DNA of 43,821 nt. It comes from Escherichia phage VerenaMeyer_Bas76. Below are positions 1 through 43,821 of this stretch, piece after piece. The stretch lies in the sequence record PQ850632.1. The stretch is one strand, 5' to 3'. The position numbers were made by a program, and so were the translations under genes. A model generated the notes under the pieces. That model had not been told where the DNA came from. It did no database searches and worked only from the letters and a program-made list of their open reading frames with translations. Positions within the stretch are counted from its first letter, which is position 1. The number at the start of each line of letters is the position of its first letter.

Positions 1-39
1 GTGCGCTCTGATGGTCAGACGCATATGCAAGGGGATTCT

Positions 40-549
40 ATGAAGCTGAAACTTAAGCAGCCATCACCAGAGGTGGTGCAAGCTGCACATGAAGAAGCTG
101 TTAGCGCAAACCGTCGCCGTAAACGACCGCGCGGTAAACAGAGCCTTTATCAATCATCCCGTAATTCTGCGGCATTGTGGGACCCGGACTACTGTGACGC
201 GTTAATCGAGTTCTTCGACCGCACGTCGTGGGAGCTTGTGCCAACGTCTAAGGGTGACGAACGCCCGCTGATTCAGGATAAACCACCGTCACTGGCCCGC
301 TTCGCCTTACACATCGGAGTCACTATCCCGATTATTAAGCTTTGGCTGCGTGAGATTCCCGCATTTGCAGAAGCCTGGGAGACAGCACAGGCGCTGGAAG
401 AGGCATACTTCACTGAAACGGGGGCCGCGGGCATCTCTGCTACGTTTGCTGCCGCGAAACTGGGCCTGAATAAAACAGTTGTCGCCGAAGAAGTACGCGA
501 CGAGCCAATCAGCGAAGTAACAATTAAGGTGGTGTCCGGTGAACGTTAA
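40..549 (+). CDS. terminase small subunit (putative)
   Basis: ORF 1..549 lies immediately upstream of and overlaps the large terminase gene. The protein is basic near the N-terminus (RRRKRPRGK) with an HTH-like segment. ATG at 40 follows AAGGGGA by 5 nt; ATG at 25 or the frame opening at 1 are alternatives. Function assigned by position and composition only. Confidence 0.5.
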   Translation: MKLKLKQPSPEVVQAAHEEAVSANRRRKRPRGKQSLYQSSRNSAALWDPDYCDALIEFFDRTSWELVPTSKGDERPLIQDKPPSLARFALHIGVTIPIIKLWLREIPAFAEAWETAQALEEAYFTETGAAGISATFAAAKLGLNKTVVAEEVRDEPISEVTIKVVSGER

Positions 550-1810
550 TATCACGGCAACGGAGCCGCAAGGCGCGTTTCTCGGTATGCATTGCAAGTT
601 TCCGGCATTCGTAGCTGGCTTCGGTACGGGTAAATCCGAAGTTATGTGCAACTCTGCACTACTCGACAGCATGGAAGGTGGGAGCGATTCTATCATCGCC
701 ATGTATGAGCCGACTTATGACCTGGTGCGCCTCATCCTTGCACCGCGTATGGAAGAAAAGCTCACCGACTGGGGTATCCGGTACAAATACAACAAGTCTG
801 ACAACATAATCTATACGTCTTCCGGACAATTTGGGGATTTTGTTCTGCGTACACTTGATAATCCAGCACGAATCGTTGGCTACGAATCGTTTCGTGCGAA
901 AATCGACGAGTTGGACACCCTTAACATGGAGCACGCCGAGCACGCGTGGAACAAAGTCATCGCCCGTAACCGCCAGTTGCCGCGGACATATAAACCTATT
1001 ACACCGAAACCTGCTAATACCGTTTCCGTGTTCACTACCCCGGAAGGATTCCGTTTCGTACATGACCGCTGGGTAGTCAAAAAGAATCCAGGCTACGAGA
1101 TGATTCAGGCGTCCACCCTGTCTAACCCGTTCCTGCCAGAAGATTATGTGCAGTCGTTACGCGACACATACCCAGGTCAGTTGATTGACGCCTACATCAA
1201 CGGCGAGTTCGTCAACCTGACGGCGGGGACTGTCTATTACGCCTATGACCGCAGGAAAAACAGCAGCCGCGAAACAATAAAACCAGGCGAGACTCTGTAT
1301 ATCGGGCAGGACTTTAACGTAGGCCACATGGCTAGTACAGTTTACGTGCAACGTGGCAAAGTCTGGCATGCAGTCGCCGAGTTGGTGGATATGTTCGATA
1401 CGCCCGATGTGGTGAGAGCCGTAACAGAGCGCTGGAAAAGTAAGGGCCACTATATCGTTATGTACCCCGACGCAAGCGGTAAAAACCGTAAAAGTAACAA
1501 CGCCAGCACATCTGATATTGCCCAGTTACAGCAGGCCGGCTTCGAAGTGCGCGCTAAATCGACAAACCCACCGGTTAAAGACCGCGTAGCGGCGATGAAT
1601 AAGGCGCTTGAATCTGGTATGGTCATGATTAATGAACAGGCTTGCCCTGTTACCGCACGATGCCTGGAGCAACAGGCTTACGACAAGAACGGCGAACCGG
1701 ATAAATCAGGCGGTGTGGACCACCAGAATGATGGAACCACATACCCTATCGCGTATGAAATGCCGATTCGCAAACCAGTTATTAACGTCCCGGTGACTTT
1801 CGCACTTTAA
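539..1810 (+). CDS. terminase large subunit
   Basis: 423 aa, GTG start after AAGGTGG. Walker A-like GFGTGKS near the N-terminus and a C-terminal nuclease-like region. Directly precedes the portal gene. Confidence 0.8.
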   Translation: MNVNITATEPQGAFLGMHCKFPAFVAGFGTGKSEVMCNSALLDSMEGGSDSIIAMYEPTYDLVRLILAPRMEEKLTDWGIRYKYNKSDNIIYTSSGQFGDFVLRTLDNPARIVGYESFRAKIDELDTLNMEHAEHAWNKVIARNRQLPRTYKPITPKPANTVSVFTTPEGFRFVHDRWVVKKNPGYEMIQASTLSNPFLPEDYVQSLRDTYPGQLIDAYINGEFVNLTAGTVYYAYDRRKNSSRETIKPGETLYIGQDFNVGHMASTVYVQRGKVWHAVAELVDMFDTPDVVRAVTERWKSKGHYIVMYPDASGKNRKSNNASTSDIAQLQQAGFEVRAKSTNPPVKDRVAAMNKALESGMVMINEQACPVTARCLEQQAYDKNGEPDKSGGVDHQNDGTTYPIAYEMPIRKPVINVPVTFAL

Positions 1811-1822
1811 GAGGATTATTCA

Positions 1823-3304
1823 ATGTTAACTATGAACGGTCAGAATCAGGGTGTTAAGACAAAACACCGGGAATGGCTGCATCACTTCGATAAATGGCAG
1901 AAGGTACGCCACGCTCTTGAAGGCGACCTTATCCGCTATCTGCGCAACGTCGGGAAGAACGAGCCTGACCAGACCTACGCAGCACAGCGACAGGAAGAAT
2001 ACGAGAACGGCGCTATCTGCTACAATTTCACCAAACGCACGCTGGCGGGGATGACGGGGTCAGTGATGCGCAAAGACCCTGAGCAGATTATCCCGCCTGA
2101 ACTTGAGTACCTGTTGCACAACGCTGACGGTTCAGGTGTCGGGCTGTGGCAGCACGCGCAGGATACGCTGATGGAGATTAACTCGATAGGCCGTGGCGGG
2201 TTGCTGGTGGACGCCCCGGAAACAGCCGCAGCAACGGCGGCAGAGCAGAACGCGGGATTATTAAACCCGGTAATCGCATTCTATACCGCGGAGAACATTA
2301 TCAACTGGAGACTCACCCGCATCGGTTCAGTGAACCGCGTGACGATGGTTGTATTGCGTGAGGCATGGGAATACTCGGAACCAGGCGCTGAGTTTGAAAC
2401 AAAATTCGGCGAGCAATACCGCGTCCTTGACCTGATTGACGGTCGCTACCGCCAGCGCATCTACCGCTTCGATGCCGAAGGTGGCGCACAGGATGAAGTA
2501 ATCGAAATCTTCCCGGAACTCGGCGAACAGTTGCGCGGTAAAATCCCGTTCACGTTCATTGGCGCAAGCAACAACGACGCCACTATAGACGATGCGCCTT
2601 TACTGCCGTTAGCTGAGCTAAATATCGGTCATTTCCGCAACAGCGCAGACAATGAGGAGTCCAGCTTCGTTGTAGGCCAGCCTACTCTGTTCATCGCCCC
2701 AGGTGAGAACATGAGCATGGAGCAATGGAAAGAAGCCAACCCTCACGGTGTGCGCATGGGGTCCCGTTCAGGTCATAACATTGGTTACGGCGGCAATGCG
2801 TTTCTGGTTCAGGCAGGAGAGAACAACCTCGCCAAACAGAACATGCTGGATAAAGAGAATCAGGCCATCCAGATTGGCGCGCAGCTTATCACCCCGACGC
2901 AGCAAATCACCGCGGAATCGGCCCGCCTGCAACGCGGCGCCGACACGTCAGTCATGGCAACAATAGCACGTAATGTAAGCATGGCGTATACCGATGCGTT
3001 GCGCTGGGTTGCGGGTATGCTTGGGCTTAGTGAAGATACTGAGATTGAGTTCAAGCTGAATATGGAATTCTTCCTGCAACCTATGACAGCTCAGGACCGC
3101 GCTCAGTGGATGGCGGATATTAACGCTGGCCTGCTACCCGCCACCGCTTACTATGCTGCGTTGCGCAAGGCAGGTGTGACTGACTGGACAGATGAGGACA
3201 TTCAGAACGCTATTGAAGACGCACCTCTGCCGTTGGGTTCTGTTGCTCAGGTAGCGGGAGAGATTCCGCAGTCGGCGCAGCAACAGGACACCACTCAGCA
3301 GTAA
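1823..3304 (+). CDS. portal protein
   Basis: 493 aa, ATG after AAGAGGA. Sits between terminase and head morphogenesis genes; size and acidic C-terminus are typical of portal proteins. Confidence 0.75.
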   Translation: MLTMNGQNQGVKTKHREWLHHFDKWQKVRHALEGDLIRYLRNVGKNEPDQTYAAQRQEEYENGAICYNFTKRTLAGMTGSVMRKDPEQIIPPELEYLLHNADGSGVGLWQHAQDTLMEINSIGRGGLLVDAPETAAATAAEQNAGLLNPVIAFYTAENIINWRLTRIGSVNRVTMVVLREAWEYSEPGAEFETKFGEQYRVLDLIDGRYRQRIYRFDAEGGAQDEVIEIFPELGEQLRGKIPFTFIGASNNDATIDDAPLLPLAELNIGHFRNSADNEESSFVVGQPTLFIAPGENMSMEQWKEANPHGVRMGSRSGHNIGYGGNAFLVQAGENNLAKQNMLDKENQAIQIGAQLITPTQQITAESARLQRGADTSVMATIARNVSMAYTDALRWVAGMLGLSEDTEIEFKLNMEFFLQPMTAQDRAQWMADINAGLLPATAYYAALRKAGVTDWTDEDIQNAIEDAPLPLGSVAQVAGEIPQSAQQQDTTQQ

Positions 3305-3314
3305 GTTCACCTAT

Positions 3315-3336
3315 AGCCCCGAAAGGGGCTTTCTTA
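3315..3336 (+). terminator. stem-loop AGCCCC-GAAA-GGGGCT followed by TTCTT (attenuator-like)
   Basis: Perfect 6-bp GC stem with GAAA tetraloop and a short T-run between the portal and head morphogenesis genes. Confidence 0.4.
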
Positions 3337-3340
3337 TAGT

Positions 3341-4417
3341 ATGCTATTAACTTTAGCGCCACAGGGTTTATCTATGAGCTTACTTACATCCCTAATCAGC
3401 CATCAGATATGGCTGCAACGCACCGCATCCGGTGAGGTGAAAGACCTCACGCCGTTCATTCAGGAGATAAGGGATGAAATCAAACGGCAGGTGCTGTTAT
3501 TCGGTGACGACGGTCGCAGCACTGCGCGACTGAATAAACTGTTACGCGACCTGGAAGAAGCACTAACCGGTATTACGGGTGACTGGCAAACAAAGCTAAC
3601 AGACGACCTTAAGGAACTGGCGGCGTACGAGGCTGAGTGGAACGTAAAGACACTGACCGCCAACGTAGACGCGGAATTTGTTACGCCTACCGCTGAGCAG
3701 GTATGGGCCGCTGCCGAGTTTCAACCATTATCATTGAGCGACAAGCCCGTTGATTTCACCAAGCTGATGTCTGGATGGGGCGAAACGGAAGTAGCACGTC
3801 TTGTAACTGGAGTTAAGATGGGCTTTGTGCAAGGTCAAACCACACGGCAGATTGTTAAGAATGTTGTTGGCGCTGGTGGACTAGCCGACATCTCAGAACG
3901 TAACGCGACTACGGTAATCCGCACCGCGCTGTCCCACGTATCCAACGAGGCCCGTAACGAGACGTACCGCCAGAACGACGACATCATCGAGAAGTACGAG
4001 TGGGTGTCAACGCTTGACAGCCGCACCAGTACGATTTGCAGGGTCAGAGACGGGATGACGTGGGAAATTGGTAAGGGGCCGATGCCCCCAGCCCATCCGA
4101 ACTGCCGGTCGTGCACGGCTCCGGTAATCAGTTCCGAGTTCGACTTCCTCGATAAAGGCGCAAAACGCGCGGCTAAAGGCGCGGAAGGTGGCACTCAGGT
4201 AAGCGCAGACACCACTTACTACGAGTTCCTTAAACAACAACCGGCGTGGTTTCAGGACCAGGCGCTCGGCCCGGTGCGAGGTAAGATTTTCCGTAACAGC
4301 GGTATATCGCCGGAAGAGTTTCGCGTAATATCTGTAGATGGTTTCGGGAATCCGCTCACGCTTAAGCAGATGGCGGAACTCGATAAACGTGTTGCTGATT
4401 ATCTGAAAGGGGAATAA
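3341..4417 (+). CDS. head morphogenesis protein (SPP1 gp7 / Mu F-like)
   Basis: 358 aa, directly after portal. Composition and position match the minor head protein family usually found after portal. ATG 3374 is an alternative start. Confidence 0.6.
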   Translation: MLLTLAPQGLSMSLLTSLISHQIWLQRTASGEVKDLTPFIQEIRDEIKRQVLLFGDDGRSTARLNKLLRDLEEALTGITGDWQTKLTDDLKELAAYEAEWNVKTLTANVDAEFVTPTAEQVWAAAEFQPLSLSDKPVDFTKLMSGWGETEVARLVTGVKMGFVQGQTTRQIVKNVVGAGGLADISERNATTVIRTALSHVSNEARNETYRQNDDIIEKYEWVSTLDSRTSTICRVRDGMTWEIGKGPMPPAHPNCRSCTAPVISSEFDFLDKGAKRAAKGAEGGTQVSADTTYYEFLKQQPAWFQDQALGPVRGKIFRNSGISPEEFRVISVDGFGNPLTLKQMAELDKRVADYLKGE

Positions 4418-4878
4418 TGATGGGCTTTTTCAAAGTAACTGACGTACCGTCTCGTCGCGTAGTCCAGTACGCCCGCGTGTCTGGCTCTGGCGAGAACGTG
4501 GTATTTATTGAGGACGAAAGTGTACTCGGTACACCGGTAGATGATATGCCGTTTGCAGATAAAACCGGTATTGCGTTGCCCGCCGCCGGTATGCTTTATG
4601 AAATTCCGTATCTGGCGGACGCTGGCGACGTGTATTTCTCTGTGCAACCAAAAGACGCTGAACTGGCCGACGGCAGCGCGACTATCACTGTCGAAGTTAA
4701 AGCAGGTGAAGCGCCGTATGCACTGACCTGGTACAAAGACGGTAAGGAAGTTGTCAACGCCCCGGAAGAGGCACTTTCCTTGACGGTTAACGCAGTGGGT
4801 GAATACTTCGTTAAAGTTACCGATGCTGATGGTGTAGAGGCTGTCAGTAAAGCTGCGAAGGTCACTAAGCCCGAATGA
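4417..4878 (+). CDS. Ig-like domain protein (possible capsid decoration protein)
   Basis: 153 aa, start overlaps the previous stop (TAATGATG). The C-terminal segment YALTWYKDGKEV...GEYFVKVTDADG is an Ig-like/BIG fold signature, paralogous to the C-terminus of ORF 7880..8221. Confidence 0.55.
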   Translation: MMGFFKVTDVPSRRVVQYARVSGSGENVVFIEDESVLGTPVDDMPFADKTGIALPAAGMLYEIPYLADAGDVYFSVQPKDAELADGSATITVEVKAGEAPYALTWYKDGKEVVNAPEEALSLTVNAVGEYFVKVTDADGVEAVSKAAKVTKPE

Positions 4879-4880
4879 TA

Positions 4881-4908
4881 AAAGGCCCCATTAAGGGGCC
4901 TTAGTTTT
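4881..4908. terminator. bidirectional intrinsic terminator (AAGGCCCC-ATTA-AGGGGCCTT)
   Basis: GC-rich hairpin with T-run on the plus side (AGTTTT) and A-run/T-run on the minus side. Sits between convergent genes 4417..4878(+) and 4908..5111(-). Member of a three-copy terminator family (see 12138 and 24196). Confidence 0.65.
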
Positions 4909-5111
4909 CAACGGAATCTTGTGTTTAAATCCTGCTCGTGGACGACCCTCAGAACAGTGTCATAATCCCCGTATCTTCCAGGTTCAAATATATCTAATGC
5001 CTTGTAAGCAGACATTGCGTCAGGGAAAACCTGCAGAACCTTTTTAACCCGGCACAAGTCACCGTCGAACTCTTCATCGAACTCTTGAACTACTTCGCAA
5101 ATTGCATACAT
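4908..5111 (-). CDS. hypothetical small acidic protein (67 aa), opposite-strand island gene
   Basis: ATG at 5111..5109 preceded by GGAGGTG on the minus strand. Driven by a TTGCAC-N17-TACTAT promoter copy and ends at the bidirectional terminator. No recognisable domain. Confidence 0.5.
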   Translation of the reverse strand: MYAICEVVQEFDEEFDGDLCRVKKVLQVFPDAMSAYKALDIFEPGRYGDYDTVLRVVHEQDLNTRFR

Positions 5112-5138
5112 TTTTCACCTCCTGTTTAAGTTAACTGA

Positions 5139-5167
5139 ATAGTACCCTATTATATTGGGGTGTGCAA
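5139..5167 (-). promoter_or_regulatory. sigma70-type promoter TTGCAC-N17-TACTAT (early promoter family copy 1)
   Basis: Minus-strand reading TTGCACACCCCAATATAATAGGGTACTATTCA. Near-identical copies at 13943..13971(-), 36609..36637(+) and 38025..38053(+). Confidence 0.55.
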
Positions 5168-5233
5168 ACTATTTATTTACGTATTCCAGTTATTCCACCG
5201 AATTGTAAATGTTGGAATAAACTATTCGAATAG

Positions 5234-5262
5234 TTGACTTTTCACTAAAAATATGATAAGCT
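5234..5262 (+). promoter_or_regulatory. candidate promoter TTGACT-N17-TGaTAAGCT overlapped by palindrome ACTATTCGAATAGT
   Basis: -35 TTGACT at 5234-5239; extended -10 (TG at 5254-5255, hexamer TAAGCT at 5257-5262). The 14-bp perfect palindrome at 5221-5234 abuts the -35. Confidence 0.3.
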
Positions 5263-5440
5263 CCACCTGAGCTTGTGAAGTATGAACAAGCGACCGCGGC
5301 GCGGGCAGGTAACGGAGCGGGACGTAAGTCCTGAGTGTAGTTACGCTGACGCGTTCGGAAGGGCCATACTCTATTGCTTGTGTAAAAAGTAACAGGTTTA
5401 CTGAGATTACGCCGTTTCTATGTTTAAATGATAAGGACTA

Positions 5441-5468
5441 GCGCCCCGCTTTATGGCGGGGCTTTACT
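5441..5468 (+). terminator. intrinsic terminator/attenuator upstream of the spanin genes
   Basis: Stem GCCCCGC/GCGGGGC (5443-5449 with 5456-5462) followed by TTTACTT, 19 nt upstream of the Rz-like start. Confidence 0.5.
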
Positions 5469-5486
5469 TATCGAGAAAGGGGAAAC

Positions 5487-5873
5487 ATGAATCTTAAAGC
5501 AACTGTCGTAGCAGGAGCATGTTTCATCATCCTGGTTTACGCACACGGCATCTACCAGTATCGCAGCGGATGGAACGAAGGCCGGGCTAATCTCGTTTCG
5601 CAGCAACAGCAGAAAGCACAGGCTGAGTTAGCGAAGAAAACACAACGGCAGCAGCAGGATGAATCGAAGGCCGCCGCCGCTGACAACGAAGGCAAGACGA
5701 AATCAGAGGTGATTACCCGTGAAGTCGTTAAGTACATTAAAACGCCTGGTCGCAGTGTGTGCGCTTTTGACCCTGAGCGCGTGCAGCTCAAGTCCCGCGC
5801 CGTCGCAAACGCCAACTCCATCCCCGGATACGACGATGATGCAGCCGCCGTGCAAACTGGCACCGCCAAGTAG
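5487..5873 (+). CDS. i-spanin (Rz-like inner-membrane spanin)
   Basis: 128 aa. N-terminal transmembrane anchor (ATVVAGACFIILVYA) followed by a charged, Q/A/K-rich periplasmic region. Contains an out-of-frame lipoprotein gene, the Rz/Rz1 hallmark. Confidence 0.7.
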   Translation: MNLKATVVAGACFIILVYAHGIYQYRSGWNEGRANLVSQQQQKAQAELAKKTQRQQQDESKAAAADNEGKTKSEVITREVVKYIKTPGRSVCAFDPERVQLKSRAVANANSIPGYDDDAAAVQTGTAK

Positions 5874-5982
5874 CGACGCCGACGAGGATTTGGCTATCGA
5901 CGTTCAGAACGCTGAATGTGTACGGCAACTGCGTCTGAAAGTGTTCATGTTGCAGGATTACGTGAGGAATATTCTGGAATAG
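5719..5982 (+). CDS. o-spanin (Rz1-like outer-membrane lipoprotein)
   Basis: 87 aa, GTG start after AGAGGTGA, in the +1 frame overlapping the 3' part of the i-spanin gene and extending past it. Signal peptide with lipobox LTLSAC, followed by a Pro-rich mature region. Confidence 0.7.
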   Translation: MKSLSTLKRLVAVCALLTLSACSSSPAPSQTPTPSPDTTMMQPPCKLAPPSSDADEDLAIDVQNAECVRQLRLKVFMLQDYVRNILE

Positions 5983-6064
5983 TTGCCTTGCATGTTGGAA
6001 TAATTTATTCTTGACATGTAAATCCGGGTGGCCCGGATTCCAACGTCCAGGGGACATACTGACT

Positions 6065-6766
6065 ATGAATCGTTTTTTACGTTATCCGTTCCAGGAAGAA
6101 GCTGGAGCAGAAGATAAAGCTGGTGGCGGTGACGCTCCTAAAATGTTCACCGCTGAAGAAGTTCAGGCGCTGATTGAGAAAGAAGTTGCCGGGCTTAAGG
6201 CTAATCAGGAAGCATTGTTGGCGGAGAAGAAAGAAGCCGCTCGCAAAGCAAAAGAGGCCGAAGAAGAACGGCAGCGCGCGCACCAGGAGGCGTTAAAGGC
6301 CGCCGGTAAGATGGACGAGTTTGAAAAGACGATTCGTAGCCAGTATGACCCGGTGTTAGCCGAGAAAGATGGCCGCATCTCCAGAATGGCAGAGCGTATC
6401 CTCGGCAGCGAACGTAAAGCGGTGCTAGGCTCTTTCGCGGGTGACTTTATTACCCCAGAAGCAGTGGACATTCTTGCGCCGTTCGTTAAGACTGAGTTCG
6501 AAGGCGATGATGTGGTTACTAAGTTTGTTGGTGCAGACGGTAACGTAATCACGACTGACCCGGAACAGTTCCGCAAATACCTGCGCGAACACAAGGCGTT
6601 TTCGCATTTGATCAAAGCAAATGCAGCTTCCGGCGGCGGGGCTTCCGGTAGCAAAGGCGGCGGGGCCGCACCAGCGTTTAAAGACATGAGTGAAGCAGAG
6701 CGTTTAGCCCTGTATAAATCGAACCCTGCCGAATTTGAACGGCAACTTAAAGCCCTGAGGAAATAA
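6065..6766 (+). CDS. scaffolding protein (putative)
   Basis: Highly charged, Ala/Glu/Lys-rich coiled-coil-like protein immediately upstream of the major capsid gene. ATG 6065 preferred over the TTG at 6011, which lies inside a hairpin. Confidence 0.55.
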   Translation: MNRFLRYPFQEEAGAEDKAGGGDAPKMFTAEEVQALIEKEVAGLKANQEALLAEKKEAARKAKEAEEERQRAHQEALKAAGKMDEFEKTIRSQYDPVLAEKDGRISRMAERILGSERKAVLGSFAGDFITPEAVDILAPFVKTEFEGDDVVTKFVGADGNVITTDPEQFRKYLREHKAFSHLIKANAASGGGASGSKGGGAAPAFKDMSEAERLALYKSNPAEFERQLKALRK

Positions 6767-6768
6767 TA

Positions 6769-7818
6769 ATGGCAATTACCACTATCGGCGATATCGTAAC
6801 TGGCAACATCCCGGTCCTGGCGTCTTATATGACCGAGGACCCGGTAGAAAAAACCGCGTTCTTCCAGTCTGGTATTCTGACCCCGACCCCGTACGCTGCC
6901 GAGATTGCCCGCGGCCCGTCCAACGTCGCTAATATTCCTTTCTGGAAAGCGATTGATACCTCTATCGAGCCGAACTACTCGAACGACGTATACCAGGACA
7001 TCGCCACCCCGCGTAACGTGCAGACCGGCGAGATGATGGCGCGCGTTGCGTACCTGAACGAAGGTTTCGGTCAGGCGGATTTGACCGTTGAACTGACCAG
7101 CCAGAACCCGCTGCAATCCGTAGCGTCACGTCTGGATAACTTCTGGCAGCGTCAGGCACAACGCCGTCTGATTGCTACCGCGCTCGGGCTGTACAATGAC
7201 AACGTAGCCGCTACCGACGCATACCACGAGCAGAATGACATGGTAATCGACGTGTCTGCTACTCTGGGCTTCGATGCGGGCGCGTTCATCGACGCTACCC
7301 AGACTATGGGCGATGCTCTGATGGGCAACGGCGGTGAAGTGCTGGGGGCTATCGCGATGCATAGCTTCGTTTATGCGCAGGCACGTAAGCAGCAGCTTAT
7401 CGACTTCATCCGTGACGCGGACAACAACACCATGTTCGCCACCTACCAGGGCTACCGCGTGATTGTTGACGACAGCATGACCGTAGTCGGCACTGGCCCG
7501 ACCCGTAAGTTCATCTCCATCATCTTCGGCAACGGCGCTATCGGTTACGGTGAAGGTTCTCCGTCCAACCCGCTGGAATACGAGCGCGAAGCGTCTCGCG
7601 GTAATGGTGGTGGCGTTGAAACCCTGTGGACCCGTAAGACCTGGTTGCTGCACCCACTGGGCTACAGCTTCACCAGCGCAGTAATCACCGGCAACGGCAC
7701 CGAGACTACCTCGCGCTCCGCTTCCTGGCAGGACCTGGCGAACGCCTCCAACTGGAACCGTGTGGTTGACCGCAAGCACGTACCGATTGCCTTCCTGGTA
7801 ACTGGTGTCGGTGCTTAA
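6769..7818 (+). CDS. major capsid protein
   Basis: 349 aa. Follows the scaffold gene and is followed by a strong terminator; size and position are typical of a major capsid protein. Confidence 0.75.
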   Translation: MAITTIGDIVTGNIPVLASYMTEDPVEKTAFFQSGILTPTPYAAEIARGPSNVANIPFWKAIDTSIEPNYSNDVYQDIATPRNVQTGEMMARVAYLNEGFGQADLTVELTSQNPLQSVASRLDNFWQRQAQRRLIATALGLYNDNVAATDAYHEQNDMVIDVSATLGFDAGAFIDATQTMGDALMGNGGEVLGAIAMHSFVYAQARKQQLIDFIRDADNNTMFATYQGYRVIVDDSMTVVGTGPTRKFISIIFGNGAIGYGEGSPSNPLEYEREASRGNGGGVETLWTRKTWLLHPLGYSFTSAVITGNGTETTSRSASWQDLANASNWNRVVDRKHVPIAFLVTGVGA

Positions 7819-7834
7819 GGTTAAGCTATAATCG

Positions 7835-7858
7835 AGAGGGACTTCGGTCCCTCTTTTC
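7835..7858 (+). terminator. intrinsic terminator after the major capsid gene
   Basis: 8-bp stem AGAGGGAC/GTCCCTCT with loop TTCG and a TTTT run. Confidence 0.6.
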
Positions 7859-7879
7859 ATTTACTAAGAGGATTCCTAA

Positions 7880-8221
7880 ATGGCAGACGTATTGAAGCGG
7901 CGCATCACCGGCGTCTCCGCTGACGCCCCGGGGGCCAAGATTGACATGGCGACTATTTCTCCTGCGTCTTTTTCTACCGCACTGGACGCTACCACAGCAG
8001 TTACAGCCGGGCAGACTATGACACTGCCCGTAGTTGTTACCGGTGGTCTGGCTCCGTACACCTACCAGTGGTACAAGGATAACAACGCTATCGCCGGGGC
8101 AAACGCTGCTTCCTATGCGAAGGCGTCCACTACTACCGCAGATTCTGGTACGTATAAAGTGGTTGTTCACGATGTGTATGGTAATATTATCTCCAGCAGC
8201 ACTGTAGCAACTGTGTCTTAA
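7880..8221 (+). CDS. Ig-like domain protein (second copy; possible decoration protein)
   Basis: 113 aa, ATG after AAGAGGA. Motifs YTYQWYKDNNAIAG...GTYKVVVHDVYG are Ig-like/BIG signatures, paralogous to 4417..4878. Confidence 0.6.
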   Translation: MADVLKRRITGVSADAPGAKIDMATISPASFSTALDATTAVTAGQTMTLPVVVTGGLAPYTYQWYKDNNAIAGANAASYAKASTTTADSGTYKVVVHDVYGNIISSSTVATVS

Positions 8222-8257
8222 TACAACGGCCCTTCGGGGCCGTAATAAGGAAAGGTC

Positions 8258-8437
8258 ATGGCAGATAATTATGTAATCCGCGAAAAGTACACCCACGTTG
8301 ATGTTGTTGACGGTCAGGTGATGCCTGTTCGCGGTGTTGTAGAGGCGGATGAACTGGTTGCAACCCAACCGGACAACGAAGAAGCGCACAACAACGGCGG
8401 TGGTACTAAGCGTCGTCGCCGTAAGTCAGAGGAATAA
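8258..8437 (+). CDS. hypothetical 59-aa protein with basic C-terminus (below ORF-track cutoff)
   Basis: ATG 8258 after AAGGAAAGG; open frame to TAA 8435-8437; ends GGGTKRRRRKSEE. Found by manual translation. Confidence 0.35.
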   Translation: MADNYVIREKYTHVDVVDGQVMPVRGVVEADELVATQPDNEEAHNNGGGTKRRRRKSEE

Positions 8438-8440
8438 TTT

Positions 8441-8953
8441 ATGCCGCTAATCGTGGAAACTGGGGTGATCGTCCCAAATGCCGACAGTTACATTAGTCTG
8501 GCTGACGCCCGCGCGTTAGCGGCTAATTATGGCCTTGAACTACCGGCAGACGATACCGCTGCAGAGGTGGCCTTGCGCAACGGTGCTACTTATGTCGGGC
8601 TTGCAGAACCGCAGATGTGCGGTCGTCGTGTATCCGCTGAACAGTCTCTGGCGTATCCTCGCACTGGCGTTACGTTAAACGGGTTCCCTGTCGCGAACAA
8701 TGTAATCCCGAAACAGGTTATTCTTGCGCAGGTAATCGCTGCCGCTACATATGGCGAGGGCACCGAAGTCCGGGCTAACTCAGACGGTCGCGCCGTGCAG
8801 ACTGAGCGTGTCGAGGGTGCGGTAACAGTGACCTACTTCAACAATGGCAACAGTGGCGCTACGACAGCGATTACCGCTGCTGACGACGCTTTACGCCCGT
8901 TATTGTGTGGCGGTCTTAACAATGGTTTCTCGTTTAACGTGTACCGGGGTTAA
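8441..8953 (+). CDS. head-tail connector / adaptor protein (putative)
   Basis: 170 aa. Position after the capsid genes and a composition resembling gp6-like connector proteins. Confidence 0.45.
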   Translation: MPLIVETGVIVPNADSYISLADARALAANYGLELPADDTAAEVALRNGATYVGLAEPQMCGRRVSAEQSLAYPRTGVTLNGFPVANNVIPKQVILAQVIAAATYGEGTEVRANSDGRAVQTERVEGAVTVTYFNNGNSGATTAITAADDALRPLLCGGLNNGFSFNVYRG

Positions 8954-8955
8954 AA

Positions 8956-9570
8956 ATGGCGAAGACTAAATCAGAGATATTCACGCTAATCGGTTCCGAG
9001 CTACCGGACAACACGACCGGACTTATTACGCCTGCGAAGTTGCGCGGGGTATTAACCCAGATGGCTGACTCACCTATTTACGCCACTCCGGGTGTTAAAG
9101 AGGTTGAAGTTCTCCGCGCTGCGTCGACAGTAGCGCAAGCGCCTACCGCAGTAGATACGGCGTTGCAGGTATCGTTCGGCTCTGCTCAGGGTAGTGCATC
9201 TGACCCGGTAATGATTAATGCTGCGGGGCTGGTTACATTCAACACCGCGGGTAACTACGCCGTTCGCATCAAGTTACAGGCGGGGCGCACAGGGGTCAGC
9301 GGCACGTCCATCCTGTTACCGCGCATTCTTCTTAACGGAGCTCAATACGGCTCACCAGCTGCCACGAAACTGGTAAGCGCCGATGTAACAATCCCGATTG
9401 AATCCCGCGTCGTTATTAACCCGACCGCAGGCCAGACGTTTGCCGTTCAGATTATGCGGGATAGCGCCGGGAGTAACTTCGGCGGCGTATACCCGCAAGC
9501 GGCTACGGTAACTGCATGGGGCACAGCACCATCTGCGCTACTGGTTATTTCGAGACTGGAGGCTGCGTAA
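8956..9570 (+). CDS. virion structural protein (unassigned)
   Basis: 204 aa, tightly packed in the head-tail joining region. No diagnostic motif recognised. Confidence 0.4.
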   Translation: MAKTKSEIFTLIGSELPDNTTGLITPAKLRGVLTQMADSPIYATPGVKEVEVLRAASTVAQAPTAVDTALQVSFGSAQGSASDPVMINAAGLVTFNTAGNYAVRIKLQAGRTGVSGTSILLPRILLNGAQYGSPAATKLVSADVTIPIESRVVINPTAGQTFAVQIMRDSAGSNFGGVYPQAATVTAWGTAPSALLVISRLEAA

Positions 9571-9701
9571 TGCGTAAAATAATTAATATGTGGATTAACT
9601 CTGATTTTTTGTGGAAGTACGAATTTTTGGTATCAGTGTTTGCGCTGGTATCAACAACAGCTCTAATTATATTTTTAGCGGTTTGCGGGGAGTCAACATG
9701 A
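9570..9701 (+). CDS. small hydrophobic membrane peptide (43 aa) in AT-rich insert
   Basis: ATG 9570 overlaps the upstream stop (TAATG) and is preceded by GGAGG. Encodes MRKIINMWINSDFLWKYEFLVSVFALVSTTALIIFLAVCGEST with one transmembrane segment. Local AT-richness contrasts with neighbouring genes. Stop overlaps the next start (ATGA). Confidence 0.4.
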   Translation: MRKIINMWINSDFLWKYEFLVSVFALVSTTALIIFLAVCGEST

Positions 9702-10057
9702 GCACCGCTTTCAGCAAACGTATGCAGGGCGTGGGTACACGCCTGCTAACCAAATTCGGTAGCACGGTAGCTCTGGTTCGCGCTGGCTCGAAAGTGTGGG
9801 ATGAAGTTCTCGGTGAATACGTCTGGTCTGCGGATGAAGCGCTGCCGTTGAAGGCCGTTCCGGTTCCGGTAAACGCTGGGCTGGTAAACGGTACGACGAT
9901 TCAGGCTGGCGACATGATTGTTAAAGCGGATTGTAGTGTCGTTCCGAAGATGGAAGACAAGGTACAATTCGGCGGCGAGCAATGGTCGGTCGTAGCCATT
10001 GAGAAGAAGATGGTTAACGATGATGTCGTGGCATATTTTATTCAGGTGAGAAAATGA
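9698..10057 (+). CDS. head-tail joining protein (putative)
   Basis: ATG 9698 after GGGGAG; about 119 aa. Position between connector and neck genes. The ORF-track start at 9611 is probably too far upstream. Confidence 0.4.
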   Translation: MSTAFSKRMQGVGTRLLTKFGSTVALVRAGSKVWDEVLGEYVWSADEALPLKAVPVPVNAGLVNGTTIQAGDMIVKADCSVVPKMEDKVQFGGEQWSVVAIEKKMVNDDVVAYFIQVRK

Positions 10058-10554
10058 GTTTCGCGCTTGATGTCTCTAAGTTCGTGGAAAAGGCGAAGAA
10101 GAACCCCGAGAAGGTGATGCGTCAGGTGTCTATCAAGCTGTTTTCCGCTATTATAAAGGCGAGTCCGGTAGATACAGGCCGGTTCCGAATGAACTGGATG
10201 GCCTCTGGCAGTACCCCCGCTTCCGGTACAAGCCGCGGTACTGACCCTAGCGGGGCGAACGCGATAAGCGCTATGGTTTCTGCGGTGTCAGGTTTACCCG
10301 ACTGGAGCGAGTTTACCCTGACAAATAACCTGCCGTATGCGGAAGTTATAGAGTTCGGGGGTTACGCTACTGGCTTCCACGGCCCTAAGCGCCCTTCTAA
10401 CTTAGGCTCTAAATTTGTTGGCCCATTGAGGCCGAAAGCGCCCAGCAGAACAACCACAGACGGATATTCCCTTCAGGCTCCGCAAGGTGTTGTCCGGGTT
10501 AACGTTCAGCGATTCAATAAACTGCTCGAAGAAGAAGCGAGGAAGTATAAATAA
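10054..10554 (+). CDS. neck/tail component, HK97 gp10-like
   Basis: 166 aa. Motif PVDTGRFRMNW is typical of the HK97 gp10 tail-component family. Confidence 0.55.
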   Translation: MSFALDVSKFVEKAKKNPEKVMRQVSIKLFSAIIKASPVDTGRFRMNWMASGSTPASGTSRGTDPSGANAISAMVSAVSGLPDWSEFTLTNNLPYAEVIEFGGYATGFHGPKRPSNLGSKFVGPLRPKAPSRTTTDGYSLQAPQGVVRVNVQRFNKLLEEEARKYK

Positions 10555-10967
10555 TGGGCTACTTTGAGGACTTAACAAAAGCGTTCGATGTTCCGCTGGT
10601 AGCCTTCGGAACCGCCAACGGCATCAAGGTTGCGCTTGAAAACATCGACGCGCCGACGTCAACCGATACGCCGTATCTGGCGAGTTACATGCTACTGGCA
10701 GATACCGAGCAGGCGGATTTGTTCTTCACTGAGCAACGCTCTGGTATTTATCAGGTAGACATTAACTACGCATCGGTGAAAGGTAGCGCGCCAATCAATA
10801 AAATGGCAGACTTACTTAACACGGCGTTTAAAGCAGGTAAGTCATTTTCGCGTAACGACATCTGCGCCGAGGTTCAATCGGTTAGCCTGGGGCCGCTGAT
10901 TGTAGAAAACGGATGGGCCAAACGACCATTGTCAATTAACTTTATTGCATTCACCAAGAGGCTGTGA
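10554..10967 (+). CDS. tail terminator / tail completion protein (putative)
   Basis: 137 aa, ATGA-coupled to the gp10-like gene and precedes the major tail gene. Confidence 0.4.
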   Translation: MGYFEDLTKAFDVPLVAFGTANGIKVALENIDAPTSTDTPYLASYMLLADTEQADLFFTEQRSGIYQVDINYASVKGSAPINKMADLLNTAFKAGKSFSRNDICAEVQSVSLGPLIVENGWAKRPLSINFIAFTKRL

Positions 10968-12136
10968 ATATGGCTACAACTCCTTTTAAGGGCGCGAATA
11001 CCGCGCAATTCTATGTGGCGGAAACTACCCCTGGCGTAACACCGACTAACCCGGTATGGTCGCCGTTGCGTAACACGGGCGGCGTTCCCGCTGTAACCCG
11101 CGATGCACTGACTTCCAACGAACTGGACGGCAGCCGTGAAACTACATCCATCCGAACCGGTAACAAGCAGGTTAGCGGGGAGTATGCCATCGAACTTAGC
11201 TCTCGTAGCCAGGATGATTTCCTTGCGGGAGCGATGACTTCTACGTGGCAAGCTGGGGTAGAGATTACTGGCGCCGAAATTACGGTCGCCCCAGCAGGTA
11301 AAACATTCACCCGCGCTGCCGGTAGCTTCATTACTGACGGTGTAGAAGTTGGCGACCTTATTGCGTTCACCGACTTAACCGGCGACAACGCAAAACCGTT
11401 TATCGTGACCGCGGTTTCCGCTCTGGTAGTTACGGGCGCAGGTATTCAGCACACGCTGACAGCAGAGACAGTAACCACTGACGCAAAAACTGGCGACAAG
11501 CTGGAAACCGGTAACGCGTGTAAGACGTTCTCCATCCTGACGTGGTTCAAGGGCCAGTGTGGTAACCCGGACGCGTACATGCTGACCAAAGGTGTGGAAA
11601 TCTCTGGCTTTACCGTAGAGCAGGCGGTTAACGCCATGGTCACCGGCAGCTTCCCGTTCATCGGCCTGAGTCAGGAGATTCTTACCGCGCCGCCGTCTGG
11701 CTCTGATTTCTCTCAGGTTACGTTCACCGATGAGCCGTTCTCGTCGGTAGATGTGTCGGTGTTCGATGGCTCCACGCCGTTGCGTTGCGATACTCTCACC
11801 ATCACCAACGACAACGGAGCTTCCGCGCAGTTCGAACTCGGTAACAGTAGCGTGGCGTTCGTCGAACGTGGACGCGCAGCTAACACATTCTCTATCTCTG
11901 GCAAGCTGTACGACATGGCGATGATTCAGAAGTTTATCAACGAGCAGCAGGTAGAGATTAACTCTATTCTGGCAGGGGTAAACGGGGCTATGTCTTTCAG
12001 TTTGAAACGTGCAGAGCTTACGGCGGTTACACCTGAGATTGGTGGGCCTGAGTCAATCACTCAGTCCATTGAAGGCCAGGCTACCGGCAATCAGTACCAG
12101 TCGTCTATCGTAATTCAACGTATCACCTACGCATAA
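10964..12136 (+). CDS. major tail (tube) protein (putative)
   Basis: 390 aa, last gene before the tail chaperone and tape measure set. Ser/Thr/Gly-rich. Confidence 0.5.
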   Translation: MNMATTPFKGANTAQFYVAETTPGVTPTNPVWSPLRNTGGVPAVTRDALTSNELDGSRETTSIRTGNKQVSGEYAIELSSRSQDDFLAGAMTSTWQAGVEITGAEITVAPAGKTFTRAAGSFITDGVEVGDLIAFTDLTGDNAKPFIVTAVSALVVTGAGIQHTLTAETVTTDAKTGDKLETGNACKTFSILTWFKGQCGNPDAYMLTKGVEISGFTVEQAVNAMVTGSFPFIGLSQEILTAPPSGSDFSQVTFTDEPFSSVDVSVFDGSTPLRCDTLTITNDNGASAQFELGNSSVAFVERGRAANTFSISGKLYDMAMIQKFINEQQVEINSILAGVNGAMSFSLKRAELTAVTPEIGGPESITQSIEGQATGNQYQSSIVIQRITYA

Positions 12137-12137
12137 A

Positions 12138-12166
12138 ACTAAGGCCCCTTTCGGGGCCTTTTTCTC
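12138..12166. terminator. bidirectional intrinsic terminator (AAGGCCCC-TTTC-GGGGCCTT)
   Basis: Hairpin with TTTTTC on the plus side, sitting between convergent genes 10964..12136(+) and 12165..12395(-). Same family as 4881 and 24196. Confidence 0.65.
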
Positions 12167-12395
12167 ACTCATCAATATTACTTCGATACTCCCGTAACTT
12201 CTCCAGACTTTCAATTGCTTCTGCTAAGTCGGTTCCGGTGTCCTTATGCCCGCGAAGACCCATGCACAATAACTTCTTCAATGCGTGCTGTAGTGCGGGG
12301 TCACGGATGTCGAAGGCACGGAGAACATCGTAAACGTCTACGGTCATAGTGCTGCCGTGAGTGTTTGTCATTGTTCGGTTGTATTTTGAAGTCAT
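12165..12395 (-). CDS. hypothetical protein (76 aa), last gene of the opposite-strand cassette
   Basis: Start overlaps the upstream stop (ATGA coupling with 12392..13522). No recognisable domain. Confidence 0.45.
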   Translation of the reverse strand: MTSKYNRTMTNTHGSTMTVDVYDVLRAFDIRDPALQHALKKLLCMGLRGHKDTGTDLAEAIESLEKLREYRSNIDE

Positions 12396-13522
12396 CCCAG
12401 CATCTCCGGTGAAATAGTTAAACGTGCGACCTCGCCATATTCGGCGCTATAAGTAATTACATTTGCACTACGGCCTGACATCCACCCGCCGCGGGAGGCA
12501 TAGGCGTCTTTAGCCGCTAAGGTGCGGTGTTGCTCAACAATCATGTTACGGCTTTCTACAATCTTCTGGTGGTGCAGGTGGCCTACGTGGGCGTAGCTAT
12601 AGACACTCTCACCGAACGCTTTGCGGAATTTGGCAATCATAACCGGTTCGATAGCATCGAATCGCGCCTTATGCCCGTGGTGAAAGAACAACGTCGTTTT
12701 TCCGTGTTGCACCATCTTGTAAACATCCGGCGACGTATCGACAATCACTCGGCTGTCGTTCGAATATAAAACTGTGAACATTTCAGCCAGCCATACAGAG
12801 CCTACAGGGTCATGGTTCCCCTGTACGATAAGCAAGCGAACATTTTTATGTTTAACCAGTGCCATATCTACAACACGGCGTACCATACGAATCATGTAGC
12901 GGACGAGTTTCTGGTAGCGAGTGTCTGCGTCCAACACGTGACGCGACTCGGGTGTAACGGCATCCAGACTATCGAAGTGCGCGAAATCACCCAGCAGGTT
13001 AATAACTCCTGTTCCTGCATCCGGTGCTTTCTGAAACGCCGCGTCGAACCAACGAGAGAACAGGTCTTCCGCAATCTTTATATCCCAGTCGTCGCCGCTC
13101 TCGTCGGCCCAGGCAAGCATACCGAGATGGAAATCAGATACCGTGTAAAGATTGAGTAGCTTGTCGTCGCGTTTGGCTCGAGTCGCTTTAGCCGGCGCAA
13201 CTGGCGTAATCTCTGACTTCATGCCTTCAATCACGGCTTTCATCAACTCGACCTGACGTTCAGCGTCGGTGTCTGTCTTAACCCATTGCAACTTAGTATT
13301 GCCGAACTCGTCTACCAGAGACGACGTCCCTTTAATCTTGTAGCCGTCTGGGACAAGGTGGCTAACGTCACGCCCGTGGCCTACACCTTTCTTAGCCAGC
13401 TTCGCTTTACGGATACGAATAACTCGGTCTGAGATGCCGTATTTACGGGCGATGTCTACATTCTTCATCCCGGCGTTCAATTCTTCCTGTAACTGTTCGT
13501 CGGTTATTTTCTTCTGGGCCAT
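12392..13522 (-). CDS. HTH-domain protein fused to calcineurin-like metallophosphoesterase
   Basis: 376 aa. N-terminal HTH (VDIARKYGISDRVIRIRKAKL). Ordered metallophosphatase motifs: SDFHLG, GDFAHFD, GNHD, HHGH, GHLHH. Confidence 0.7.
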   Translation of the reverse strand: MAQKKITDEQLQEELNAGMKNVDIARKYGISDRVIRIRKAKLAKKGVGHGRDVSHLVPDGYKIKGTSSLVDEFGNTKLQWVKTDTDAERQVELMKAVIEGMKSEITPVAPAKATRAKRDDKLLNLYTVSDFHLGMLAWADESGDDWDIKIAEDLFSRWFDAAFQKAPDAGTGVINLLGDFAHFDSLDAVTPESRHVLDADTRYQKLVRYMIRMVRRVVDMALVKHKNVRLLIVQGNHDPVGSVWLAEMFTVLYSNDSRVIVDTSPDVYKMVQHGKTTLFFHHGHKARFDAIEPVMIAKFRKAFGESVYSYAHVGHLHHQKIVESRNMIVEQHRTLAAKDAYASRGGWMSGRSANVITYSAEYGEVARLTISPEMLG

Positions 13523-13587
13523 GCTTACTTCCTCGTGTTTAGGATTTGTCCTATTTAACCACAGTGGATTCCTTTAAATAAAGGCAA

Positions 13588-13914
13588 CTATTTACTTTCT
13601 GCGCCTATCGCCCACCCTGTCATTACCATTTGCAGACGGGTGGCTGTCAGTAGGCTATAGAAAGCATCTCCGTTTTTCTCTACCGAACGTATCACTGTGT
13701 AGGTTACGGCCTGCGGGGGTAGGCCCGATTTACCGACATCTACGGCGGCCTCGCATTCACGGACTGTGGAGTCCTTAAATGCCTTTACAATAGTAGGGTC
13801 GGCTTTATCAAGCACACCAGAAGTCATAAGAACAGATTCACTAAATACCTGTTCGCACGGGGCTCCAAAAGTAGCAAAAGACATAAAACCCAGAGCTAGT
13901 ACTAATTTACGCAT
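13588..13914 (-). CDS. secreted/periplasmic small protein with signal peptide (108 aa)
   Basis: N-terminus MRKLVLALGFMSFATFGA is a classic signal peptide. ATG preceded by GAGGAA. First gene downstream of promoter copy 2. Confidence 0.55.
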   Translation of the reverse strand: MRKLVLALGFMSFATFGAPCEQVFSESVLMTSGVLDKADPTIVKAFKDSTVRECEAAVDVGKSGLPPQAVTYTVIRSVEKNGDAFYSLLTATRLQMVMTGWAIGAESK

Positions 13915-13942
13915 AATTATTTCCTCAGTAAGTTACATGTGA

Positions 13943-13971
13943 ATAGTACCCTATTATATTGGGGTGTGCAA
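13943..13971 (-). promoter_or_regulatory. sigma70-type promoter TTGCAC-N17-TACTAT (early promoter family copy 2)
   Basis: Minus-strand reading TTGCACACCCCAATATAATAGGGTACTATTCA, identical over about 30 nt to the copy at 5139..5167. Confidence 0.55.
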
Positions 13972-14078
13972 GTAGTGTGCTAGAATAAGTTTGCGCCTAG
14001 TGTCGCACACGAAAAGCGGGTGGTTCCCGCCTGGCGCATTAACCATAACCAGTAACCTCTTAACCAAAGGACTAAAGA

Positions 14079-14495
14079 ATGAAACTTTCTGATTTCTATT
14101 TTGCCGACCGCCACGCCGCCGGTACTAAAATGCCTATCCTTCTGCCCAGTGGTAAAGATTCCGGTGAATGGTTGCAGGTCATCGGCCCCGATTGTGACGC
14201 TGGTGTTCGTGCGGGCCGTGCCTACACAACGGCAATTCGACGCCTTACGGAAGAACTTGCGCCATTAGATAAAGAGTGCGAGGCGCTGAATAACTGGGCG
14301 CGCTATAATGATGAGAAGGGCTGGCGGGTGATGGACCTGAACAAGCAGCTTGCCGTGGAAATCGTCACCGGTTGGTCATTCGACGAACCATTCAGCAAAG
14401 AGGCGCTTGCTAACCTGTTCGACCAGTACAGTGGGTTGGCAGAGGCCGTAGTTAAGCATCACACCGATAGCCGCGAGAAACTCTCGGAAAAGTAA
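14079..14495 (+). CDS. tail assembly chaperone (G-like)
   Basis: 138 aa, immediately upstream of the tape measure gene. The -1 frame stays open from about 14480 to 14857, allowing a G-T style fusion. Confidence 0.6.
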   Translation: MKLSDFYFADRHAAGTKMPILLPSGKDSGEWLQVIGPDCDAGVRAGRAYTTAIRRLTEELAPLDKECEALNNWARYNDEKGWRVMDLNKQLAVEIVTGWSFDEPFSKEALANLFDQYSGLAEAVVKHHTDSREKLSEK

Positions 14496-14857
14496 AAGCG
14501 CTGTATGAATTTGCGCAATGGTGCTTTGTCGACCGCCACAAACGTAAGCAATTCGACGACATCGCGGCGGGCCACCAGGCGGCTTTGATTGCAATGGGCG
14601 TGATTAAAGAACCGCAGATGAAAGAAGCGACGGGGCCGGAATGCCCCGTTTCTCTTATCGACGTGTTCGAGAAATACCGTGCCATTAAATTCCTACAGCG
14701 CGAAACAGATGATACTATCGTTATAATCCCGCGCGATGCGCTCAAATGGCAAGATTTGGTAGCGTTTCGTGATGTCGCCGGTTACGGCATAAGTTTGTTC
14801 GAAGCCGAGGTTATCATGGGCTTAGACGGAATATTTGAGGGCAGAGAAGATGGCTGA
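14486..14857 (+). other. putative -1 programmed frameshift extension (T part of a G-T fusion)
   Basis: Sequence GGAAAAGTAA at the end of the G-like ORF. The -1 frame has no stop from about 14480 to 14857 and ends overlapping the tape measure start. The heptamer is not the canonical X_XXY_YYZ, so the shift site is uncertain. Confidence 0.4.
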
Positions 14858-17162
14858 TACGGCTTCCCTAATTGCCAGAGTAAAAACAGAAGGCGCTGAT
14901 GTAGCCGCTAAACAGCTTGACGCTATGGCGGCATCCGCAGACCGTGCGGACACATCCGTAAACAAACTAACGCCGGATGTTAATAAAGTAAACTCCGCTA
15001 CGTCTAAAGCGGCTTCTGACGGTTTCGCTAAATTCCGTAACGCCGCCGGGCAGGTAGGCTTCCAGGTGCAGGACATGGTCGTCCAGTTGCAGTCCGGCAC
15101 GTCTGCATTCGTAGCAATCGGGCAACAAGGCTCTCAGCTTGCGGGTGCTTTCGGCCCTGGTGGTGCGGTGCTTGGGGCTGTAATTGCTCTTGCGTCAGCT
15201 ATCGGTGGCGTCTTGTACAAATCGCTAACAGAGGCGGAGGGGAGTTCAAAAGACCTCGAAGCCGCGCAGAAACAGTTAAAAGACACCTTCCAGCAAACAG
15301 CATCCGGCTCTCTCGAACTGACAGACGGCCTTATCCAGCTTACCCAAATCAGCCGAGAAGCGGCGGAGACTCAGCTCGCTCTGGCTAAGGCTAACGCAGA
15401 CCTTATCGCGCAGCAAACAGCTAAAGCCGTTCGAGAGGACGCAGAATCATGGGAGACATGGAAAGCCTCCACAGCATCGGCTATTAGCCAGTATGATGCG
15501 CTGGTTTCTAAGGGTGCTGATGTAGGCGACACGTTAGAAAAACTCGGTGGCACTTACGAGGGTAATATCGTAGGCGTCAACATGCTGGCACAGAATATAG
15601 CAGAGCTTAGTAGTAAGTTCGGGGTTAACCGTGACCAGGCGCTGGAGATGATAGCGGCACAGAGCGCGTTTAATAAAGAGCCGACCGCTGAGAATGCCCG
15701 CCGCATCGCCGATGTGTTTACCGACTGGCTTGGTAACACTAAGCAGTTGAACCCGGAACTTATCCGCCTGACAGACAACGCCAACAAAAACGCCACGGCG
15801 CTGGAAAACGCAGAGAAGTCGGCAAACGCGGCGGCGGAGGCTCAAAAGAACCTCGGTCGTAACGTTAACTCAACCACGCAGAGATTCCAGGAACAGAACG
15901 AAGCTATCGTCAAGAATCAGCAAATCGCCATCTTAAGCGACCGTGAGCGTATCAGGGCACAAGCTGAACTGGATAAGCAGGCGTTCGCTAAACGTGAAGC
16001 TGTCACCAAAGAACAGATAGCCGCGTATAACGCTGCCCGTGACGCGGAAGCGCAGCAAGACATAGCTCGCATTGACAAGACCGAGAAAGAGAAGGCAGAC
16101 CGCGAGGCTAAATCGAACGAGAAACGTCTGGCGGCGCAGGCCAAACGCGAAGAAACGGCGGCGCAACGTCAGAAAAAAGCGGCGGAAGATTTCCTCGCTA
16201 CTGTCGACCGAACAACCGGAGACGAAATTTCTCGCATCACGGCGGCAGAAGAGCAGAAACTGGCGAAACTTGAAGAGTTTAACCGCGCCGGAACAATAAG
16301 CCAGCAGCAGTACGAAAACGCCAAAACGCAGATTATGCTCACCGCCGAGCAGGCCCGACAGGAAGAACTGGATAAGAAAAGAAAAGAAGCCCAGGAAAAG
16401 CAGCAGAAAGGCGACGACTTCATGGCACAGATTATGGGCCAGAACGCTACTGAGCTTGAGCTTCTCGACATCCAGGAACAGCAGAAGCTGGCGGTCGCGG
16501 ATAAGTATCGAGAGCAGGGGCTTATTAACGAGGAACAGTATCAGGCGGCACTTAACGCTATAAATGAGCAGTATGCTACGAAGCGCGCCGACGCTTTAGG
16601 TAATTCTTTCGGTGACATGGCGGCTAATGCTAAAACAGCATTTGGCGAGGCGTCCACCGCGTATAAAGCGTTTGCTATCGCACAGGCAACTATCGCCACG
16701 TACACATCGGCTATCGAGGCATATAAGTCAACGGCTGCCATCCCTGTTGTCGGCCCATTCCTGGCGCCGGTTGCTGCGGCTACTGCCGTTGCCGCGGGGC
16801 TGGCTAATATCGCCAAAATCCGCTCGGCGCGTGAGCAGGGCGGGCAGTTATCCGCCGGGCAGGCTTCTACTATCGCAGAACGCGGTAAACCAGAAGTTAT
16901 TATGCCTGCTGGTGCATCGCGAGTACGCACTGCACAGCAGATGAAAGAAATTATGGGGCAAAACGGGTCTTCTTCCGGCCCATCTAATGTTACCATCGTA
17001 AACAACACGAGTTCTCAAATCGGCAACGTATCCACTGAGCAAGATGATGAAGGCCGTTTGCGTATCATCATAGAAGAGCAAGTTGCTGCATCTTTGCAGA
17101 ACAGCAACAGCAAGATTAGCAAGGCCCGCAAAGCCACAAGAAATGCGCCGGGGTTTAAATAA
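14850..17162 (+). CDS. tail tape measure protein
   Basis: About 770 aa. Long Ala/Gln/Glu/Lys-rich coiled-coil, hydrophobic Gly/Ala-rich segments near the C-terminal third, located after the chaperones. ATG 14850 preferred over TTG 14835. Confidence 0.85.
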   Translation: MADTASLIARVKTEGADVAAKQLDAMAASADRADTSVNKLTPDVNKVNSATSKAASDGFAKFRNAAGQVGFQVQDMVVQLQSGTSAFVAIGQQGSQLAGAFGPGGAVLGAVIALASAIGGVLYKSLTEAEGSSKDLEAAQKQLKDTFQQTASGSLELTDGLIQLTQISREAAETQLALAKANADLIAQQTAKAVREDAESWETWKASTASAISQYDALVSKGADVGDTLEKLGGTYEGNIVGVNMLAQNIAELSSKFGVNRDQALEMIAAQSAFNKEPTAENARRIADVFTDWLGNTKQLNPELIRLTDNANKNATALENAEKSANAAAEAQKNLGRNVNSTTQRFQEQNEAIVKNQQIAILSDRERIRAQAELDKQAFAKREAVTKEQIAAYNAARDAEAQQDIARIDKTEKEKADREAKSNEKRLAAQAKREETAAQRQKKAAEDFLATVDRTTGDEISRITAAEEQKLAKLEEFNRAGTISQQQYENAKTQIMLTAEQARQEELDKKRKEAQEKQQKGDDFMAQIMGQNATELELLDIQEQQKLAVADKYREQGLINEEQYQAALNAINEQYATKRADALGNSFGDMAANAKTAFGEASTAYKAFAIAQATIATYTSAIEAYKSTAAIPVVGPFLAPVAAATAVAAGLANIAKIRSAREQGGQLSAGQASTIAERGKPEVIMPAGASRVRTAQQMKEIMGQNGSSSGPSNVTIVNNTSSQIGNVSTEQDDEGRLRIIIEEQVAASLQNSNSKISKARKATRNAPGFK

Positions 17163-18562
17163 TGAGCGACTTATATTTCCCACGTAGCCTTAAGCCAATT
17201 GTATCGAAAGGCTACTCAATGACCAGACGTAACAACGTCTGGAGTGTAGATTTAGCCGGTGGCGGAGTGCGTCAAGGCCGTGACACGTATTATGATGTGT
17301 TCCCAATAAGCGTAACCCTGATTACATCGGCACTGGGACGGCAGGCGTTTCTGTCGTTCCTCGAAAAAGTAGACGGCGGTGCGTCAAGTTTCTGGATGGC
17401 GCACGACTTCGGCATGGGTATTCAGGATTACCAGGTAACAATCACGTCAACCATCGCAGAGTCCACCGAAGATGGTATTAACTGGACAATTACTTTCACG
17501 GCAACCGCCGAGAAATCGCCGTTCCAGGACCTTGAGAACCAGTGCCTGATTAACAATCTGCCAGATTTGTACGGCTGTTACGGGGATTGTCTGGGTAGTT
17601 TCCTGAAAATATACGCGAACTATGAGACGACGTTCCCTCGCATCTGGAGCAATGAAGGGCCTGCAGGATACCCGCCGATTAACATGCTGGCATCTACGCT
17701 TGATAGCCGCATTGTTTACGATGGGCCACAGGTTTACTACATCAACCGCAACGGCAATCTTGTGCAGTCCGCCGCTAATGAATGGCCTCTTACGTTTATT
17801 GATGGGGTTGCTGTTGGGCGTGTACCACCGGAAAAGGCGGCTACCAATGTGGTAGAACATTCTAACAACTTACTATCTACATCATTTTCACGTGCCAGAA
17901 CAACAACCACGGCGAGTTCTTTGACGTTATTCCAAGAAACTTACGCCGCTAAATTAACCGCAACGTCGGTATCAGGGAACCACTATATAAACCAGGCAGA
18001 GTCCCCAGAACAAGAAACAAGATACTCTATTAGTGCTATTATAAAAGCAGATGAGTACCAGTCATCCGCGGTAGTCATCGGCAACCGAAACGCTTTAGAT
18101 AATTTCCAGTATGCCTATGTTGACTTAGCCTCTGGCTATTTGATATCAGGCGACACCTCAAGGTCGTTCGTAAGCAATCTTGGTGGTGGGTGGTATCACG
18201 TTTCAATGTCCGCGGACACTAACGACTCCGGCGGATTGATTTATTCGCAGATAAACATGTTGTCGCCGTCTAACTCCCTCACCTTCACAGGGGATGATGT
18301 CAGCGGGTTCATTACAGCCCTAATCCAGATGGAGCCTTCAGAGTTTGCCTCATCCCCGATAGTAACCGAGGAGTCACCGGTAACTCGTCCAACGGCATCA
18401 GCAAAAGTGGCAATGAACGGCGCGACAAGCATCGACATTACCTATTCCGACGGCTCTGTGGTAAACGTTCTGGCGGCAGATGATTACGCAACCATCCCGC
18501 AGGCTGATTCCGCGTGGGGTAGCAAGTACATCACTCGTATTGATTTTAATGTGGACGGTTAA
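17162..18562 (+). CDS. minor tail protein, lambda gpM-like N-terminus with C-terminal extension
   Basis: 466 aa. The N-terminal roughly 110 aa follow the gpM pattern (Y-x-V...SVTL...FLSFLEKVDGG-SSFWM); the remaining roughly 350 aa form an additional Ser/Thr-rich domain. Confidence 0.55.
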   Translation: MSDLYFPRSLKPIVSKGYSMTRRNNVWSVDLAGGGVRQGRDTYYDVFPISVTLITSALGRQAFLSFLEKVDGGASSFWMAHDFGMGIQDYQVTITSTIAESTEDGINWTITFTATAEKSPFQDLENQCLINNLPDLYGCYGDCLGSFLKIYANYETTFPRIWSNEGPAGYPPINMLASTLDSRIVYDGPQVYYINRNGNLVQSAANEWPLTFIDGVAVGRVPPEKAATNVVEHSNNLLSTSFSRARTTTTASSLTLFQETYAAKLTATSVSGNHYINQAESPEQETRYSISAIIKADEYQSSAVVIGNRNALDNFQYAYVDLASGYLISGDTSRSFVSNLGGGWYHVSMSADTNDSGGLIYSQINMLSPSNSLTFTGDDVSGFITALIQMEPSEFASSPIVTEESPVTRPTASAKVAMNGATSIDITYSDGSVVNVLAADDYATIPQADSAWGSKYITRIDFNVDG

Positions 18563-18565
18563 TTT

Positions 18566-19081
18566 ATGAGCCAGGAATCTGTAGAAGCCGCCTATCGCCG
18601 TAAGCTGGCCTCAAATCCCGACGGCGAGATGGACTACATCACGTTGCAAATCAGCCACCCGTTGTTGTCAAAGACGTACTATCTTGTTCGTGGGCTACAG
18701 GAACTCACGGTAACACTGGAGACAGGCGAAATTATCACGTTCGAGCCAACCCCGATGGAGGCGTCGGGGGCGGCTAACAACAGTGATATGGACCAGACGA
18801 CTACGTTTACTTTACCGGATATTCTCAATCAACTTGACGATGAGATGGATAAAATCCCTATGAGTAACACCGAGTTGCCGAAGTTCGTATTCCGACGTTA
18901 CGTCAGCACCGACCTGTCTTACCCGGCGGATGGCCCTGTCGTGTACGAGTTACAGGCCATCAACCAGGAGAAGGGCGAGTTCTCTGCGGATGTCGGTACA
19001 CCTATGCTGAACCAACGAAGCACTGGTATACTGATGACACCTAAAGAGATACCGTTATTACGCGGCCTGTTGACCACATGA
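18566..19081 (+). CDS. minor tail protein (gpL-like by position)
   Basis: 171 aa, sits between the M-like and K-like genes. Assigned by gene order only. Confidence 0.4.
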   Translation: MSQESVEAAYRRKLASNPDGEMDYITLQISHPLLSKTYYLVRGLQELTVTLETGEIITFEPTPMEASGAANNSDMDQTTTFTLPDILNQLDDEMDKIPMSNTELPKFVFRRYVSTDLSYPADGPVVYELQAINQEKGEFSADVGTPMLNQRSTGILMTPKEIPLLRGLLTT

Positions 19082-19443
19082 ATATTAACGACTACACGGG
19101 CATACCTTACGACTTTCGCAAGCGCAATTGCTGGCATCACGTGCGCATTGTCCGCGCGGATGCCGGGTTAGAAACCCCAGCGTTCGACGTTGCAAGCCCA
19201 ACGGCGATTAACGAAGCGTTCGACGAAGGCCATCGTGACACGAAGGGGCTTACAAAAATTGATAAGCCTGAAAACTTCTGTGCGGTTCTTATGGGGTATC
19301 GCCGTGGCGGTCGTATCGTGTGGCACGCGGGAGTTTACTTCGACGGGATGGTGAGTCATTGCGAGCTTGCGTCCCGTCAGGTACGGCTTGACAGGCTGGC
19401 GGATCTCAGAGACACGTACACGGAGATTGAATTTTGGCGATAA
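19078..19443 (+). CDS. tail assembly protein with NlpC/P60-like peptidase motifs (gpK-like)
   Basis: 121 aa. Cys/His catalytic signature RNCWHHV plus downstream HAG...SHC. ATGA-coupled to the upstream gene. Confidence 0.55.
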   Translation: MNINDYTGIPYDFRKRNCWHHVRIVRADAGLETPAFDVASPTAINEAFDEGHRDTKGLTKIDKPENFCAVLMGYRRGGRIVWHAGVYFDGMVSHCELASRQVRLDRLADLRDTYTEIEFWR

Positions 19444-22001
19444 TCCTGCACTACACGCGAAACGCTGATGGCGCTTTCAACCGTACAAAACACGTCGGGA
19501 TGCCGATGGAGTTTGTCGTTAACCGTATCCCGGACGGCGTTCCGGTACGCGTCTATCTTGGCGAGATTGGTGATGATACTGATGTTACAGACGACTTCGA
19601 CGCGCTCAAAGACGAGGACGCCGTGTACCACATTATTGAGGGCGCTGGCGGCGGCATTGGCGACGCCATCGGGAGTGTATTCAGTTTCATCCTTAAGCCA
19701 ATCGCCAAATTGTTCGGGCTAAACACAGCGGCTAACGCTAATTATTCCGCTACCAACAATCAGGCTACGTCGCCTAACAACAGTCTCACCGACCGCTCAA
19801 ACAAGCCACGACCTTATGAGCGTTCCTATGATATCTGCGGGACAGTGCAGACCATCCCCAATGACCTGATGCAGACATATAAGGTGTTTAATGCCGCGGG
19901 TGCGCTTATTGAATATGCGTACTATGACGCCGGTCGAGGGTATCTGCATATTGAGGAAGACGGTGTAACTGAGGCAGATACCCGAATCAGCGAGATAACT
20001 GGCTCGTCGGTGACGGTGTATTCTCCTTACACTTCGCCGAATAACACCAGCACACCACAATTGCATATCGGCGACCCTATAGACCAGAAATTGTACGTTA
20101 CATTTAAAAACGCCGATGTCGATGGCGCTGTTCTTCCCGCCCCTAATGATATCGCTATAGACGTGCAGGACTACACTGTCCAGCGGCAGGGAACAACCGG
20201 CGTTGTAGTAGGCGATGACGCTGGTTTCGATGAGTTTTTGGCGGTCGGGGACCTGGCATACTTCGATAACGTATATGCAGATACAACCCCAGGGTCTTTG
20301 GGTAATGAGGTTAACCTGGACGGGAGGTACACGGTTCTTTCGGTTAGTGAAACCACCCTTATTGTGGACGTCAGTACAAATCAATCAGTATGGAACCAGC
20401 TAGGGGCGTCTGTGTGGTTTATAGGTGAAGAGGGTAACCATCTTATAGGCCCGGCGGACACTTACGCGGCTTCTCTCTCTGAATGGGCGTACATCACCCG
20501 CGGTACTGTCGACCGTGTTGTAGCCAATGTCGCCGCCAGCAACGGCATGTATAAATACAACGGCGACTATAACCGCGCTTCAGTGACAGTGGAACTGCAA
20601 TACCAGATGGTTGATGAGCTGAAACAGCCTGTAGGTGATATATTTACTGTACAAGGAACCGTAACAGGCCGGAACACGGATTACACAGGTATTACTCTTT
20701 ACGGAAGTTTACCAACTGCTTCCAGATTCCGCGCCCGTATGCGTCGTGTTTCCGACACCGATAAAGATTTTGAAGGTACTGTTAGTGATGAGGTTACTTT
20801 CACTAATCTGTACGGGCAGTCTCTGGACACAACCCCACACTACGGCAACAGAACCACCGTACACTGCGCTCGTAAACAAACGCCACGTGCCGCGGAGGTG
20901 TCAGAACCGGAACTGCGCATGATTGCTACCGAGATGTGCTACAAATACTTAGGTAACGGCGTATTCGATACGGTAATGACACCGAACACTCAGGCCGTGC
21001 AGTCGCTAATCAGGCTGGCGCGTGACCCTGTGGTGGGTAATCTGGAACTGACAACGGCAAATATGGACAAGTTACTTGCCGTGCAGGAAGAAATTGAGTC
21101 GTATTTTGACAGTGAATTAGCCGGGCAGTTCTGCTACACATTCGACGACTACGACACAACCATGCAAGACATCGTTCAGACCATCGCGGAAGCCGTGTTT
21201 TGTACGGCATACCGTAAAGGTGCTGATATTATGCTGCGATTCGACCGTCCTGTTGCGGGGCCTGAGATGGTTTTCACCCACCGCAGCAAAACGACCGGTA
21301 CGGAGAAATGGACGCGCACGTTCAACGATTCGACAACCTACGATAGCCTGTCGTTCTCGTACATTGACCCGGATACAAACGTACAGGAGACGATTTATAT
21401 CCCGGAAGAACTCGGCGCGAACACCGAGGAATATGAATCGAAGGGCGTACGTAACTATCAGCAGGCATATTGGCTGGCGTGGCGTCGCTACCAGCGCAAC
21501 GCGTTAAGTAAAGTTGTCGTAGAGTTCGAAGCTACAGAAGAAGGTGCGCTCGCTACCCCCGGCGGGGTAATCAGCGTGGTTAAAGGCTCTCGCATTGCGC
21601 CGCAAGATGGTTATGTTGTTGCCGTTAATGGGCTTACGCTGACGCTGTCGCAGCCGGTTATGTTCACCCCCGGCGACGACCACTCCATCATCCTCAAGAA
21701 GCGCGATGGCTCGGTGCAGAGTATCTCCGTTATCAAAGGAAGCCACGACCGCGAAGTGATTATGCTCTCCGCACCTGAGGAGGCAATTTACACAGGGAAT
21801 AGCGCGCTAAAAACTGAGTTTTCATTCGGCAACGAAGCAAGGCATAATGCTCAGAAGATAGTTGTTTCTTCAATCGACCCCGGCGACGACCGCACGGTCA
21901 AGATTACGGGCTACAACTATGACGACGGATTCTATAAATACGACGGCGTCGCGCCATACGGTAGCGGTTTCTCCGACGGATTCAGCAATGGTTTTAATTA
22001 A
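19434..22001 (+). CDS. tail tip / central fibre protein (gpJ-like host specificity protein)
   Basis: 855 aa, large protein after the M/L/K-like genes. An internal ATG at 19503 is an alternative start; the N-terminal region may correspond to a gpI-like segment. Confidence 0.6.
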   Translation: MAIILHYTRNADGAFNRTKHVGMPMEFVVNRIPDGVPVRVYLGEIGDDTDVTDDFDALKDEDAVYHIIEGAGGGIGDAIGSVFSFILKPIAKLFGLNTAANANYSATNNQATSPNNSLTDRSNKPRPYERSYDICGTVQTIPNDLMQTYKVFNAAGALIEYAYYDAGRGYLHIEEDGVTEADTRISEITGSSVTVYSPYTSPNNTSTPQLHIGDPIDQKLYVTFKNADVDGAVLPAPNDIAIDVQDYTVQRQGTTGVVVGDDAGFDEFLAVGDLAYFDNVYADTTPGSLGNEVNLDGRYTVLSVSETTLIVDVSTNQSVWNQLGASVWFIGEEGNHLIGPADTYAASLSEWAYITRGTVDRVVANVAASNGMYKYNGDYNRASVTVELQYQMVDELKQPVGDIFTVQGTVTGRNTDYTGITLYGSLPTASRFRARMRRVSDTDKDFEGTVSDEVTFTNLYGQSLDTTPHYGNRTTVHCARKQTPRAAEVSEPELRMIATEMCYKYLGNGVFDTVMTPNTQAVQSLIRLARDPVVGNLELTTANMDKLLAVQEEIESYFDSELAGQFCYTFDDYDTTMQDIVQTIAEAVFCTAYRKGADIMLRFDRPVAGPEMVFTHRSKTTGTEKWTRTFNDSTTYDSLSFSYIDPDTNVQETIYIPEELGANTEEYESKGVRNYQQAYWLAWRRYQRNALSKVVVEFEATEEGALATPGGVISVVKGSRIAPQDGYVVAVNGLTLTLSQPVMFTPGDDHSIILKKRDGSVQSISVIKGSHDREVIMLSAPEEAIYTGNSALKTEFSFGNEARHNAQKIVVSSIDPGDDRTVKITGYNYDDGFYKYDGVAPYGSGFSDGFSNGFN

Positions 22002-22013
22002 AGAGGACTCTAT

Positions 22014-24194
22014 ATGTCAAGCGGATGCGGTGACGTTTTAAGCCTGGTGGATTTACAAACCGCCAAGAAACACCAGATTTTCGAGGCCGAGGTTATCACC
22101 GGTAAAGCTGGCGGTGTAGCTACGGGTGCTGATATTGATTACGCAACTAATCAGGTTACGGGACAGACACAGAAGACGTTGCCAGCCGTGTTGCGTGACG
22201 CCGGGTTCAGACCTGCGCCATTCACATTCGAAACAGGTGGGACTTTGGGCGTTAACGACGCTGACCTGGCGGTGTTGTGGCCAGGGCCATCAGGCGACGG
22301 CAACTATTATGCATGGAAAGGTGCCCTGCCAAAAACCATCCCGGCATCTTCAACCCCGGCGTCTACGGGCGGAGTAGGCCAGACCGCATGGGTTGCCGTT
22401 AGTGAAGCTGCATTGCGCCGTGATTTGGCCCTAAGCACTGGCGCAGGGTTAGTTGGGACAACATCCGGCAGGACCGTACAGGCAGAGTTTGACTACCGCA
22501 AGACTCAAGCAGCAAAAACAGAGATAAACATACTTGACTACCTTCCAGCTAACGTGATCGCAGCTCTAAACGATGTTAACGCGTCAAAAGCACTAGGAAG
22601 CGTAAGGACATACATTGAGCAGGCTTTAGCGGCAGCAACTAGCGAGAATATCGGTACTGGGGTTACTTTACGTTTCCCGGCTGGGTTCTTTTGGCTTGAT
22701 TCTACTCTTAACCTTCCAAAAAGGACGCGTATTGTTGGGGTCTACCCAGAAACATACTTTATGGCTCTCCCTGACTTTACTGGCACTAACGTAATTGCCG
22801 GTTCCACAGGACCCGCTATAGTCGCTATTGATAACACAGGACAAGACCCGTTTTATATTGAAGGTTTCCAGATAAACGCAGATGGTTCCCAGCCGAATGT
22901 GGTTGGGCTGCACATTGGCGGCTGCCGTAATTCCGTCGTCCGTCGGATATCTGTATCTGGAACCTTCGATGCTGCTGTTGTTATCCACCCTAAAAACGCA
23001 ACATCTGGAGACGTGGAGAACCTGGAATTAAGCCACGTATGGACATTAGGCGGTGGGCTTGTGCTCAGGACTAATACAGATATCGACCGTGGAAATTTAA
23101 CAGGCCTGTCATTCCGGGATTGTATGTTTTTCAGCACAATCGACAACAACCCTTCATGGGCGACATCTGGCAACCCTAGTATCAGGTTCTCCTGCCATGT
23201 AGACCGACAGATTTTTGCATGTACATTCGACCGTGTAGGATGGGCGAGTCGCGCAACATACGCCATCTATTCAGAAAGCCTAGCCGGAAATAGTGCATCT
23301 GATGTCAAGGGCTTCCGCGATATTCATTTTACAGATTTCCACGGAGAAGCCCACAATGCCGATGGGTCATTAACAGCGGACTGTACTTTTGCCCTTCTTG
23401 CGAATATGCGTAACAGTACATTTACTAATATCCAACGCTCCGGCGCTGTGACTCGCGGCGGCATTATCATGGATGGGTGCGAATACGTAACATTCAACTC
23501 AGTATCATTTGCGGACCCTAATATCACAACAGGAACAACGACACCTTGTTGCGTATACCAGAACTCCACCAACAGATTTAATAGATTTATTAACTGTGAC
23601 TTAACAGATGCAACCGGGAGCATGTTTGATTTAGCCGGTTGGACCGTGTCATCCAGTGTAATGTATTATTTTAAGGGTCTTTTTTGGGACGATAGTGGGA
23701 CAAGTACCTGGGAGAGTGAACAAATGTCTTCAAAACCATTTGTTCTTTTTAAAAGGTCTGCGCTTAACGCCAATAACGGTTCTGCTTACCCGCAGGAATC
23801 AGGCGTAACTATGGCTACTTCTGGTGATAATCTACAGGTTACCTTTGCACGAGACGCTACCACAAAAACATTCACAATACCAATCACAACTACAAACGCT
23901 GTTTTCAACAACCACGACCGTGTTTATGTCCTATTCCGTCATCAGTTCACTAGCTATGGCACTGGCACAGTTGTAAAAATAGGGCTTGGAACATCCTATG
24001 TGACTATCTCACCTCAGACAGGGAACGATTATTTTGCGGCTATTAGCTTAGCACGTAGCCAGGCTACTAGTTTTAATATACAAGTAACCTATAGCGGGGC
24101 CTCAGCTGACTGCGGAATATTAATTAGGGATTTAATTATTTCTGACAGGATGCCGTGGGTGCCGAACTTCACCAAAGCATTACTTTGCGATTAA
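22014..24194 (+). CDS. tailspike / receptor-binding protein with beta-helix (putative polysaccharide depolymerase)
   Basis: 726 aa, last structural gene. N-terminal roughly 140-aa anchor-like domain, then long Asn/Gly/Thr/Ser-rich repeats typical of right-handed beta-helix tailspikes. Confidence 0.6.
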   Translation: MSSGCGDVLSLVDLQTAKKHQIFEAEVITGKAGGVATGADIDYATNQVTGQTQKTLPAVLRDAGFRPAPFTFETGGTLGVNDADLAVLWPGPSGDGNYYAWKGALPKTIPASSTPASTGGVGQTAWVAVSEAALRRDLALSTGAGLVGTTSGRTVQAEFDYRKTQAAKTEINILDYLPANVIAALNDVNASKALGSVRTYIEQALAAATSENIGTGVTLRFPAGFFWLDSTLNLPKRTRIVGVYPETYFMALPDFTGTNVIAGSTGPAIVAIDNTGQDPFYIEGFQINADGSQPNVVGLHIGGCRNSVVRRISVSGTFDAAVVIHPKNATSGDVENLELSHVWTLGGGLVLRTNTDIDRGNLTGLSFRDCMFFSTIDNNPSWATSGNPSIRFSCHVDRQIFACTFDRVGWASRATYAIYSESLAGNSASDVKGFRDIHFTDFHGEAHNADGSLTADCTFALLANMRNSTFTNIQRSGAVTRGGIIMDGCEYVTFNSVSFADPNITTGTTTPCCVYQNSTNRFNRFINCDLTDATGSMFDLAGWTVSSSVMYYFKGLFWDDSGTSTWESEQMSSKPFVLFKRSALNANNGSAYPQESGVTMATSGDNLQVTFARDATTKTFTIPITTTNAVFNNHDRVYVLFRHQFTSYGTGTVVKIGLGTSYVTISPQTGNDYFAAISLARSQATSFNIQVTYSGASADCGILIRDLIISDRMPWVPNFTKALLCD

Positions 24195-24195
24195 A

Positions 24196-24224
24196 ACTAA
24201 GGCCCCAAACGGGGCCTTTTCTCT
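24196..24224. terminator. bidirectional intrinsic terminator (AAGGCCCC-AAAC-GGGGCCTT)
   Basis: Hairpin with TTTTCTC at the junction of the convergent late (plus) and replication (minus) operons. Third copy of the terminator family. Confidence 0.65.
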
Positions 24225-24360
24225 ACTCTTCTGATAACTTCTCCAGTACAAACGCCAGTTGTGCATTAGCGGCATCCCTCTGTTGCCGTAGTCGTAGAAC
24301 CTCTTCTTCGAGTTCCTTGATACGTTTTTGCAATGCTGGAATCGGGGCTATGATGTTCAT
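24223..24360 (-). CDS. hypothetical 45-aa coiled-coil peptide (below ORF-track cutoff)
   Basis: ATG 24360..24358 overlaps the upstream stop (ATGA). Translation MNIIAPIPALQKRIKELEEEVLRLRQQRDAANAQLAFVLEKLSEE. Ends at the terminator. Confidence 0.3.
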   Translation of the reverse strand: MNIIAPIPALQKRIKELEEEVLRLRQQRDAANAQLAFVLEKLSEE

Positions 24361-24542
24361 TTCTCACCTTCGCTTTTCTTGAAGCTGCGCTTTATGTCCG
24401 GCAGCGTGTAACATCGTGACTTTTCATATTTACCGTTCGAGCTTACTAAAACAAAGCTGTTGCCGTCTTTTGATATGTACTCGATGGTGAAAGTATTGAA
24501 TGAGCGTATGCTGTATATTTCATCACCAACATTAAGTTTCAT
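24357..24542 (-). CDS. hypothetical protein (61 aa)
   Basis: ATGA-coupled to the helicase gene. No motif recognised. Confidence 0.4.
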   Translation of the reverse strand: MKLNVGDEIYSIRSFNTFTIEYISKDGNSFVLVSSNGKYEKSRCYTLPDIKRSFKKSEGEK

Positions 24543-25963
24543 TTCTTACCTCGTCTCTTCATGTAATTAAGCAACTCTTCCTGTACCGATTTTTTCTCGT
24601 CCGTACGCGCGGCAACAACCTCGTCCAGCGTGTCTTTAGCGACGATATGATAGAGGAACACCGGGCGCTCGTGTCCCGCCTGTTTCTGGCGGACCGGGCC
24701 GATGCGCTCAACGACCTGCAAATAGTGCTCAAGGTTCCAGCCTTGTGAAATAAACGCTAGATGGTGTCCGCCGTCCTGTAAATTCAAACCATGCCCGGCT
24801 GACGCAGGATGCACGCATAAGATTTCGATTTCGCCGCGGTTCCACGCTTCCATCTGCTTATTCCCCTTAGCGCCTTTGGCAAACGCCTGCGCCTGCGGGA
24901 AACGTTTCAGGATGCGCTCCAGTTCGTGCTTGAACTGATAGGCCACCAGTAACGGTGCCCCCTGTAACTCCTCAACAATGGACTCGAGCGCATCAAGTTT
25001 CGTGTCGTGCACTTTCTCCCATTCTTTGGTTGCTTCGCCGTCTTCGCCCGTCACATACACGGCACCGGAAGCAATCTGCAAGCACTTAGCCGTTTTAGCG
25101 GCAGCGTTGGCAGCCTGCACCTCCCCACTCTCCAGTTCCGCGATTAACTTTTTCTCCATGTCGTCGTACGCCTGACGCGCTTTCTTCGGCAGGTCTATTT
25201 CGACCGGTACGATAATCGGCGCTTCACAACCAAACCACTCGGCAGGGTCTATGGTCAGGCTGATGTCTTTCATCTTCTGATGAATCTCATTATCCGCACC
25301 CGGTCGTGCATGATACTCGCGGGCCATAGCCGATTTACCTTTCTGTACCGAGTTAAACCAGCGGTCGGTGAATGCTGTGTACGAAGAGCCGAGGCGCTCG
25401 CCAGCGTCGATAAACCAGTTCTGACCCCACAAGTCTTTGAGGCCGTTTGGTGACGGTGTGCCTGTCAGGTTGATGAAACGCTTAACCTTTCCGAACGCAA
25501 CCTTGCTGAGCGCCTTTGCCCGCTTGCTACCACCCGAACGGCTGCGGAACGATTTAAGCTTCGTGCTTTCATCGGCAACGATAACCGTAAAAGGCCAGTC
25601 GTCTTTGCCGTAGTAGTCAATTAGCCACTCGATAACTTCGTAGTTAGTGCACACCACGTTAGCATCTGACTCCAGCGCTGCGATGCGGCGCTTCTCCGAA
25701 CCAGTTGCATCTACGACACGCAGACAAGGGAATTGCCATTTCTCTTGTTCAGCGGGCCACGTACCGGACGCAACACGTAACGGGGCAAGGATTAACACGC
25801 GGTCCTCTTCCGTAAGCTGCCCGTTGCGGAACAGGCGGTTGAGCACCCACATAGTGGAGGAGGTTTTACCTCCCCCCATTCCGCACCAGATATTACAGCG
25901 CGGGTGTTGCAGCATGAACGAAGTCATGAGCTTCTGGTACTCACGCCTTTGAAACTTACTCAT
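24539..25963 (-). CDS. SNF2-family (superfamily II) helicase
   Basis: 474 aa. Walker A GMGGGKTSS, motif II DESTKLK, motif III LTGTPSPN, C-terminal helicase motif QVVERIGPVRQ. Confidence 0.85.
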   Translation of the reverse strand: MSKFQRREYQKLMTSFMLQHPRCNIWCGMGGGKTSSTMWVLNRLFRNGQLTEEDRVLILAPLRVASGTWPAEQEKWQFPCLRVVDATGSEKRRIAALESDANVVCTNYEVIEWLIDYYGKDDWPFTVIVADESTKLKSFRSRSGGSKRAKALSKVAFGKVKRFINLTGTPSPNGLKDLWGQNWFIDAGERLGSSYTAFTDRWFNSVQKGKSAMAREYHARPGADNEIHQKMKDISLTIDPAEWFGCEAPIIVPVEIDLPKKARQAYDDMEKKLIAELESGEVQAANAAAKTAKCLQIASGAVYVTGEDGEATKEWEKVHDTKLDALESIVEELQGAPLLVAYQFKHELERILKRFPQAQAFAKGAKGNKQMEAWNRGEIEILCVHPASAGHGLNLQDGGHHLAFISQGWNLEHYLQVVERIGPVRQKQAGHERPVFLYHIVAKDTLDEVVAARTDEKKSVQEELLNYMKRRGKK

Positions 25964-26753
25964 TTACTGCCCCCATGAACGCCTTTATAAATTCAGCGGC
26001 TACTTGCGGGACGATGGCATTGCCATAACCGCGCAATCGTCCCACTCTTGCGGATACCCCATGAGTTGCCTCGCAAAATCCGCCTGGTATGACTCTAGTT
26101 TCCTTATCTGCTCCATGGTTGGGTTTCCATGAATCCCATAAACATGAAGCCACATCTGGCGATAAAGAGTATCGTTCCTGAATTTTCCGTCCTTTCTGTA
26201 AAATGTCTTGCTGAGATCCCCGTAATCCTTCCATCCTCGCGCCGTTGGTGTCGCCCATCCTCGCGCCAAAGATGATTCTTTTCCTTTCCTGTGGAGAGCC
26301 GACGCTGCAAGCTGGCAATACTGACGCCCCGCAGGCGTAGCCTTTGTCTTCCAGGTTAAGGAATACAAAATCGAGCCAGTGCTTCCCAATTGCTGCTGCA
26401 ACCTGCTCTCCAAACAGCAATTCAGGCTTGCACTCTCTGATGAGCCTGAGAAATGCTGGGGCAAGGTGTCGATCGTCGTCAAATCCGAGAGACTTACCGG
26501 CAACGCTAAACGGCTGGCAAGGTGGTGATCCTGTCCAGAGTCGAGTGCTTTCTGGTATTCCTGCCAGCTGGAGTGCAAGGGGCCACCCTCCGATTCCGGC
26601 AAAGAAGTGACACTGTGTAAATCCTTCCAGGTCTGAAGGGGTGACTTCGGTGATTGATCGTTCATCGACATATCCGTAAGGAATTAGTTTATTGTTAATT
26701 AATTCACGCAGCCACGCGGCTGCGCCTTTATCCCATTCGTTGTAATAGTTCAT
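25956..26753 (-). CDS. DNA (cytosine-5)-methyltransferase, compact form
   Basis: 265 aa. Motif I FFAGIGGW, motif IV GSPPCQPF, ENV-like FGEQV, motif VIII QERKR, motif X GNAIVP. The target-recognition region between VIII and IX is short. Confidence 0.75.
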   Translation of the reverse strand: MNYYNEWDKGAAAWLRELINNKLIPYGYVDERSITEVTPSDLEGFTQCHFFAGIGGWPLALQLAGIPESTRLWTGSPPCQPFSVAGKSLGFDDDRHLAPAFLRLIRECKPELLFGEQVAAAIGKHWLDFVFLNLEDKGYACGASVLPACSVGSPQERKRIIFGARMGDTNGARMEGLRGSQQDILQKGRKIQERYSLSPDVASCLWDSWKPNHGADKETRVIPGGFCEATHGVSARVGRLRGYGNAIVPQVAAEFIKAFMGAVNE

Positions 26754-26941
26754 TTCGCCACCAGAACTAACTCTTTACGCCCGAACGCCGTAACGTTACC
26801 GGTTACGTCTTCAATAACCAGTTTACCGTTCGACTCGACGAACACCGTGTCAACGGCAACAGGACGACGGGTCTTAACGTTGAAAATCATGTCGCCTGGT
26901 ACGATGTCACGTGCTGGTTTGCGGTCATATTCGTGTTTCAT
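26750..26941 (-). CDS. hypothetical protein (63 aa)
   Basis: ATGA-coupled to the methyltransferase gene. Start preceded by the promoter at 26975..27003 and AAGGAA. Confidence 0.45.
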   Translation of the reverse strand: MKHEYDRKPARDIVPGDMIFNVKTRRPVAVDTVFVESNGKLVIEDVTGNVTAFGRKELVLVAK

Positions 26942-27257
26942 TTCTAAATTCCTTATATTGTTGGGGTATGTGCTTACTATAATAGTCTGCTATTAGGGTG
27001 TCAATCTGTTTTATCGAACCAACGACAAAAACATTTGCGCCACGTTTACGTATACGCTCGTGTTCCCGTAGCTGGTGCGGGTCTGGCTTAGTGTTTTCGT
27101 CTTTCTTCACCTCGACGAACCAGACGATGCCGCCGGGTAGAATTGCCAGCAGGTCAGGAGCGCCTGAACGTCCTTCGTAGGAAAGTTTACGAACGAGGCC
27201 ACCAATGGCCTCGAATCGCTCTTTTGCGTATTTCTGGATGCGGCCCTCTTTAGTCAT
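26925..27257 (-). CDS. VRR-NUC domain nuclease
   Basis: 110 aa. PD-(D/E)XK-type motifs GAPDLLAI...VWFVEVKK...QLREHE, characteristic of VRR-NUC. Confidence 0.7.
   Translation of the reverse strand: MTKEGRIQKYAKERFEAIGGLVRKLSYEGRSGAPDLLAILPGGIVWFVEVKKDENTKPDPHQLREHERIRKRGANVFVVGSIKQIDTLIADYYSKHIPQQYKEFRNETRI
26975..27003 (-). promoter_or_regulatory. sigma70-type promoter TTGACA-N17-TATAGT (internal, inside the 3' end of the VRR-NUC gene)
   Basis: Minus-strand reading TTGACACCCTAATAGCAGACTATTATAGT. Same family as 30678 and 32978. Confidence 0.45.
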
Positions 27258-27406
27258 GACCGCAGCATCCAGGTAAGGAAAACCCAGCCTAGAATGGCAA
27301 CACCGGCAAACTGAAAGAACAGGCCGTAACAGAACATAGCAGCTATTCCCGCACCGAGTAACAGTGCGAGCATGGTTACTATGGTCCTAAATACAAACTT
27401 TGTCAT
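27254..27406 (-). CDS. small membrane protein (50 aa, two predicted TM segments; below cutoff)
   Basis: Manual translation MTKFVFRTIVTMLALLLGAGIAAMFCYGLFFQFAGVAILGWVFLTWMLRS. ATG preceded by GAGGGG; ATGA overlaps at both ends. Confidence 0.35.
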   Translation of the reverse strand: MTKFVFRTIVTMLALLLGAGIAAMFCYGLFFQFAGVAILGWVFLTWMLRS

Positions 27407-27492
27407 AATACACACCCCTCACGTTTCGTATGCTCAATCCCGCAGCGCGGACAGATTCGGCAGTCTTCTTCGTATAACCAGTAAATTTTCAT
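27403..27492 (-). CDS. zinc-ribbon-like micro-protein (29 aa; below cutoff)
   Basis: Manual translation MKIYWLYEEDCRICPRCGIEHTKREGCVL with CxxCxxC and a further Cys. ATGA overlaps with both neighbours. Confidence 0.25.
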   Translation of the reverse strand: MKIYWLYEEDCRICPRCGIEHTKREGCVL

Positions 27493-27620
27493 TCCAGCAC
27501 CCACAAATAAATTGCTACTAGCATACCCAATACGGCGACCATCATGCCGTATTGACCCTCGTGACAGTAGACACCAGCGGCGAATCCCGCCAGCACCGCG
27601 ATAATCAGTTTACTTAGCAT
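27489..27620 (-). CDS. small membrane peptide (43 aa; below cutoff)
   Basis: Manual translation MLSKLIIAVLAGFAAGVYCHEGQYGMMVAVLGMLVAIYLWVLE. Start overlaps the DNA polymerase 3' end; stop overlaps the next ATG. Confidence 0.3.
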   Translation of the reverse strand: MLSKLIIAVLAGFAAGVYCHEGQYGMMVAVLGMLVAIYLWVLE

Positions 27621-29781
27621 AGCGTTTTAACTCCTGACCTTCCGCTACAAGAGGGAACCCCTCCGCCCATTCTGGTAATTCGCACATCAATCGCTCAAGC
27701 TCTGCGACATTGTATTCCGGCGTATCTGGAGTTTCGCAGATAATCTCATCGTGGACATGAAGTACAATTGGATAACCGTTTGCTTCTACGTTCAGCAGCG
27801 CGTTGGCCAGCAAATCACGGCACAACGCCTGAGTGCAGTTTTCCACGAGTTTACCGGAATATGTGTACTGGAACCCCCACTGTCGGGTTAGCTGATTTTC
27901 GCCCTGGTACTTGATGCGCACGTTAGTAGACACCTTCCCGTCTTCGTCTGTCTCTTTTGATACGCTTAACCCGACGCCTGGATAAGACATAACACGACCC
28001 GACGGCAGCGTCATACGCAACCACCAACCAGCGACTTTGTTGCCGTTGTTGTCTGTTTCTACGTTACGCGAAAACTTAACCCCGCGCGGCCCTGCGGTGA
28101 ACTCTTTACCCGGATTGCGGATAGCCGCCATAGCTGCATCTTCAATATCGCGCCAGAATTGGACTATTGCTGGGTTAGCTTCCCGGTACATGCGCTTTAA
28201 AGCGTCACAGGTGCGCCAAACTTTCTTATCAAGAATATATGATGGTCGGTCATCTTTTTCACCAGGACGTGGCGGTCGCTTGGCTTCCTGAATACGCGCC
28301 CATTCATATCCTCGTGCGGTAGCGGCCCAGATATGGTCAGGGAAAGTCCCGTCTAAAGTACGGGCCATATCGTTCAAATCAAGCCCTAAGTTTTTAGCAA
28401 ACGTGACGAAAGCCCCTACACCCCCCGCGTAACCCAGTCCGAGAACCATTGCTTTGGCTATTTGTCTTTGGTCCTTTGTTACGTCGTCATAACTAACGTT
28501 GAACACGGTTGATGCGAGTTTCTTATACACATCAACCCCGTTTACAAATACTTCTATTAAATCGTCTTCGCCAGCCAGCCACGCCAAACCACGGCCTTCA
28601 ACGTTAGAGTAATCGGCTACGACAAACTTATGCCCTGCTTCCGGGATAATGCAGCTACGAACCGTCGACGCCGTTAGCTTGGCTACGTCGAAACGGCGAT
28701 GCGCACGACCCTTAAGTAGCGCTGAAATGCCCTTATCCAGTTCATCATCGTGATAGTACCCGCGCGCCAGGTTCTGTGGTTGGAAGCCTTTACCTGCGAA
28801 CCGTAACGTACGCTTGGCCCCACCGTACTGGATGCAACCACGGCGGCGGTCGTCCGACGAGCGACCCAACAGCAGCGGGTTATATTTCGTTGACGCAGTG
28901 GACGCGGCCCCGAGGCGCATTTCTATAATTGTGCGGGCGTCGTCGGGTAAATCCTCATCCACCAGCAGGTCGTTAAGCGTTGACTTCTGTGCATTGTGTA
29001 TGCGGTGCGCGGGCGCAAGTTCACGCAGAATCGGAAGGAAGTCTTTACCGGTAAGCGAGCCGCCGTATTTACGTTGAGCTTCTTCCTGTAACTGTGCCTT
29101 GTGCTTCTCTACGGCTTCAATCGCGGCTTCCGCCAGTGCGACGTCAACCTTAAATCCGCGGTCGTTGATTAACTGGTCAAGCTCCAGTACACGGTCTTCG
29201 AACTCGGAGTTACCCCAACGCGGCAGCTTATGGAAGACTTCACGCATCGCAGTGATGTCGCTCACGGCGTACCTGATGAACATCGCCCACTCGTCAGGGT
29301 GAGTTTCTGCGGTGTAGCGGCGGATTTTGTAGTTCTTCGGCGTCGGTTTAGAGAAACGCTTAATCAGAGCCTTGCCGCGTTTATCTTTCGCGTTGTCTGC
29401 AGACACGCCCAGCACTTCGCACAGCGCATCAAGAGAACCCGGCAGCGCGTGACGAAATGCCCAAATCATCGTATCAATGGTGTTGCTTACCGGAATATCA
29501 AAGCCCCAGCAGTGTTTCATGATGAGCCTGTCGAACATTGAGCCGTTGTGCCACACCATCTTGATGCGGCTGTTTGGCTTCACCAGGCGGCGTAATGCGC
29601 GATGCAAATCACCCGGCATGTCGCTGCCGTCTGTGCAATCCCATACCTGCACAGGCTGGTCGTCAAAAGCATATGTACAAATAAGCACTTCGGTGGTTGG
29701 ATGTTCGGCGTAAGCGTAGGAACCGACTTTCTTTAAATCGGCTTCGGAGAATGTTTCAAAGTCCAGGTATAAGTAGCTCAT
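27610..29781 (-). CDS. DNA polymerase I (family A) with 3'-5' exonuclease domain
   Basis: Exo I motif LDFETFS; polymerase motif A DYSNVEGR, motif B RQIAKAMVLGLGYAGG, motif C VLHVHDE. ATG at 29781 (preceded by AAGGAAA) preferred; the ORF track extends to a GTG at 29850. Confidence 0.9.
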   Translation of the reverse strand: MSYLYLDFETFSEADLKKVGSYAYAEHPTTEVLICTYAFDDQPVQVWDCTDGSDMPGDLHRALRRLVKPNSRIKMVWHNGSMFDRLIMKHCWGFDIPVSNTIDTMIWAFRHALPGSLDALCEVLGVSADNAKDKRGKALIKRFSKPTPKNYKIRRYTAETHPDEWAMFIRYAVSDITAMREVFHKLPRWGNSEFEDRVLELDQLINDRGFKVDVALAEAAIEAVEKHKAQLQEEAQRKYGGSLTGKDFLPILRELAPAHRIHNAQKSTLNDLLVDEDLPDDARTIIEMRLGAASTASTKYNPLLLGRSSDDRRRGCIQYGGAKRTLRFAGKGFQPQNLARGYYHDDELDKGISALLKGRAHRRFDVAKLTASTVRSCIIPEAGHKFVVADYSNVEGRGLAWLAGEDDLIEVFVNGVDVYKKLASTVFNVSYDDVTKDQRQIAKAMVLGLGYAGGVGAFVTFAKNLGLDLNDMARTLDGTFPDHIWAATARGYEWARIQEAKRPPRPGEKDDRPSYILDKKVWRTCDALKRMYREANPAIVQFWRDIEDAAMAAIRNPGKEFTAGPRGVKFSRNVETDNNGNKVAGWWLRMTLPSGRVMSYPGVGLSVSKETDEDGKVSTNVRIKYQGENQLTRQWGFQYTYSGKLVENCTQALCRDLLANALLNVEANGYPIVLHVHDEIICETPDTPEYNVAELERLMCELPEWAEGFPLVAEGQELKRYAK

Positions 29782-29945
29782 TTCTTTTTCCTTAAATCCA
29801 GTGCCTTCGTTTCGCTTAATCTTATTTTCATACAATTGCGGCAAATCCACACATGCCTGTACCCGGCCCGGTACTCATCCGCGTACCACGGAAGCGGTTT
29901 CATATAGCGGTAAACGTGCTTACAGAAAAACATTATTTTCGACCC

Positions 29946-29973
29946 TTAGTAAAAAGGCCCAATGAAGGGCCTT
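29946..29973 (-). terminator. intrinsic terminator/attenuator between the SSB-like and polymerase genes
   Basis: Minus-strand hairpin AAGGCCC-TTCATT-GGGCCTT followed by TTTTTA. Confidence 0.45.
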
Positions 29974-29992
29974 AGTTAAATTGATTCAGATA

Positions 29993-30619
29993 TTAGCGGC
30001 GGCGACGTTCGCGGCGCGGTGCTTCATCTTCTTCGTCGTCTTCCAGGTCATTGACGCTCGCAGCGACTTTAGAACCGCCGAACGCTTTGCCTTCGCCAAC
30101 GTATTTAATCGCCAGCAGGTTAACGCCGAGGACTTTGTATTTCTGGCTGAACCAGATTTCAACGCTTACGTTAGCTAAGCATCCGCTGTAAACCTGTTCA
30201 CCTTCAATCTGTTCACCGTCTACATTGAAGTCCTGTTCTACCTGAGTCTCACCTTTTTTAGAGGTTACAATCAGCGGCTGCTTCTGTGCCTTCGCTTTGA
30301 AGTAGAAGCCTTCCGGGAAGTCTTCAAACGGATTGTCACGCTCGGCAATGTCTTTAATCGCACATTTATCCATGTGCTTACCTTCGCCGTAGTTGGACTT
30401 CATCCACTTCTCGGCGGCGGCTGCACCTAACGCTTCTTCAACTACAGCGTAAACGGTGTCGTAGAGCGCGTCGATTTGCGCGTGGTCGGACGGCAGGATA
30501 ATAGTCGCGCTGTACTGACCTTTAGTGATTGAACCATCATCATTTTCACGGTCTTTTTCGCGTTCGAATACGTTAACCCAGGCAGTGTTTACTTTACGCA
30601 GATTTAATTTCAGTCCCAT
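29993..30619 (-). CDS. single-stranded DNA-binding protein-like (putative)
   Basis: 208 aa. Sits alone under a strong promoter between the nuclease and polymerase genes. Acidic tail DLEDDEEDEA followed by an Arg-rich end. Assignment is tentative. Confidence 0.4.
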   Translation of the reverse strand: MGLKLNLRKVNTAWVNVFEREKDRENDDGSITKGQYSATIILPSDHAQIDALYDTVYAVVEEALGAAAAEKWMKSNYGEGKHMDKCAIKDIAERDNPFEDFPEGFYFKAKAQKQPLIVTSKKGETQVEQDFNVDGEQIEGEQVYSGCLANVSVEIWFSQKYKVLGVNLLAIKYVGEGKAFGGSKVAASVNDLEDDEEDEAPRRERRRR

Positions 30620-30677
30620 TTGATTTCTCGCTTTTCAGTTTCAGTTTACTCCGGGATCTGCCCGGCCAGTGATTAGA

Positions 30678-30706
30678 ACTATAATAGCTAACTATTCATG
30701 TGTCAA
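30678..30706 (-). promoter_or_regulatory. sigma70-type promoter TTGACA-N17-TATAGT
   Basis: Minus-strand reading TTGACACATGAATAGTTAGCTATTATAGT, nearly identical to the promoter at 32978..33006. Confidence 0.55.
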
Positions 30707-30895
30707 ATAAAATTTTGCAATAGGGATTATGTTCTCGAAATTAAGCATATTGGCCGGTTCGAACTCATCCTCTACAGGGTCGTATCGCATCATGGTACCG
30801 TTCAAGAACGTGAACGATTCCGAGTGTAGATACCCATCCCAGCGCCATACCATCAAAAAATCTTTATCAGTCGGCATTTCATTTACTTGAATCAT
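30692..30895 (-). CDS. hypothetical protein (67 aa)
   Basis: ATG 30895..30893 overlaps the nuclease stop (ATGA). The Shine-Dalgarno GAGGAGGA lies inside the last codons of the nuclease gene. The ORF track extends to 30925. Confidence 0.4.
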   Translation of the reverse strand: MIQVNEMPTDKDFLMVWRWDGYLHSESFTFLNGTMMRYDPVEDEFEPANMLNFENIIPIAKFYLTHE

Positions 30896-32148
30896 TCTAA
30901 ATCCTCCTCTGTAACTTGATTCCACTCAGGACGTTTGTCATCCGCCGTTGCGACGCATGGCGCACCGGGCTTACGGGTAATGAAGTCTTTCAGTTCTTCT
31001 TCCGGTACAATTTTAACCGCTTCGGTCGGTGTCATAAGAACTACCTTTTGCAGCATAGTACCGTACTTCTCGAATACTGCGTCGGTATCTTTCCACGCAC
31101 GATTACCGGGGCGACCTTCAACCAGTTTGTATCCTGGCACTTTCTTACCTGAATGCAAAGCAGCAGCCATCGCTTTCTCAACCTTGTCAATGTGCTGGCG
31201 CAACAAAGGCAACTTCTCATATTCAGCTACGAGTTGCTCCGGCGTAAGTTCCAGCGCAAAGTCGTCCTCCAGTTCTTCGGCAAGTACAGAATTAACAGTC
31301 TTTGTACGCGCTGCGCACTGTTCAGAGAACCGACACCACTGACAACCGTCGACAGACGGCTTAAAGTCCGACGCTTTCAGGTTCTTCTTGCCTCGGAAAT
31401 ACGCATCAAGGGCTAACAGTGCGCGTTTCTGTGCGAACTTAGCGAACAGTTCCAGACCTTCAACCGAGATGTCCCACTCCGACGCGCCCCCGGCGTACGG
31501 CTGGAAGATTACCAGGCGCACTACTGAGATGTTATAACGTCTCTTGAGTCGGCGGTAAACACCGAGAGCGTAGAGCATAAGCTGCTTGTTTTCTTTCGCT
31601 TCGACATGATGCCGTCCTGTTTTCAGGTCGCCGATAATGAGCATATGCTCGTCAGTGTTCGCCAGTTCCTGAACGGCAACGAGGTCGGCGGTTCCGAATG
31701 TCTCTACGCCTTCATATCCCGGATGCAGAACCTCAGTAAGATTTACGCGCATCTCCAGCTTCGCGTAAGTCGCCACGTCGATAATCGCTTTGCAGTAATC
31801 GGTGTACTTTGTACACTGGTCAATCATGTCCGCCGTAATCAGTACCGCACCTTTCATCGGACTGATTAGCGCCTTAATCTGACCTTTACCCTCATCCAGC
31901 ACGTAAGCGCCGACTTCTCGTTCTAACGGCAAAGCAGTTCCTTTGATGTACTGATTCAGGTGAATCTCAGATATCGTGTGCATAGCCGTGCCTGATATGG
32001 CGGCTTTACCTGACGTGTTAGGAATGTCTTTTTCACATGCCAGCGATGCACTGCACGCCAACCATTTCTTAGCACCAGACGGCGACAGTAAGGCGTGTAC
32101 ATCGTTATTTCCGCCGCGTTCCTTTAAAACCATGCTCTGCTCTCCCAC
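30892..32148 (-). CDS. PD-(D/E)XK exonuclease (Cas4/RecB-like) with Cys cluster
   Basis: 418 aa. N-terminal SPSGAKKWLACSASLAC, catalytic core IGDLKTG, QLMLYAL motif, C-terminal CQWCRFSEQC cluster. Ends VTEEDLE. Confidence 0.7.
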   Translation of the reverse strand: MGEQSMVLKERGGNNDVHALLSPSGAKKWLACSASLACEKDIPNTSGKAAISGTAMHTISEIHLNQYIKGTALPLEREVGAYVLDEGKGQIKALISPMKGAVLITADMIDQCTKYTDYCKAIIDVATYAKLEMRVNLTEVLHPGYEGVETFGTADLVAVQELANTDEHMLIIGDLKTGRHHVEAKENKQLMLYALGVYRRLKRRYNISVVRLVIFQPYAGGASEWDISVEGLELFAKFAQKRALLALDAYFRGKKNLKASDFKPSVDGCQWCRFSEQCAARTKTVNSVLAEELEDDFALELTPEQLVAEYEKLPLLRQHIDKVEKAMAAALHSGKKVPGYKLVEGRPGNRAWKDTDAVFEKYGTMLQKVVLMTPTEAVKIVPEEELKDFITRKPGAPCVATADDKRPEWNQVTEEDLE

Positions 32149-32306
32149 TGGTCAATTAAATGCCGTGTCTTGTGGTCGCAATGTAAGGCCCATCCATACA
32201 TCGACTCGAAGACATAAAAGTCACTTTTAACGAAAGTCGTACGCTTAATCTGCGACAGGTGACGGCCTATATCTTTAGGCCGTGGTACTTTTCCTAAGTA
32301 CGCCAT
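32124..32306 (-). CDS. hypothetical protein (60 aa)
   Basis: On the ORF track; overlaps the start region of the nuclease gene. No motif recognised. Confidence 0.3.
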   Translation of the reverse strand: MAYLGKVPRPKDIGRHLSQIKRTTFVKSDFYVFESMYGWALHCDHKTRHLIDQWESRAWF

Positions 32307-32445
32307 CTATTCCATCTGGTGTGCACCGGACGGCGCACGCAACAGCCACAACGCCTCTGTGTTATCCCGCCTGTCTACGGCGCGGTAGAGTTGGTAAATC
32401 ATATTTCCGCCCCTCCGTTAAAGCGGCCCGAAGGCCGCCTGATAG

Positions 32446-32946
32446 TTATTCTTCTTCGAAATACTTGTTCTTAATCGCCGTCAGGCGTTTCAGGTATTCA
32501 GCCAGGTCTTCGTCTTTAATCGCGGCAATCTTCATTTTCTTACCGGTGAACTCCTCCAGCAGTTCATCGGAATCGTCGCACGCAGCATCGCTAGGACCTT
32601 CGTTAATTGCATCGTCGATAGCCTGAATCTGGTCACGAAGAGACTGGTAATCGACCTCTTCTTTCTCTTCTTCTGGTTCTGGAGTCGGCTCCTCTACTTT
32701 AGCTTTACGCGGCTTGCGTTTCGGCTTCTCTTCTTCTGCTGGTTTAGCGTCAACGATGTCTTCACCTTCAACAGGGATTTCTTTTGTTGCTTCTTTTTCG
32801 CACTCAGCTACCGCTTCTTTGGTATACACTACCGTCTCTACTTCTAACGGCGCTGCAACTTGTGCTGACTGTTTCGCACTGTTCGCAGCAATCAGTTCAT
32901 GTGCAACTACGAAACGTTCCAGTAATTTTAAGAATTGTTCTAACAT
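32446..32946 (-). CDS. highly acidic protein, first gene after a strong early promoter
   Basis: 166 aa. Long Glu/Asp/Pro/Lys-rich region (EEPTPEPEEEKEEVD...), ends YFEEE. ATG preceded by the conserved leader AAACGAGAGGAGAGA. Confidence 0.6.
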   Translation of the reverse strand: MLEQFLKLLERFVVAHELIAANSAKQSAQVAAPLEVETVVYTKEAVAECEKEATKEIPVEGEDIVDAKPAEEEKPKRKPRKAKVEEPTPEPEEEKEEVDYQSLRDQIQAIDDAINEGPSDAACDDSDELLEEFTGKKMKIAAIKDEDLAEYLKRLTAIKNKYFEEE

Positions 32947-32977
32947 TTGTTTCTCTCCTCTCGTTTGGTATGGGCTA

Positions 32978-33006
32978 ACTATAATAGCGAACTATTCACA
33001 TGTCAA
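32978..33006 (-). promoter_or_regulatory. sigma70-type promoter TTGACA-N17-TATAGT
   Basis: Minus-strand reading TTGACATGTGAATAGTTCGCTATTATAGT. Divergent from the plus-strand promoter of the XRE gene. Confidence 0.6.
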
Positions 33007-33030
33007 TGGGCTTTTCTAAAATAATTAATA

Positions 33031-33039
33031 TGGTACTAT
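33031..33039 (+). promoter_or_regulatory. candidate extended -10 promoter (TGgTACTAT) for the XRE-type HTH gene
   Basis: TG at 33031-33032 and hexamer TACTAT at 33034-33039 followed by the ACTATTCA box; no good -35. Confidence 0.35.
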
Positions 33040-33070
33040 TCACATATCAACTGACTAAGGAGTAATTGAC

Positions 33071-33286
33071 ATGCAACCATCTGAACTAGGCATCCGTGTA
33101 GAACAACGCCGCAAAGAACTCGGCATCTCCCAGCGCCGTCTGGCGGTCCTGGCTGGCGTTTCCCAGGGCGCGATTAACCAGCTTGCGCTCGGGGTAACTC
33201 AGGACGTCCGGCCGGCAACGCTGTTCAAACTGGCGGAAGTTCTGGAAGTAGACGCCAAGTGGCTGGCGTTAGGTGAAGGGGCTTAA
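33071..33286 (+). CDS. XRE/Cro-type helix-turn-helix transcriptional regulator
   Basis: 71 aa. HTH signature ELGISQRRLAVLAGVSQGAINQL. Lone plus-strand gene between two minus-strand operons. Confidence 0.7.
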   Translation: MQPSELGIRVEQRRKELGISQRRLAVLAGVSQGAINQLALGVTQDVRPATLFKLAEVLEVDAKWLALGEGA

Positions 33287-33301
33287 AGCCCCTTTCTTTT
33301 T
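33276..33301 (+). terminator. intrinsic terminator (AAGGGGCTT-AA-AGCCCCTT plus TTCTTTTT)
   Basis: The hairpin contains the stop codon of the HTH gene and is followed by a T-run. Confidence 0.5.
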
Positions 33302-33303
33302 AC

Positions 33304-35526
33304 CTATTCCAAATCCTCCTCTGTCACCACCAGCATCTCATTTGGTTCGTATAGTGTCTTCGGCCTTAATCTATCCCCTATTCTTTCGGGTATACGATAT
33401 GTTCTCGGTACTACTTCGCCGTTAGCATCGCAACCAAGCATTAGTTCTCCATCTTTCAACATTTTATCAAGATGGGTGTTAGTCACAGAGAAGTCACCGG
33501 AACGAGCCACTATCTGCTGCTGAGTAAAACCGCGACCTGTGTCATCTGACTGTTGCAGGTCTTCCAGTGCCGAAAGTATTGACTCCTTCCTTACTTCATC
33601 CCTGCCGCGTTTAACTTCTTCCTTTACTTTTTGCTTACCTTCTTTCGTCAACCCTTCTTCCCGCTCTTTCTCCTCGTCAGTTTTGAACGGCTCGAAACCC
33701 CACGGCATCAACACAAGCGCCTTGTGTGGTTCAGGAAGGTCCAGGTTTACGATTGTGCCGTATTCTTCTGTGCCCCCCAGGAACTCAACCGCACGGTACT
33801 CTTTCGGCGGCGGAGCTTCGCGGAACTGCACAGACTCCAGCACCATGCCAACCGTTTTCTGTTGAGGACCGTGCTTAAATTTCGAGTGGTATACGTTTAT
33901 TTGACGGTCGGTTGCACGTTCGATTGTCAGTTCCACGTCAACACCCGCATACAGCGCCCCACTGCCGCGTGCTTTCTTTCCACCCTTCGGCGTATGGTGG
34001 ACAACGCCTACTGCGGCTTTAGTTGCATCGCGTACTTCTTTCAGAATGGCGATAACTTTACCCATGCCGATTGCTGTTGATGAACTGTTCTCGTCGAACT
34101 TATCAATCGTCAGTGCCAGGGTCTGGTTAAGGGTGTCGAACGCAACCATGCCAATTGGCTCGTCGCCAGCAGTTTCGCGCATTAACTTAATCAGGCTTTT
34201 AAGTTTGCCGACTTCGCCCATATCGATGACGTGTACATAATCTTTACCTTCCCCGCCATATTTAGCCGCTAGTGCATCAATACGGGTGCGTGTAGCTGCG
34301 CCACCCTCACCATCAATATAGAAATGGTGGCAACGCTGGGTATCCGCCCCCGCAAACCTGTACCCGGCGGCGCTGAGGTACATCATCCCCAGCGTATAGA
34401 ACGATTTGTACGTGCCAGATTCCCCGACGATATCCCAGATACAATCCGACGGCATGTACCCCTCAACGACGAAATCAGCCTTTACCGGCTCCGGTAACTC
34501 GTCCTCCTCTGAGTCCTCGTCGTCTTCCAGGTCGTCGAGGCTGCAAGTTACTGGGTCCTCGTTCTCTGTGCGGTGTAGTTCTTCAATCTCTTCTTCCGGT
34601 AAATCAGGCAGAGCCGCACGAATGCTGTTAATGCTGATAGGTTGCTTATCTATGTTAAGCTCGTCGGGTAGGCCACACATACGCAGGGCCAAATGCTGCC
34701 TACGGTTAAGCTCGGTGCAAGCGCCGTTGTTTGTATGCTGGCAGACAAAGCGCACTTCTTTACCGTCGAGCATTATGCTGGTGGAGCCCTTGCCTGTATG
34801 CAGATGTTCGTTAGGGCATGGCACTTCGTACCCGCGCCCGGAAGATAAAGCGTCAAGGCCAAGCTCGGCTTCGCAGAAGTGTGCTATATCCGCGTTAAGC
34901 CCATGCTCATCAGCGGCAAGTGTTTTAGCCTCACGCTTACGCAACCCCATCTCTTCGGCTTTCTTGATGTACCGCTCAGCACGGATAACACGCCCTTCTG
35001 TAACCGTTATCTTCGACTCTTTATGCGGCAGGTAGATAAGGCGGTTGCCGTCTTCTGTGCAGTGGTCGCGCAACGCTTCGTCTATTTCTAACTCTGCACA
35101 AATAGCACGTTGCACCATCCACGCGTCGTTAGAGTTAAACGGCGTGCGAGCTGGAACCAGAACGCGGAAAGCGTAATCTCCATTTTTACATGCGTGCTGA
35201 TGCGATGCCGTTGTGTGCAGAATATTGAAGAACGGCGCGTTCTTGAATTTGCGTGTCAGGTCGCGGTACTGAGTACGGTTGAGATGGTCGAAATCGAACT
35301 TAACCACACTGTCTTCCAGGATAGCGTTTTTACGGCGACCACCAACAGGCGCAATAGCTTTCTGTTTAATCTTGGCAGCGTCGTACTCTTCCTTAGTCCA
35401 TGACGGGTCCACGGATAAACGCTTCGATGTATCGCAGACATACTCGACAAACTGCTCCAGCGGCATTTCACGCGCTACAGGGTTTTTATCGAATGTGTTA
35501 CGCAGCGTTGCAAAAACAATATTCAT
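33304..35526 (-). CDS. DNA primase / replicative helicase (primase-polymerase-like N-terminus, zinc-binding region, RecA-like ATPase)
   Basis: 740 aa. Cys/His cluster CPNEHLH...C, Walker A-like GESGTYKS, RecA-like helicase core. Ends VTEEDLE. Confidence 0.65.
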   Translation of the reverse strand: MNIVFATLRNTFDKNPVAREMPLEQFVEYVCDTSKRLSVDPSWTKEEYDAAKIKQKAIAPVGGRRKNAILEDSVVKFDFDHLNRTQYRDLTRKFKNAPFFNILHTTASHQHACKNGDYAFRVLVPARTPFNSNDAWMVQRAICAELEIDEALRDHCTEDGNRLIYLPHKESKITVTEGRVIRAERYIKKAEEMGLRKREAKTLAADEHGLNADIAHFCEAELGLDALSSGRGYEVPCPNEHLHTGKGSTSIMLDGKEVRFVCQHTNNGACTELNRRQHLALRMCGLPDELNIDKQPISINSIRAALPDLPEEEIEELHRTENEDPVTCSLDDLEDDEDSEEDELPEPVKADFVVEGYMPSDCIWDIVGESGTYKSFYTLGMMYLSAAGYRFAGADTQRCHHFYIDGEGGAATRTRIDALAAKYGGEGKDYVHVIDMGEVGKLKSLIKLMRETAGDEPIGMVAFDTLNQTLALTIDKFDENSSSTAIGMGKVIAILKEVRDATKAAVGVVHHTPKGGKKARGSGALYAGVDVELTIERATDRQINVYHSKFKHGPQQKTVGMVLESVQFREAPPPKEYRAVEFLGGTEEYGTIVNLDLPEPHKALVLMPWGFEPFKTDEEKEREEGLTKEGKQKVKEEVKRGRDEVRKESILSALEDLQQSDDTGRGFTQQQIVARSGDFSVTNTHLDKMLKDGELMLGCDANGEVVPRTYRIPERIGDRLRPKTLYEPNEMLVVTEEDLE

Positions 35527-35651
35527 TTCTTTTTCTCCGCACGTTCTAAGGCTTCCTGCATACGGCGCATTGCGCGGTTCATCTTTACCGGCGCGAAGAA
35601 ATCGGCGCCGTGTTTCTGTCGGCGCAGCTGTGGAACTATTAACTTCGTCAT
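35523..35651 (-). CDS. hypothetical 42-aa basic peptide (below cutoff)
   Basis: Manual translation MTKLIVPQLRRQKHGADFFAPVKMNRAMRRMQEALERAEKKK. Stop overlaps the primase ATG (ATGA). Confidence 0.3.
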   Translation of the reverse strand: MTKLIVPQLRRQKHGADFFAPVKMNRAMRRMQEALERAEKKK

Positions 35652-35720
35652 TGTATAATCCTTGTGCTTACTTTGATGATTTGTGCTTTGGCCCCGACGT
35701 TCTTGCGTTGGGGTTTCTTT

Positions 35721-36011
35721 TTACCGTTTAGCCAACTCTTCCAGCAAATTTTTATACTCTTCAAAATATTCCTCGACCAAATCATCGCCGAAATAGAAGT
35801 CGATATACTCGAGATTATCTCTTACGTTAAGCGATGCCGACATGGTGCTTAGTTGGCGTAAGCTAATTAGCTTCATTTCTGTTTCTACACAGAAAGGCCG
35901 GTAGGTATCAAGATGGCAAGAGATATTGAAACATAAGGCGAACTCTCCCGCCACGGTGTGGACCATATACACTTCGTTTTCTGCTTTATTGTGGAAAATT
36001 ACGCCTTTCAT
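35721..36011 (-). CDS. hypothetical protein (96 aa)
   Basis: ATGA-coupled to the upstream HTH gene. No motif recognised. Confidence 0.45.
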   Translation of the reverse strand: MKGVIFHNKAENEVYMVHTVAGEFALCFNISCHLDTYRPFCVETEMKLISLRQLSTMSASLNVRDNLEYIDFYFGDDLVEEYFEEYKNLLEELAKR

Positions 36012-36190
36012 TTCACGTTCTCCTTAATCCATGCTTCGACTTTATTACGGTCAAATGTTCCCGGTAAACGGCGGCCCATAACCTTAATACAGCAGTCAGG
36101 GAATTTGCCGCTGCGCAACCAGTTATTAATGGTCTGACGTGTCACCCCGATACGTTCAGCTACTTCATTCTGCGTCATATAATGCGACAT
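36008..36190 (-). CDS. AlpA/excisionase-like HTH DNA-binding protein
   Basis: Motif MTQNEVAERIGVTRQTINNWLRSGKFP. ATG at 36190 preceded by AGGAGAT; the ORF track extends to 36304. Confidence 0.55.
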   Translation of the reverse strand: MSHYMTQNEVAERIGVTRQTINNWLRSGKFPDCCIKVMGRRLPGTFDRNKVEAWIKENVK

Positions 36191-36287
36191 TTTTATATCT
36201 CCTGTTTGTTTGGTGAAACTGAGTATAGGATAGCGGGAATGTAAAAGCAACCAATCTCTGTAATATTTAATCTTTACAAAAATGTTA

Positions 36288-36317
36288 TTGAAAGTTCTTG
36301 ACACATGTTTGTATAAT
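36288..36317 (+). promoter_or_regulatory. candidate promoter TTGAAA-N18-TATAAT
   Basis: -35 at 36288-36293, -10 at 36312-36317. Directs transcription into the non-coding region 36325-36540. Confidence 0.3.
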
Positions 36318-36344
36318 GGTTTTGGGACTTGTATATATTACGGA

Positions 36345-36376
36345 GTTGACGAACCCTCCCCGAGGGATTCGTCAAC
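36345..36376 (+). other. long imperfect hairpin (GTTGACGAACCCTC / GAGGGATTCGTCAAC) in the control region
   Basis: 14-bp stem with one bulge and a 3-nt loop, seen directly. Flanked by two copies of the 12-mer AACCCTCCCCGA (36352-36363 and 36568-36579). Confidence 0.5.
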
Positions 36377-36516
36377 CCCTCCCAGACAGCTGAGATGCTT
36401 GCCTTGGGGTTTAAGGATAAGTGTATCTAAATCTCATTTAAAGAAGTAACCCGCTGAAATATCTACTGTTTCTTAATGTGCCGTAGATTCGCAACCGTAA
36501 AAATGTAACGATTATT

Positions 36517-36540
36517 GGGCAGGCTTAAGCCTGCCCTTTA
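36517..36540 (+). terminator. terminator-like hairpin GGGCAGGC-TTAA-GCCTGCCC plus TTTA
   Basis: Perfect 8-bp GC-rich stem with a short T-run. Confidence 0.4.
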
Positions 36541-36608
36541 GTTACCAAGTAATAAGAATAAAGGCACAACCCTCCCCGAAGAATCACAACGGCAACGTAA
36601 CTATTCTC

Positions 36609-36637
36609 TTGCACACCCCAATATAATAGGATACTAT
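36609..36637 (+). promoter_or_regulatory. sigma70-type promoter TTGCAC-N17-TACTAT (early promoter family copy 3)
   Basis: TTGCACACCCCAATATAATAGGATACTATTCA followed by the leader CGAAACGAGACAGAGGAG. Confidence 0.55.
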
Positions 36638-36662
36638 TCACTTATCGAAACGAGACAGAGGA

Positions 36663-36863
36663 GTGGTGGTTATGTTTAAGAAGGGTCAGTTGATTAAAAC
36701 GATGTACGGTAGCTTAGGTATTATTGAAAAGAAATCGGCAGTGTACCGAAGTTCTTATGTCGTTAGCTTACTCAGGGAGCACGGGTTAAGTTCCGCGGCG
36801 TATTACCAAGAGTATGAAATGAAACTAATTGGCAACAATTTTAAATTCAAAGGGGTGAAGTGA
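36663..36863 (+). CDS. hypothetical early protein (66 aa)
   Basis: First ORF after promoter copy 3. GTG 36663 or ATG 36672. Confidence 0.45.
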   Translation: MVVMFKKGQLIKTMYGSLGIIEKKSAVYRSSYVVSLLREHGLSSAAYYQEYEMKLIGNNFKFKGVK

Positions 36864-37078
36864 TGGAAGAATTAATTTGTATTGAATCCCGCCAGGATGT
36901 GCAGGATTGGTTTGTGAAAGGTAACAAATATTCGTCAGGAGTATATTACGACGGCCGTCGATACGTTTTAGATGAAGACGGTGATGAATGGGATTTAGAG
37001 GACACTGTGGGCGAGACTTTAACCGTTAGTTTTCTTCAATGTTGTTTCCGCATCATTCACAACGGCGCCGAATCATGA
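36860..37078 (+). CDS. hypothetical early protein (72 aa)
   Basis: Start overlaps the upstream stop. Acidic protein. Confidence 0.45.
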   Translation: MMEELICIESRQDVQDWFVKGNKYSSGVYYDGRRYVLDEDGDEWDLEDTVGETLTVSFLQCCFRIIHNGAES

Positions 37079-37110
37079 TGCTCGTGCCGACGACTCTGAG
37101 GGAGGTTGCC

Positions 37111-37335
37111 GTGAATAATATTTTAATTGTGGGGGTTGATATGAGTCCGTATAACCAATTCCGCCTTGAGCGTCTACGTCGCGGATTAAGTAACGCTAAA
37201 TTAGCTCTCGATATATGGGAGAGTACGCCATATTTTTCCTCGAAGGCCTGGTATGTAGCTCGCGCTAAAGCGTCCGTACAGTACCGCGAGTATAAGTTAA
37301 ACAGTTTCCTTAAACACCACGGGGTAGCGTTATGA
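37111..37335 (+). CDS. hypothetical early protein (74 aa)
   Basis: GTG 37111 after GAGGGAGG. The ORF track extends upstream to 37039. Confidence 0.4.
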   Translation: MNNILIVGVDMSPYNQFRLERLRRGLSNAKLALDIWESTPYFSSKAWYVARAKASVQYREYKLNSFLKHHGVAL

Positions 37336-37475
37336 GAGAAGCATTCGAACGATGGGCCGTCGTAGAGGGTCTGCCGGTTAACAAGGGTTTAAAGAAAGAG
37401 TACCTGAACGTTAAGACGCGTCTTGCGTGGCGGGCGTGGAAAGCTGGTGCGCAAGCTGTGATGAATAAGGGGTGA
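37332..37475 (+). CDS. hypothetical 47-aa protein (below cutoff)
   Basis: ATGA-coupled. Manual translation MREAFERWAVVEGLPVNKGLKKEYLNVKTRLAWRAWKAGAQAVMNKG. Confidence 0.3.
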   Translation: MREAFERWAVVEGLPVNKGLKKEYLNVKTRLAWRAWKAGAQAVMNKG

Positions 37476-37478
37476 TTT

Positions 37479-37673
37479 ATGGGTAAGTGGATTAAGTGTA
37501 GTGAGCGAATGCCGGGTGACTTTGAAGATGTCCTGGTTTCGGATGGGGGTAACGTTGAGGTGATGTGGTGGGACTGCGACGGTTTCTGGGATTGTTGGGC
37601 GCCGCGCAACTCAAACATCGATATAGACGATGTGACTCACTGGATGCCGTTACCTGAGCCGCCAGAAGTGTGA
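37479..37673 (+). CDS. DUF551-like small protein
   Basis: 64 aa. C-terminal WMPLPEPP motif and Cys/Trp-rich core typical of the phage DUF551 family. Confidence 0.5.
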   Translation: MGKWIKCSERMPGDFEDVLVSDGGNVEVMWWDCDGFWDCWAPRNSNIDIDDVTHWMPLPEPPEV

Positions 37674-37714
37674 TGTTATATTGTAACAATAGTTTGGGAT
37701 TTTACTGAGTGACT

Positions 37715-37736
37715 TACGCTGCTACACAGCAGCGTA
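37715..37736 (+). other. 9-bp stem-loop TACGCTGCT-ACAC-AGCAGCGTA in an intergenic region
   Basis: Perfect inverted repeat, followed by a second hairpin GTGTCG...CGACAC at about 37751-37770. Confidence 0.4.
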
Positions 37737-37816
37737 CAACTTTAGATTAGTGTCGTCAAAAAGCGACACTTTCACCAAACGCAACAATCGAAGTGACTAT
37801 TGCAGGAGACGCAACA

Positions 37817-37984
37817 ATGATTACTAAAGAACAAGCGCAATCATTATATGATGCGATTATCGCAGTTGCAGAGGCACACGCGGACTACGCAACAGCGGAT
37901 TACTATAGTGTTGACGACGCTGGGGGTAGGAAACGCGAGGCCGAGACAAATTTATGGGATGTGTTGCAGAGGATGACCTCGTAA
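37817..37984 (+). CDS. hypothetical early protein (55 aa)
   Basis: ATG 37817 after AGGAGA. The ORF track starts at GTG 37793. Confidence 0.35.
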   Translation: MITKEQAQSLYDAIIAVAEAHADYATADYYSVDDAGGRKREAETNLWDVLQRMTS

Positions 37985-38024
37985 CCTGTCCCGTGGTGAC
38001 AATACAAACACCAATAAAATTTAC

Positions 38025-38053
38025 TTGCACACTAAGATAGAATAGGCTACTAT
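38025..38053 (+). promoter_or_regulatory. sigma70-type promoter TTGCAC-N17-TACTAT (early promoter family copy 4)
   Basis: TTGCACACTAAGATAGAATAGGCTACTATTCA followed by the leader ACACAAACGAGAGGAGAGACGGAAG. Confidence 0.55.
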
Positions 38054-38084
38054 TCATTTACACAAACGAGAGGAGAGACGGAAG

Positions 38085-38234
38085 ATGGTTACTTTGATGG
38101 ATATGGAATTCGAAAACAGCGTAGCAACTTACCGCGAGATGACTATGGCGCAGGCGTATCACCTGGCCTCAAACGGCAACTTCTACAAGGCGCAAATCAT
38201 CAATGAGTTCGGGGTAATTGACTATGAATTTTAA
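38085..38234 (+). CDS. hypothetical 49-aa protein (below cutoff)
   Basis: ATG 38085 after GAGGAGAGA. Manual translation MVTLMDMEFENSVATYREMTMAQAYHLASNGNFYKAQIINEFGVIDYEF. Confidence 0.4.
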   Translation: MVTLMDMEFENSVATYREMTMAQAYHLASNGNFYKAQIINEFGVIDYEF

Positions 38235-38496
38235 CAGTTACACCGTGACCGTTGATTTTGAGGGGCTGGAGTTGCCCCTCCCCAACAACTACAGATATAT
38301 AACACGTGACCGTTTCGGTTTTATCCAGGGGTGGCGGAACAAACCAACAGACACTGAGTTCGGGATGTCAGGAGGAGAAGAGTTGCCGATCACTTTCGGG
38401 CATCAGAGTAGTAATGAAAAACTTAAAACTGTGATTCGTAAGTATCGACGCCGTGGTAATACCGGGCTTATAGCGATAACCGGCGCTGTTGAGTAA
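38224..38496 (+). CDS. hypothetical early protein (about 90 aa)
   Basis: ORF track 38218..38496. ATG 38224 or TTG 38218. Confidence 0.4.
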   Translation: MNFNSYTVTVDFEGLELPLPNNYRYITRDRFGFIQGWRNKPTDTEFGMSGGEELPITFGHQSSNEKLKTVIRKYRRRGNTGLIAITGAVE

Positions 38497-38515
38497 ACGG
38501 GAGGAGAGACAGAAG

Positions 38516-39202
38516 ATGAGTAACAAAAACGAAGTATTCGAGTACCTGATTGACCAACTACGTCAGCAGGTAAATAACAACCAGTGCGAAGACCTGGCGC
38601 ATGAGGTGCAGTCACTTAAGAATCAGTTACGTGATGCGTCGGCGCTGGTGGCGGAGTTGCAGGAAGACAACATTAAGAAATCTGAGCACATATCGCACCT
38701 GTCGGAACTGGTGGACGAGTTGATGGGGACTATAACGTTAATGAACGGGGACGTTGAGGCTTACAAAGTTCTACGCAAATGTGCGTGCGCCTATGGGCAA
38801 TCCGGTTGTCGCGACGACGCCGCTCATATCGAGAAATCGTGGATTGAGCACGCTGGCGCCGCATGCCCTGTACCGGACGATACTGTTGTTGATATTAAAT
38901 TCCGAAACGGCAAAATGGAAAGTAATACCAAAGCGCTATGGTGGAGTTGGGGCCTAAATGGCGGACCATACGAAATTGTTGCGTACCGTGTTGCCGCGCA
39001 ACAATGCAATAAGGACGATACTCGTGAGTGCGCGCATGATTGGGTGCTGGACGAAAAAGGGGACTACTTCATTTGCGCTAAATGCGGTAAGCAAGAAGCT
39101 GACTTAATTGATTGCCGACACACTAATACCGTCGGTTTGCGTAAGGGCTTTGCGCCGGGGTTTACTAAAAAGTGTCTGGATTGCGGGGCTAAACTGAAAT
39201 GA
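38516..39202 (+). CDS. coiled-coil / Cys-rich zinc-ribbon protein (228 aa)
   Basis: ATG 38516 after GGGAGGAGAGA. N-terminal heptad-like region; C-terminal CxxC pairs (CAKCG...CLDCG). Confidence 0.5.
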   Translation: MSNKNEVFEYLIDQLRQQVNNNQCEDLAHEVQSLKNQLRDASALVAELQEDNIKKSEHISHLSELVDELMGTITLMNGDVEAYKVLRKCACAYGQSGCRDDAAHIEKSWIEHAGAACPVPDDTVVDIKFRNGKMESNTKALWWSWGLNGGPYEIVAYRVAAQQCNKDDTRECAHDWVLDEKGDYFICAKCGKQEADLIDCRHTNTVGLRKGFAPGFTKKCLDCGAKLK

Positions 39203-39402
39203 CCAGCATCCTCTTTATCTGGGTACTGTCCGCAGGCCAGATGCAACTGGCGGCAGCAGAAACGTTTTATTCGATGGAGGCGTGCCAGTCAGCGGCACGC
39301 GCCGCAGAGAACGCGCACTTCCTGTTTCAGGGCGACAAGCCAAACGATTCAGAGGTACGCGCTATCTGCTCACCTAAGCGACTTGGTAAACAGGAGAAAT
39401 AA
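39199..39402 (+). CDS. small protein with N-terminal hydrophobic (signal-like) segment (67 aa)
   Basis: ATGA-coupled. N-terminus MTSILFIWVLSAGQMQLAAA. Confidence 0.4.
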   Translation: MTSILFIWVLSAGQMQLAAAETFYSMEACQSAARAAENAHFLFQGDKPNDSEVRAICSPKRLGKQEK

Positions 39403-39403
39403 C

Positions 39404-39589
39404 ATGGTACAGAGATACGATGTATGGTGCATAGAAGATATTTTTAAGAATAGCCACGACGGTAGCTATGTTAAATACGAAGACTACGCGAAACTCGAAG
39501 CCGAGTTGCAGAAATACAAGGACCAGTTTCCTGATTACGTCGAGTGCGCGAACTGCGGGTCGGTTATACATGTGGAGGGGGTGGAGTGA
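39404..39589 (+). CDS. hypothetical protein with C-terminal CxxC (61 aa)
   Basis: ATG 39404 after CAGGAGAAA. Ends ECANCGSVIHVEGVE. Confidence 0.4.
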   Translation: MVQRYDVWCIEDIFKNSHDGSYVKYEDYAKLEAELQKYKDQFPDYVECANCGSVIHVEGVE

Positions 39590-39591
39590 AG

Positions 39592-39816
39592 ATGACGAGT
39601 AGAGAGCAGTTTTATGAATGGTTTTATGAATATACCGCATGCGACCCAAATGACATTAGGTATGTGGATATGGTCGAGATGTATTGGATGGCATGGAAGG
39701 CATCGCGAGAGGCGATTGAGGTTCAAGCGTGCCCATGCCCAAACGACCATGGCCCGTATGTTGATGACCATTATCGCGAGCAAATTAATAACGCAGGCCT
39801 AAAGTTGAAAAAATGA
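39592..39816 (+). CDS. hypothetical protein (74 aa)
   Basis: ATG 39592 (GTG 39586 alternative) after GGAGGGGG. Contains a CPCPNDHG motif. Confidence 0.4.
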   Translation: MTSREQFYEWFYEYTACDPNDIRYVDMVEMYWMAWKASREAIEVQACPCPNDHGPYVDDHYREQINNAGLKLKK

Positions 39817-39898
39817 TTATCCAACTGAACGACAGCATGAAAGCCGATACCATTCAGCTTGAAGATTACGGCATACAACTCGCGGAGATTCTCGCCCT

Positions 39899-40192
39899 AT
39901 GAGCCTTGCAACTGACATCCTGAAACGGAGCGGCCTTGCGCCGCTGTCGCCGAGAGCGAACACACGAATATACAAGCGCCGCCGTAATGCGCTGTACCCT
40001 GAGATTCAGGCCAGACGCAAAGCAGTCCGCGCCTGCGGATTCCAGAACGGGAAGGCTGTGAATCTCGGTGAGTTTAAAACAAAGGAACGTGCGGCTATCG
40101 CTAATCGGTTATTTAATTACTGGAAATCGCTGGGTTATGAAGATATTCCGACGAAACCACAGAGACGACAATACATCTGGCGTCATAAATAA
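39899..40192 (+). CDS. basic protein (97 aa), possible nucleic-acid binding
   Basis: Lys/Arg-rich (RRRNALYPEIQARRKAVR...). Preceded by an ATGA-coupled 29-codon micro-ORF at 39813..39902. Confidence 0.45.
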   Translation: MSLATDILKRSGLAPLSPRANTRIYKRRRNALYPEIQARRKAVRACGFQNGKAVNLGEFKTKERAAIANRLFNYWKSLGYEDIPTKPQRRQYIWRHK

Positions 40193-40222
40193 ACCGTTAT
40201 TAAGATAATTCCTAACCGTGCT

Positions 40223-40262
40223 ATCCTCCAGTTACTGCATACTTAATACGCACCTGGAGGAT
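40223..40262 (+). promoter_or_regulatory. inverted repeat ATCCTCCAG...CTGGAGGAT occluding the holin Shine-Dalgarno
   Basis: Perfect 9-bp inverted repeat (40223-40231 and 40254-40262). The right arm contains the GGAGGA Shine-Dalgarno of the holin gene, which starts at 40268. Confidence 0.45.
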
Positions 40263-40267
40263 TCATC

Positions 40268-40576
40268 TTGGATAAATTTACTGAAACAGTGACAGGCTGG
40301 CTTCTCGCTGCCGCACTAGCCGGAGGGGTAATCGGACTAAGGCAACATAAGTCCGCTATTTCCGGCCCTATCGACGGCTTCTGCTTTATTGCAACTGGCT
40401 TCACTTGCGCCGTATTTGGCGCACCTCTCGCAGCTCAATGGTTTGGCATTACCGGGGAACGCGAGATAGCGGGCCTCGGATTCATCATTGCCATTCTCTG
40501 GATGCCTATCTATTCCCGCCTTTCTGGCATCGTATCGGGCGGCGATATTGCCCGCCCAGGAGGACCACATGACTGA
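40268..40576 (+). CDS. holin (putative, three transmembrane segments)
   Basis: 102 aa, TTG start 6 nt after GGAGGA. Three hydrophobic segments. Immediately upstream of a second membrane protein and the endolysin. Confidence 0.55.
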   Translation: MDKFTETVTGWLLAAALAGGVIGLRQHKSAISGPIDGFCFIATGFTCAVFGAPLAAQWFGITGEREIAGLGFIIAILWMPIYSRLSGIVSGGDIARPGGPHD

Positions 40577-40841
40577 GCTATTCTGGTTTGCCGTAATGCT
40601 GGCAATCGGTGGCGCATCGCTGTTTAATGTATACCACCCCAGTGTTGACGATGGGTTATTTGGTCGGGTGCTCTACATCCTGACTGCTATCGTTTGCGCT
40701 GCCGGATGTATTCACCTGTTACAGGGCAGCATGTCTCCGACGCTGCCTGAGACATTAATCACATTAGTTGCGCTGCGCCAGATTCGTCAGGCGTGGCTGT
40801 CATACGGAGGACATAAGCGTGTCTCGAAACATTTCAGATAA
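40569..40841 (+). CDS. second lysis-cassette membrane protein (holin/antiholin partner candidate)
   Basis: 90 aa, ATG after GGAGGA. Two hydrophobic segments. Overlaps the holin 3' end and the endolysin 5' end. Confidence 0.45.
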   Translation: MTELFWFAVMLAIGGASLFNVYHPSVDDGLFGRVLYILTAIVCAAGCIHLLQGSMSPTLPETLITLVALRQIRQAWLSYGGHKRVSKHFR

Positions 40842-41304
40842 TGGGTTGCATTTCACCGCTGCGTTCGAGGGATTCCGAGGTACTGCGTATCGTGCTACGC
40901 CGAACGAGAAGTACCCTACTATTGGCTACGGAAGCTATGGCCCTCATGTGTATGAAGGGCAGAAGATTACGAAGGGGCAGGGCCTCCTGTTACTGAATCG
41001 TGATATGGCTAAGGCCGTAGCTGCGGTTGACGCAGCAGCACACCATTCATTGACACAGGCACAGTTCGATGCAGTGTGCGACCTGGTATACAACGCAGGT
41101 GCTGGTGTGATTGCCGCTACCACCGGCACGGGTAAGGCACTGCGTTCTGGTGATATTGCAACGCTGCGGGCTAAGCTGGCGCTGTTCATCAACCAGAACG
41201 GCAAACCGTTACTTGGCCTGCGTCGCCGTACTGCCGGTCGTCTGGCGCTGTTCGACGGTAAGCCGTGGCAAGAGGCGGAGGCTATCGGGAGGGCTGTTAA
41301 ATGA
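40819..41304 (+). CDS. endolysin (lysozyme-like, glycoside hydrolase family 24-type motifs)
   Basis: AFEGFRGTAYRATPNEKYPTIGYGS matches the catalytic Glu region and conserved TIGYG of T4-type lysozymes. GTG 40819 after GGAGGA. The ORF track start at 40768 is probably too far upstream. Confidence 0.7.
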   Translation: MSRNISDNGLHFTAAFEGFRGTAYRATPNEKYPTIGYGSYGPHVYEGQKITKGQGLLLLNRDMAKAVAAVDAAAHHSLTQAQFDAVCDLVYNAGAGVIAATTGTGKALRSGDIATLRAKLALFINQNGKPLLGLRRRTAGRLALFDGKPWQEAEAIGRAVK

Positions 41305-41431
41305 TGGACGAATACGAAGGCGTTTAGTAAACTTATCCCTACGCTGTTTGTGCTTGCATACTAAGCCCCGGTAAACCCGAAGCAGCAGCCCAAGCGGTGG
41401 AGACTGCGTAGGGTTCAAGGGCTTATGGCCA

Positions 41432-41462
41432 AAACCCGGACCGCAAATCCGGGTTTTATTTT
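41432..41462 (+). terminator. intrinsic terminator after the endolysin gene
   Basis: AACCCGGA-CCGCAAA-TCCGGGTT followed by TTATTTT. Confidence 0.6.
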
Positions 41463-41467
41463 ACCAA

Positions 41468-41496
41468 TTGACACCTAAGACTAATCCGACGATACT
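41468..41496 (+). promoter_or_regulatory. candidate promoter TTGACA-N17-GATACT
   Basis: Perfect -35 TTGACA at 41468-41473; weak -10 GATACT at 41491-41496. About 40 nt upstream of a strong terminator. Confidence 0.3.
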
Positions 41497-41535
41497 TAAA
41501 TCACCTCCTGCTCCATCCCTCTGCTCTCCAGTTTT

Positions 41536-41569
41536 ATCCCGGCCCTGACCCAGCCGGGATTTTTTTTTA
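41536..41569 (+). terminator. strong intrinsic terminator (ATCCCGGC-CCTGACCCA-GCCGGGAT plus T9)
   Basis: 8-bp GC-rich stem followed by nine T. Confidence 0.7.
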
Positions 41570-41590
41570 TCTATTTTCTGCAATGACTAG

Positions 41591-41619
41591 TTGACTATTA
41601 CCATCGACCCTATTATATT
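41591..41619 (+). promoter_or_regulatory. sigma70-type promoter TTGACT-N17-TATATT
   Basis: -35 at 41591-41596, -10 at 41614-41619, followed by the leader CGACAACGAGAACGGGGTAGAGAGAA and ATG 41654. Confidence 0.5.
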
Positions 41620-41653
41620 TACTCCATCGACAACGAGAACGGGGTAGAGAGAA

Positions 41654-41842
41654 ATGATGACTAAGATTAAGCATACCGATAACTGGGGTGATTTCATGGA
41701 GATAGAGAAATGCCGTGACGGGACATTACTTATAACTTGTACAGACGGAGATACCGACGAATCAGTTAGTGTTAACGTGAGTATGGATGATTTTATGATT
41801 ATTGTTGAGCAAGCGGCGGCTTTTTACGGAGATGATAAATGA
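41654..41842 (+). CDS. hypothetical acidic protein (62 aa)
   Basis: First gene after the promoter at 41591. Two Cys pairs. Confidence 0.45.
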   Translation: MMTKIKHTDNWGDFMEIEKCRDGTLLITCTDGDTDESVSVNVSMDDFMIIVEQAAAFYGDDK

Positions 41843-41988
41843 AAATCACAGATATCGAAGCATTCAAAGACGCACAACTGATGGTGCGCATCGCCGTTAG
41901 TAACCTGAGCAACAGCATTCCCGCGGACGCGTTCTGGTTCGCTGCAATGCAGACACTGAAAGCAGCTTATGCAGGAGAGAAGAAATGA
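41839..41988 (+). CDS. hypothetical 49-aa protein (below cutoff)
   Basis: ATGA-coupled at both ends. Manual translation MKITDIEAFKDAQLMVRIAVSNLSNSIPADAFWFAAMQTLKAAYAGEKK. Confidence 0.35.
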   Translation: MKITDIEAFKDAQLMVRIAVSNLSNSIPADAFWFAAMQTLKAAYAGEKK

Positions 41989-42182
41989 AAGTTAAAGCCG
42001 CTAAAATTCTCTGGTTAGCCGCCCTTGACTATGTCACAGAGGGTAAAGTGTATGATGTATACAACCCGACAGCTACTGGTTTCGGTTATATAGACTCCGA
42101 CGACGACTGCCATATTTTCATAGACTTTGGTAACGATGACGGTGATGGTTTCCACGGCGTTAAATGGGAGGTTGTAGAATGA
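41985..42182 (+). CDS. hypothetical acidic protein (65 aa)
   Basis: ATGA-coupled. Asp/Gly-rich C-terminus. Confidence 0.4.
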   Translation: MKVKAAKILWLAALDYVTEGKVYDVYNPTATGFGYIDSDDDCHIFIDFGNDDGDGFHGVKWEVVE

Positions 42183-42340
42183 GCGAACAAGGTCAAGTAA
42201 GCCAACCATTACGAGTAGGCCGTAAGGTGAGTCACACCCCGTTCCCGACACGCGAGGAACTGATGAAACGTAACAGTTTCCCTGGGCCGGACAAGAACAA
42301 GTATCTCAACCGCATGTGGGGAGAGCGTAAAAATGACTGA
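42179..42340 (+). CDS. hypothetical 53-aa protein (below cutoff)
   Basis: ATGA-coupled start. Manual translation begins MSEQGQVSQPLRVGRK. Confidence 0.3.
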   Translation: MSEQGQVSQPLRVGRKVSHTPFPTREELMKRNSFPGPDKNKYLNRMWGERKND

Positions 42341-42518
42341 CCGTGAATATGAAAAGATGATGGTAGAGGCCGTTAACGGCGGCGTAGACATTAGCCACGT
42401 GATGTGCGTCCTGAATAATAAAATCGCGGTAGCCGAGCAAATGGTGGAGTCGCTTTATGAGACGCGCCGCGAACTGATTAACTGCTTCAACCCGAACAAA
42501 GGTGACACCAATGCCTAA
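42333..42518 (+). CDS. hypothetical protein (61 aa)
   Basis: On the ORF track; tightly packed in the operon. Confidence 0.4.
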   Translation: MTDREYEKMMVEAVNGGVDISHVMCVLNNKIAVAEQMVESLYETRRELINCFNPNKGDTNA

Positions 42519-42810
42519 AATCACAATTGCATCGCTCGAGCGCCGTATTATGGTGCTTGAGTCGGAGAAACAGACGTTAGGCGGGCAACTGTCAATTAAC
42601 GGTGAGTTTCAACTGGAGGCGTATAAAGAACTTCTAGAGGCGTTTAAAGAGCTACAAGCCATCGCGTCTGACATAGAAAATATGATTGGATTGTTGCAAT
42701 CCGGGGAGTGGGCCGAACACTGCACTAAATCGGCGTTAGGAAAACGGCTTGAGACGGAGATTACTGACATGCTGAGTTGTCTTGTTGAGGCGCCAGATGA
42801 GCACGCCTGA
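42511..42810 (+). CDS. hypothetical coiled-coil protein (99 aa)
   Basis: ATG 42511 overlaps the upstream gene. Heptad-like N-terminus. Confidence 0.4.
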   Translation: MPKITIASLERRIMVLESEKQTLGGQLSINGEFQLEAYKELLEAFKELQAIASDIENMIGLLQSGEWAEHCTKSALGKRLETEITDMLSCLVEAPDEHA

Positions 42811-42979
42811 GCCGGTAGTTATCGATGGCGTCCTGTGGAAACCTTACTCGGTTAACCACATCGACGCCGATGGGAAGAAGTTCAGTTTCTACATTTTTGC
42901 GATTAGCCGTGAGCACGCTGCGTGTGTAGTAGACGATATACGAGAAACGGCGTGGCTTGGCGATGAGATAGTGGGGTGA
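42797..42979 (+). CDS. hypothetical protein (60 aa)
   Basis: ATG 42797, in frame with ORF-track entry 42782..42979. Confidence 0.35.
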   Translation: MSTPEPVVIDGVLWKPYSVNHIDADGKKFSFYIFAISREHAACVVDDIRETAWLGDEIVG

Positions 42980-42983
42980 GAGC

Positions 42984-43067
42984 ATGAGTCTTGAGGCGGT
43001 TATTGGTCTTGTAGTGGCAAGCTATTTTATCGGCGTATTGGTTGGTTTTGTGTGGGGTCGAAAATAA
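42984..43067 (+). CDS. transmembrane micro-peptide (27 aa; below cutoff)
   Basis: Manual translation MSLEAVIGLVVASYFIGVLVGFVWGRK. TAATG overlap with the next gene. Confidence 0.3.
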   Translation: MSLEAVIGLVVASYFIGVLVGFVWGRK

Positions 43068-43348
43068 TGGCGCGTACTGTTGCATCGAGATTCACTGATA
43101 TTGAATCTGCGATAGAAGAGGCCGTCTATCGTAAATATGCAAACGCCAGTGAAACACAGAATTACGGTGTTATCTCGGTCAATGGCATGTTCGAAACACG
43201 CAGGGTGCGCGCTTGTCGACCGCAAGAGTTTATATGGTCTACAGAGGGGTTGGTTCCTCGGTGCCTCGTTCTTACTAACGGCAGCCATACGGTGTTCGTA
43301 GACCTGGATAAGAAAGACATAACGGTTACTAAGGGAGAGATTAATTGA
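43067..43348 (+). CDS. hypothetical protein (93 aa)
   Basis: ATG 43067, in frame with ORF-track entry 43052..43348. Confidence 0.4.
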   Translation: MARTVASRFTDIESAIEEAVYRKYANASETQNYGVISVNGMFETRRVRACRPQEFIWSTEGLVPRCLVLTNGSHTVFVDLDKKDITVTKGEIN

Positions 43349-43581
43349 TTACCAGCATTCCTAACCTTATTAAAGAATTTGGCACGATGGCGGAGACGTG
43401 CCGACAAACAGGCCTCAACGAAATGACGATTGCGAAGTACAGCAAAGACGTGAAATGCGAGCGCCACGTAATTTTTAACAACCGTCTGATGACGCACGTT
43501 AAGACAAGCCCGGTGTTATTCACGCGCCGGGGTATCACTAAAACAGAGCAACGTATTGCTAAAGAGGAGAGTGGAGAATGA
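43345..43581 (+). CDS. hypothetical protein with HTH-like segment (78 aa)
   Basis: TTG start after AGGGAGAG (ATG 43387 alternative). Segment GLNEMTIAKYSKD resembles an HTH. Confidence 0.35.
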   Translation: MITSIPNLIKEFGTMAETCRQTGLNEMTIAKYSKDVKCERHVIFNNRLMTHVKTSPVLFTRRGITKTEQRIAKEESGE

Positions 43582-43733
43582 AAAAGTTAACTATCTACTG
43601 GAAAACAGGGGCTACGTCAGAACTCGATGTTTTCAGCGTAACGCAGTGTGAAAAGTTCTGGTATGCCGAAACATTCAACGGTGAAGTGAGAATACCAATC
43701 GCACTGGTAGACGGCGGCGATATAACAGAATAA
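43578..43733 (+). CDS. hypothetical 51-aa protein (below cutoff)
   Basis: ATGA-coupled, ATG after GGAGAGTGGAGA. Last gene before the terminator. Confidence 0.35.
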   Translation: MKKLTIYWKTGATSELDVFSVTQCEKFWYAETFNGEVRIPIALVDGGDITE

Positions 43734-43742
43734 CCAACCCAC

Positions 43743-43766
43743 AAGCCCTCTACGGAGGGCTTTTCT
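43743..43766 (+). terminator. intrinsic terminator (AAGCCCTC-TACG-GAGGGCTT plus TTCTG)
   Basis: Hairpin directly after the last early gene. Confidence 0.55.
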
Positions 43767-43821
43767 GTACATCCCGCCCAATCCCCTTATATAATCCATT
43801 TAGACGCGTAGGGCGCGTCTG

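Follow-up and report, generated by a model that had tools for sequence, protein, structure and literature searches.

Metallophosphoesterases that cut DNA have been described in phages and in bacteria. In mycobacteriophage A10ZJ24, gp48 is an early metallophosphoesterase nuclease that degrades host DNA (PMC12287305), and T5 A1, a metallophosphoesterase-type protein, appears early or pre-early and causes destruction of host DNA when expressed (bioRxiv 10.64898/2026.04.02.716235). P. putida MPE is described in PMC7826289 as a stand-alone Mn2+ ssDNA endonuclease that cannot cut DNA without His81 and His113, although its generic phosphodiesterase activity does not need them. A metallophosphoesterase family of predicted nucleases is persistent in the Drexlerviridae, with members in 508/522 genomes of a published pangenome (PMC13164509). 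Here we analyze a member of this family encoded in a 43,821-nt stretch of DNA (hereafter, the window) from Escherichia phage VerenaMeyer_Bas76 (sequence record PQ850632.1), where it is the middle one of three minus-strand genes that separate the tail tube gene from the tail assembly chaperones.

Architecture and conservation of the opposite-strand cassette

The window derives from a Kagunavirus (Guernseyvirinae) and is 99.5% identical to BASEL phages Bas75 and Bas70 across the cassette region. The original prediction called three minus-strand ORFs, and these are real genes at the coordinates given in Table 1: each has an RBS, the stop of the 376-aa gene overlaps the start of the 76-aa gene in an ATGA, and dN/dS values of 0.04-0.10 against orthologues reveal strong purifying selection on all three. 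GC content is 0.45-0.53 in the cassette and 0.49-0.57 in its flanks. An Rfam scan returned no RNA families in the window. A second opposite-strand mini-cassette, overlooked in the original prediction, is present at 4882-5167.

Table 1. Features of the cassette and its surroundings, and two large ORFs annotated as hypothetical
Feature	Coordinates	Strand	Basis or remark
'Hypothetical' large ORF	539-1810		read as large terminase
Tail tube gene (flank)	10964-12136	+	PF18906, E 5e-38
Bidirectional intrinsic terminator, shared with tail tube gene	12141-12160	both	8-bp G+C-rich stem, U-rich tails on either strand
Slot 3: 76-aa protein, widespread phage domain	12165-12395	-	ORF + RBS; ATGA-coupled to 376-aa gene
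Slot 2, fixed core: 376-aa protein, HTH + predicted beta-hairpin and binuclear metallophosphoesterase with nuclease-type active site	12392-13522	-	ORF + RBS
Slot 1: 108-aa protein, predicted secreted (periplasmic) and all-helical, two invariant cysteines	13588-13914	-	ORF + RBS
Candidate opposite-direction promoter GTTACA-17-TATATT, overlaps cassette promoter	13932-13960	+	consensus scan, 9/12
Predicted cassette promoter TTGCAC-N17-TACTAT, sigma-70-like	13943-13971	-	motif search; conserved in relatives
Intergenic region with hairpins, promoter module to chaperone start codon	13972-14078		highly conserved
Tail assembly chaperone (flank)	14079-14495	+	PF08748, E 1e-8; phrog_15027
Second tail assembly chaperone (flank)	14585-14857
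'Hypothetical' large ORF	17162-18562		in tail block

The promoter motif had been noted ahead of the cassette and ahead of the operon at 36609. Both copies are there, and the total is four rather than two (5139(-), 13943(-), 36609(+) and 38025(+); chance expectation 0.18), each followed by an RBS and a start codon 25-40 nt downstream. Three of the copies have a partly palindromic spacer in common. A consensus scan missed the motif because no more than 7/12 of its positions agree with the sigma-70 consensus, with TTG and TA...T all retained. The variant TTGCnn-N17-TAyTAT occurs at the identical site and in the same orientation in 9/9 Guernseyvirinae loci fetched. The one pointer to early expression of the cassette is this promoter type, common to small-gene operons, which suggests that the cassette may be transcribed early. 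The K1B4 transcriptome, the sole Kagunavirus time course available, has coarse time points (5-120 min) and classes DNA polymerase as 'late'.

At the other end, the terminator that the original prediction assigned jointly to the cassette and the tail gene proved strong on both strands: its hairpin folds with -15.4 and -19.9 kcal/mol (z -4.4 and -5.1), and it is retained in K1H and fFiEco02 despite different adjacent cargo. The proposal of a self-contained unit thus holds at the level of predicted promoter and terminator, and, as also proposed, nothing links the cassette to virion assembly. The domain calls made for two of its products, a signal-peptide protein and an HTH fused to a calcineurin-like phosphoesterase, were likewise borne out, the former by a hydrophobic leader and A-x-A-type sites in its family, the latter by N-terminal HTH matches and invariant metal-binding motifs.

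The candidate plus-strand promoter could restart tail-gene transcription. An equivalent candidate is called on the opposite strand at the 36609 copy, and the promoter that the PVP-SE2 depositors predicted toward the chaperone gene lies in the same place. In the adjoining intergenic region, Kagunavirus and Jerseyvirus share long stretches without a single base change; the minus-strand fold of the region reaches -23.5 kcal/mol (z -2.6), and its plus-strand fold is no better than shuffles. A bidirectional terminator at one end and possibly a bidirectional promoter module at the other would shield an antisense unit from the late operon around it, a layout useful for engineering small Kagunavirus genomes, which already serve as synthetic-biology chassis.

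Comparison with related genomes, suggested alongside the original prediction as a check on variability at this position, gave a divided answer: the cargo differs in slots 1 and 3 and only there, and the unit with its nuclease gene is constant, occupying the same position in 9/9 Guernseyvirinae examined. Most likely, the cassette is a conserved, self-insulated opposite-strand transcription unit of the Guernseyvirinae, with a predicted promoter and terminator, between the tail tube and chaperone genes.

The HTH-metallophosphoesterase in the fixed slot

The 376-aa protein combines an N-terminal HTH, retained in nearly all homologues, with a calcineurin-like phosphoesterase domain. The N-terminus matches HTHs of the sigma-70 region 4, LuxR/GerE and Lrp types and, weakly, a 'late transcriptional activator' PHROG. 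The protein scores below the Pfam gathering thresholds of both PF00149 (22.1 bits vs 27) and PF12850 (17.0 vs 21.5), making it a divergent member of the calcineurin-like metallophosphoesterase superfamily. All five motifs of that superfamily (DxH, GD, GNH(D/E), H and GHxH) are present, and their residues, D130/H132, G178/D179, G235/N236/H237/D238, H282 and G314/H315/H317, do not vary among 12 homologues of 27-95% identity. The fold is a four-layer alpha/beta sandwich.

Two signatures of Mre11/SbcD stand out: the motif-II histidine of GDxxH (GDFAH182), kept in at least 90% of homologues, and DxH(L/I)G (SDFHLG). The structural model comes closest to the folds of SbcD, Mre11 and DP1, the exonuclease subunit of PolD. 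After motif V the model has ~59 residues with short strands, and the capping domain of Mre11/SbcD is absent. Sequence searches of solved structures found nothing significant for any of the three cassette proteins, used singly or as profiles; the best Mre11/SbcD profile match to the 376-aa protein was insignificant (E ~1.3-1.4, to 2q8u). Ten ORFs of at least 400 aa match annotated Bas75 genes by position. Two are 'hypothetical' (Table 1), and none of the eight with a name (portal, tape measure, tail protein, tailspike, DNA helicase, DNA polymerase, exonuclease and helicase-primase) is a Rad50/SbcC partner. A second metallophosphoesterase paralogue was considered and rejected, as the other 'exonuclease' of the phage is a DUF2800/PD-(D/E)XK protein. 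The 376-aa protein is most likely a Mn2+-dependent DNA nuclease acting in phage DNA metabolism.

Homologues occur in 2036 phage records, and the family is catalogued as phrog_704, 'DNA repair exonuclease'. The 376-aa gene is therefore core, not an accessory or undescribed element. Our literature search found no experiments on the family in T1 or Drexlerviridae. Few genes of small enterobacterial siphoviruses, among them the T1-like, Dhillonvirus and Jersey/Kagunavirus phages used in phage therapy, are as persistent as that of the HTH-metallophosphoesterase. Learning its task, be it breakdown of host DNA, processing of phage DNA ends or opposition to host nucleases, would make the biology of these common phages more complete.

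Exchangeable proteins in the outer slots

The 108-aa protein of slot 1 begins with a hydrophobic leader; its family shows cleavage sites of the A-x-A type, and two cysteines are invariant. In most Guernseyvirinae the slot instead holds a superinfection-immunity protein of the T4 Imm family (PF14373). The 108-aa protein is found in 98 records and the Imm family, at 60% identity or more, in ~350, which together approximate the 451 records that match the region. The 108-aa protein has no Pfam match and thus none to Imm. A fold search returned just generic helical hairpins from the PDB and uncharacterised proteins from BFVD. Kinship with large surface proteins was rejected, the four long matches being repeat or compositional artefacts (CUB repeats, type IX secretion tails). 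Interchangeability of envelope proteins in slot 1, with an Imm-family protein in most relatives, suggests a superinfection-exclusion-type role. A slot that alternates between an Imm-family gene and an unknown periplasmic protein offers a cheap route to a new superinfection-exclusion factor.

The 76-aa protein of slot 3 appears in 773 phage records, and its domain also forms the C-terminus of longer proteins, such as Nonagvirus SE1 gp79. In relatives the slot carries a PNK-type phosphatase (PF25109, phrog_415) and a dNMP kinase (phrog_139, E 3e-46). The phosphatase and kinases lie directly downstream of the 376-aa homologue in K1H, 22664BS2 and many Drexlerviridae, and the Drexlerviridae pangenome reports the same association of nuclease gene, kinase and phosphatase (PMC13164509). 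The 76-aa protein is not a remnant of the K1H P-loop protein: BLASTP detects no similarity between them, and in the DNA alignment one cargo cleanly replaces the other while the flanks stay conserved. One GenBank record names a 76-aa orthologue 'DUF3310 protein', and a motif resemblance seen by eye is a lead only. Identity with DUF3310, the C-terminal domain of T7 gp1.7 (PF11753), is unsupported, since neither the 76-aa protein nor any of its 24 homologues matches Pfam and hhalign against T7 gp1.7 gives a probability of 0.3-1.4%.

Proposed role, alternatives and known systems

We propose that the cassette is an autonomous DNA-metabolism unit with a nuclease core, an exclusion-type envelope gene and a nucleotide-related distal slot. 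Host RNA polymerase would transcribe it from a promoter of the type that also precedes the small-gene, presumably early, operons, and transcription would end at the bidirectional terminator. The fixed gene would supply a DNA-binding (HTH) binuclear metallophosphoesterase with an active site of the Mre11/SbcD/MPE nuclease type, which may break down host DNA for nucleotide salvage, process DNA ends for replication and recombination, or both. The promoter-proximal slot would hold interchangeable envelope proteins, here a periplasmic, disulfide-containing helical protein of 108 aa with a putative superinfection-exclusion-type role. The distal slot would hold interchangeable small genes, nucleotide-related wherever they can be assigned, and here the 76-aa protein. 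We lean toward this model as a whole.

A bolder version would cast the HTH-metallophosphoesterase, orthologous to T1 gp16, as the nuclease that degrades the host chromosome early in infection by T1-like and Jersey-like small siphoviruses, a functional counterpart of T5 A1 and mycobacteriophage gp48. Together with the variable downstream gene (the 76-aa protein, or dNMP kinase and phosphatase) it would constitute a unit for nucleotide salvage and host shut-off, and the 108-aa protein would separately represent a superinfection-exclusion family not described before and exchangeable with T4 Imm. So specific a version is improbable.

The original prediction favored an accessory, moron-like module serving an undescribed host-takeover or anti-defence system, a reading that we now find doubtful. 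Its own promoter and terminator and outer slots that differ between relatives fit such a module, and there is a mycobacteriophage precedent for a metallophosphoesterase that overcomes host defence through degradation of host DNA (PMC12287305). The accessory label nevertheless suits only the outer slots with their alternative cargo; the central gene is fixed, as its presence in every relative examined and its persistence in Drexlerviridae attest, and GC content falls just slightly below that of the flanks. Nor can the cassette be called the best candidate for an undescribed system when its main family is already catalogued, annotated and known to be persistent. PADLOC models, a library of defence rather than anti-defence proteins, gave no match to the three cassette proteins at E<=0.1, and NCBIfam yielded nothing useful. 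BASEL phenotyping reports that RM systems affect Kagunavirus phages strongly and Old to a variable degree (PMC11990801), and thus offers no hint of a broad anti-defence activity against either. The cassette is a fixed, already-annotated feature of the subfamily Guernseyvirinae, not a new accessory anti-defence system.

The neighboring PNK-type phosphatase and kinases invite another explanation, in which the 376-aa enzyme heals ends as a 2',3'-cyclic phosphodiesterase or 3'-phosphatase, like the phosphatase module of bacterial Pnkp or lambda phosphatase, and together with PNK mends tRNA or DNA that host nucleases have cut. Such chemistry is described for Pnkp metallophosphoesterases in PMC2190708 and PMC3675462. 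We consider this role quite unlikely here: Bas76 lacks the PNK genes yet retains the enzyme, the adjoining K1H kinase is a dNMP kinase rather than a polynucleotide kinase, the annotation of the near-identical Bas75 genome contains no RNA or DNA ligase, and the HTH suggests binding to double-stranded DNA. Hydrolysis of small molecules or phosphoproteins (nucleotides, cyclic or oligonucleotide signals, Ser/Thr phosphates) in place of DNA is less probable still, given the fused DNA-binding domain, a motif II (GDxxH) like that of nuclease clades and DNA-metabolism genes as genomic neighbors. Least probable is a protein that is mainly a transcription regulator, its HTH binding the promoter modules to turn early genes off or late genes on and its phosphoesterase domain a sensor or vestige: the HTH matches and the partly palindromic spacers are compatible with it, but a vestigial enzyme is contradicted by catalytic residues that stay invariant across widely diverged homologues, members of the family are found in phages whose promoters are unrelated, and this phage encodes a separate Cro/CI-like HTH_3 regulator.

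The predicted nuclease is closest in fold to Mre11/SbcD and PolD DP1, and its motif-II histidine is typical of Mre11/SbcD and P. putida MPE. It differs from Mre11/SbcD in having an N-terminal HTH and beta-hairpin in place of a capping domain and annotated Rad50/SbcC partner, and in lacking significant sequence similarity. In P. putida MPE, a small stand-alone metallophosphoesterase nuclease, His81 and His113 align with H182 and H237; in contrast to the 376-aa protein, MPE belongs to a bacterial DNA-repair operon and has no HTH, and its profile match reaches just E 2.3. Motif I of A10ZJ24 gp48 lies at residue 10, so gp48 also lacks an HTH. T5 A1 adjoins a nucleotide-handling enzyme (dmp), as homologues of the 376-aa gene do in some relatives; homology to A1 is undetectable beyond an NHD...S.WL stretch. 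Like lambdoid morons, the cassette has an autonomous promoter and terminator within a tail-gene block and variable slots (1 and 3), but its central gene is fixed and core, its GC range overlaps that of the flanks, and its phage is virulent rather than a prophage. The Imm-family gene related to T4 Imm fills exactly slot 1 in most Guernseyvirinae. T4 Spackle, a superinfection-exclusion protein, is small, secreted and helical, as is predicted for the 108-aa protein. True members of the 376-aa family are T1 gp16 (ST16) and phrog_704, with ~43-44% identity, equal length and the same domain order in the T1-like Tunavirus ISF002. In Drexlerviridae the gene differs in location, lying at the end of the replication module beside the lysis genes and on the same strand as its neighbors; in T1 it likewise belongs to a short, terminator-bounded unit.

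A minus-strand transcription unit among the tail genes

A sequence search with the 2.4-kb cassette region gave 451 matching phage records, most of them from Salmonella and Escherichia phages in the Guernseyvirinae (Kagunavirus, Jerseyvirus); identity to Escherichia phages AnnaReinhart_Bas75 and MarieHeimVoegtlin_Bas70 is 99.5%. In the Bas75 annotation, structural genes run from terminase to tailspike on the plus strand; the cassette genes break this run on the minus strand, with the tail tube gene (PF18906) on one side and two ORFs for tail assembly chaperones (PF08748, PF23812) on the other. The three ORFs lie where the original prediction placed them, the 376-aa and 76-aa genes are coupled by an ATGA overlap, and the shared terminator is strong on both strands, as proposed. 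dN/dS values of 0.04-0.10 for each gene, obtained with orthologues from K1H, fFiEco02, T102, Shelanagig, and horsemountain, show that these are real genes.

Coordinates of cassette and promoter-associated features in the window
Feature	Position	Strand	Remarks
108-aa ORF	13588-13914	minus	Shine-Dalgarno present
376-aa ORF	12392-13522	minus	Shine-Dalgarno present
76-aa ORF	12165-12395	minus	Shine-Dalgarno present
Terminator hairpin	12141-12160	both	-15.4 and -19.9 kcal/mol, z -4.4 and -5.1; U-rich tails
Predicted opposite-direction promoter	13932-13960	plus	GTTACA-17-TATATT; consensus scan
Predicted opposite-direction promoter	36648-36620	minus	TCGATA-17-TATATT; consensus scan
Mini-cassette promoter	5139-5167	minus	identical to 13943 copy
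67-aa acidic protein gene	4908-5111	minus	AGGAGG RBS; without family
Mini-cassette hairpin terminator	4882-4902		common to Hoc-like decoration gene

TTGCAC-N17-TACTAT occurs at 5139(-), 13943(-), 36609(+), and 38025(+) (chance expectation 0.18), each copy with an RBS and start codon 25-40 nt downstream; the copies first reported, at 13943-13971(-) and 36609, are thus two of four. Agreement of the hexamers with the sigma-70 consensus is limited to 7/12 positions, with TTG and TA...T kept, and a consensus promoter scan of the window did not call these copies. TTGCnn-N17-TAyTAT is found at the identical site and orientation in 9/9 Guernseyvirinae loci fetched, with a spacer that differs between Kagunavirus and Jerseyvirus. 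Because the promoter type is shared with copies that precede runs of small ORFs (36609, 38025), we infer that the cassette is probably expressed early. In the only Kagunavirus time course found, which is poorly resolved, the Imm gene at the cassette position clusters with DNA polymerase and methylases, not with the adjoining tail genes, in a cluster classed as 'late' (PMC12645636); this separation fits independent regulation of the cassette.

A second opposite-strand mini-cassette of the same design is located within the head-gene block (4882-5167). The promoter copies at 5139-5167, 13932-13971, and 36609-36648 have identical spacers, and each lies where neighbouring genes diverge; for two of these copies the scan predicts a promoter facing the other way, with its -10 element, TATATT, inside the common spacer. 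The copy at 38025 has a different spacer and a one-direction gene context. The promoter module may be bidirectional and restart late transcription past bidirectional terminators. Between it and the chaperone start codon, 13972-14078 contains long runs invariant across Kagunavirus and Jerseyvirus and, on the minus strand, a GCGGGAACCACCCGC hairpin with TTTTC after it. This stretch may serve as an upstream terminator/insulator or as part of a 5'-UTR.

The 376-aa protein

The proposed HTH plus calcineurin-like phosphoesterase architecture is borne out. All five metallophosphoesterase motifs (D130xH132, G178D179, G235N236H237D238, H282, and G314H315xH317) are invariant across 12 aligned homologues, the most distant at 27% identity, and H182 (GDxxH) is nearly so. 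Several Pfam HTH families match the N-terminus; for Metallophos and Metallophos_2 the matches are sub-threshold. An AlphaFold2 model (47 sequences; pLDDT 79.8, pTM 0.74) comprises a three-helix HTH (8-44), a long beta-hairpin (61-85), a helix, and the catalytic domain from ~119.

The only metallophosphoesterases that a catalytic-domain profile retrieved from the PDB, both non-significantly, are T. maritima Mre11/SbcD (E 1.4) and P. putida 'Nuclease MPE' (E 2.3). In the latter, non-significant match, H182 and H237 align with His81 and His113, which are reported to be needed for DNA cleavage but dispensable for generic phosphodiesterase activity (PMC7826289). The model lacks a capping domain, and of the ten ORFs of at least 400 aa, the eight with names in the Bas75 annotation include no Rad50/SbcC-like partner. 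The protein is therefore not a bona fide Mre11/SbcD, and we read it as a predicted stand-alone, HTH-tethered, nuclease-type metallophosphoesterase. The other annotated 'exonuclease' of the window (30892-32148, minus) is a DUF2800/PD-(D/E)XK protein adjoining a gp2.5-like annealing protein, so another enzyme probably already supplies the recombination exonuclease activity.

A fixed core with variable outer slots

The order tail tube - terminator - cassette - promoter - chaperone and the 376-aa gene are present in every Guernseyvirinae genome examined (n=9: Bas75, K1H, fFiEco02, 22664BS2, Henuyfy11N, T102, horsemountain, Shelanagig, and PVP-SE2). Homologues occur in 2036 phage records (tblastn), including Drexlerviridae such as T1, Dhillonvirus, and Vibrio, Rhodobacter, and Campylobacter phages. 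In T1-like phages the orthologue ends the replication module, after helicase, VRR-NUC, and Dam and directly before the lysis genes. In T1 it is gp16 (ST16), the last gene of a short unit, ST18-ST17-ST16 (2053-3956 of the T1 locus, L023), flanked by annotated rho-independent terminators, which echoes the cassette's 'two small genes plus nuclease' shape. The 376-aa gene is core, not a moron; of the moron-like module originally proposed, autonomy, non-structural character, and moron-like outer slots stand. Variability among relatives is confined to those slots.

Slot 3, from the nuclease stop codon to the terminator, holds the 76-aa gene in the window, 66-aa and 76-aa genes in fFiEco02, a HAD-type PNK phosphatase (PF25109, phrog_415) and dNMP kinase (phrog_139, E 3e-46) in K1H and 22664BS2, and added HNH or Rha/KilAC genes in Jerseyviruses; its flanks are conserved although the cargo changes. 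In Drexlerviridae, PNK and dNMP kinase are the commonest genes immediately after the exonuclease (PMC13164509). The 76-aa domain is found in 773 phage records, sometimes as the C-terminus of ~180-250-aa proteins. One, Nonagvirus SE1 gp79 (251 aa; L016 1419-2174), is encoded among the queuosine-pathway genes of a 7-deazaguanine modification cluster, flanked by the QueE and glutamine amidotransferase genes. One GenBank record labels an orthologue DUF3310 (C-terminal domain of T7 gp1.7 nucleotide kinase), an assignment that neither Pfam nor hhalign supports.

In slot 1, beside the promoter, 98 records encode the 108-aa protein, exclusively from Guernseyvirinae; most other relatives have a T4 Imm-family protein of 59-63 aa there (PF14373, E 2e-15; about 350 records at ≥60% identity). 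Together the two groups approximate the 451 matching records. The 108-aa family is tiny: a search of 1.84 billion representatives gave 13 matches at E≤1e-3, of which nine are small proteins (89-121 aa) and the other four, long repeat proteins, are treated as artefacts. Eight small homologues whose sequences were read (108-121 aa, secreted) carry predicted signal-peptidase-I-type leaders, upholding the signal peptide, and share two invariant cysteines (C20, C54) and a C-terminal GW.xG motif. The model is all-helical (pLDDT 83), and a structural search gave no informative neighbours. Slot-sharing with Imm, the only functional clue, suggests exclusion at the envelope level.

The horsemountain nuclease gene (L007 4001-5155) is mosaic: its first ~95 residues are identical to other Jerseyviruses, and its catalytic domain is only ~47% identical to the window's protein. 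This pattern implies probable intragenic recombination between the DNA-binding and catalytic parts.

Possible function and phage precedents

The original interpretation is partly right. The observation is real, and the cassette is autonomous and non-structural, with a core nuclease-type enzyme at its centre. It is not a novel accessory system: it is a fixed hallmark of the Guernseyvirinae, already annotated in Bas75 ('hypothetical protein', 'DNA repair exonuclease', 'hypothetical protein'). We favour a predicted DNA nuclease, which would act in nucleotide salvage/host-DNA breakdown or in DNA-end processing, because dNMP kinase/PNK-phosphatase neighbours recur, a DNA-binding domain is present, and T1-like phages place the gene among replication genes. 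The enzyme may instead be an end-healing phosphoesterase cooperating with PNK, a phosphatase on small molecules or proteins, or a transcription regulator. It may also be a dedicated anti-defence factor, as first suggested for the cassette; BASEL phenotyping revealed nothing pointing to unusual anti-defence capacity (PMC11990801).

Classical T1 genetics describes a host-DNA-degradation function, for which we found no gene assignment; a link to the 376-aa family is speculative. T5 A1, a predicted metallo-phosphatase whose gene adjoins the dNMP phosphatase gene dmp, degrades the nucleoid when expressed by itself (bioRxiv 10.64898/2026.04.02.716235). No homology of the 376-aa protein to A1 was detected, so this comparison is one of analogy, not membership. 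The early-expressed gp48 of mycobacteriophage A10ZJ24 is toxic and shows motif-dependent degradation of DNA, both in vivo and in vitro (PMC12287305). A10ZJ24 gp48 and T5 A1 thus provide two phage precedents in which an early protein of the metallophosphoesterase type destroys the DNA of the host.

Follow-up and report, generated by a model that had tools for sequence, protein, structure and literature searches.

A helix-turn-helix metallophosphoesterase of PHROG 704 in a minus-strand islet of a Kagunavirus, tentatively read as a DNA nuclease

The window (the whole stretch of 43,821 nucleotides that was analysed) derives from a Kagunavirus (Guernseyvirinae) genome. Its tail genes are broken up by a small islet on the minus strand, in the orientation of the replication genes, which includes the gene for a calcineurin-like metallophosphoesterase (MPE; Table 1). 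The ORF listing gives this gene as a complete frame of 376 aa with an ATG start and the sequence GAGGAAG upstream; a preliminary description of this DNA had placed both ends exactly, and the strand is added here. The predicted protein is 100% identical to Bas75_0023, annotated as "DNA repair exonuclease", and the DNA is 99.9% identical. A full-length match to PHROG 704 was obtained (E 1.5e-162; residues 3-375 on profile positions 1-389 of 390). Comparison with six Guernseyvirinae orthologues showed strong purifying selection (dN/dS 0.03-0.08), and the AlphaFold2 model had a mean pLDDT of 92.6, with 97-99 over most of the catalytic domain. Together with the invariant residues described below, these results put the ORF far beyond chance and confirm it as a genuine gene.

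Table 1. Features of the MPE gene and its islet in the window. Conservation refers to the alignment of 60 relatives.
Feature	Coordinates	Strand	Remarks
Whole ORF: HTH, beta-hairpin/helix domain, metallophosphoesterase	12392..13522	-	PHROG 704, 'DNA repair exonuclease'
N-terminal three-helix HTH, residues 8-44	13391..13501	-	sigma-70 region 4 / LuxR-GerE type
Middle domain, residues about 57-115	13178..13354	-	without family assignment
Calcineurin-like metallophosphoesterase catalytic domain, residues 116-376	12395..13177	-	
Motif I SDFHLG, residues 129-134	13121..13138	-	D130 and H132 invariant
Motif II GDFAHFD, residues 178-184	12971..12991	-	G178 and D179 invariant; H182 and D184 at least 90%
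Motif III GNHD, residues 235-238	12809..12820	-	N236 and H237 invariant; G235 and D238 at least 90%
Motif IV HHGH, residues 281-284	12671..12682	-	H282 invariant; H281, G283 and H284 at least 90%
Motif V GHLHH, residues 314-318	12569..12583	-	G314 and H317 invariant; H315 at least 90%
First islet gene, 108 aa, PHROG 14165 (function unknown)	13588..13914	-	signal-peptide-like N-terminus, by inspection
Downstream 76-aa ORF	12165..12395	-	ATG overlaps MPE stop codon (ATGA)
Candidate promoter: consensus -10 TATAAT, poor -35	13953..13958	-	39 nt 5' of first islet gene
GC-rich hairpin (8 pairs) and T run	12141..12160	.	between tail tube gene and islet end

The TATAAT of the candidate promoter was read from the sequence and is absent from the pattern-scan list. 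At the opposite end of the islet the hairpin is likely a bidirectional terminator; the annotation of phage Sciku has a terminator on each strand at the matching site. The description of the MPE gene as early is plausible, being compatible with its strand and with this layout. Other Kagunaviruses fill the slot of the first islet gene with a 'superinfection immunity' gene resembling T4 Imm. The 76-aa ORF shares homology with longer ATPase/kinase-like PHROG families in their C-terminal part, and its place in relatives is occupied by genes for a PNK (HAD) and a dNMP kinase, both of which the window phage has lost. A second MPE paralogue in the window was considered and rejected: the 'exonuclease' of the replication module at 30892..32148 (minus strand) belongs to PHROG 69 and is an unrelated recombination exonuclease.

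The initial identification of an HTH fused to a complete calcineurin-like fold was right, and the five motifs quoted for it were all found in the translation, in order. They correspond to the ordered superfamily motifs DxH, GD, GNH(D/E), H and GHxH, and the protein has the beta-sandwich MPE fold. Residue conservation was scored on an alignment of 60 relatives with 33-49% identity (Table 1). The scores against Pfam were below the gathering thresholds (22.1 versus 27 bits for Metallophos_2 and 17 versus 21.5 for Metallophos), the two Metallophos profiles matched just 19 and 12 of the 60 relatives at E <= 0.01, and a search of NCBIfam gave no meaningful match. The PHROG 704 MPE is a divergent branch of the superfamily, and its membership rests on motifs and fold. 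These superfamily features are common to Ser/Thr/Tyr protein phosphatases as well, and an enzyme like lambda NinI would reverse host signalling; the PPP-type fold and signatures of the NinI type were not among the closest matches of the MPE, and we regard this explanation as scarcely credible.

The N-terminal HTH, also proposed earlier, is genuine: the AlphaFold2 model has three helices, at residues 8-16, 21-28 and 32-44, and the family matches GerE and Sigma70_r4_2. The protein itself scores 14.6 bits against GerE, below the Pfam gathering threshold of 23.5, while the family profile matches GerE at E 0.0065 and single family members match Sigma70_r4_2 (1.5e-9) and GerE (2.4e-8). The HTH was found in 132 of 142 full-length representatives. 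A basic linker, RIRKAKLAKKGVGHGR (residues about 35-52), follows it, as first described. The middle domain, between the HTH and the catalytic domain, was overlooked in the preliminary description. It consists in the AlphaFold2 model of a beta-hairpin (61-70, 76-85) and a helix (87-102), and in the 60-sequence alignment its conserved features are G74, W80 and the pattern KG-S-...QWVK. It was detected in 137 of 142 full-length representatives and is duplicated in 6 of 150. All over the PHROG 704 family the three-domain architecture is the same.

An HTH of the sigma-70 region 4 / LuxR type could mean that the protein is primarily a DNA-binding regulator, controlling phage transcription at, for example, a lysis/late switch, with the MPE domain as a sensor or accessory. 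PHROG 836, 'late transcriptional activator', was matched weakly (E 8.8e-4), and in the Drexlerviridae the MPE gene lies immediately 5' to the holin-endolysin-spanin genes. However, the catalytic residues are all invariant or nearly so, which argues for an enzyme; the CPX, RDJL and 16-3 lineages keep the MPE where the HTH is absent; and the lysis genes of the window are distant from the MPE gene, at about 40.3-41.4 kb. A primarily regulatory role is very improbable.

PHROG 704 comprises 4567 clusters at 50% identity and was found in 2036 phage records. Its members include T1p16, KP36 gp63, 16-3 p044 and Bas75_0023, and 'calcineurin-like phosphoesterase' is another label of the family; prophages and temperate phages carry members too. 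The gene is persistent in the Drexlerviridae: a 2026 paper reports it in 508 of 522 genomes, where it closes the replication block (PMC13164509). The gene had been presented as unusual, a framing that fails for a protein identical to an annotated GenBank entry and belonging to a catalogued family in more than 2000 phage genomes. For this window nothing is new: this is an ordinary phage gene of a very common family. The preliminary description had named a family with a known housekeeping function, normally sited in the tail region of relatives, as evidence against its reading. Relatives do have the family at the same position in the tail module, which fits that description in part, but the housekeeping role is a label by homology, and the name 'DNA repair exonuclease' was given purely on resemblance. 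In the literature searched, no biochemical or genetic work on any PHROG 704 member was found; papers on Kagunavirus, Guernseyvirinae, Drexlerviridae and T1 mention it in genome announcements, with the KanT1 pangenome paper as the sole exception. Among the unstudied enzymes of widely used coliphage groups the PHROG 704 MPE ranks with the commonest; it is carried by T1 and other Drexlerviridae, by Jersey and Kagunavirus, by the BASEL phages Bas70-75 (of the same genus) and by many therapeutic Klebsiella and Salmonella phages.

Nuclease MPEs occupied the top structural ranks for the protein. Motif I, SDFHLG, follows the pattern of the SDWHLG of E. coli SbcD. The Mre11/SbcD proteins differ in several respects: they have a capping domain, whereas the phage protein ends about 60 residues past motif V; their spacing between motifs III and IV is 101 residues rather than 46; and the phage protein carries the N-terminal HTH and beta-hairpin domain instead. 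Alignment of the family with E. coli SbcD by hhalign gave a probability of 4%, over motif III only, and profile searches of the PDB gave E > 1. No SbcC/Rad50-like gene is annotated in Bas75, which is 99.9% identical over the MPE gene and whose record was inspected from 4711 to 43870. The small subunit DP1 of archaeal PolD, a 3'-5' proofreading exonuclease, has 12% identity to the MPE protein. No large, catalytic PolD subunit is annotated, the phage polymerase being a single 'DNA polymerase' gene, and in the replication block where T1-type phages hold the MPE the annotated genes are helicases and primase. A comparable enzyme is found in Pseudomonas putida, where a stand-alone MPE encoded in an Lhr-ligase repair cluster is a Mn-dependent ssDNA endonuclease that acts without Rad50; one cluster member bears the source label 'Nuclease MPE'.

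Another phage-encoded protein, the predicted MPE A1 of phage T5, is reported to be necessary and sufficient for host DNA degradation, and its structural neighbours are, according to the authors, double-strand-break repair nucleases and polymerase proofreading subunits (bioRxiv 10.64898/2026.04.02.716235). The PHROG 704 MPE has the same structural neighbours. A1 differs in having 556 aa and another N-terminal region, and it belongs to the pre-early genes of the T5 terminal repeat. Membership in the A1 family was rejected, as hhalign with a profile of 8 diverse A1 homologues gave a probability of 25% over 26 columns around motif III alone, and A1 is kept here as a functional analogy only. The class III cyclic-nucleotide phosphodiesterases (Rv0805, CpdA/Icc) ranked structurally below the nucleases, have neither an HTH nor a beta-hairpin domain, and gave no sequence-level match to the MPE.

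To survey gene neighbourhoods, related loci were gathered with a 12-sequence alignment, and ORFs were clustered around 129 family members, which fall into 81 groups from IMG/VR contigs, prophages and annotated phages. The neighbourhoods were very diverse, and a single conserved operon partner was rejected. Recognizable neighbours were endolysin (28 groups), gp1-like P-loop kinase (16, counted in the flanks retrieved), HNH (12), VRR-NUC (8), PNK-HAD (5) and ligase (3); these counts have no background frequency, so no enrichment is claimed. Endolysin, as the commonest recognizable neighbour, would fit the regulatory role discussed above and is uninformative on MPE chemistry. Kagunaviruses VIPECOTH07 and 22664BS2 have MPE, PNK (HAD) and dNMP kinase within the same islet, and Klebsiella phage KP36 (Drexlerviridae) has the three together. 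Erwinia phage phiEa100 (Autographiviridae) encodes exonuclease, endonuclease VII, MPE, PNK, kinase and DNA ligase, and one IMG/VR contig has MPE, PNK (HAD), P-loop kinase and DNA ligase in one run. A ligase gene adjoins the MPE gene in Campylobacter phage CPX, and in Rhizobium phage 16-3 an HD dNMP phosphatase and a gp1-like kinase are nearby. In phage lineages that are not related, the gene surroundings thus indicate a place in the metabolism of nucleic acids and nucleotides.

Such groupings would also suit an enzyme of nucleic-acid end-healing. It would act at the ends of broken RNA or DNA, either as a 2',3'-cyclic phosphodiesterase or as a 3'-phosphatase, in the manner of lambda phosphatase and of the MPE domain in bacterial Pnkp. 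With the neighbouring HAD phosphatase, kinase and ligase it would undo damage by host ribonucleases or nucleases. The runs with ligase in phiEa100 and the IMG/VR contig, the MPE-PNK-kinase groups of KP36 and the Kagunaviruses, the adjoining ligase in CPX, and the A1 MPE gene of a T5-like Vibrio phage, which is followed by a PNK gene, are all consistent with end-healing, which we nonetheless consider unlikely.

The preliminary description had rightly offered nuclease, phosphatase and phosphodiesterase as conjectures; these can now be ranked, with a DNA nuclease first. At a probability of roughly 0.45, the MPE may be a Mn-dependent, Rad50-independent DNA nuclease acting in phage DNA-end processing or nucleotide salvage. 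DNA as substrate, metal dependence, expression timing and biological role are what we infer here. The protein would fall in the nuclease branch of the calcineurin-like superfamily and work as an active phosphodiesterase with two metals, probably Mn2+, and with DNA as its likely substrate. Expressed from the minus-strand islet, it would be tethered to DNA by the sigma-r4/LuxR-type HTH and the beta-hairpin domain, and its catalytic domain would cleave phosphodiester bonds without a Rad50/SbcC partner. Within phage DNA metabolism it might trim DNA ends for repair or recombination, or it might reduce DNA, possibly that of the host, to mononucleotides that a gp1-like dNMP kinase would recycle. In T4, gp46/47 and the gp1 kinase act in host-DNA salvage, a precedent for such a nuclease, as is T5 A1. 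In favour of a DNA nuclease are the five complete motifs with metal ligands invariant or nearly so in the 60 relatives, the low dN/dS, the SbcD-like pattern of motif I, the conserved HTH, the PNK, kinase and ligase neighbours in unrelated lineages, and the persistence in Drexlerviridae.

Several observations go against a DNA nuclease. Searches of PDB sequences (phmmer with the protein, hmmsearch with two family profiles) returned weak HTH matches (GerE, E 0.0065) and noise, and no sequence-level link to any solved nuclease. The protein has neither a capping domain nor a Rad50 partner. PNK and kinase occur in only 5 and 16 of the 81 groups, counts to be read without a background frequency; the window phage has neither, and already owns the PHROG 69 exonuclease. 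Pairs of MPE and HAD proteins can target free nucleotides rather than polynucleotides, as in PUA-Cal-HAD. Carriage by prophages and temperate phages is harder to square with a wholesale destruction of host DNA. Knowledge of the substrate would tell whether the carrier phages degrade or salvage host DNA, which matters for the risk of transduction in phage therapy and for what triggers those host defences that respond to DNA breakdown products, and whether the enzyme mends damage inflicted by the host. Early T1 mutants defective in host-DNA degradation show raised generalised transduction.

A nucleotide-directed enzyme would instead hydrolyse immune second messengers (cyclic mono-, di- or oligonucleotides), dNTP/dNDP or NAD+, in counter-defence or to reshape nucleotide pools, with the HTH serving for autoregulation or localization only. 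We think this improbable. Known anti-defence genes are patchy, whereas this gene persists in two large groups of phages; conservation of the catalytic domain goes together with that of the DNA-binding HTH and the additional domain; and nuclease MPEs rank first structurally. Among the defence and anti-defence models of PADLOC-DB 2.0 no family matched at E <= 1, although Calcineurin-CE may be missing from PADLOC 2023, and the literature provided no link. A defence or anti-defence assignment was thus rejected, and an anti-signalling phosphodiesterase is disfavoured.

There is also a small chance that the MPE is either the unassigned enzyme that destroys or recycles host DNA in T1-like and Jersey-like phages, as a separately arisen analogue of T5 A1, or a nucleotide-directed phosphoesterase; the latter, with its HAD and dNMP-kinase neighbours, could reset nucleotide pools or remove immune nucleotide signals. 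Either, if true, would assign a first function to a gene that persists in over 2000 sequenced phages.

A single ORF of 376 codons fills 12392..13522 on the minus strand of the window, the genome of a Kagunavirus (Guernseyvirinae). It begins with an ATG just behind the sequence GAGGAAG and ends in a stop codon that shares the letters ATGA with the start codon of the next gene. The profile of PHROG 704 ('DNA repair exonuclease') matched the product from end to end (E 1.5e-162), and of 1.84 billion cluster representatives scanned, 4567 matched at E <= 1e-3 and 1129 still at E <= 1e-30, a signal beyond chance. The protein is 100% identical (DNA 99.9%) to Bas75_0023 of Escherichia phage AnnaReinhart_Bas75, and Bas70, Bas72, Bas73 and KMB35 carry copies as close; these are annotated as 'DNA repair exonuclease', 'DNA repair protein', 'phosphatase' or 'calcineurin-like phosphoesterase'. 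The gene product belongs to a phage family that is already catalogued and annotated in many records, and an identical protein has been deposited; as a finding in the window it is ordinary. No paper reporting experimental work on the family was found in the searched literature; as a target the family is worthwhile, since a single experiment would give thousands of phages an annotation for this gene.

The preliminary description, which named no strand, had proposed a helix-turn-helix (HTH) and basic linker fused to a complete calcineurin-like metallophosphoesterase (MPE), an architecture borne out by the motifs, a structural model and the family profile. All five calcineurin-like motifs that it quoted were located in the translation, in the same order, and the basic linker was found after the HTH. 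Three parts are visible in the AlphaFold2 model (60-sequence alignment; mean pLDDT 92.6, with 97-99 across most of the catalytic domain). The HTH assignment is sound: besides the helices of the model, the family profile matched GerE at E 0.0065, and single members matched Sigma70_r4_2 (1.5e-9), GerE (2.4e-8) and several other HTH models. The middle domain had been overlooked, and no family assignment was obtained for it. When each part was searched with its own sub-profile among the family representatives, the HTH was found in 132 and the middle domain in 137 of 142 full-length representatives, and the catalytic domain in all 150 representatives; thus the fusion is old and stable, and no local accident. 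The members from Campylobacter phage CPX, Roseobacter phage RDJL and Rhizobium phage 16-3 match only from about residue 57-65 on and are therefore without the window-type HTH. In six representatives (P0125, P0148, P0153, P0200, P0203 and P0224) the hairpin is partly duplicated between HTH and catalytic domain, which suggests that the beta-hairpin is a repeatable binding unit.

Features of the islet (nucleotide positions) and of the MPE protein (residues)
Feature	Position	Strand	Remarks
Islet	13914..12165	minus	three genes; MPE gene second
GC-rich hairpin, then T run	12141..12160		downstream end of islet
Candidate TATAAT, perfect	13958..13953	minus	upstream of first islet gene
First islet gene	13588..13914	minus	108 aa; PHROG 14165
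Last islet gene	12165..12395	minus	76-aa ORF
HTH	residues 8-44		three helices in model
Middle domain	residues about 57-115		beta-hairpin and helix; conserved pattern KG-S...QWVK
Catalytic domain	residues 116-376		MPE
SDFHLG	residues 129-134		motif
GDFAHFD	residues 178-184		motif
GNHD	residues 235-238		motif
HHGH	residues 281-284		motif
GHLHH	residues 314-318		motif

In an alignment of the window MPE with 59 representatives (33-49% identity), D130, H132, G178, D179, T190, N236, H237, H282, G314, H317 and G363 were invariant, and H182, D184, H281, H284 and H315 were at least 90% conserved. As predicted ligands, these residues are exactly the metal and phosphate set expected of an active metallophosphoesterase. 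Comparison with six Guernseyvirinae orthologues gave dN/dS values of 0.03-0.08. The invariance of the active site argues against a transcription regulator built on a sigma-r4-like HTH, a very improbable reading with which the location before lysis genes, seen in some phages, would agree. The window MPE scored below the Pfam gathering thresholds for Metallophos_2 (22.1 bits vs 27), Metallophos (17 vs 21.5) and GerE (14.6 vs 23.5), and only a third of its relatives matched Metallophos at E <= 0.01; this marks the family as a divergent branch that lacks a Pfam model of its own.

Sequence searches of PDB chains with the protein and family profiles gave nothing useful, and kinship was therefore judged by fold. 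The top Foldseek matches in the PDB were Mre11, PolD DP1 and Rv0805, all at about 12% identity. In fold comparisons, the PolD DP1 proofreading exonuclease scored 15.9 (214 residues aligned), followed by Mre11 (15.1), SbcD (15.0), LpxH (13.6), MJ0936 (13.5), YfcE (12.9), GpdQ (12.2), Rv0805 (12.1) and the P. putida nuclease MPE (9.4). Of the nuclease, phosphatase and phosphodiesterase activities offered in the preliminary description, the nuclease is thus favored by fold, while PPP protein phosphatases scored low (8.6-9.2); a protein phosphatase is the least supported of the alternatives and highly improbable. In BFVD, family members were followed by many phage proteins named 'DNA polymerase II small subunit' or 'metallophosphatase'. 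Motif I of E. coli SbcD, SDWHLG, has the same pattern as SDFHLG, but the profile comparison of SbcD with the family covers motif III only (probability 4%), motifs III and IV are 101 residues apart in SbcD vs 46 in the window MPE, and the capping domain of Mre11/SbcD is missing. The protein is therefore most like the nuclease branch, yet lies outside the Mre11/SbcD family; no Rad50/SbcC gene is annotated in the inspected part of the Bas75 record (4711-43870). We regard it as a stand-alone, HTH-linked MPE nearest the nuclease branch, distinct from Mre11/SbcD, DP1, T5 A1, the P. putida MPE and PPP phosphatases, and probably also from class III phosphodiesterases. Membership of the window protein in the T5 A1 family was considered and rejected; a profile of eight diverse A1 homologues aligned with that of the window family around motif III only (probability 25%).

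By tblastn, 2036 phage records contain the family, among them Escherichia (559), Klebsiella (468), Salmonella (373), Vibrio (254) and Campylobacter (59) phages. When one genome was scanned for each bacterial species, only 40 loci were found, many of them inside large Proteobacteria chromosomal contigs and therefore probably prophages. Phage T1 has the MPE gene after a helicase, VRR-NUC and Dam block and before the lysis genes; the order in Klebsiella phage KP36 is Dam ... MPE, HAD-type polynucleotide kinase/phosphatase (PNK), dNMP kinase, holin, endolysin. In Drexlerviridae without the SH3 gene, the MPE gene is most often followed directly by PNK and dNMP kinase (PMC13164509). A gp30-type ligase gene lies directly upstream in CPX, and the early genes of the temperate phage 16-3 include that for the MPE, close to those for a NinI-like phosphatase, an HD dNMP phosphatase and a gp1-like kinase. 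ORFs neighboring 129 family members, which form 81 groups at 80% identity, were clustered, and no neighbor proved to be universal. Endolysins were found near the MPE in 28 of the 81 groups, gp1-like P-loop kinases in 16, HNH endonucleases in 12, VRR-NUC in 8, PNK-HAD in 5 and ligase in 3, counts that have no background frequencies and are therefore descriptions, not enrichment tests. In the T5-like Vibrio phage D232 (L097), the gene for the A1 'DNA transfer protein' (271..1920), a predicted metallophosphatase, directly precedes a PNK gene (2000 onward); the order MPE, PNK is thus seen again in an MPE family unrelated to that of the window.

Erwinia phage phiEa100 (L011, a T7-like podovirus) encodes, within 2491..7200, an exonuclease, endonuclease VII, the HTH-MPE, PNK (HAD), a gp1-like kinase and DNA ligase, which looks like a complete block for processing and sealing DNA ends. 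Such a run would suit an end-healing 2',3'-cyclic phosphodiesterase or 3'-phosphatase partnered by PNK, kinase and ligase; this is unlikely, as folds of the lambda-phosphatase type match poorly, the kinase has dNMP-kinase character, and the partners are absent from most genomes, the window included. A similar gene run occurs on IMG/VR contig L031.

With the fold, active site, conservation and genomic contexts observed, the most economical reading, tentatively held at a probability of about 0.45, is an active metal-dependent DNA nuclease in phage DNA metabolism; DNA as substrate, the metal, timing and role are all putative. The enzyme would cut phosphodiester bonds while held on DNA by its HTH and hairpin domains, and would act without a Rad50-type ATPase. 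It might act on DNA ends, trimming or cleaning them for repair and recombination, or degrade DNA to mononucleotides for re-phosphorylation by a gp1-like kinase; T4 gp46/47 with gp1 is a precedent for such breakdown and re-use. Hydrolysis of free nucleotides (immune messengers, dNTP/dNDP or NAD+) is permitted by the fold, but it is doubtful for a gene that is persistent rather than accessory, whose product retains a DNA-binding domain and has no PADLOC match. A further precedent for the nuclease reading is T5 A1, which is predicted to be a metallophosphatase and shares its structural neighbors with the putative nuclease; it is reported to be both necessary and sufficient for the degradation of host DNA (bioRxiv 10.64898/2026.04.02.716235).

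In the window, the MPE gene belongs to an islet inserted after the tail tube gene (10964..12136, plus strand) and before the tail assembly chaperones and tape measure (14079 onward), with the same orientation as the replication genes (about 24.5-37 kb). The product of the first islet gene has an apparent Sec signal peptide (MRKLVLALGFMSFATFGAP...) and no Pfam match. Other Kagunaviruses have in its place a 63-aa T4 Imm-like 'superinfection immunity' gene, and the position resembles a slot for exchangeable exclusion or moron genes. The ATGA overlap predicts translational coupling of the last gene to that for the MPE. The product of this last gene aligns only with the C-terminal 60-70 residues of longer ATPase/kinase-like PHROGs (2452, 17613 'ATPase' and 13223); it may represent a kinase-associated C-terminal domain, either as a free-standing copy or as a remnant. 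The replication module encodes a separate 418-aa PHROG 69 exonuclease (30892..32148, minus strand), two genes away from a gp2.5-like single-strand annealing protein, and the phage therefore already owns a recombination exonuclease unrelated to the MPE.

The same islet was found at the same place in phages Sciku, 22664BS2, VIPECOTH07 and Jersey, with the MPE as its constant element and varying neighbors: three small ORFs lie downstream in Sciku, and PNK (PHROG 415, HAD type) followed by a T4 gp1-like PHROG 139 'dNMP kinase' in 22664BS2 and VIPECOTH07. A Jersey-like islet with a 55% identical MPE was also seen on a 13 kb contig assigned to Bacteroidota (L102, Taishania pollutisoli scaffold23); the flanking tail gene clusters are those of Jerseyvirus, and it is probably phage contamination of the assembly, not a prophage. 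The 164 bp divergent region between islet and tail chaperone gene in the window (13915..14078) has, besides the candidate TATAAT, a terminator-like hairpin (14009..13992). The two chaperone ORFs (14079..14495 and 14585..14857, plus strand) show the usual G/GT order upstream of the tape measure gene (14835..17162), and a small minus-strand ORF (13980..14114) lies where Bas75 has an annotated 93-nt gene.

What the first reader, a model, noticed from the sequence alone, without database searches (positions are those of the whole stretch)
13588..13914. Early-expressed secreted protein: superinfection-exclusion or receptor-masking candidate
The first gene after promoter copy 2 encodes a 108-aa protein with a canonical cleavable signal peptide (MRKLVLALGFMSFATFGA) and no lipobox. 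It is predicted to be periplasmic and is expressed from a host-type promoter independently of virion genes. Periplasmic or outer-membrane early proteins in virulent phages commonly block secondary infection or alter envelope receptors.
Basis: inference. Interest (0 to 1): 0.5.

Follow-up and report, generated by a model that had tools for sequence, protein, structure and literature searches.

The report
Secreted phage protein replacing Imm gene
A small secreted protein of unknown fold in an E. coli tailed phage sits, under the same promoter, exactly where most sister phages carry a T4-type "immunity to superinfection" gene, so it is probably a new kind of periplasmic blocker of secondary infection, though nobody has tested this.

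Summary
The ORF is real: 13588-13914 on the minus strand, 108 aa, with a ribosome-binding site. It is under strong purifying selection (dN/dS 0.02-0.06) and matches PHROG 14165 (unknown function). The window is a Kagunavirus (Guernseyvirinae), 99.5% identical to BASEL phages Bas70/Bas75 over the region compared (12100-14600).

The N-terminus is a typical Sec signal peptide without a lipobox. Cleavage is more likely after G17 (or A14) than after A18, because P19 would then be at +1. The mature 91-aa acidic protein has two invariant cysteines and a confident all-helical model. It has no Pfam, NCBIfam, PDB or fold match.

The gene is always the first or second gene of an antisense island next to the tail-assembly-chaperone gene. 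Among 74 related loci, this slot holds this family in 20, a T4 Imm-family gene (PF14373) in 30, a probable distant secreted relative in 7, and a small membrane protein or lipoprotein in 5. The two main cargoes never co-occur. Bas74 drives Imm from the identical promoter.

The cargo co-segregates with two alternative tape-measure N-terminal types (25/25 and 30/31). T4 Imm was recently reported to bind its tape measure.

Superinfection exclusion is therefore supported by context only. Receptor masking is unlikely. "Early" expression is unverified.

The parts
13588..13914 (-). CDS of the 108-aa secreted protein ('SP108'; PHROG 14165); stop codon 13588-13590
   Evidence: ORF list; PHROG 14165 E=1.4e-55; annotated CDS in Bas75; dN/dS 0.02-0.06
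13864..13914 (-). Signal peptide, residues 1-17 (MRKLVLALGFMSFATFG). Predicted SPase I cleavage is G17|A18; the alternative is A14|T15
   Evidence: n/h/c-region heuristics across the family; alignment with the Jerseyvirus SFA|HPCE site; signal-peptide region has pLDDT<50 in the model
13591..13863 (-). Mature periplasmic domain, residues 18-108 (91 aa, 9.7 kDa, pI about 5). All-helical, with invariant C20 and C54 (probable disulfide) and a conserved C-terminal GW.IGAE motif
   Evidence: Physicochemical values; invariant columns; AF2 model pLDDT 84.5, helices 19-25, 28-31, 40-63, 68-76, 84-106
13922..13926 (-). Shine-Dalgarno GAGGA, 7 nt upstream of the ATG
   Evidence: Read from the sequence
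13940..13971 (-). Promoter-like 32-nt repeat TTGCAC(13971-13966)-N17-TACTAT(13948-13943). It is one of four copies in the genome, and an identical copy lies upstream of the Imm gene of Bas74
   Evidence: Repeat families D4, I1-I3; motif scan and cross-phage comparison. Not experimentally mapped, and not listed by the consensus scan
12392..13522 (-). Second gene of the antisense operon: a 376-aa protein with an N-terminal HTH and a calcineurin-like phosphoesterase domain ('DNA repair exonuclease', PHROG 704)
   Evidence: Pfam and PHROG scans; no terminator between it and SP108
12165..12395 (-). Third gene of the antisense operon, 76 aa, unknown function
   Evidence: ORF list; PHROG 2452; annotated in Bas75
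12141..12160 (-). Intrinsic terminator (AAGGCCCCGAAAGGGGCCTT followed by a T-run) that closes the antisense operon. It is bidirectional with the end of the tail-tube gene
   Evidence: Terminator scan; repeat family D3/I4
14079..14495 (+). Tail assembly chaperone gene, divergently adjacent. It is the invariant neighbour of the slot in every context examined
   Evidence: PF08748 and PHROG 15027; contexts
14850..16139 (+). N-terminal ~430 residues of the tape measure protein ('type A', with a Gly/Ala-rich hydrophobic segment at residues ~90-127). This is the part that co-segregates with the SP108 family and is replaced in Imm-carrying sister phages
   Evidence: tblastn mosaic analysis and contingency table; hydropathy

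Best explanation
SP108 is a Sec-exported, signal-peptidase-I-processed soluble periplasmic protein of about 9.7 kDa. It is all-helical and probably carries a C20-C54 disulfide.

It is the first gene of a three-gene antisense operon: promoter 13971-13943, then SP108, the HTH-phosphoesterase gene, a 76-aa ORF, and the terminator at 12160-12141. The operon is embedded between the tail-tube and tail-assembly-chaperone genes of a virulent Kagunavirus.

Its most likely job is superinfection exclusion at the genome-delivery step. Once made in an infected cell, it would sit in the periplasm and stop later-arriving virions of the same tail type from completing DNA transfer, without affecting adsorption.

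The most likely target is the tape measure protein of the incoming phage (the 'type A' N-terminal architecture), or a periplasmic host factor that this protein needs. That would make SP108 the soluble, periplasmic counterpart of the inner-membrane T4-Imm-family protein that occupies the same slot in sister phages with the 'type B' tape measure.

Shown: gene reality, signal-peptide features, conservation, slot replacement, shared promoter, co-segregation with tape-measure type.

Inferred: export, disulfide, exclusion function, target.
For: (1) Export features are kept across a family that diverges to about 25% identity, and both cysteines are invariant.

(2) Position is invariant. It is the first gene next to the chaperone gene in 25 of 26 HMM-positive sources. 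In the five extra metagenomic contexts it is first or, once (L093), second. Meanwhile the rest of the island varies.

(3) Slot census of 74 IMG/VR loci with enough upstream sequence:
- 20 carry the SP108 family.
- 30 carry the Imm_superinfect family.
- 7 carry a 120-aa secreted two-Cys protein that is a possible remote homologue (hhalign 85%).
- 5 carry a small TM protein or lipoprotein.
- 12 carry none or something else.
So 62/74 carry an envelope-targeted cargo.

(4) SP108 and Imm never co-occur within +/-4 kb. At whole-genome level the window has SP108 only and Bas74 has Imm only.

(5) The slot protein of SE2 and Bas74 passes the PF14373 gathering score (48-57 bits against 27.9). It also hits the imm genes of T-even phages.

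(6) The promoter upstream of Imm in Bas74 is identical to that upstream of SP108 here. Jerseyviruses with either cargo also share one promoter.

(7) The exchanged block is slot gene + chaperone + tape-measure N-terminus. Window against Bas74: flanking phosphoesterase 95%, p76 100%, chaperone 51%, tape-measure residues 1-430 no match, C-terminal part 83%.

(8) Across 88 sources, SP108 goes with type A in 25/25 and Imm with type B in 30/31.

(9) T4 Imm was reported to bind the T4 tape measure directly, and HK97 gp15 is cited there as analogous (bioRxiv 10.64898/2026.03.06.709160).

(10) Virulent phages are known to use a periplasmic exclusion protein: T4 Spackle, 97 aa, with a signal peptide.
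Against: - No experiment exists on any family member.
- Co-segregation with the tape measure can be explained by physical adjacency alone, and many of the loci are close relatives (non-independent).
- There are exceptions. L023 has Imm with a type A tape measure. L080 has a divergent secreted protein with type B. In L003 the SP homologue is only 38% identical although the chaperone (97%) and tape-measure N-terminus (89%) are nearly the same.
- 12/74 loci have no envelope cargo in the slot, so the slot is not obligatorily an exclusion locus.
- There is no similarity of sequence or fold to any known exclusion protein.
- Very low dN/dS is not what a fast arms-race gene typically shows.
- The single RNA-seq data set places the slot gene of a related phage in the last-peaking class, whereas exclusion proteins of T4 are early.
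Confidence: 0.4

Rival explanations
1. SP108 is a periplasmic accessory protein with another envelope function unrelated to exclusion. Examples are control of lysis timing (antiholin-like, as T4 RI), protection against lysis from without, or inhibition of a host periplasmic enzyme or chaperone.
For: It is a small helical exported protein like T4 RI (own knowledge). The slot gene of a related phage peaks late in RNA-seq and was discussed with lysis genes. Strong purifying selection fits a conserved partner. There is no homology to any exclusion protein.
Against: It is not linked to the lysis genes. Holins and endolysin lie at about 40.3-41.3 kb and the spanin at 5487-5873. The holins here have no large periplasmic domain for an RI-like partner (sequence). 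The positional alternative in sister phages is an Imm-family protein, not a lysis gene.
Confidence: 0.2
2. Receptor masking or alteration. SP108 would modify or block the receptor so that phages no longer adsorb.
For: T5 Llp and Cor-type proteins do this in other siphophages (one search lists the T5 structure paper; otherwise own knowledge). The protein is envelope-located.
Against: Kagunaviruses depend on O-antigen, recognised by an enzymatic tailspike, and no protein receptor is known. A soluble periplasmic 9.7-kDa protein without a lipid anchor or enzyme fold cannot reach or remodel surface O-antigen directly. There is no lipobox and no glycosyltransferase or acetylase similarity.
Confidence: 0.07
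3. Counter-defence. SP108 would neutralise a host- or prophage-encoded envelope-located exclusion or defence component, helping the phage's own infection rather than blocking others.
For: It is an accessory gene in a variable slot of a virulent phage. Some BASEL Kagunaviruses are inhibited by K-12 cryptic prophages through envelope changes.
Against: A protein made only after DNA entry cannot help its own genome past entry-level barriers. According to the BASEL paper, sensitivity to cryptic prophages does not simply follow phylogeny. There is no match in Pfam or NCBIfam to anti-defence families. PADLOC was not run.
Confidence: 0.08
4. The N-terminus is not cleaved. It would act as a signal anchor or SAR-type segment, making SP108 an inner-membrane-tethered protein facing the periplasm. 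Less likely, the protein stays cytoplasmic.
For: The h-region is rich in Gly/Ser/Ala/Thr (LALGFMSFATFGA). The best -3/-1 site has Gly at -1, with Pro at +2. A sub-branch of the family carries a lipobox-like AVLGC, which suggests that membrane tethering is tolerated.
Against: Allowed SPase I sites exist in all members. The Jerseyvirus homologues have a clean SFA|H site. The h-region is only 13-15 residues, short for a stable anchor.
Confidence: 0.1

Closest known systems
T4 Imm family (Pfam PF14373, PHROG 1039) as found in sister Guernseyvirinae (SE2 AEX56192.1, Bas74_0023)
   Same: It occupies exactly the same genomic slot, behind the same promoter, divergent from the tail-assembly-chaperone gene. 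It is mutually exclusive with SP108. It is a small envelope-targeted protein and is linked to a particular tape-measure type.
   Different: There is no sequence relationship. Imm is a 59-83-aa polytopic inner-membrane protein, whereas SP108 is a 91-aa soluble periplasmic helical protein with a cleavable signal peptide.
T4 Spackle (Sp, gp61.3; PDB 6X6O, 7CN6)
   Same: Both come from a virulent phage. Both are about 100-aa precursors with a Sec signal peptide and a small mature periplasmic protein containing two cysteines. Spackle is a known superinfection-exclusion factor.
HK97 gp15 (moron-encoded exclusion protein acting through the tape measure)
   Same: It is a siphophage exclusion factor whose action is tied to the tape measure protein and genome injection (as cited). 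This is the mechanistic model proposed here.
   Different: gp15 is an inner-membrane protein of a temperate phage (own knowledge). No sequence comparison was made here.
P1 Sim
   Same: It is a signal-peptide-bearing periplasmic exclusion protein that acts after adsorption (own knowledge).
   Different: It is prophage-encoded and much larger. It was not compared here (no sequence at hand).
T5 Llp / Cor-type lipoproteins
   Same: They are small phage-encoded envelope proteins that prevent re-infection (one search lists the T5 structural paper).
   Different: They are lipoproteins that plug an outer-membrane protein receptor. SP108 has no lipobox, and the phage uses O-antigen.

Membership tests
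PHROG 14165 (phage protein family of unknown function) | Full-length match to the family HMM | tested here: met
   E=1.4e-55, residues 1-108 on profile positions 1-109
Sec/SPase I secreted proteins | Positively charged n-region, hydrophobic h-region of 10-15 residues, small residues at -3/-1, no Pro at +1 | tested here: met
n-region +2; h-region L4-A18; allowed sites TFG|AP (after 17) and SFA|TF (after 14). Heuristic only, no SignalP
Sec/SPase I secreted proteins | Demonstrated export and cleavage | not testable with these tools
   Needs PhoA/BlaM fusions or N-terminal sequencing
Bacterial lipoproteins (Llp/Cor-type exclusion lipoproteins) | Lipobox [LVI][ASTVI][GAS]C or PROSITE PS51257 pattern ending in the +1 Cys | tested here: not met
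   No pattern match. C20 is preceded by P19
T4 Imm / Imm_superinfect (PF14373) | Match to PF14373 / PHROG 1039 | tested here: not met
   No Pfam hit at E<=10 for 19 members. Imm queries find nothing in the window
T4 Imm / Imm_superinfect (PF14373) | Small polytopic inner-membrane protein | tested here: not met
   The only hydrophobic segment is the N-terminal signal peptide. Mature part has GRAVY 0.06
T4 Spackle | Sequence or profile similarity to Spackle | tested here: not met
   hhalign probability 1.1%. Family profile finds no PDB chain at E<=10
T4 Spackle | Shared fold | tested here: not met
T4 Spackle | Target: a tail-associated lysozyme in the excluded phage | tested here: inconclusive
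   No lysozyme or peptidase domain in the tape measure, distal tail, J-like or tailspike proteins by Pfam. A divergent muralytic domain cannot be excluded
DUF3718 (label given to the S4lw homologue in GenBank) | Match to the Pfam model | tested here: not met
   No Pfam hit for the window protein, 18 homologues or 10 distant members at E<=10. No NCBIfam hit for the S4lw protein
Superinfection-exclusion proteins (functional class) | Expression in trans lowers infection by the same or related phages | not testable with these tools
   Only positional and comparative evidence is available

The most novel reading that the evidence does not exclude
SP108 would found a new class of soluble periplasmic exclusion proteins that trap or disable the incoming tape measure protein before it reaches the inner membrane. 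In Guernseyvirinae the exclusion gene, the chaperone and the tape-measure N-terminus would then form an exchangeable 'lock-and-key' cassette with at least two non-homologous solutions: membrane Imm with tape measure type B, and periplasmic SP108 with type A. This would extend the newly reported Imm-tape-measure and gp15-tape-measure principle to a third, soluble mechanism. It would also define exclusion groups among otherwise near-identical phages.
Probability: 0.2. Interest if true: 0.65.

Novelty: new variant of a known kind. Interest (0 to 1): 0.45.

Why it matters
If SP108 is an exclusion factor, it is a new, structurally unprecedented family. It sits in model phages that are now publicly available (BASEL Bas70-73/75), and natural isogenic-like comparators carry Imm instead (Bas74).

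That pair of phage sets makes several questions directly testable:
- How does a siphophage genome cross the periplasm?
- Do exclusion proteins generally act on tape measure proteins?
- Does mosaic exchange of tape-measure modules let phages escape each other's exclusion?

It also matters for phage cocktails. Kagunaviruses and Jerseyviruses with different slot cargo may or may not exclude one another.

If SP108 is not an exclusion factor, it is still a conserved exported phage protein of unknown fold that deserves a function.

Tried and rejected
- Pfam, NCBIfam and PDB sequence searches of the protein, its family profile and distant members gave nothing.
- The GenBank label 'DUF3718' on the S4lw homologue could not be reproduced.
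- A weak BFVD hit to phiEB49 gp19 (E=0.5) was checked. It lies in an unrelated Drexlerviridae context and was dropped.
- P0029, a 744-aa repeat protein hit by the profile, is a low-complexity artefact.
- Spackle-like inhibition of a tail lysozyme found no support, because no muralytic domain was detected in the tail proteins.
- An RI-like antiholin role was considered. It was rated low because the gene is not linked to the lysis genes and no holin periplasmic domain is present.
- Rfam found nothing in the window.
- The consensus promoter scan did not list the conserved TTGCAC-N17-TACTAT element. It listed instead a minus-strand hit overlapping the SD/ATG (13943-13916) that cannot serve this gene, and a plus-strand hit (13932-13960) pointing at the chaperone gene.
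- Per-gene expression values for the K1B4 RNA-seq were not in the held supplements.
- A linker-fused SP108/tape-measure structure prediction was considered. It was not run because the tool returns no interface metrics and accepts only window or database sequences.

Full report
**What the window is.** The region 12100-14600 is 99.5% identical to Escherichia phages Bas75 and Bas70 of the BASEL collection, and it matches 451 phage records, mostly Kagunavirus and Jerseyvirus (Guernseyvirinae). Structural genes run on the plus strand from 1 to about 24.2 kb. Replication genes run on the minus strand from about 24.5 to 36.3 kb, and small genes plus lysis genes follow on the plus strand. According to the BASEL paper, kagunaviruses depend fully on O-antigen, which an enzymatic tailspike recognises; no protein receptor is described.

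**The observation.**
- The ORF lies at 13588-13914 on the minus strand and encodes 108 aa beginning MRKLVLALGFMSFATFGAPCEQ.
- A GAGGA Shine-Dalgarno sits 7 nt upstream of the ATG.
- The gene is annotated as a hypothetical protein in Bas75 and matches PHROG 14165, a family of unknown function, over its full length (E=1.4e-55).
- Pairwise dN/dS against orthologues is 0.02-0.06 at dS up to 0.55, and 0.07-0.22 for more distant pairs. It is therefore a functional protein-coding gene, not a chance ORF.
- The N-terminus has a +2 n-region, a 15-residue uncharged h-region and small residues at -3/-1. The same architecture is kept in every homologue although the residues differ.
- No lipobox is present.
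- One correction is needed. Cleavage after A18 would put Pro19 at +1, which signal peptidase I does not accept (established knowledge). The allowed sites are G17|A18 and A14|T15, and G17|A18 aligns with the clean SFA|HPCE site of the Jerseyvirus homologues.
- The predicted mature protein has 91 aa, 9.7 kDa and pI about 5.

**The family.**
- A word-indexed search of 5.8 billion proteins found 22 clusters.
- A profile search that read all 1.84 billion cluster representatives found only 10 at E<=0.001, one of them a repeat-protein artefact.
- A second profile search found 39 clusters down to about 25% identity.
- All true members are 108-123 aa, carry a signal peptide, and have two invariant cysteines (C20, C54) plus a conserved C-terminal G-W-x-x-G motif.
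- One sub-branch has a lipobox-like AVLGC.
- AlphaFold2 on the 19-sequence alignment gave a confident all-helical model: mean pLDDT 84.5 and pTM 0.75, with only the signal peptide disordered.
- No Pfam, NCBIfam or PDB sequence match exists.
- The fold therefore has no recognised relative in the libraries I could search. AFDB50 was unavailable.

**Transcription unit.**
- A 32-nt repeat, TTGCACACCCCAATATAATAGGGTACTATTCA, lies at 13971-13940 on the minus strand, 25 nt upstream of the ATG.
- Three further copies each precede an SD+ATG by 25-35 nt: 5167-5136 on the minus strand, and 36609-36640 and 38025-38056 on the plus strand.
- Read as TTGCAC-N17-TACTAT it is a sigma-70-like promoter, but it matches the consensus only 7/12 and the consensus scan did not list it.
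- The hexamer positions and spacing recur in the Jerseyvirus and Serratia-phage versions (TTGCAT/TTGCGC-N17-TATTAT; TTGCAC-N17-CATTAT).
- No terminator separates SP108 from the 376-aa HTH + calcineurin-like phosphoesterase gene (12392-13522) or the 76-aa gene (12165-12395). A strong bidirectional terminator follows at 12160-12141.
- So SP108 heads a three-gene antisense operon inserted between the tail-tube gene (10964-12136) and the tail-assembly-chaperone gene (14079-14495).
- Timing is not established. In the one Kagunavirus time-course RNA-seq (phage vB_Eco_K1B4), the gene in this slot, there a 'superinfection immunity protein' next to the chaperone gene, was placed among the genes that peak last, together with the DNA polymerase and methylases (PMC12645636). 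That study's time classes are coarse. It gives no support to 'early'.

**The decisive context.**
- In Salmonella phage SE2 and in the Kagunavirus Bas74, the gene at exactly this position is a 59-68-aa two-helix membrane protein. It passes the gathering threshold of Pfam PF14373 'Superinfection immunity protein' (E=1.9e-15 and 9.3e-13) and belongs to PHROG 1039.
- By tblastn this protein also hits the imm genes of T-even phages at about 50% identity.
- A published annotation study notes that T4 Imm is in that PHROG (PMC9409062).
- I then fetched 80 IMG/VR loci through their chaperone gene and classified the divergent neighbour with HMMs. Six loci lacked upstream sequence. The remaining 74 fell as follows.

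| Slot cargo | Loci (of 74) |
|---|---|
| SP108 family | 20 |
| Imm family (PF14373) | 30 |
| 120-aa secreted two-Cys protein, possible remote SP108 relative (hhalign 85.5%, both Cys aligned, partly driven by the signal peptide) | 7 |
| Other small membrane-anchored protein or lipoprotein | 5 |
| No island or non-envelope ORF | 12 |

- SP108 and Imm never occur together in these loci. At whole-genome level the window has SP108 only and Bas74 has Imm only.
- The promoter in front of Imm in Bas74 is identical to the one in front of SP108 here. SE2 (Imm) and S4lw (SP108 homologue) likewise share the Jerseyvirus version.
- Five further metagenomic contexts of distant homologues (24-41% identity) again place the gene first, or once second, next to the chaperone gene, while the remainder of the island differs.
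- In INPHARED the chaperone occurs in 492 records and SP108 in 98.

**Link to the tape measure.**

| Protein (window vs Bas74) | Identity |
|---|---|
| Tail tube | 90% |
| p76 | 100% |
| Phosphoesterase | 95% |
| Protein after the tape measure | 96% |
| Chaperone | 51% |
| Tape measure, residues 1-~430 | no detectable match |
| Tape measure, C-terminal 326 residues | 83% |

- These values show that the exchanged block is slot gene + chaperone + tape-measure N-terminus.
- Across all 88 sources, SP108 goes with the window-type N-terminus ('A') in 25 of 25 scorable cases. Imm goes with the Bas74/SE2 type ('B') in 30 of 31.
- Type A has a Gly/Ala-rich hydrophobic segment at residues ~90-127 that Bas74's type B lacks.
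- A 2026 preprint reports that T4 Imm binds the T4 tape measure protein directly and blocks genome translocation. It cites HK97 gp15 as a likely parallel (10.64898/2026.03.06.709160).
- Taken together, a reasonable model is that each slot cargo is matched to the tape-measure type next to it, with SP108 as the periplasmic solution for type A.
- Several caveats apply:
  - The genes are adjacent, so linkage alone predicts co-segregation.
  - Many loci are close relatives.
  - L023 combines Imm with type A.
  - L080 combines a divergent secreted protein with type B.
  - L003 has an SP homologue only 38% identical beside a 97% chaperone and an 89% tape-measure N-terminus.

**Comparison with known systems.**
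- Functionally the nearest analogue is T4 Spackle. It is a 97-aa precursor with a signal peptide and a small two-Cys periplasmic protein that acts in exclusion.
- There is no profile similarity to Spackle (hhalign probability 1%), and Spackle does not appear among the listed structural hits.
- Spackle's target, a tail lysozyme, has no detectable counterpart in this phage's tail proteins.
- SP108 is not a member of the Imm family, not a lipoprotein of the Llp/Cor type, and not DUF3718.
- It therefore 'may work like' a periplasmic exclusion protein, but it belongs to no known exclusion family.

**Verdict.**
- The sequence-level observation is confirmed, with a one-residue correction of the cleavage site.
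Export is very likely (my estimate about 0.85). Superinfection exclusion is the best single hypothesis (about 0.4-0.45) on positional and comparative evidence. A tape-measure-directed mechanism is a testable extension (about 0.2).
- Receptor masking is unlikely, and early timing is unproven.
- This is a new, non-homologous variant of a known kind of function, of moderate interest. The interest is raised by natural Imm-type and SP108-type sister phages in a public collection, which make the test straightforward.

Noticed in passing
window 5136-5167 (-), 13940-13971 (-), 36609-36640 (+), 38025-38056 (+); also 26975-27004, 30677-30706, 32977-33006, 33026-33050, 36619-36648: A 32-nt element, TTGCAC-N17-TACTAT, occurs four times, each 25-35 nt upstream of an SD+ATG. 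Its AATAG..CTATT core is shared, in the opposite orientation, with canonical TTGACA-N17-TATAGT promoters of the minus-strand replication genes. The near-perfect conservation of the spacer suggests a bound regulator or overlapping bidirectional promoters.
   Followed up: partly
window 13990-14045 (+), leader of the tail-assembly-chaperone gene: A structured element, GCGCC..GCGGGTGGTTCCCGC..GGCGC, is conserved between Kagunavirus and Jerseyvirus. It is single-copy in the window and has no Rfam match. The 30-37-aa minus-strand ORF annotated over it in Bas74/Bas75 (13954-14067) may be spurious, and the element may control late tail-gene expression.
   Followed up: partly
window 14079-16139 (+) vs L006 (Bas74) 3501-5570: The chaperone and the first ~430 residues of the tape measure form a mosaic block exchanged between otherwise 90-100% identical kagunaviruses. 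Type A carries a Gly/Ala-rich hydrophobic segment (residues ~90-127) that is absent from Bas74's type B.
   Followed up: yes
window 4908-5111 (-): A second antisense gene (67 aa, acidic, no family match) is embedded in the head module. It sits behind an identical copy of the promoter element and in front of a bidirectional terminator (4881-4906).
   Followed up: partly
window 12392-13522 (-): The operon partner of SP108 is a 376-aa protein that combines an N-terminal LuxR/GerE-like HTH with a calcineurin-like phosphoesterase domain (labelled 'DNA repair exonuclease'). It is absent from several islands that keep the SP gene (L004, L007, L089, L091).
   Followed up: partly
P0028; L039 3094-3474, L046 1985-2350, L048 3225-3590: A sub-branch of the SP108 family has a lipobox-like AVLGC at residues 13-17 ahead of the conserved Cys. 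These members may be lipoproteins rather than soluble periplasmic proteins.
   Followed up: no
L054 1283-1552; L026 959-1165; L034 3677-3925; L055 3638-3835: In other relatives the same slot holds unrelated small envelope proteins: an 89-aa lipoprotein (LAGC lipobox), 66-82-aa N-terminally anchored proteins, and a 65-aa two-TM protein. The slot looks like a general hotspot for envelope-targeted accessory genes.
   Followed up: partly
window 12137-12163, 4881-4906, 24195-24225, 29951-29977: Four near-identical bidirectional terminator hairpins (AAGGCCCC-loop-GGGGCCTT) mark the module boundaries of the genome.
   Followed up: no
L004 10912-11178: A Tad2-like (anti-Thoeris, PF11195) gene sits among the head-tail connector genes of a distant relative.
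   Followed up: no
L002 (Salmonella phage S4lw) 2998-3327: The GenBank product name 'DUF3718 domain-containing protein' for the SP108 homologue could not be reproduced with Pfam or NCBIfam. It is probably an over-annotation.
   Followed up: yes

Follow-up and report, generated by a model that had tools for sequence, protein, structure and literature searches.

We consider it likely that a minority of the ribosomes translating the G-like tail chaperone gene of Escherichia phage VerenaMeyer_Bas76 slip at G_GAA_AAG and go on to complete a 259-aa G-T fusion, with a long-range RNA helix as the most likely driver of the slip and the stop codon adjacent to the slip site as an aid. All coordinates refer to the window, meaning the whole stretch of 43,821 nucleotides that was analysed (sequence record PQ850632.1).

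Gene neighbourhood of the G and T reading frames

The window belongs to the Kagunavirus group (Guernseyvirinae). A 1,051-base query around the junction is 99.9% identical to Escherichia phage AnnaReinhart_Bas75, and other Kagunavirus genomes match the same query. The G/T gene pair sits between the tail tube gene and the tape measure gene, as in the G/G-T class, within the following arrangement.

10554-10967: tail terminator
10964..12136, + strand: tail tube protein gene (Pfam PF18906 Phage_tube_2, 131.6 bits)
12165-13914, reverse strand: three genes between the tube gene and G
Between the reverse-strand genes and G: intergenic region of 164 nt
14079..14495, + strand: G-like tail assembly chaperone, 138 aa, frame 0, stop TAA at 14493-14495
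14492..14857, + strand: T segment, 121 aa (VKALYEF...EGREDG), frame -1 after the slip, TGA at 14855-14857
14850..17162, + strand: tape measure protein gene (phrog_1538, E 2.9e-194; start taken from the Bas75 annotation)

The G half matches Pfam PF08748 Phage_TAC_4 with 35.9 bits against a cut-off of 21.1. It is also matched by phrog_313, and the Bas75 annotation names it a tail assembly chaperone. The T half matches Pfam PF23812 Phage_TAC_18 with 64.5 bits against a cut-off of 27. Both halves fall into tail assembly chaperone families, as in the G/G-T class. The end of T overlaps the ATG of the tape measure gene at 14850 within ATGGCTGA. Upstream of G, at 13990-14054, a scan with Rfam 15 returned a match to the int-alpA RNA.

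Junction and shift site

In the -1 frame a TAG (14468-14470) is followed by an open stretch of 129 codons, which begins at 14471 and ends with the TGA at 14855-14857; the +1 frame closes 13 nt past the G stop. Because the -1 stop at 14468-14470 and the G stop bound the region shared by the two frames, a shift must fall within 14471-14495.

14471..14495, + strand: overlap of the open frames 0 and -1, 25 nt
14486..14492, + strand: putative shift site G_GAA_AAG, with the conserved core A_AAG at 14489-14492
14493..14495, + strand: frame-0 stop immediately following the shift codon; relatives have TAA or TAG

The preliminary description gave the junction as GGAAAAGTAA (14486-14495), with the -1 frame open to 14857. 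Both statements are confirmed from the sequence and its open reading frames, the junction reading tcg gaa aag TAA in the G frame, and its remark that the heptamer is non-canonical also stands, G_GAA_AAG not being of the form X_XXY_YYZ. Inspection of the 25-nt overlap found no canonical heptamer and no in-phase slippery motif other than G_GAA_AAG, which is the sole candidate; a canonical heptamer is typical of the class, not obligatory.

About 60 distinct relatives, with G-protein identity down to 44%, were collected from IMG/VR. Across 43 distinct contexts positions 14489-14494 (A AAG TA) are invariant, position 14488 is variable (1.1 bits), and position 14495 is A or G, so that the stop is TAA or TAG. 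The codon preceding AAG differs among relatives (GAA, GTA, GCA, GGA or TCA), and the base before that codon is variable too. The resulting sites include G_GTA_AAG, N_GCA_AAG and G_TCA_AAG, and the canonical G_GGA_AAG occurs in a single lineage (L042). Since the codon before AAG varies, selection appears to keep A_AAG and the adjacent stop and not the re-pairing in the P site. Judged by these columns, the slip site would effectively be the tetranucleotide A_AAG beside a stop, and no degenerate heptamer. The in-phase A_AAG, invariant throughout the clade, lets tRNA-Lys re-pair cognately to AAA in the -1 frame.

A consequence of the always-adjacent TAA or TAG is that the T-frame codon is forced to GTA (ATA in one distant clade), and this Val codon is GTA in 39 of 39 distinct sequences. 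Every A_AAG-carrying relative, to about 44% G-protein identity, has both A_AAG followed by TAR and a -1 ORF of 359-365 nt past the G stop, which is more than chance would be expected to preserve. In a more distant clade (L106-L110, about 37% T identity) the site is A_AAA_AAA, likewise placed directly before TAA or TAG. Two further lineages, L049 and L052, carry canonical heptamers (T_TTT_TTC and A_AAT_TTT, respectively) several codons upstream of the stop.

The frame might also be changed by RNA polymerase slipping on the A run rather than by the ribosome. Runs of seven A might support transcriptional slippage, and the distant clade has such a run. The run in this phage, however, has just four consecutive A (14488-14491), far below the lengths known for transcriptional slippage, and the conserved stop, like the 3' element described below, would have no role in that mechanism. 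We regard it as scarcely credible here.

No tetramer shifts more readily in E. coli than A_AAG, which on its own yields 0.147% frameshifting against a background of 0.112%; with a strong 3' pseudoknot it reaches 5.6% (PMC4066793). As the bare tetramer is so close to background, a stimulator is to be expected.

Comparative evidence for a fused product

Among the relatives the coding frame switches at the junction: column analysis shows third-position variability in frame 0 up to 14483 and in frame -1 from 14506 on. Protein-level conservation of the T frame starts at its first codon, with the pattern V.ALY.FA.W.(F/Y)V....K.KFD.I..H.AAL kept in lineages that are just 50-57% identical. The conserved stretch includes roughly the first 30 T-frame codons, those upstream of 14585, and in this phage the peptide ALYEFAQWCFVDR is encoded upstream of every start codon in the T frame.

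The predicted product has an independent counterpart in the protein family phrog_15027, a profile of 259 positions of which G matches 1-138 (E 1e-65) and T matches 137-259 (E 2e-62). Its length is exactly that predicted for a slip on AAG (138 + 121 aa). In one relative, fFiEco02, the GenBank record already contains a joined frameshift CDS.

join(14079..14492, 14492..14857), + strand: predicted GT fusion, 259 aa, junction ...KLSEK|VKALYEF...

Deposited annotation mostly takes another view. The T-family protein is present in 493 deposited phage genomes (356 from Salmonella phages, 102 from Escherichia phages), and in most of these records T stands on its own, as a hypothetical protein or a chaperone, which would imply that T is made from its own start codon and that no frameshift occurs. 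The starts given in GenBank are CTG 14501 (Bas75) and the equivalent of ATG 14594 (XY2), this phage has an AGG 5 nt upstream of TTG 14585, and the announcement of the related phage Shashou reports the absence of a canonical slippery sequence (PMC6776780). We nevertheless find a separate T very unlikely. A comparison of T-frame start codons among the relatives found none that is conserved; TTG 14585 and ATG 14594 are missing in several lineages, and three lineages (L028, L088 and L093) have no ATG, GTG or TTG within the first 232 nt of T. CTG 14501 lacks a Shine-Dalgarno sequence and corresponds to the Leu that is invariant in V.AL. The 30 codons before 14585 are protein-conserved in frame -1 with third-position periodicity, and the fused phrog_15027 aligns through the junction.

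The periodicity switch, the conserved and startless T, the chaperone families of both halves, the fused phrog_15027 and the fFiEco02 record together strongly support a -1 G-T fusion at the junction, as the preliminary description had expected. Its further idea that the stop matters fits the strict conservation of a stop directly after AAG. The slip itself, and its efficiency, we infer.

A predicted long-range helix downstream of the shift site

Immediately past the G stop, the segment GCGCUGU (14498-14504) is invariant among relatives, including the synonymous third positions 14500 and 14503, and frame 0 is noncoding there. A perfect complement of this segment, UACAGCGC, is found at 14694-14701, and the two sites lie within the predicted arms of a helix.

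14498..14511, + strand: helix 5' arm (GCGCUGUAUGAAUU), starting 5 nt past the last base of A_AAG
14688..14701, + strand: helix 3' arm (AAUUCCUACAGCGC), inside the T coding sequence, 190 nt beyond the 5' arm

The predicted pairing joins 14498-14505 to 14694-14701 (8 bp) and 14507-14511 to 14688-14692 (5 bp), with a U-C mismatch at 14506/14693 inside the helix of this phage, and closes a loop of 176 nt.

The location of the 3' arm depends on the clade. In 15 lineages it lies at stop+203 and offers 11-16 nearly contiguous pairs. In nine other lineages the stop+203 register is empty, and there an invariant CAGCGC at stop+129 gives 7-10 pairs. We found no A_AAG lineage lacking both the stop+203 and the stop+129 complement. 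In the A_AAA_AAA clade the 5' arm is another sequence, GCCCUGCUUGAU; its distance from the slip site is unchanged, and it pairs at stop+63. A pattern scan of IMG/VR with the motif gave 119 matches, 69 of them with a T-like ORF; these added eight new contexts, all of which fit either the +129 or the +203 position.

Folding of a 40-sequence gap-free alignment (A2) by RNAalifold, without guidance, returned the long-range helix as the sole consensus structure. In a 17-pair version of the helix, 84% of cells are paired in register; displacing the partner by 1-3 columns lowers this to 20-50%. Changes on both sides affect 12 cells versus 3.7 in shuffles, and none of 500 shuffles reaches 12; since the sequences are related, such shuffle counts overstate significance and are not probabilities. 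The pair 14506/14693 among relatives is U-A (21), C-G (4), U·G (4) or G-C (2), and the flanking pairs 14505/14694 and 14507/14692 show one double change each. G·U cells number 26 and A·C cells 1, an excess that points to a helix in the sense-strand RNA and not to a DNA or antisense element. In the minimum-energy fold of 14486-14712 the helix forms the closing stem (z = -3.04; 1 of 200 shuffles as stable).

Other observations leave room for an alternative in which the frameshift is real but runs on A_AAG and the stop alone, while the arms serve mRNA stability or the control of T or tape measure translation, or are a by-product of peptide motifs. Duplex energy alone is weak evidence for the helix: ranked among the other 21-nt windows from these loci, the observed duplexes fall in the top 1-25% (median 7%), and that of this phage in the top 17%, which is unexceptional. 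Direct covariation is limited, as most helix columns are invariant and the changes rest on few lineages. The self-complementary GCGC core multiplies the possible partners, and L074 and L191 show alternative duplexes. Conserved residues are also encoded by both arms (A-L-Y-E-F and K-F-I-Q-R).

Codon usage speaks against this alternative, however, which we consider rather unlikely. The arms show a synonymous codon diversity of 0.21, as against 0.48 for the rest (Mann-Whitney p = 7e-4). Arm codons are almost fixed (GTA 39/39, GCG 38/38, CTG 39/39, ATA 21/21, CAG 39/39, CGC 36/39), whereas Ala, Leu, Ile and Arg codons outside the arms in the same ORF use 3-6 synonyms. The arms are reverse complements in codon phase, GCG CTG TAT GAA TTT (ALYEF) against AAA TTC ATA CAG CGC (KFIQR), so that the silent third positions of one arm pair with first positions of the other, which would freeze the synonymous sites. 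At stop+129 the nucleotides CA-GCG-C are kept across six amino-acid contexts (PAQ, AAR, TAQ, TAR, TAP and AAQ). Pairing likewise survives amino-acid changes, with Ile/Val exchanges alongside UAU/UAC and a change from Q to R accommodated by U·G in L111, and the 3' arm differs in position by clade at a constant distance of the 5' arm from the slip site. The near-background activity of unaided A_AAG in E. coli (PMC4066793) also argues for a stimulator. From these patterns we infer that the long-range helix is conserved and that it probably has a stimulatory role.

Several other candidate elements were rejected. A local stem-loop or pseudoknot right after the slip site is not favoured, the 14480-14620 fold being no better than shuffles (z = +0.61), and RNAalifold found no conserved local stem-loop near the slip site in the 40-sequence alignment. 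A local GCGC/GCGC hairpin is not conserved among relatives. The columns 5' of the site are variable with no kept motif, as regards an upstream Shine-Dalgarno-like stimulator, and an upstream partner for GCGCUGU is represented just by scattered, unconserved CAGCG matches. A scan of 13900-14900 against Rfam 15 (E up to 1) gave no family over the junction.

Proposed mechanism and role of the adjacent stop

We propose that a minority of G-translating ribosomes would slip one base back at G_GAA_AAG (14486-14492), with tRNA-Lys re-pairing from AAG to AAA. In this phage the tRNA on the preceding codon could re-pair in part (GAA to GGA, with a central G·U and two Watson-Crick pairs); in relatives it could hardly do so, and on this comparison the partial GAA to GGA re-pairing appears to be incidental. 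Shifted ribosomes would read GUA AAA GCG... in the -1 frame to 14857, and unshifted ribosomes would terminate at once on the UAA at 14493-14495. The helix, its 5' arm 5 nt past the slip site, most likely drives the slip, and this conserved downstream element, absent from the preliminary description, is probably the main stimulator.

The adjacent stop may contribute in two ways, both suggested by its position and conservation. It could present the ribosome with an A site that is slow to decode. It could also keep unshifted ribosomes out of the 176-nt loop: because these ribosomes would stop before the loop, the 110-176 nt between the arms would be read by the few shifted ones, and the helix could stay formed.

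If the slip takes place while AAG is in the A site and GAA in the P site, the helix would begin 12 nt from the first P-site base, at the mRNA entrance. A helix so placed matches the geometry classically associated with -1 slippage in translocation. A second chance to slip would arise one step later, as the preliminary description suggested, once tRNA-Lys has moved to the P site and UAA has entered the A site. The earlier and the later timing lead to the same protein and the sequence fits either; the position of the helix suits the earlier slip, with AAG in the A site, at least as well as the later one.

The later timing leads to an alternative that we think unlikely, though worth serious attention, in which peptidyl-tRNA-Lys on AAG in the P site slips singly back to AAA while UAA stands in an otherwise empty A site awaiting release factor, and the helix is secondary or irrelevant. 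Stops of this kind were reportedly described as 'shifty stops' by Weiss and colleagues in 1987. A stop stands directly 3' of AAG in all lineages, at the price of the rare Val codon GTA in all 39 sequences, and this adjacency persists in the distant A_AAA_AAA clade. The lack of conservation in the P-site codon before AAG is also what would be expected if tRNA-Lys alone matters, and stops adjacent to a shift site are known stimulators, as in PEMV, where a stop lies 3 nt after the shift site (PMC5009743). With AAG in the P site, however, the helix would start just 2 nt past the A-site codon, which means that several of its base pairs would have to be open by then; judged by general -1 PRF geometry, a 5-nt spacer is classically found with AAG in the A site. 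Conservation of the stop is also explained by a ribosome-free loop or simply by the need to end G, and the two slip timings can coexist. We therefore retain slippage at A_AAG driven mainly by the helix, with help from the stop, as the preferred reading.

As a separate point on kinetics, formation of a helix with a 110-176 nt loop may be slow, and the leading ribosome behind the polymerase may reach the slip site before the 3' arm has been transcribed.

Comparison with known frameshift signals

We place the gene pair in the G/G-T chaperone class and its shift site in the known A_AAG class. The G/G-T frameshift of lambda was reportedly described by Levin and colleagues in 1993 and by Xu, Hendrix and Duda in 2004, and is said to be conserved in long-tailed dsDNA phages. 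In lambda the heptamer is the canonical G_GGA_AAG, a few codons upstream of the G stop, and no downstream structure is known to be needed, so genes of this class can do without a stimulator. The present pair resembles that of lambda in lying downstream of the tail tube gene and immediately upstream of the tape measure gene, in having a second, startless ORF in the -1 frame that ends at the tape measure start, and in the AAG slip codon read by tRNA-Lys, with a minor fusion containing the whole of G as the expected product. It differs from lambda in the degenerate, unconserved first half of its heptamer, the always-adjacent stop, and the helix 5 nt downstream. Conservation of the lambda-type tail chaperone frameshift in long-tailed dsDNA phages is summarised in PMC5009743.

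Within the A_AAG or NNA_AAG class, the site resembles others in the predicted lone slip of tRNA-Lys from AAG to AAA, in the poorly re-pairing P-site codon, and in a candidate 3' stimulator on which efficiency would depend. Sites of this class reach a useful level of shifting with a stimulatory structure some 5-8 nt 3', and the helix predicted here starts at 5 nt. Cases of the IS1222 and cdd type use nearby stem-loops, pseudoknots or an upstream Shine-Dalgarno-like element, and the cdd site of Bacillus subtilis lies near the end of its ORF. In contrast to these, the phage has no conserved upstream element, and we propose a helix around a loop of 110-176 nt as its stimulator. The shift sites themselves are G_CGA_AAG in IS1222 and A_CGA_AAG in B. 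subtilis cdd (PMC5009743).

Stimulators that act over long distances include the bulge-to-distant-loop pseudoknots of luteoviruses, dianthoviruses and umbraviruses, IS elements whose second component lies 44-104 nt 3', and T7 gene 10, with an unexplained element more than 200 nt 3' of its shift site (PMC5009743). The helix predicted here is like these in that a far-3' sequence would complete a structure abutting the ribosome, and T7 gene 10 is alike also in being a phage structural gene with an imperfect heptamer (G_GU type). Unlike in the bulge-to-distant-loop cases, the shift-proximal segment is itself one strand of a plain helix and has no conserved local stem-loop; and, in distinction from the known long-distance cases, the 3' arm lies within coding sequence that would be read by shifted ribosomes only.

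Imperfect heptamers of the G_GA or G_GU kind occur in insect-specific flaviviruses, umbraviruses, mesoniviruses, cardioviruses and T7 gene 10 (PMC5009743). G_GAA_AAG shares with them a partial P-site re-pairing of two Watson-Crick pairs and one G·U; but the P-site codon of relatives is freely GTA, GCA or TCA, so that partial re-pairing would not be under selection. With shifty stops the site shares a stop immediately after the shift codon, here and in every relative, the A_AAA_AAA clade included.

Novelty and significance

Adjacent stops and long-distance stimulators are each already known elsewhere (PEMV, BYDV-type, T7 gene 10 and IS elements). In the open-access literature we found no description of a frameshift signal in Kagunavirus or Guernseyvirinae, or of a long-range stimulator in a phage tail gene, beyond the Shashou remark. 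The same literature yielded no phage-tail-gene description of a plain helix abutting the slip site whose distal strand is mobile between clades and lies in the shifted ORF. That A_AAG, an adjacent stop and a plain long-range helix together make up a distinct and previously undescribed type of phage -1 signal is a tentative proposal, which we hold with slightly less than even confidence. Two parts of it call for similar reserve. The 3' arm, 60-200 nt downstream, may have moved among at least three positions relative to a 5' arm fixed 5 nt after the slip, a reading that is plausible if somewhat doubtful. The loop, cleared by the stop, might let the helix re-form between shifting events, a suggestion that falls a little short of being probable.

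If true, this reading would supply a natural minimal A_AAG site made useful by an adjacent stop and a long-range helix, and a simple rationale for the conserved position of the stop. The signal is small and is predicted to work in E. coli. Frameshift predictors that search for heptamers only could be broadened to cover such sites. Many of the phages carrying T are studied for therapy and biocontrol, and since the comparative evidence places the fusion site, the records that list T separately could be corrected.

Predicted shift sites in related phages

Junctions that differ from the G_GAA_AAG site of Bas76 were found among the relatives' loci from IMG/VR, at the following positions.

Around position 1190-1290 of each of loci L106-L110: A_AAA_AAA junction and 5' arm of the predicted long-range helix.
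Near 1908-1914 of locus L042 (IMGVR_UViG_2974654489_000001), a Jerseyvirus-like relative: junction with G_GGA_AAG, the canonical lambda-type heptamer.

Loci L106-L110 form a distant clade (about 37% identity in T, the -1 frame segment of the predicted GT fusion) in which the canonical A_AAA_AAA heptamer is, as in Bas76, followed directly 3' by a stop codon (TAA or TAG) and the T-frame codon at the junction is ATA. Their 5' arm also differs (GCCCUGCUUGAU), with its pairing partner located about 63 nt 3' of the stop codon of G, the tail assembly chaperone gene. The run of seven A at these loci makes transcriptional slippage conceivable there as well. The G_GGA_AAG of L042, by contrast with the G_GAA_AAG of its close relatives, is a natural variant by a single base, and could provide a comparison case for efficiency.

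Hairpin within the loop of the predicted helix

14629-14650, plus strand: G+C-rich hairpin of 8 pairs (GACGGGGCC GGAAUG CCCCGUU).

This hairpin was picked up by a terminator scan and is also present in the minimum-energy fold. It lies inside the 176-nt loop that the predicted long-range helix would close, where it overlaps the conserved GPECP codons, and its bases GGGGCC...GCCCC are nearly invariant across many relatives.

Annotation of T and its junction with the tape measure gene

Labelling of T is inconsistent across 493 GenBank records. Some carry it as a separate "hypothetical protein"; elsewhere it is named "tail assembly chaperone", starting at CTG in Escherichia phage AnnaReinhart_Bas75 and at an internal ATG in XY2. 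In fFiEco02 it belongs to a joined frameshift CDS.

14850-14857: tape measure ATG overlapping the T stop (ATGGCTGA).

Given this overlap, there may be translational coupling between the end of T and the tape measure. The annotated tape measure start of GenBank relatives corresponds to ATG 14850; the ORF listing puts the start further 5', at TTG 14835.

Features upstream of the chaperone gene

13990-14054, plus strand: int-alpA RNA (RF02996), Rfam match.
12165-13914, minus strand: three genes that separate G from the tail tube gene.

The int-alpA RNA match is full-length (E 1.7e-5), has a score of 35.8 bits that equals the gathering score exactly, and falls within the 164-nt intergenic region directly 5' of G, ahead of the Kagunavirus tail-assembly genes. 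The three reverse-strand genes break an otherwise co-directional tail module and comprise a 76-aa ORF, a 376-aa metallophosphoesterase (phrog_704, annotated "DNA repair exonuclease"), and a 108-aa protein (phrog_14165) whose N-terminus we judged, on reading its sequence, to be signal-peptide-like. The same arrangement is annotated in AnnaReinhart_Bas75, fFiEco02, and XY2.

Follow-up and report, generated by a model that had tools for sequence, protein, structure and literature searches.

Nearly identical hairpins occur at several places in the genome of Escherichia phage VerenaMeyer_Bas76 (sequence record PQ850632.1), where plus- and minus-strand transcription units converge, and this raises the question of whether the repeat is a terminator only, or whether it also marks the ends of segments that are exchanged between genomes. 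The whole stretch of DNA that was analysed (43,821 nucleotides, hereafter 'the window') represented nearly all of a Kagunavirus (Guernseyvirinae) genome. Over 8 kb around the hairpins, identity to Escherichia phage AnnaReinhart_Bas75 (PQ850596) was 97%, with agreement in gene order, and the matches to this segment among Kagunavirus and Jerseyvirus (Guernseyvirinae) genomes numbered in the hundreds. The layout of the window was established from the Bas75 annotation and from its own list of open reading frames; packaging, head and tail genes were on the plus strand, and their run was broken by islands A and B, both on the minus strand (Table 1). According to the Bas75 annotation, a VRR-NUC resolvase and recombination proteins are encoded by the phage. 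No tRNA or tmRNA was found in the window by ARAGORN. A tRNA-like identity for the hairpin was rejected; the record of one relative has a spurious tRNA-Ser call over it.

The three hairpins of the original prediction were all present. Their consensus was TAA or TGA, followed by AACTAAGGCCCC, a loop of 4–5 nt and GGGGCCTTTT, and each of copies A, B and C filled the whole spacer of 28–29 nt between convergent stop codons. Copy A formed the 3' end of a minus-strand cassette and abutted the stop codon of a Hoc-like gene (4417..4878, plus strand), its partner being the single ORF of island A; copy B was situated between the tail protein gene (10964..12136, plus strand) and a 76-aa ORF at the end of island B (12165..12395, minus strand); copy C separated the tailspike gene (22014..24194, plus strand, stop at 24194) from a 45-aa ORF (24223..24360, minus strand, stop at 24223). 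The predicted pattern of two arms around a four-nucleotide loop applied to copies B and C, but not to copy A, which was inverted and had a loop of 5 nt. Similarly, the three listed copies did lie exactly at convergent junctions, but a fourth, degenerate copy that had been missed was found between two co-directional minus-strand genes, namely an SSB-like gene (29993..30619) and a small ORF ahead of the gene for DNA polymerase; convergent junctions are therefore not the only places where the element occurs. This fourth copy was kept in phage Jersey, loop included, and is likely to be an intra-operon attenuator.

Table 1. Positions of the hairpin copies, promoter blocks, cassette parts and gene modules in the window.
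Feature	Position	Strand	Description
Hairpin copy A	4879..4907	(-)	inverted module, AACTAAGGCCCC-TTAAT-GGGGCCTTTT; 5-nt loop; stem 4882-4902
Hairpin copy B	12137..12164	(+)	AACTAAGGCCCC-TTTC-GGGGCCTTTTT; stem 12141-12160; loop TTTC
Hairpin copy C	24195..24222	(+)	AACTAAGGCCCC-AAAC-GGGGCCTTTTC; stem 24199-24218; loop AAAC
Fourth, degenerate copy	29951..29977	(-)	AACTAAGGCCC-TTCATT-GGGCCTTTTT; 7-bp stem 29954-29973
Site-D spacer hairpin	3315..3330	(+)	AGCCCC-GAAA-GGGGCT, unrelated; relatives hold a leader-ORF-AAGGCCCC cassette here
32-nt promoter block, island A	5136-5167	(-)	TTGCACACCCCAATATAATAGGGTACTATTCA; predicted -35 TTGCAC 5162-5167, 17-nt spacer, -10 TACTAT 5139-5144
32-nt promoter block, head of island B	13940..13971	(-)	identical block; heads 13914..12165, which ends at copy B
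32-nt promoter block, third copy	36609..36640	(+)	one mismatch; heads plus-strand small-ORF module
Conserved cassette leader	5109..5178	(-)	about 70 nt, AAATAAATAGTTTGCACACCCCAATATAATAGGGTACTATTCAGTTAACTTAAACAGGAGGTGAAAAATG; SD AACAGGAGG; ATG at 5109-5111
Cargo ORF of site-A cassette	4908..5111	(-)	67 aa; no Pfam family; weak match to one PHROG (function unknown)
Island A	4908..5111	(-)	one 67-aa ORF
Island B	12165..13914	(-)	three ORFs, exonuclease among them
Replication module	from 24223 onward	(-)	
Small-ORF block and lysis genes	from ~36.6 kb	(+)	

The repeats did not arise by chance, which was ruled out by shuffling. When up to two mismatches were allowed, the stem pattern AAGGCCCC-N4-GGGGCCTT had 3 matches in the window, compared with 0.00 expected from 100 shuffles, while AACTAAGGCCC had 4 exact matches, a number reached by none of 100 shuffles even where one mismatch was allowed. 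When the four copies were aligned together with their flanks, homology extended over about 28 nt only; the flanks were unrelated and there was no common insertion footprint. Duplication of the terminator together with the islands, as originally proposed, was not borne out in that form by these flanks.

The physical features of the hairpins were those of an intrinsic terminator. Stems were 8 bp long and included 6 G-C pairs, with folding energies of -14.9 to -15.8 kcal/mol and folding z-scores of -3.3 to -6.3 for the surrounding 51-nt windows, and in all four copies in the window the stem started 4–5 nt past the stop codon. In the orientation of the module, the stem was followed by an uninterrupted run of U (CCUUUUUCUC, CCUUUUCUCU and CCUUUUAUCA; 5–6 U in the 8 nt past the GC core), whereas the reverse orientation read UUAGUUUU, the reverse strand being GGGGCCUUAGUUUU(A/C), where AG breaks the U-tract. 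The d'Aubenton-Carafa terminator score was lower in reverse than forward for every copy, although the formula was combined with modern energy parameters, which makes the score approximate, and it served only for this contrast. A generic scan of the window for promoters and terminators showed no enrichment over shuffled sequence (24 found; 21.8 and 20.9 expected); support for a terminator therefore came from the repeat and its context, and not from the scan. No Rfam family was matched anywhere in the window at gathering thresholds.

Comparison with relatives was made through 61 loci that were fetched by means of the tail protein, and hence independently of the motif. In 57 of these, a stable hairpin began no further than 14 nt past the stop codon when each sequence was folded separately. 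The stem cores were GGCCCC/GGGGCC (40 loci), AGGGGC/GCCCCT (5 loci) and AGGGCC/GGCCCT (4 loci), and a further core, GCCCCT/AGGGGC, was seen in relatives; thus, cores differed between clades while complementarity was kept. Per-sequence folds were used because RNAalifold, applied to a MAFFT alignment of site-B hairpins across clades, returned no structure, the different stems being mis-registered. Stems that vary between clades, yet remain complementary, indicate a structure under selection, as would be anticipated for a terminator. In the records of Schulenburg (MK931438) and fBC-Eco01 (OM272052), terminators are annotated on both strands at this same hairpin, and likewise at an analogous hairpin between the ssb and tail fibre genes of Rogunavirus AHP42 (KF771237); these both-strand calls stem from the annotators' prediction programs. 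The terminator reading is therefore already reflected in the annotations of related phages. Published literature on Guernseyvirinae yielded no Term-seq, 3'-end or reporter data, and the K1B4 transcriptome paper gave no terminator or 3'-end information. Predicted terminators were listed in the genome papers for Kagunavirus and Jerseyvirus, which passed over the repeat without comment; the BASEL paper did not discuss it, and when the stem sequences were looked for in the literature, only irrelevant papers came up.

The GC-rich hairpin with its U-tract directly past stop codons, the complementary stems of distant relatives and the relatives' annotations together make a Rho-independent terminator the best reading of the repeat, with the orientation of the module as the canonical one and the reverse as the weaker; of the functions considered, this was the best supported. 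That it should act in both directions, as originally predicted, is plausible given that both strands were called in relatives, but the element is asymmetric: in reverse the U-tract is broken and the score is lower. The hairpin followed by UUUU(U) in the RNA would end transcription arriving from the module side, while transcription from the other side would meet the hairpin and then UUAGUUUU, where termination would probably be less efficient. In this way, the module could insulate the plus-strand structural genes from island A with its one gene, from the exonuclease island B and from the replication module.

The sequence of the hairpin, as well as its structure, was widespread among related phages. 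The exact pattern, AACTAAGGCCCC-N3-6-GGGGCCTTTT, occurred in 116 stretches of IMG/VR, mostly on contigs of 40–45 kb. Genomes from 185,579 species of bacteria and archaea gave only 12 stretches, none of them in an enterobacterium-titled record. The exact motif is thus a lineage signature and not host sequence, and a host-derived repeat was rejected. A BLAST search of GenBank phages with a 30-mer found 239 records at 99% identity or more, with 1–6 places per listed record, and 4–6 places in most records of Salmonella Jerseyvirus; throughout Kagunavirus and Jerseyvirus, each genome had the 28-nt sequence in near-identical form at 2–6 places. Perfect hairpins were also listed for the window, Bas75, Golestan, Jersey and demigod, which showed that the AAGGCCCC/GGGGCCTT stem was unchanged at every such site, although loops varied, and that other terminators in these five genomes carried other stems. 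The stop codon abutted AACTAA in 110 of 124 non-redundant instances, and was TAA in 106 of these (i.e., TAA-AAC-TAA); in some genomes AACTAA was replaced by other A-rich flanks, with the stem unchanged. Concerted evolution of the copies was tested in a sister clade, which had 80% identity in the tail protein, and here sites B and C (that is, after the tail protein and tailspike genes respectively) carried different hairpins; the copies are therefore not homogenised in every clade.

Site A follows the Hoc-like gene. Here, between positions 4879 and 5178, the hairpin closed a cassette of promoter, ORF and terminator (the promoter hexamers being predicted), which on the minus strand consisted of a leader of about 70 nt, the 67-aa ORF and TGA-AAACTAAGGCCCC-TTAAT-GGGGCCTTTT; homology with the cassettes of other genomes began at 5178. 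The same leader and hairpin flanked at least five fully resolved cargo ORFs (67, 173, 94, 57 and 242 aa), as well as two multi-gene cargos with first ORFs of 92 aa and 52 aa. The 242-aa cargo was a DNA methyltransferase and its stop codon fell in the hairpin loop. Comparison of the cargo proteins with Pfam gave nothing significant, while their matches among PHROGs were to families of unknown function, to a methyltransferase and, for the 173-aa cargo, to families with conflicting labels; this last cargo was annotated as 'DNA polymerase III sliding clamp' in both fBC-Eco01 and Schulenburg.

These cassettes were not tied to one position. The cargos of 173, 94 and 57 aa were found at site A in some genomes and in others at site D, between the portal and head-morphogenesis genes, and homology between site-A and site-D cassettes (88–91%) ran from the leader to the end of the hairpin. 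Published genomes agreed with this: a 622-bp cassette, which had the leader and the hairpin as its ends, was 95.7% identical between fBC-Eco01, where it occupied site D, and Schulenburg, where it occupied site A. Site D was empty in the window, Bas75 and Golestan, but filled in fBC-Eco01 and in several IMG/VR contigs; the hairpin of the empty site (AGCCCC-GAAA-GGGGCT), compared in order to see whether a cassette there takes over the resident hairpin, differed from that of the site-D cassettes. In two genomes (L021 and L271), the site-A leader had site-D-type sequence in its 5' part, which points to crossovers inside the leader. Promoter-leader, ORF and hairpin would then constitute moron-like cassettes with varied cargos that can occupy either of two slots, and homologous recombination between copies of the hairpin or of the leader is the putative mechanism of exchange.

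A further feature united the islands. The 32-nt block in the leader of island A recurred without change at the head of island B and, with a single mismatch, upstream of the small-ORF module. The block is a predicted promoter, and the assignment was supported by the site-D cassette of Jersey, which had TTGACA-N17-TACCAT at the equivalent place. Given its third copy, islands A and B would use a promoter type that they have in common with the small-ORF module. Inside the block was a palindrome, AATAG-N4-CTATT (5138-5151 in the leader of island A), that occurred 7 times in the window against an expectation of 0.07; three of the seven were within strong TTGACA-N17-TATAGT promoters of the replication module. 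Candidates for a protein that binds the palindrome are the HTH proteins with genes near 33.1 and 36.0–36.3 kb. The promoter block with its palindrome suggests that islands A and B each form a unit of an operator-controlled regulon belonging to the phage, and that they are placed antisense in the structural operon, and because they run antisense inside that operon a strong terminator would be needed at their ends. Hence, the proposal that the terminator travelled with the islands was partly vindicated, in a form different from that first envisaged: islands A and B began with an identical 32-nt predicted promoter and ended at the same hairpin, and in relatives the unit of leader, ORF and hairpin moved between two sites.

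The flanks of motif instances in IMG/VR were mapped onto the window to locate the boundaries of similarity at the remaining sites. At site C, the flank on the replication side was conserved at 91–95%, while the tailspike side was usually without similarity. A sample fetched through the helicase, and thus independent of the motif, had a constant side that read ...agaagagtagagaaaa-GGCCCC-loop-GGGGCC, and divergence started directly past TT or TTAGTTTTA. At site B the upstream side was conserved and the genes downstream differed in about half of cases. Contig L151 had a hybrid hairpin, AACTAAGGCCCC-GAAA-GGGGCCTTAGTT, where both of the convergent genes ended in TAA-AACTAA; Salmonella phage demigod had an extra DNA-binding gene between two copies of the hairpin; and the site-B module of Jerseyvirus was inverted with respect to Kagunavirus.

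An instance from another genus concerned Skatevirus Bas81, the tailspike of which had 84% amino acid identity to residues 53–726 of the protein in the window. The Bas81 tailspike gene ended in TAAAACTAAGGCCCC-GAAA-GGGGCCTTTT, followed by 17 further nucleotides in common with Kagunavirus, where they are the last nucleotides of the 45-aa minus-strand ORF; in Bas81 these 17 nt were non-coding. Since tailspike, hairpin and 17 nt were shared, the receptor-binding domain and the terminator appear to have moved as one block, the donor of which was probably Kagunavirus-like. Receptor-binding domains of tailspikes may accordingly be swapped with the hairpin attached. A mosaic junction at a hairpin is not in itself proof of hairpin-mediated recombination, as selection for intact genes also leaves junctions at gene ends, and it was observed that the junction in Bas81 sits 17 nt past the hairpin.

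The loops recorded another kind of event. Among non-redundant contexts in the orientation of the window, site B had the loop TTTC in 25 cases and its reverse complement, GAAA, in 22, while in the same sample site C had AAAC in 16 and GTTT in 5; rarer loops likewise came in complementary pairs. The flanks kept their orientation, so only the loop inverts. Either template switching or recombination, acting across the palindromic stem, would fit such inversion, which would provide a clean natural record of hairpin-mediated micro-inversion.

On this evidence, it is probable that the repeat is both a Rho-independent terminator module and the conserved 3' end of exchangeable modules. If it were a terminator only, the copies would be alike because they share an ancestor and because strong hairpins are selected, and its place at mosaic boundaries would be passive, a consequence of selection for intact genes and signals. 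This simpler view agrees with the retention of structure while stem sequence drifts in more distant clades, with the disparity between sites B and C in the 80% clade, with a Bas81 junction beyond the hairpin, and with records of relatives in which just terminators are annotated. Nonetheless we think it rather doubtful, since a flank that does not pair (AACTAA) and an abutting stop codon were conserved at unrelated sites after unrelated genes, since identical cassettes occupied two slots with homology that ended exactly at hairpin and leader, and since a hybrid hairpin (L151) and leaders mixing site-A-type and site-D-type sequence occurred.

The two other explanations are far less probable. One holds that the repeat is recognised by a phage or host protein or RNA, whether as a boxB-like antiterminator, as a site for a regulator or as a signal for processing or stability, and that termination is secondary. 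Conservation of this degree, which extends to the single-stranded 5' flank (AACUAA), is unusual for a terminator, and each genome has the repeat 2–6 times; but the loop varied in sequence and length and flipped to its reverse complement at the same site, AACTAA gave way to other A-rich flanks in some genomes, more distant relatives had other stems, and neither an Rfam match nor an annotated N- or Q-like antiterminator (in Bas75, Golestan or Jersey) was found. The recognition element that had been suggested for these hairpins is thus very unlikely, given loops that vary and flip, other stems in distant clades and the lack of an Rfam match, and a boxB- or nut-like antitermination hairpin was rejected for want of a conserved loop and of an Rfam match. 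The other explanation invokes DNA that spreads by itself, either an autonomous REP- or MITE-like element or a cruciform site for the VRR-NUC resolvase or a homing endonuclease. A perfect palindrome in multiple copies and both orientations would suit such an element, the flip-flop of the loop implies events at the level of DNA, and the phage encodes the resolvase and recombination proteins. Nevertheless, the copies were without target-site duplications or common flanks, were always at the 3' ends of genes abutting stop codons and never within genes or at 5' ends, took the position held in relatives by terminators of different sequence, and had no match in an enterobacterium-titled record, all of which makes self-spreading DNA scarcely credible; a REP- or MITE-like repeat was rejected, there being no target-site duplication and positions being limited to gene 3' ends.

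As a terminator, the element combining these properties is ordinary and already annotated in related genomes, and the useful part is the comparative picture. The pair formed by the shared promoter or leader and the stop-hairpin would mark the points at which accessory genes and receptor-binding domains are exchanged, in a large and well-sampled group of small siphophages of E. coli and Salmonella. For annotation, it offers an easily recognised mark of slots for accessory genes, and candidate genes for anti-defence or exclusion may be located there. For phage engineering, these would be natural 'landing pads' with homology arms, in genomes already proposed as chassis for synthetic biology.

Among known systems, the hairpin resembles intrinsic bidirectional terminators in its GC-rich stem, A-rich 5' and T-rich 3' sides, and in filling the spacer between convergent stops. 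It departs from them in that the 5' side is AAAACT instead of a plain A-tract, which interrupts the reverse U-tract (UUAGUUUU), and in that its sequence as well as its structure is near-identical at several non-homologous sites in two genera. The behaviour of the loop has parallels elsewhere. Minute inversions associated with hairpins reportedly occur in chloroplast non-coding regions, and template switching at quasipalindromes is known in E. coli; the likeness is that a loop between perfect inverted repeats is found in both orientations among close relatives. No description of loop inversion in phage terminators was found in the literature that was searched.

The closest analogues of the cassettes are morons and the PeSL cassettes of T4-type phages. 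In morons of lambdoid and other siphophages, a single gene with its promoter and terminator is inserted within the late structural operon, between two of that operon's genes. Their regulatory ends are unrelated in the classical cases. The cassettes described here are similar in being promoter-gene-terminator units between conserved operon genes that are present or absent among close relatives, as at site D, but they differ in that varied cargos have the same leader and terminator and one cargo can occur in two slots.

In the promoter-early stem-loop (PeSL) cassettes of T4-type phages, variable genes, ORFans for the most part, lie between a short conserved promoter and a terminator stem-loop (Arbiol et al. 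2010, PMC2839356; Comeau et al. 2014, PMC4122927). There, close genomes differ by the insertion, deletion or replacement of ORFs between conserved regulatory ends, stem-loop and promoter constitute one composite unit with many repeats in hyperplastic regions, and mini-circles as well as promoter or terminator activity have been demonstrated (PMC2839356; PMC4122927). It is possible, and is proposed here tentatively, that a PeSL-like exchange operates in Guernseyvirinae, with the 32-nt promoter/leader and the 28-nt stop-hairpin as portable homology arms, such that accessory genes hop between two slots of the structural operon, receptor-binding domains cross genera, and the hairpin is itself active as DNA through template switching or cruciform processing, as the flip-flop of the loop suggests. 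In both systems a promoter (predicted in the present case) and a stem-loop are conserved around ORFs that vary, and in both the differences between genomes are explained by exchange at the motifs. Leader and hairpin are here opposite ends of a single-gene cassette and not a composite motif; within a siphovirus genome of 44 kb, two slots (A and D) were the only ones seen, and the hairpin also closes large core genes there; and PeSL activity and mini-circles are experimental, where the Guernseyvirinae cassette is known here from sequence. With these differences, the hairpin appears to be the 3' end of a regulatory cassette of the moron or PeSL kind and not a new kind of element, and the idea that regulatory cassettes serve as recombination linkers would extend from T4-type myoviruses to an unrelated subfamily of siphoviruses.

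The loop of the repeated hairpin (a stem-loop of about 28 nt, borne by the spacers referred to as sites A, B and C) was found in both orientations. Among loci L002-L258, the loop at site B, after the tail protein gene (12149-12152 in the window), read TTTC 25 times and the reverse complement, GAAA, 22 times; that at site C, after the tailspike gene (24207-24210), read AAAC 16 times and GTTT 5 times. Further reverse-complement pairs at these loci were TTCC/GGAA, ATAAT/ATTAT and GTTAA/TTAAC. Since the loop inverts between loci while the flanks of the hairpin are unchanged, these sequences suggest hairpin-mediated micro-inversion. Unlike these variable copies, a fourth, degenerate copy on the minus strand (29951-29977) was the same throughout in Kagunavirus and Jerseyvirus, even in its loop, which reads AATGAA on the plus strand.

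The hairpin was also shared beyond these genera. An O16-type tailspike is common to the window and Skatevirus Bas81, with 84% amino acid identity across residues 53-726, and the similarity includes the terminator and the 17 nt beyond it. In Kagunavirus, these 17 nt form the 3' end of a 45-aa ORF (24223..24360), but they are non-coding in Bas81; this comparison indicates that the tailspike-terminator block of Bas81 would have been transferred from a Kagunavirus-like donor. The exact 22-base motif was present in a few unrelated bacterial assemblies, namely Taishania pollutisoli (L118, L121), with two occurrences in one genome, and Micromonospora chalcea (L127), where the match lay on a 1.1-kb contig. 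Such matches may have arisen as GC hairpins by chance, or may derive from a prophage or from contamination.

At site A, the spacer after the Hoc-like gene, the cargo ORF in two relatives encoded a DNA methyltransferase whose reading frame ran across the hairpin's 5' arm and had its stop codon inside the loop (gcccctTAAggggcc). A tRNA-Ser annotated over this hairpin in Salmonella phage demigod looks spurious. In the window, a different, terminator-like hairpin near site A (5443-5462), also retained in Golestan, followed a small ORF annotated in Bas75 (5282..5392) and preceded the i-spanin gene (5487) by 25 nt.

Features located in the window and in compared records
Feature	Record	Position	Strand	Remark
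Perfect palindrome AACTATTCGAATAGTT	window	5217-5232	minus	upstream of cassette leader
Hairpin GCCCCGC-TTTATG-GCGGGGC, then TTTACTTATC	window	5443-5462	plus only	terminator-like
AATAG-N4-CTATT	window	5138-5151, 13942-13955, 26981-26994, 30683-30696, 32983-32996, 36625-36638, 38041-38054
Shared tailspike segment	window; L275 (Bas81, PQ850630)	22014-24240; 347-2548
Methyltransferase cargo, 242 aa	L109, L057 (IMG/VR contigs 3300045988_014834, 3300023038_000091)	site A
tRNA-Ser call	L130 (demigod, NC_073218)	11898-11975	minus	overlaps Hoc-like gene end and site-A hairpin
Site-B hairpin	L130 (demigod, NC_073218)	18977-19004		annotated as unexplained 'repeat_region'
Counterpart of fourth copy	L132 (Jersey)	32204-32223

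The palindrome AATAG-N4-CTATT occurred seven times in the window, against an expectation of 0.07, and four times in phage Jersey. It overlapped the spacer and -10 element of three minus-strand TTGACA-N17-TATAGT promoters, and was contained within the 32-nt promoter block that occurs three times in the window. The perfect palindrome upstream of the cassette leader, which was retained in the site-A contexts of relatives, consists of the same half-sites in inverted order. AATAG-N4-CTATT is likely to be the operator of a phage regulator; it agrees with the 'phage promoter' consensus obtained by PHIRE for fBC-Eco01 (PMC9825357).
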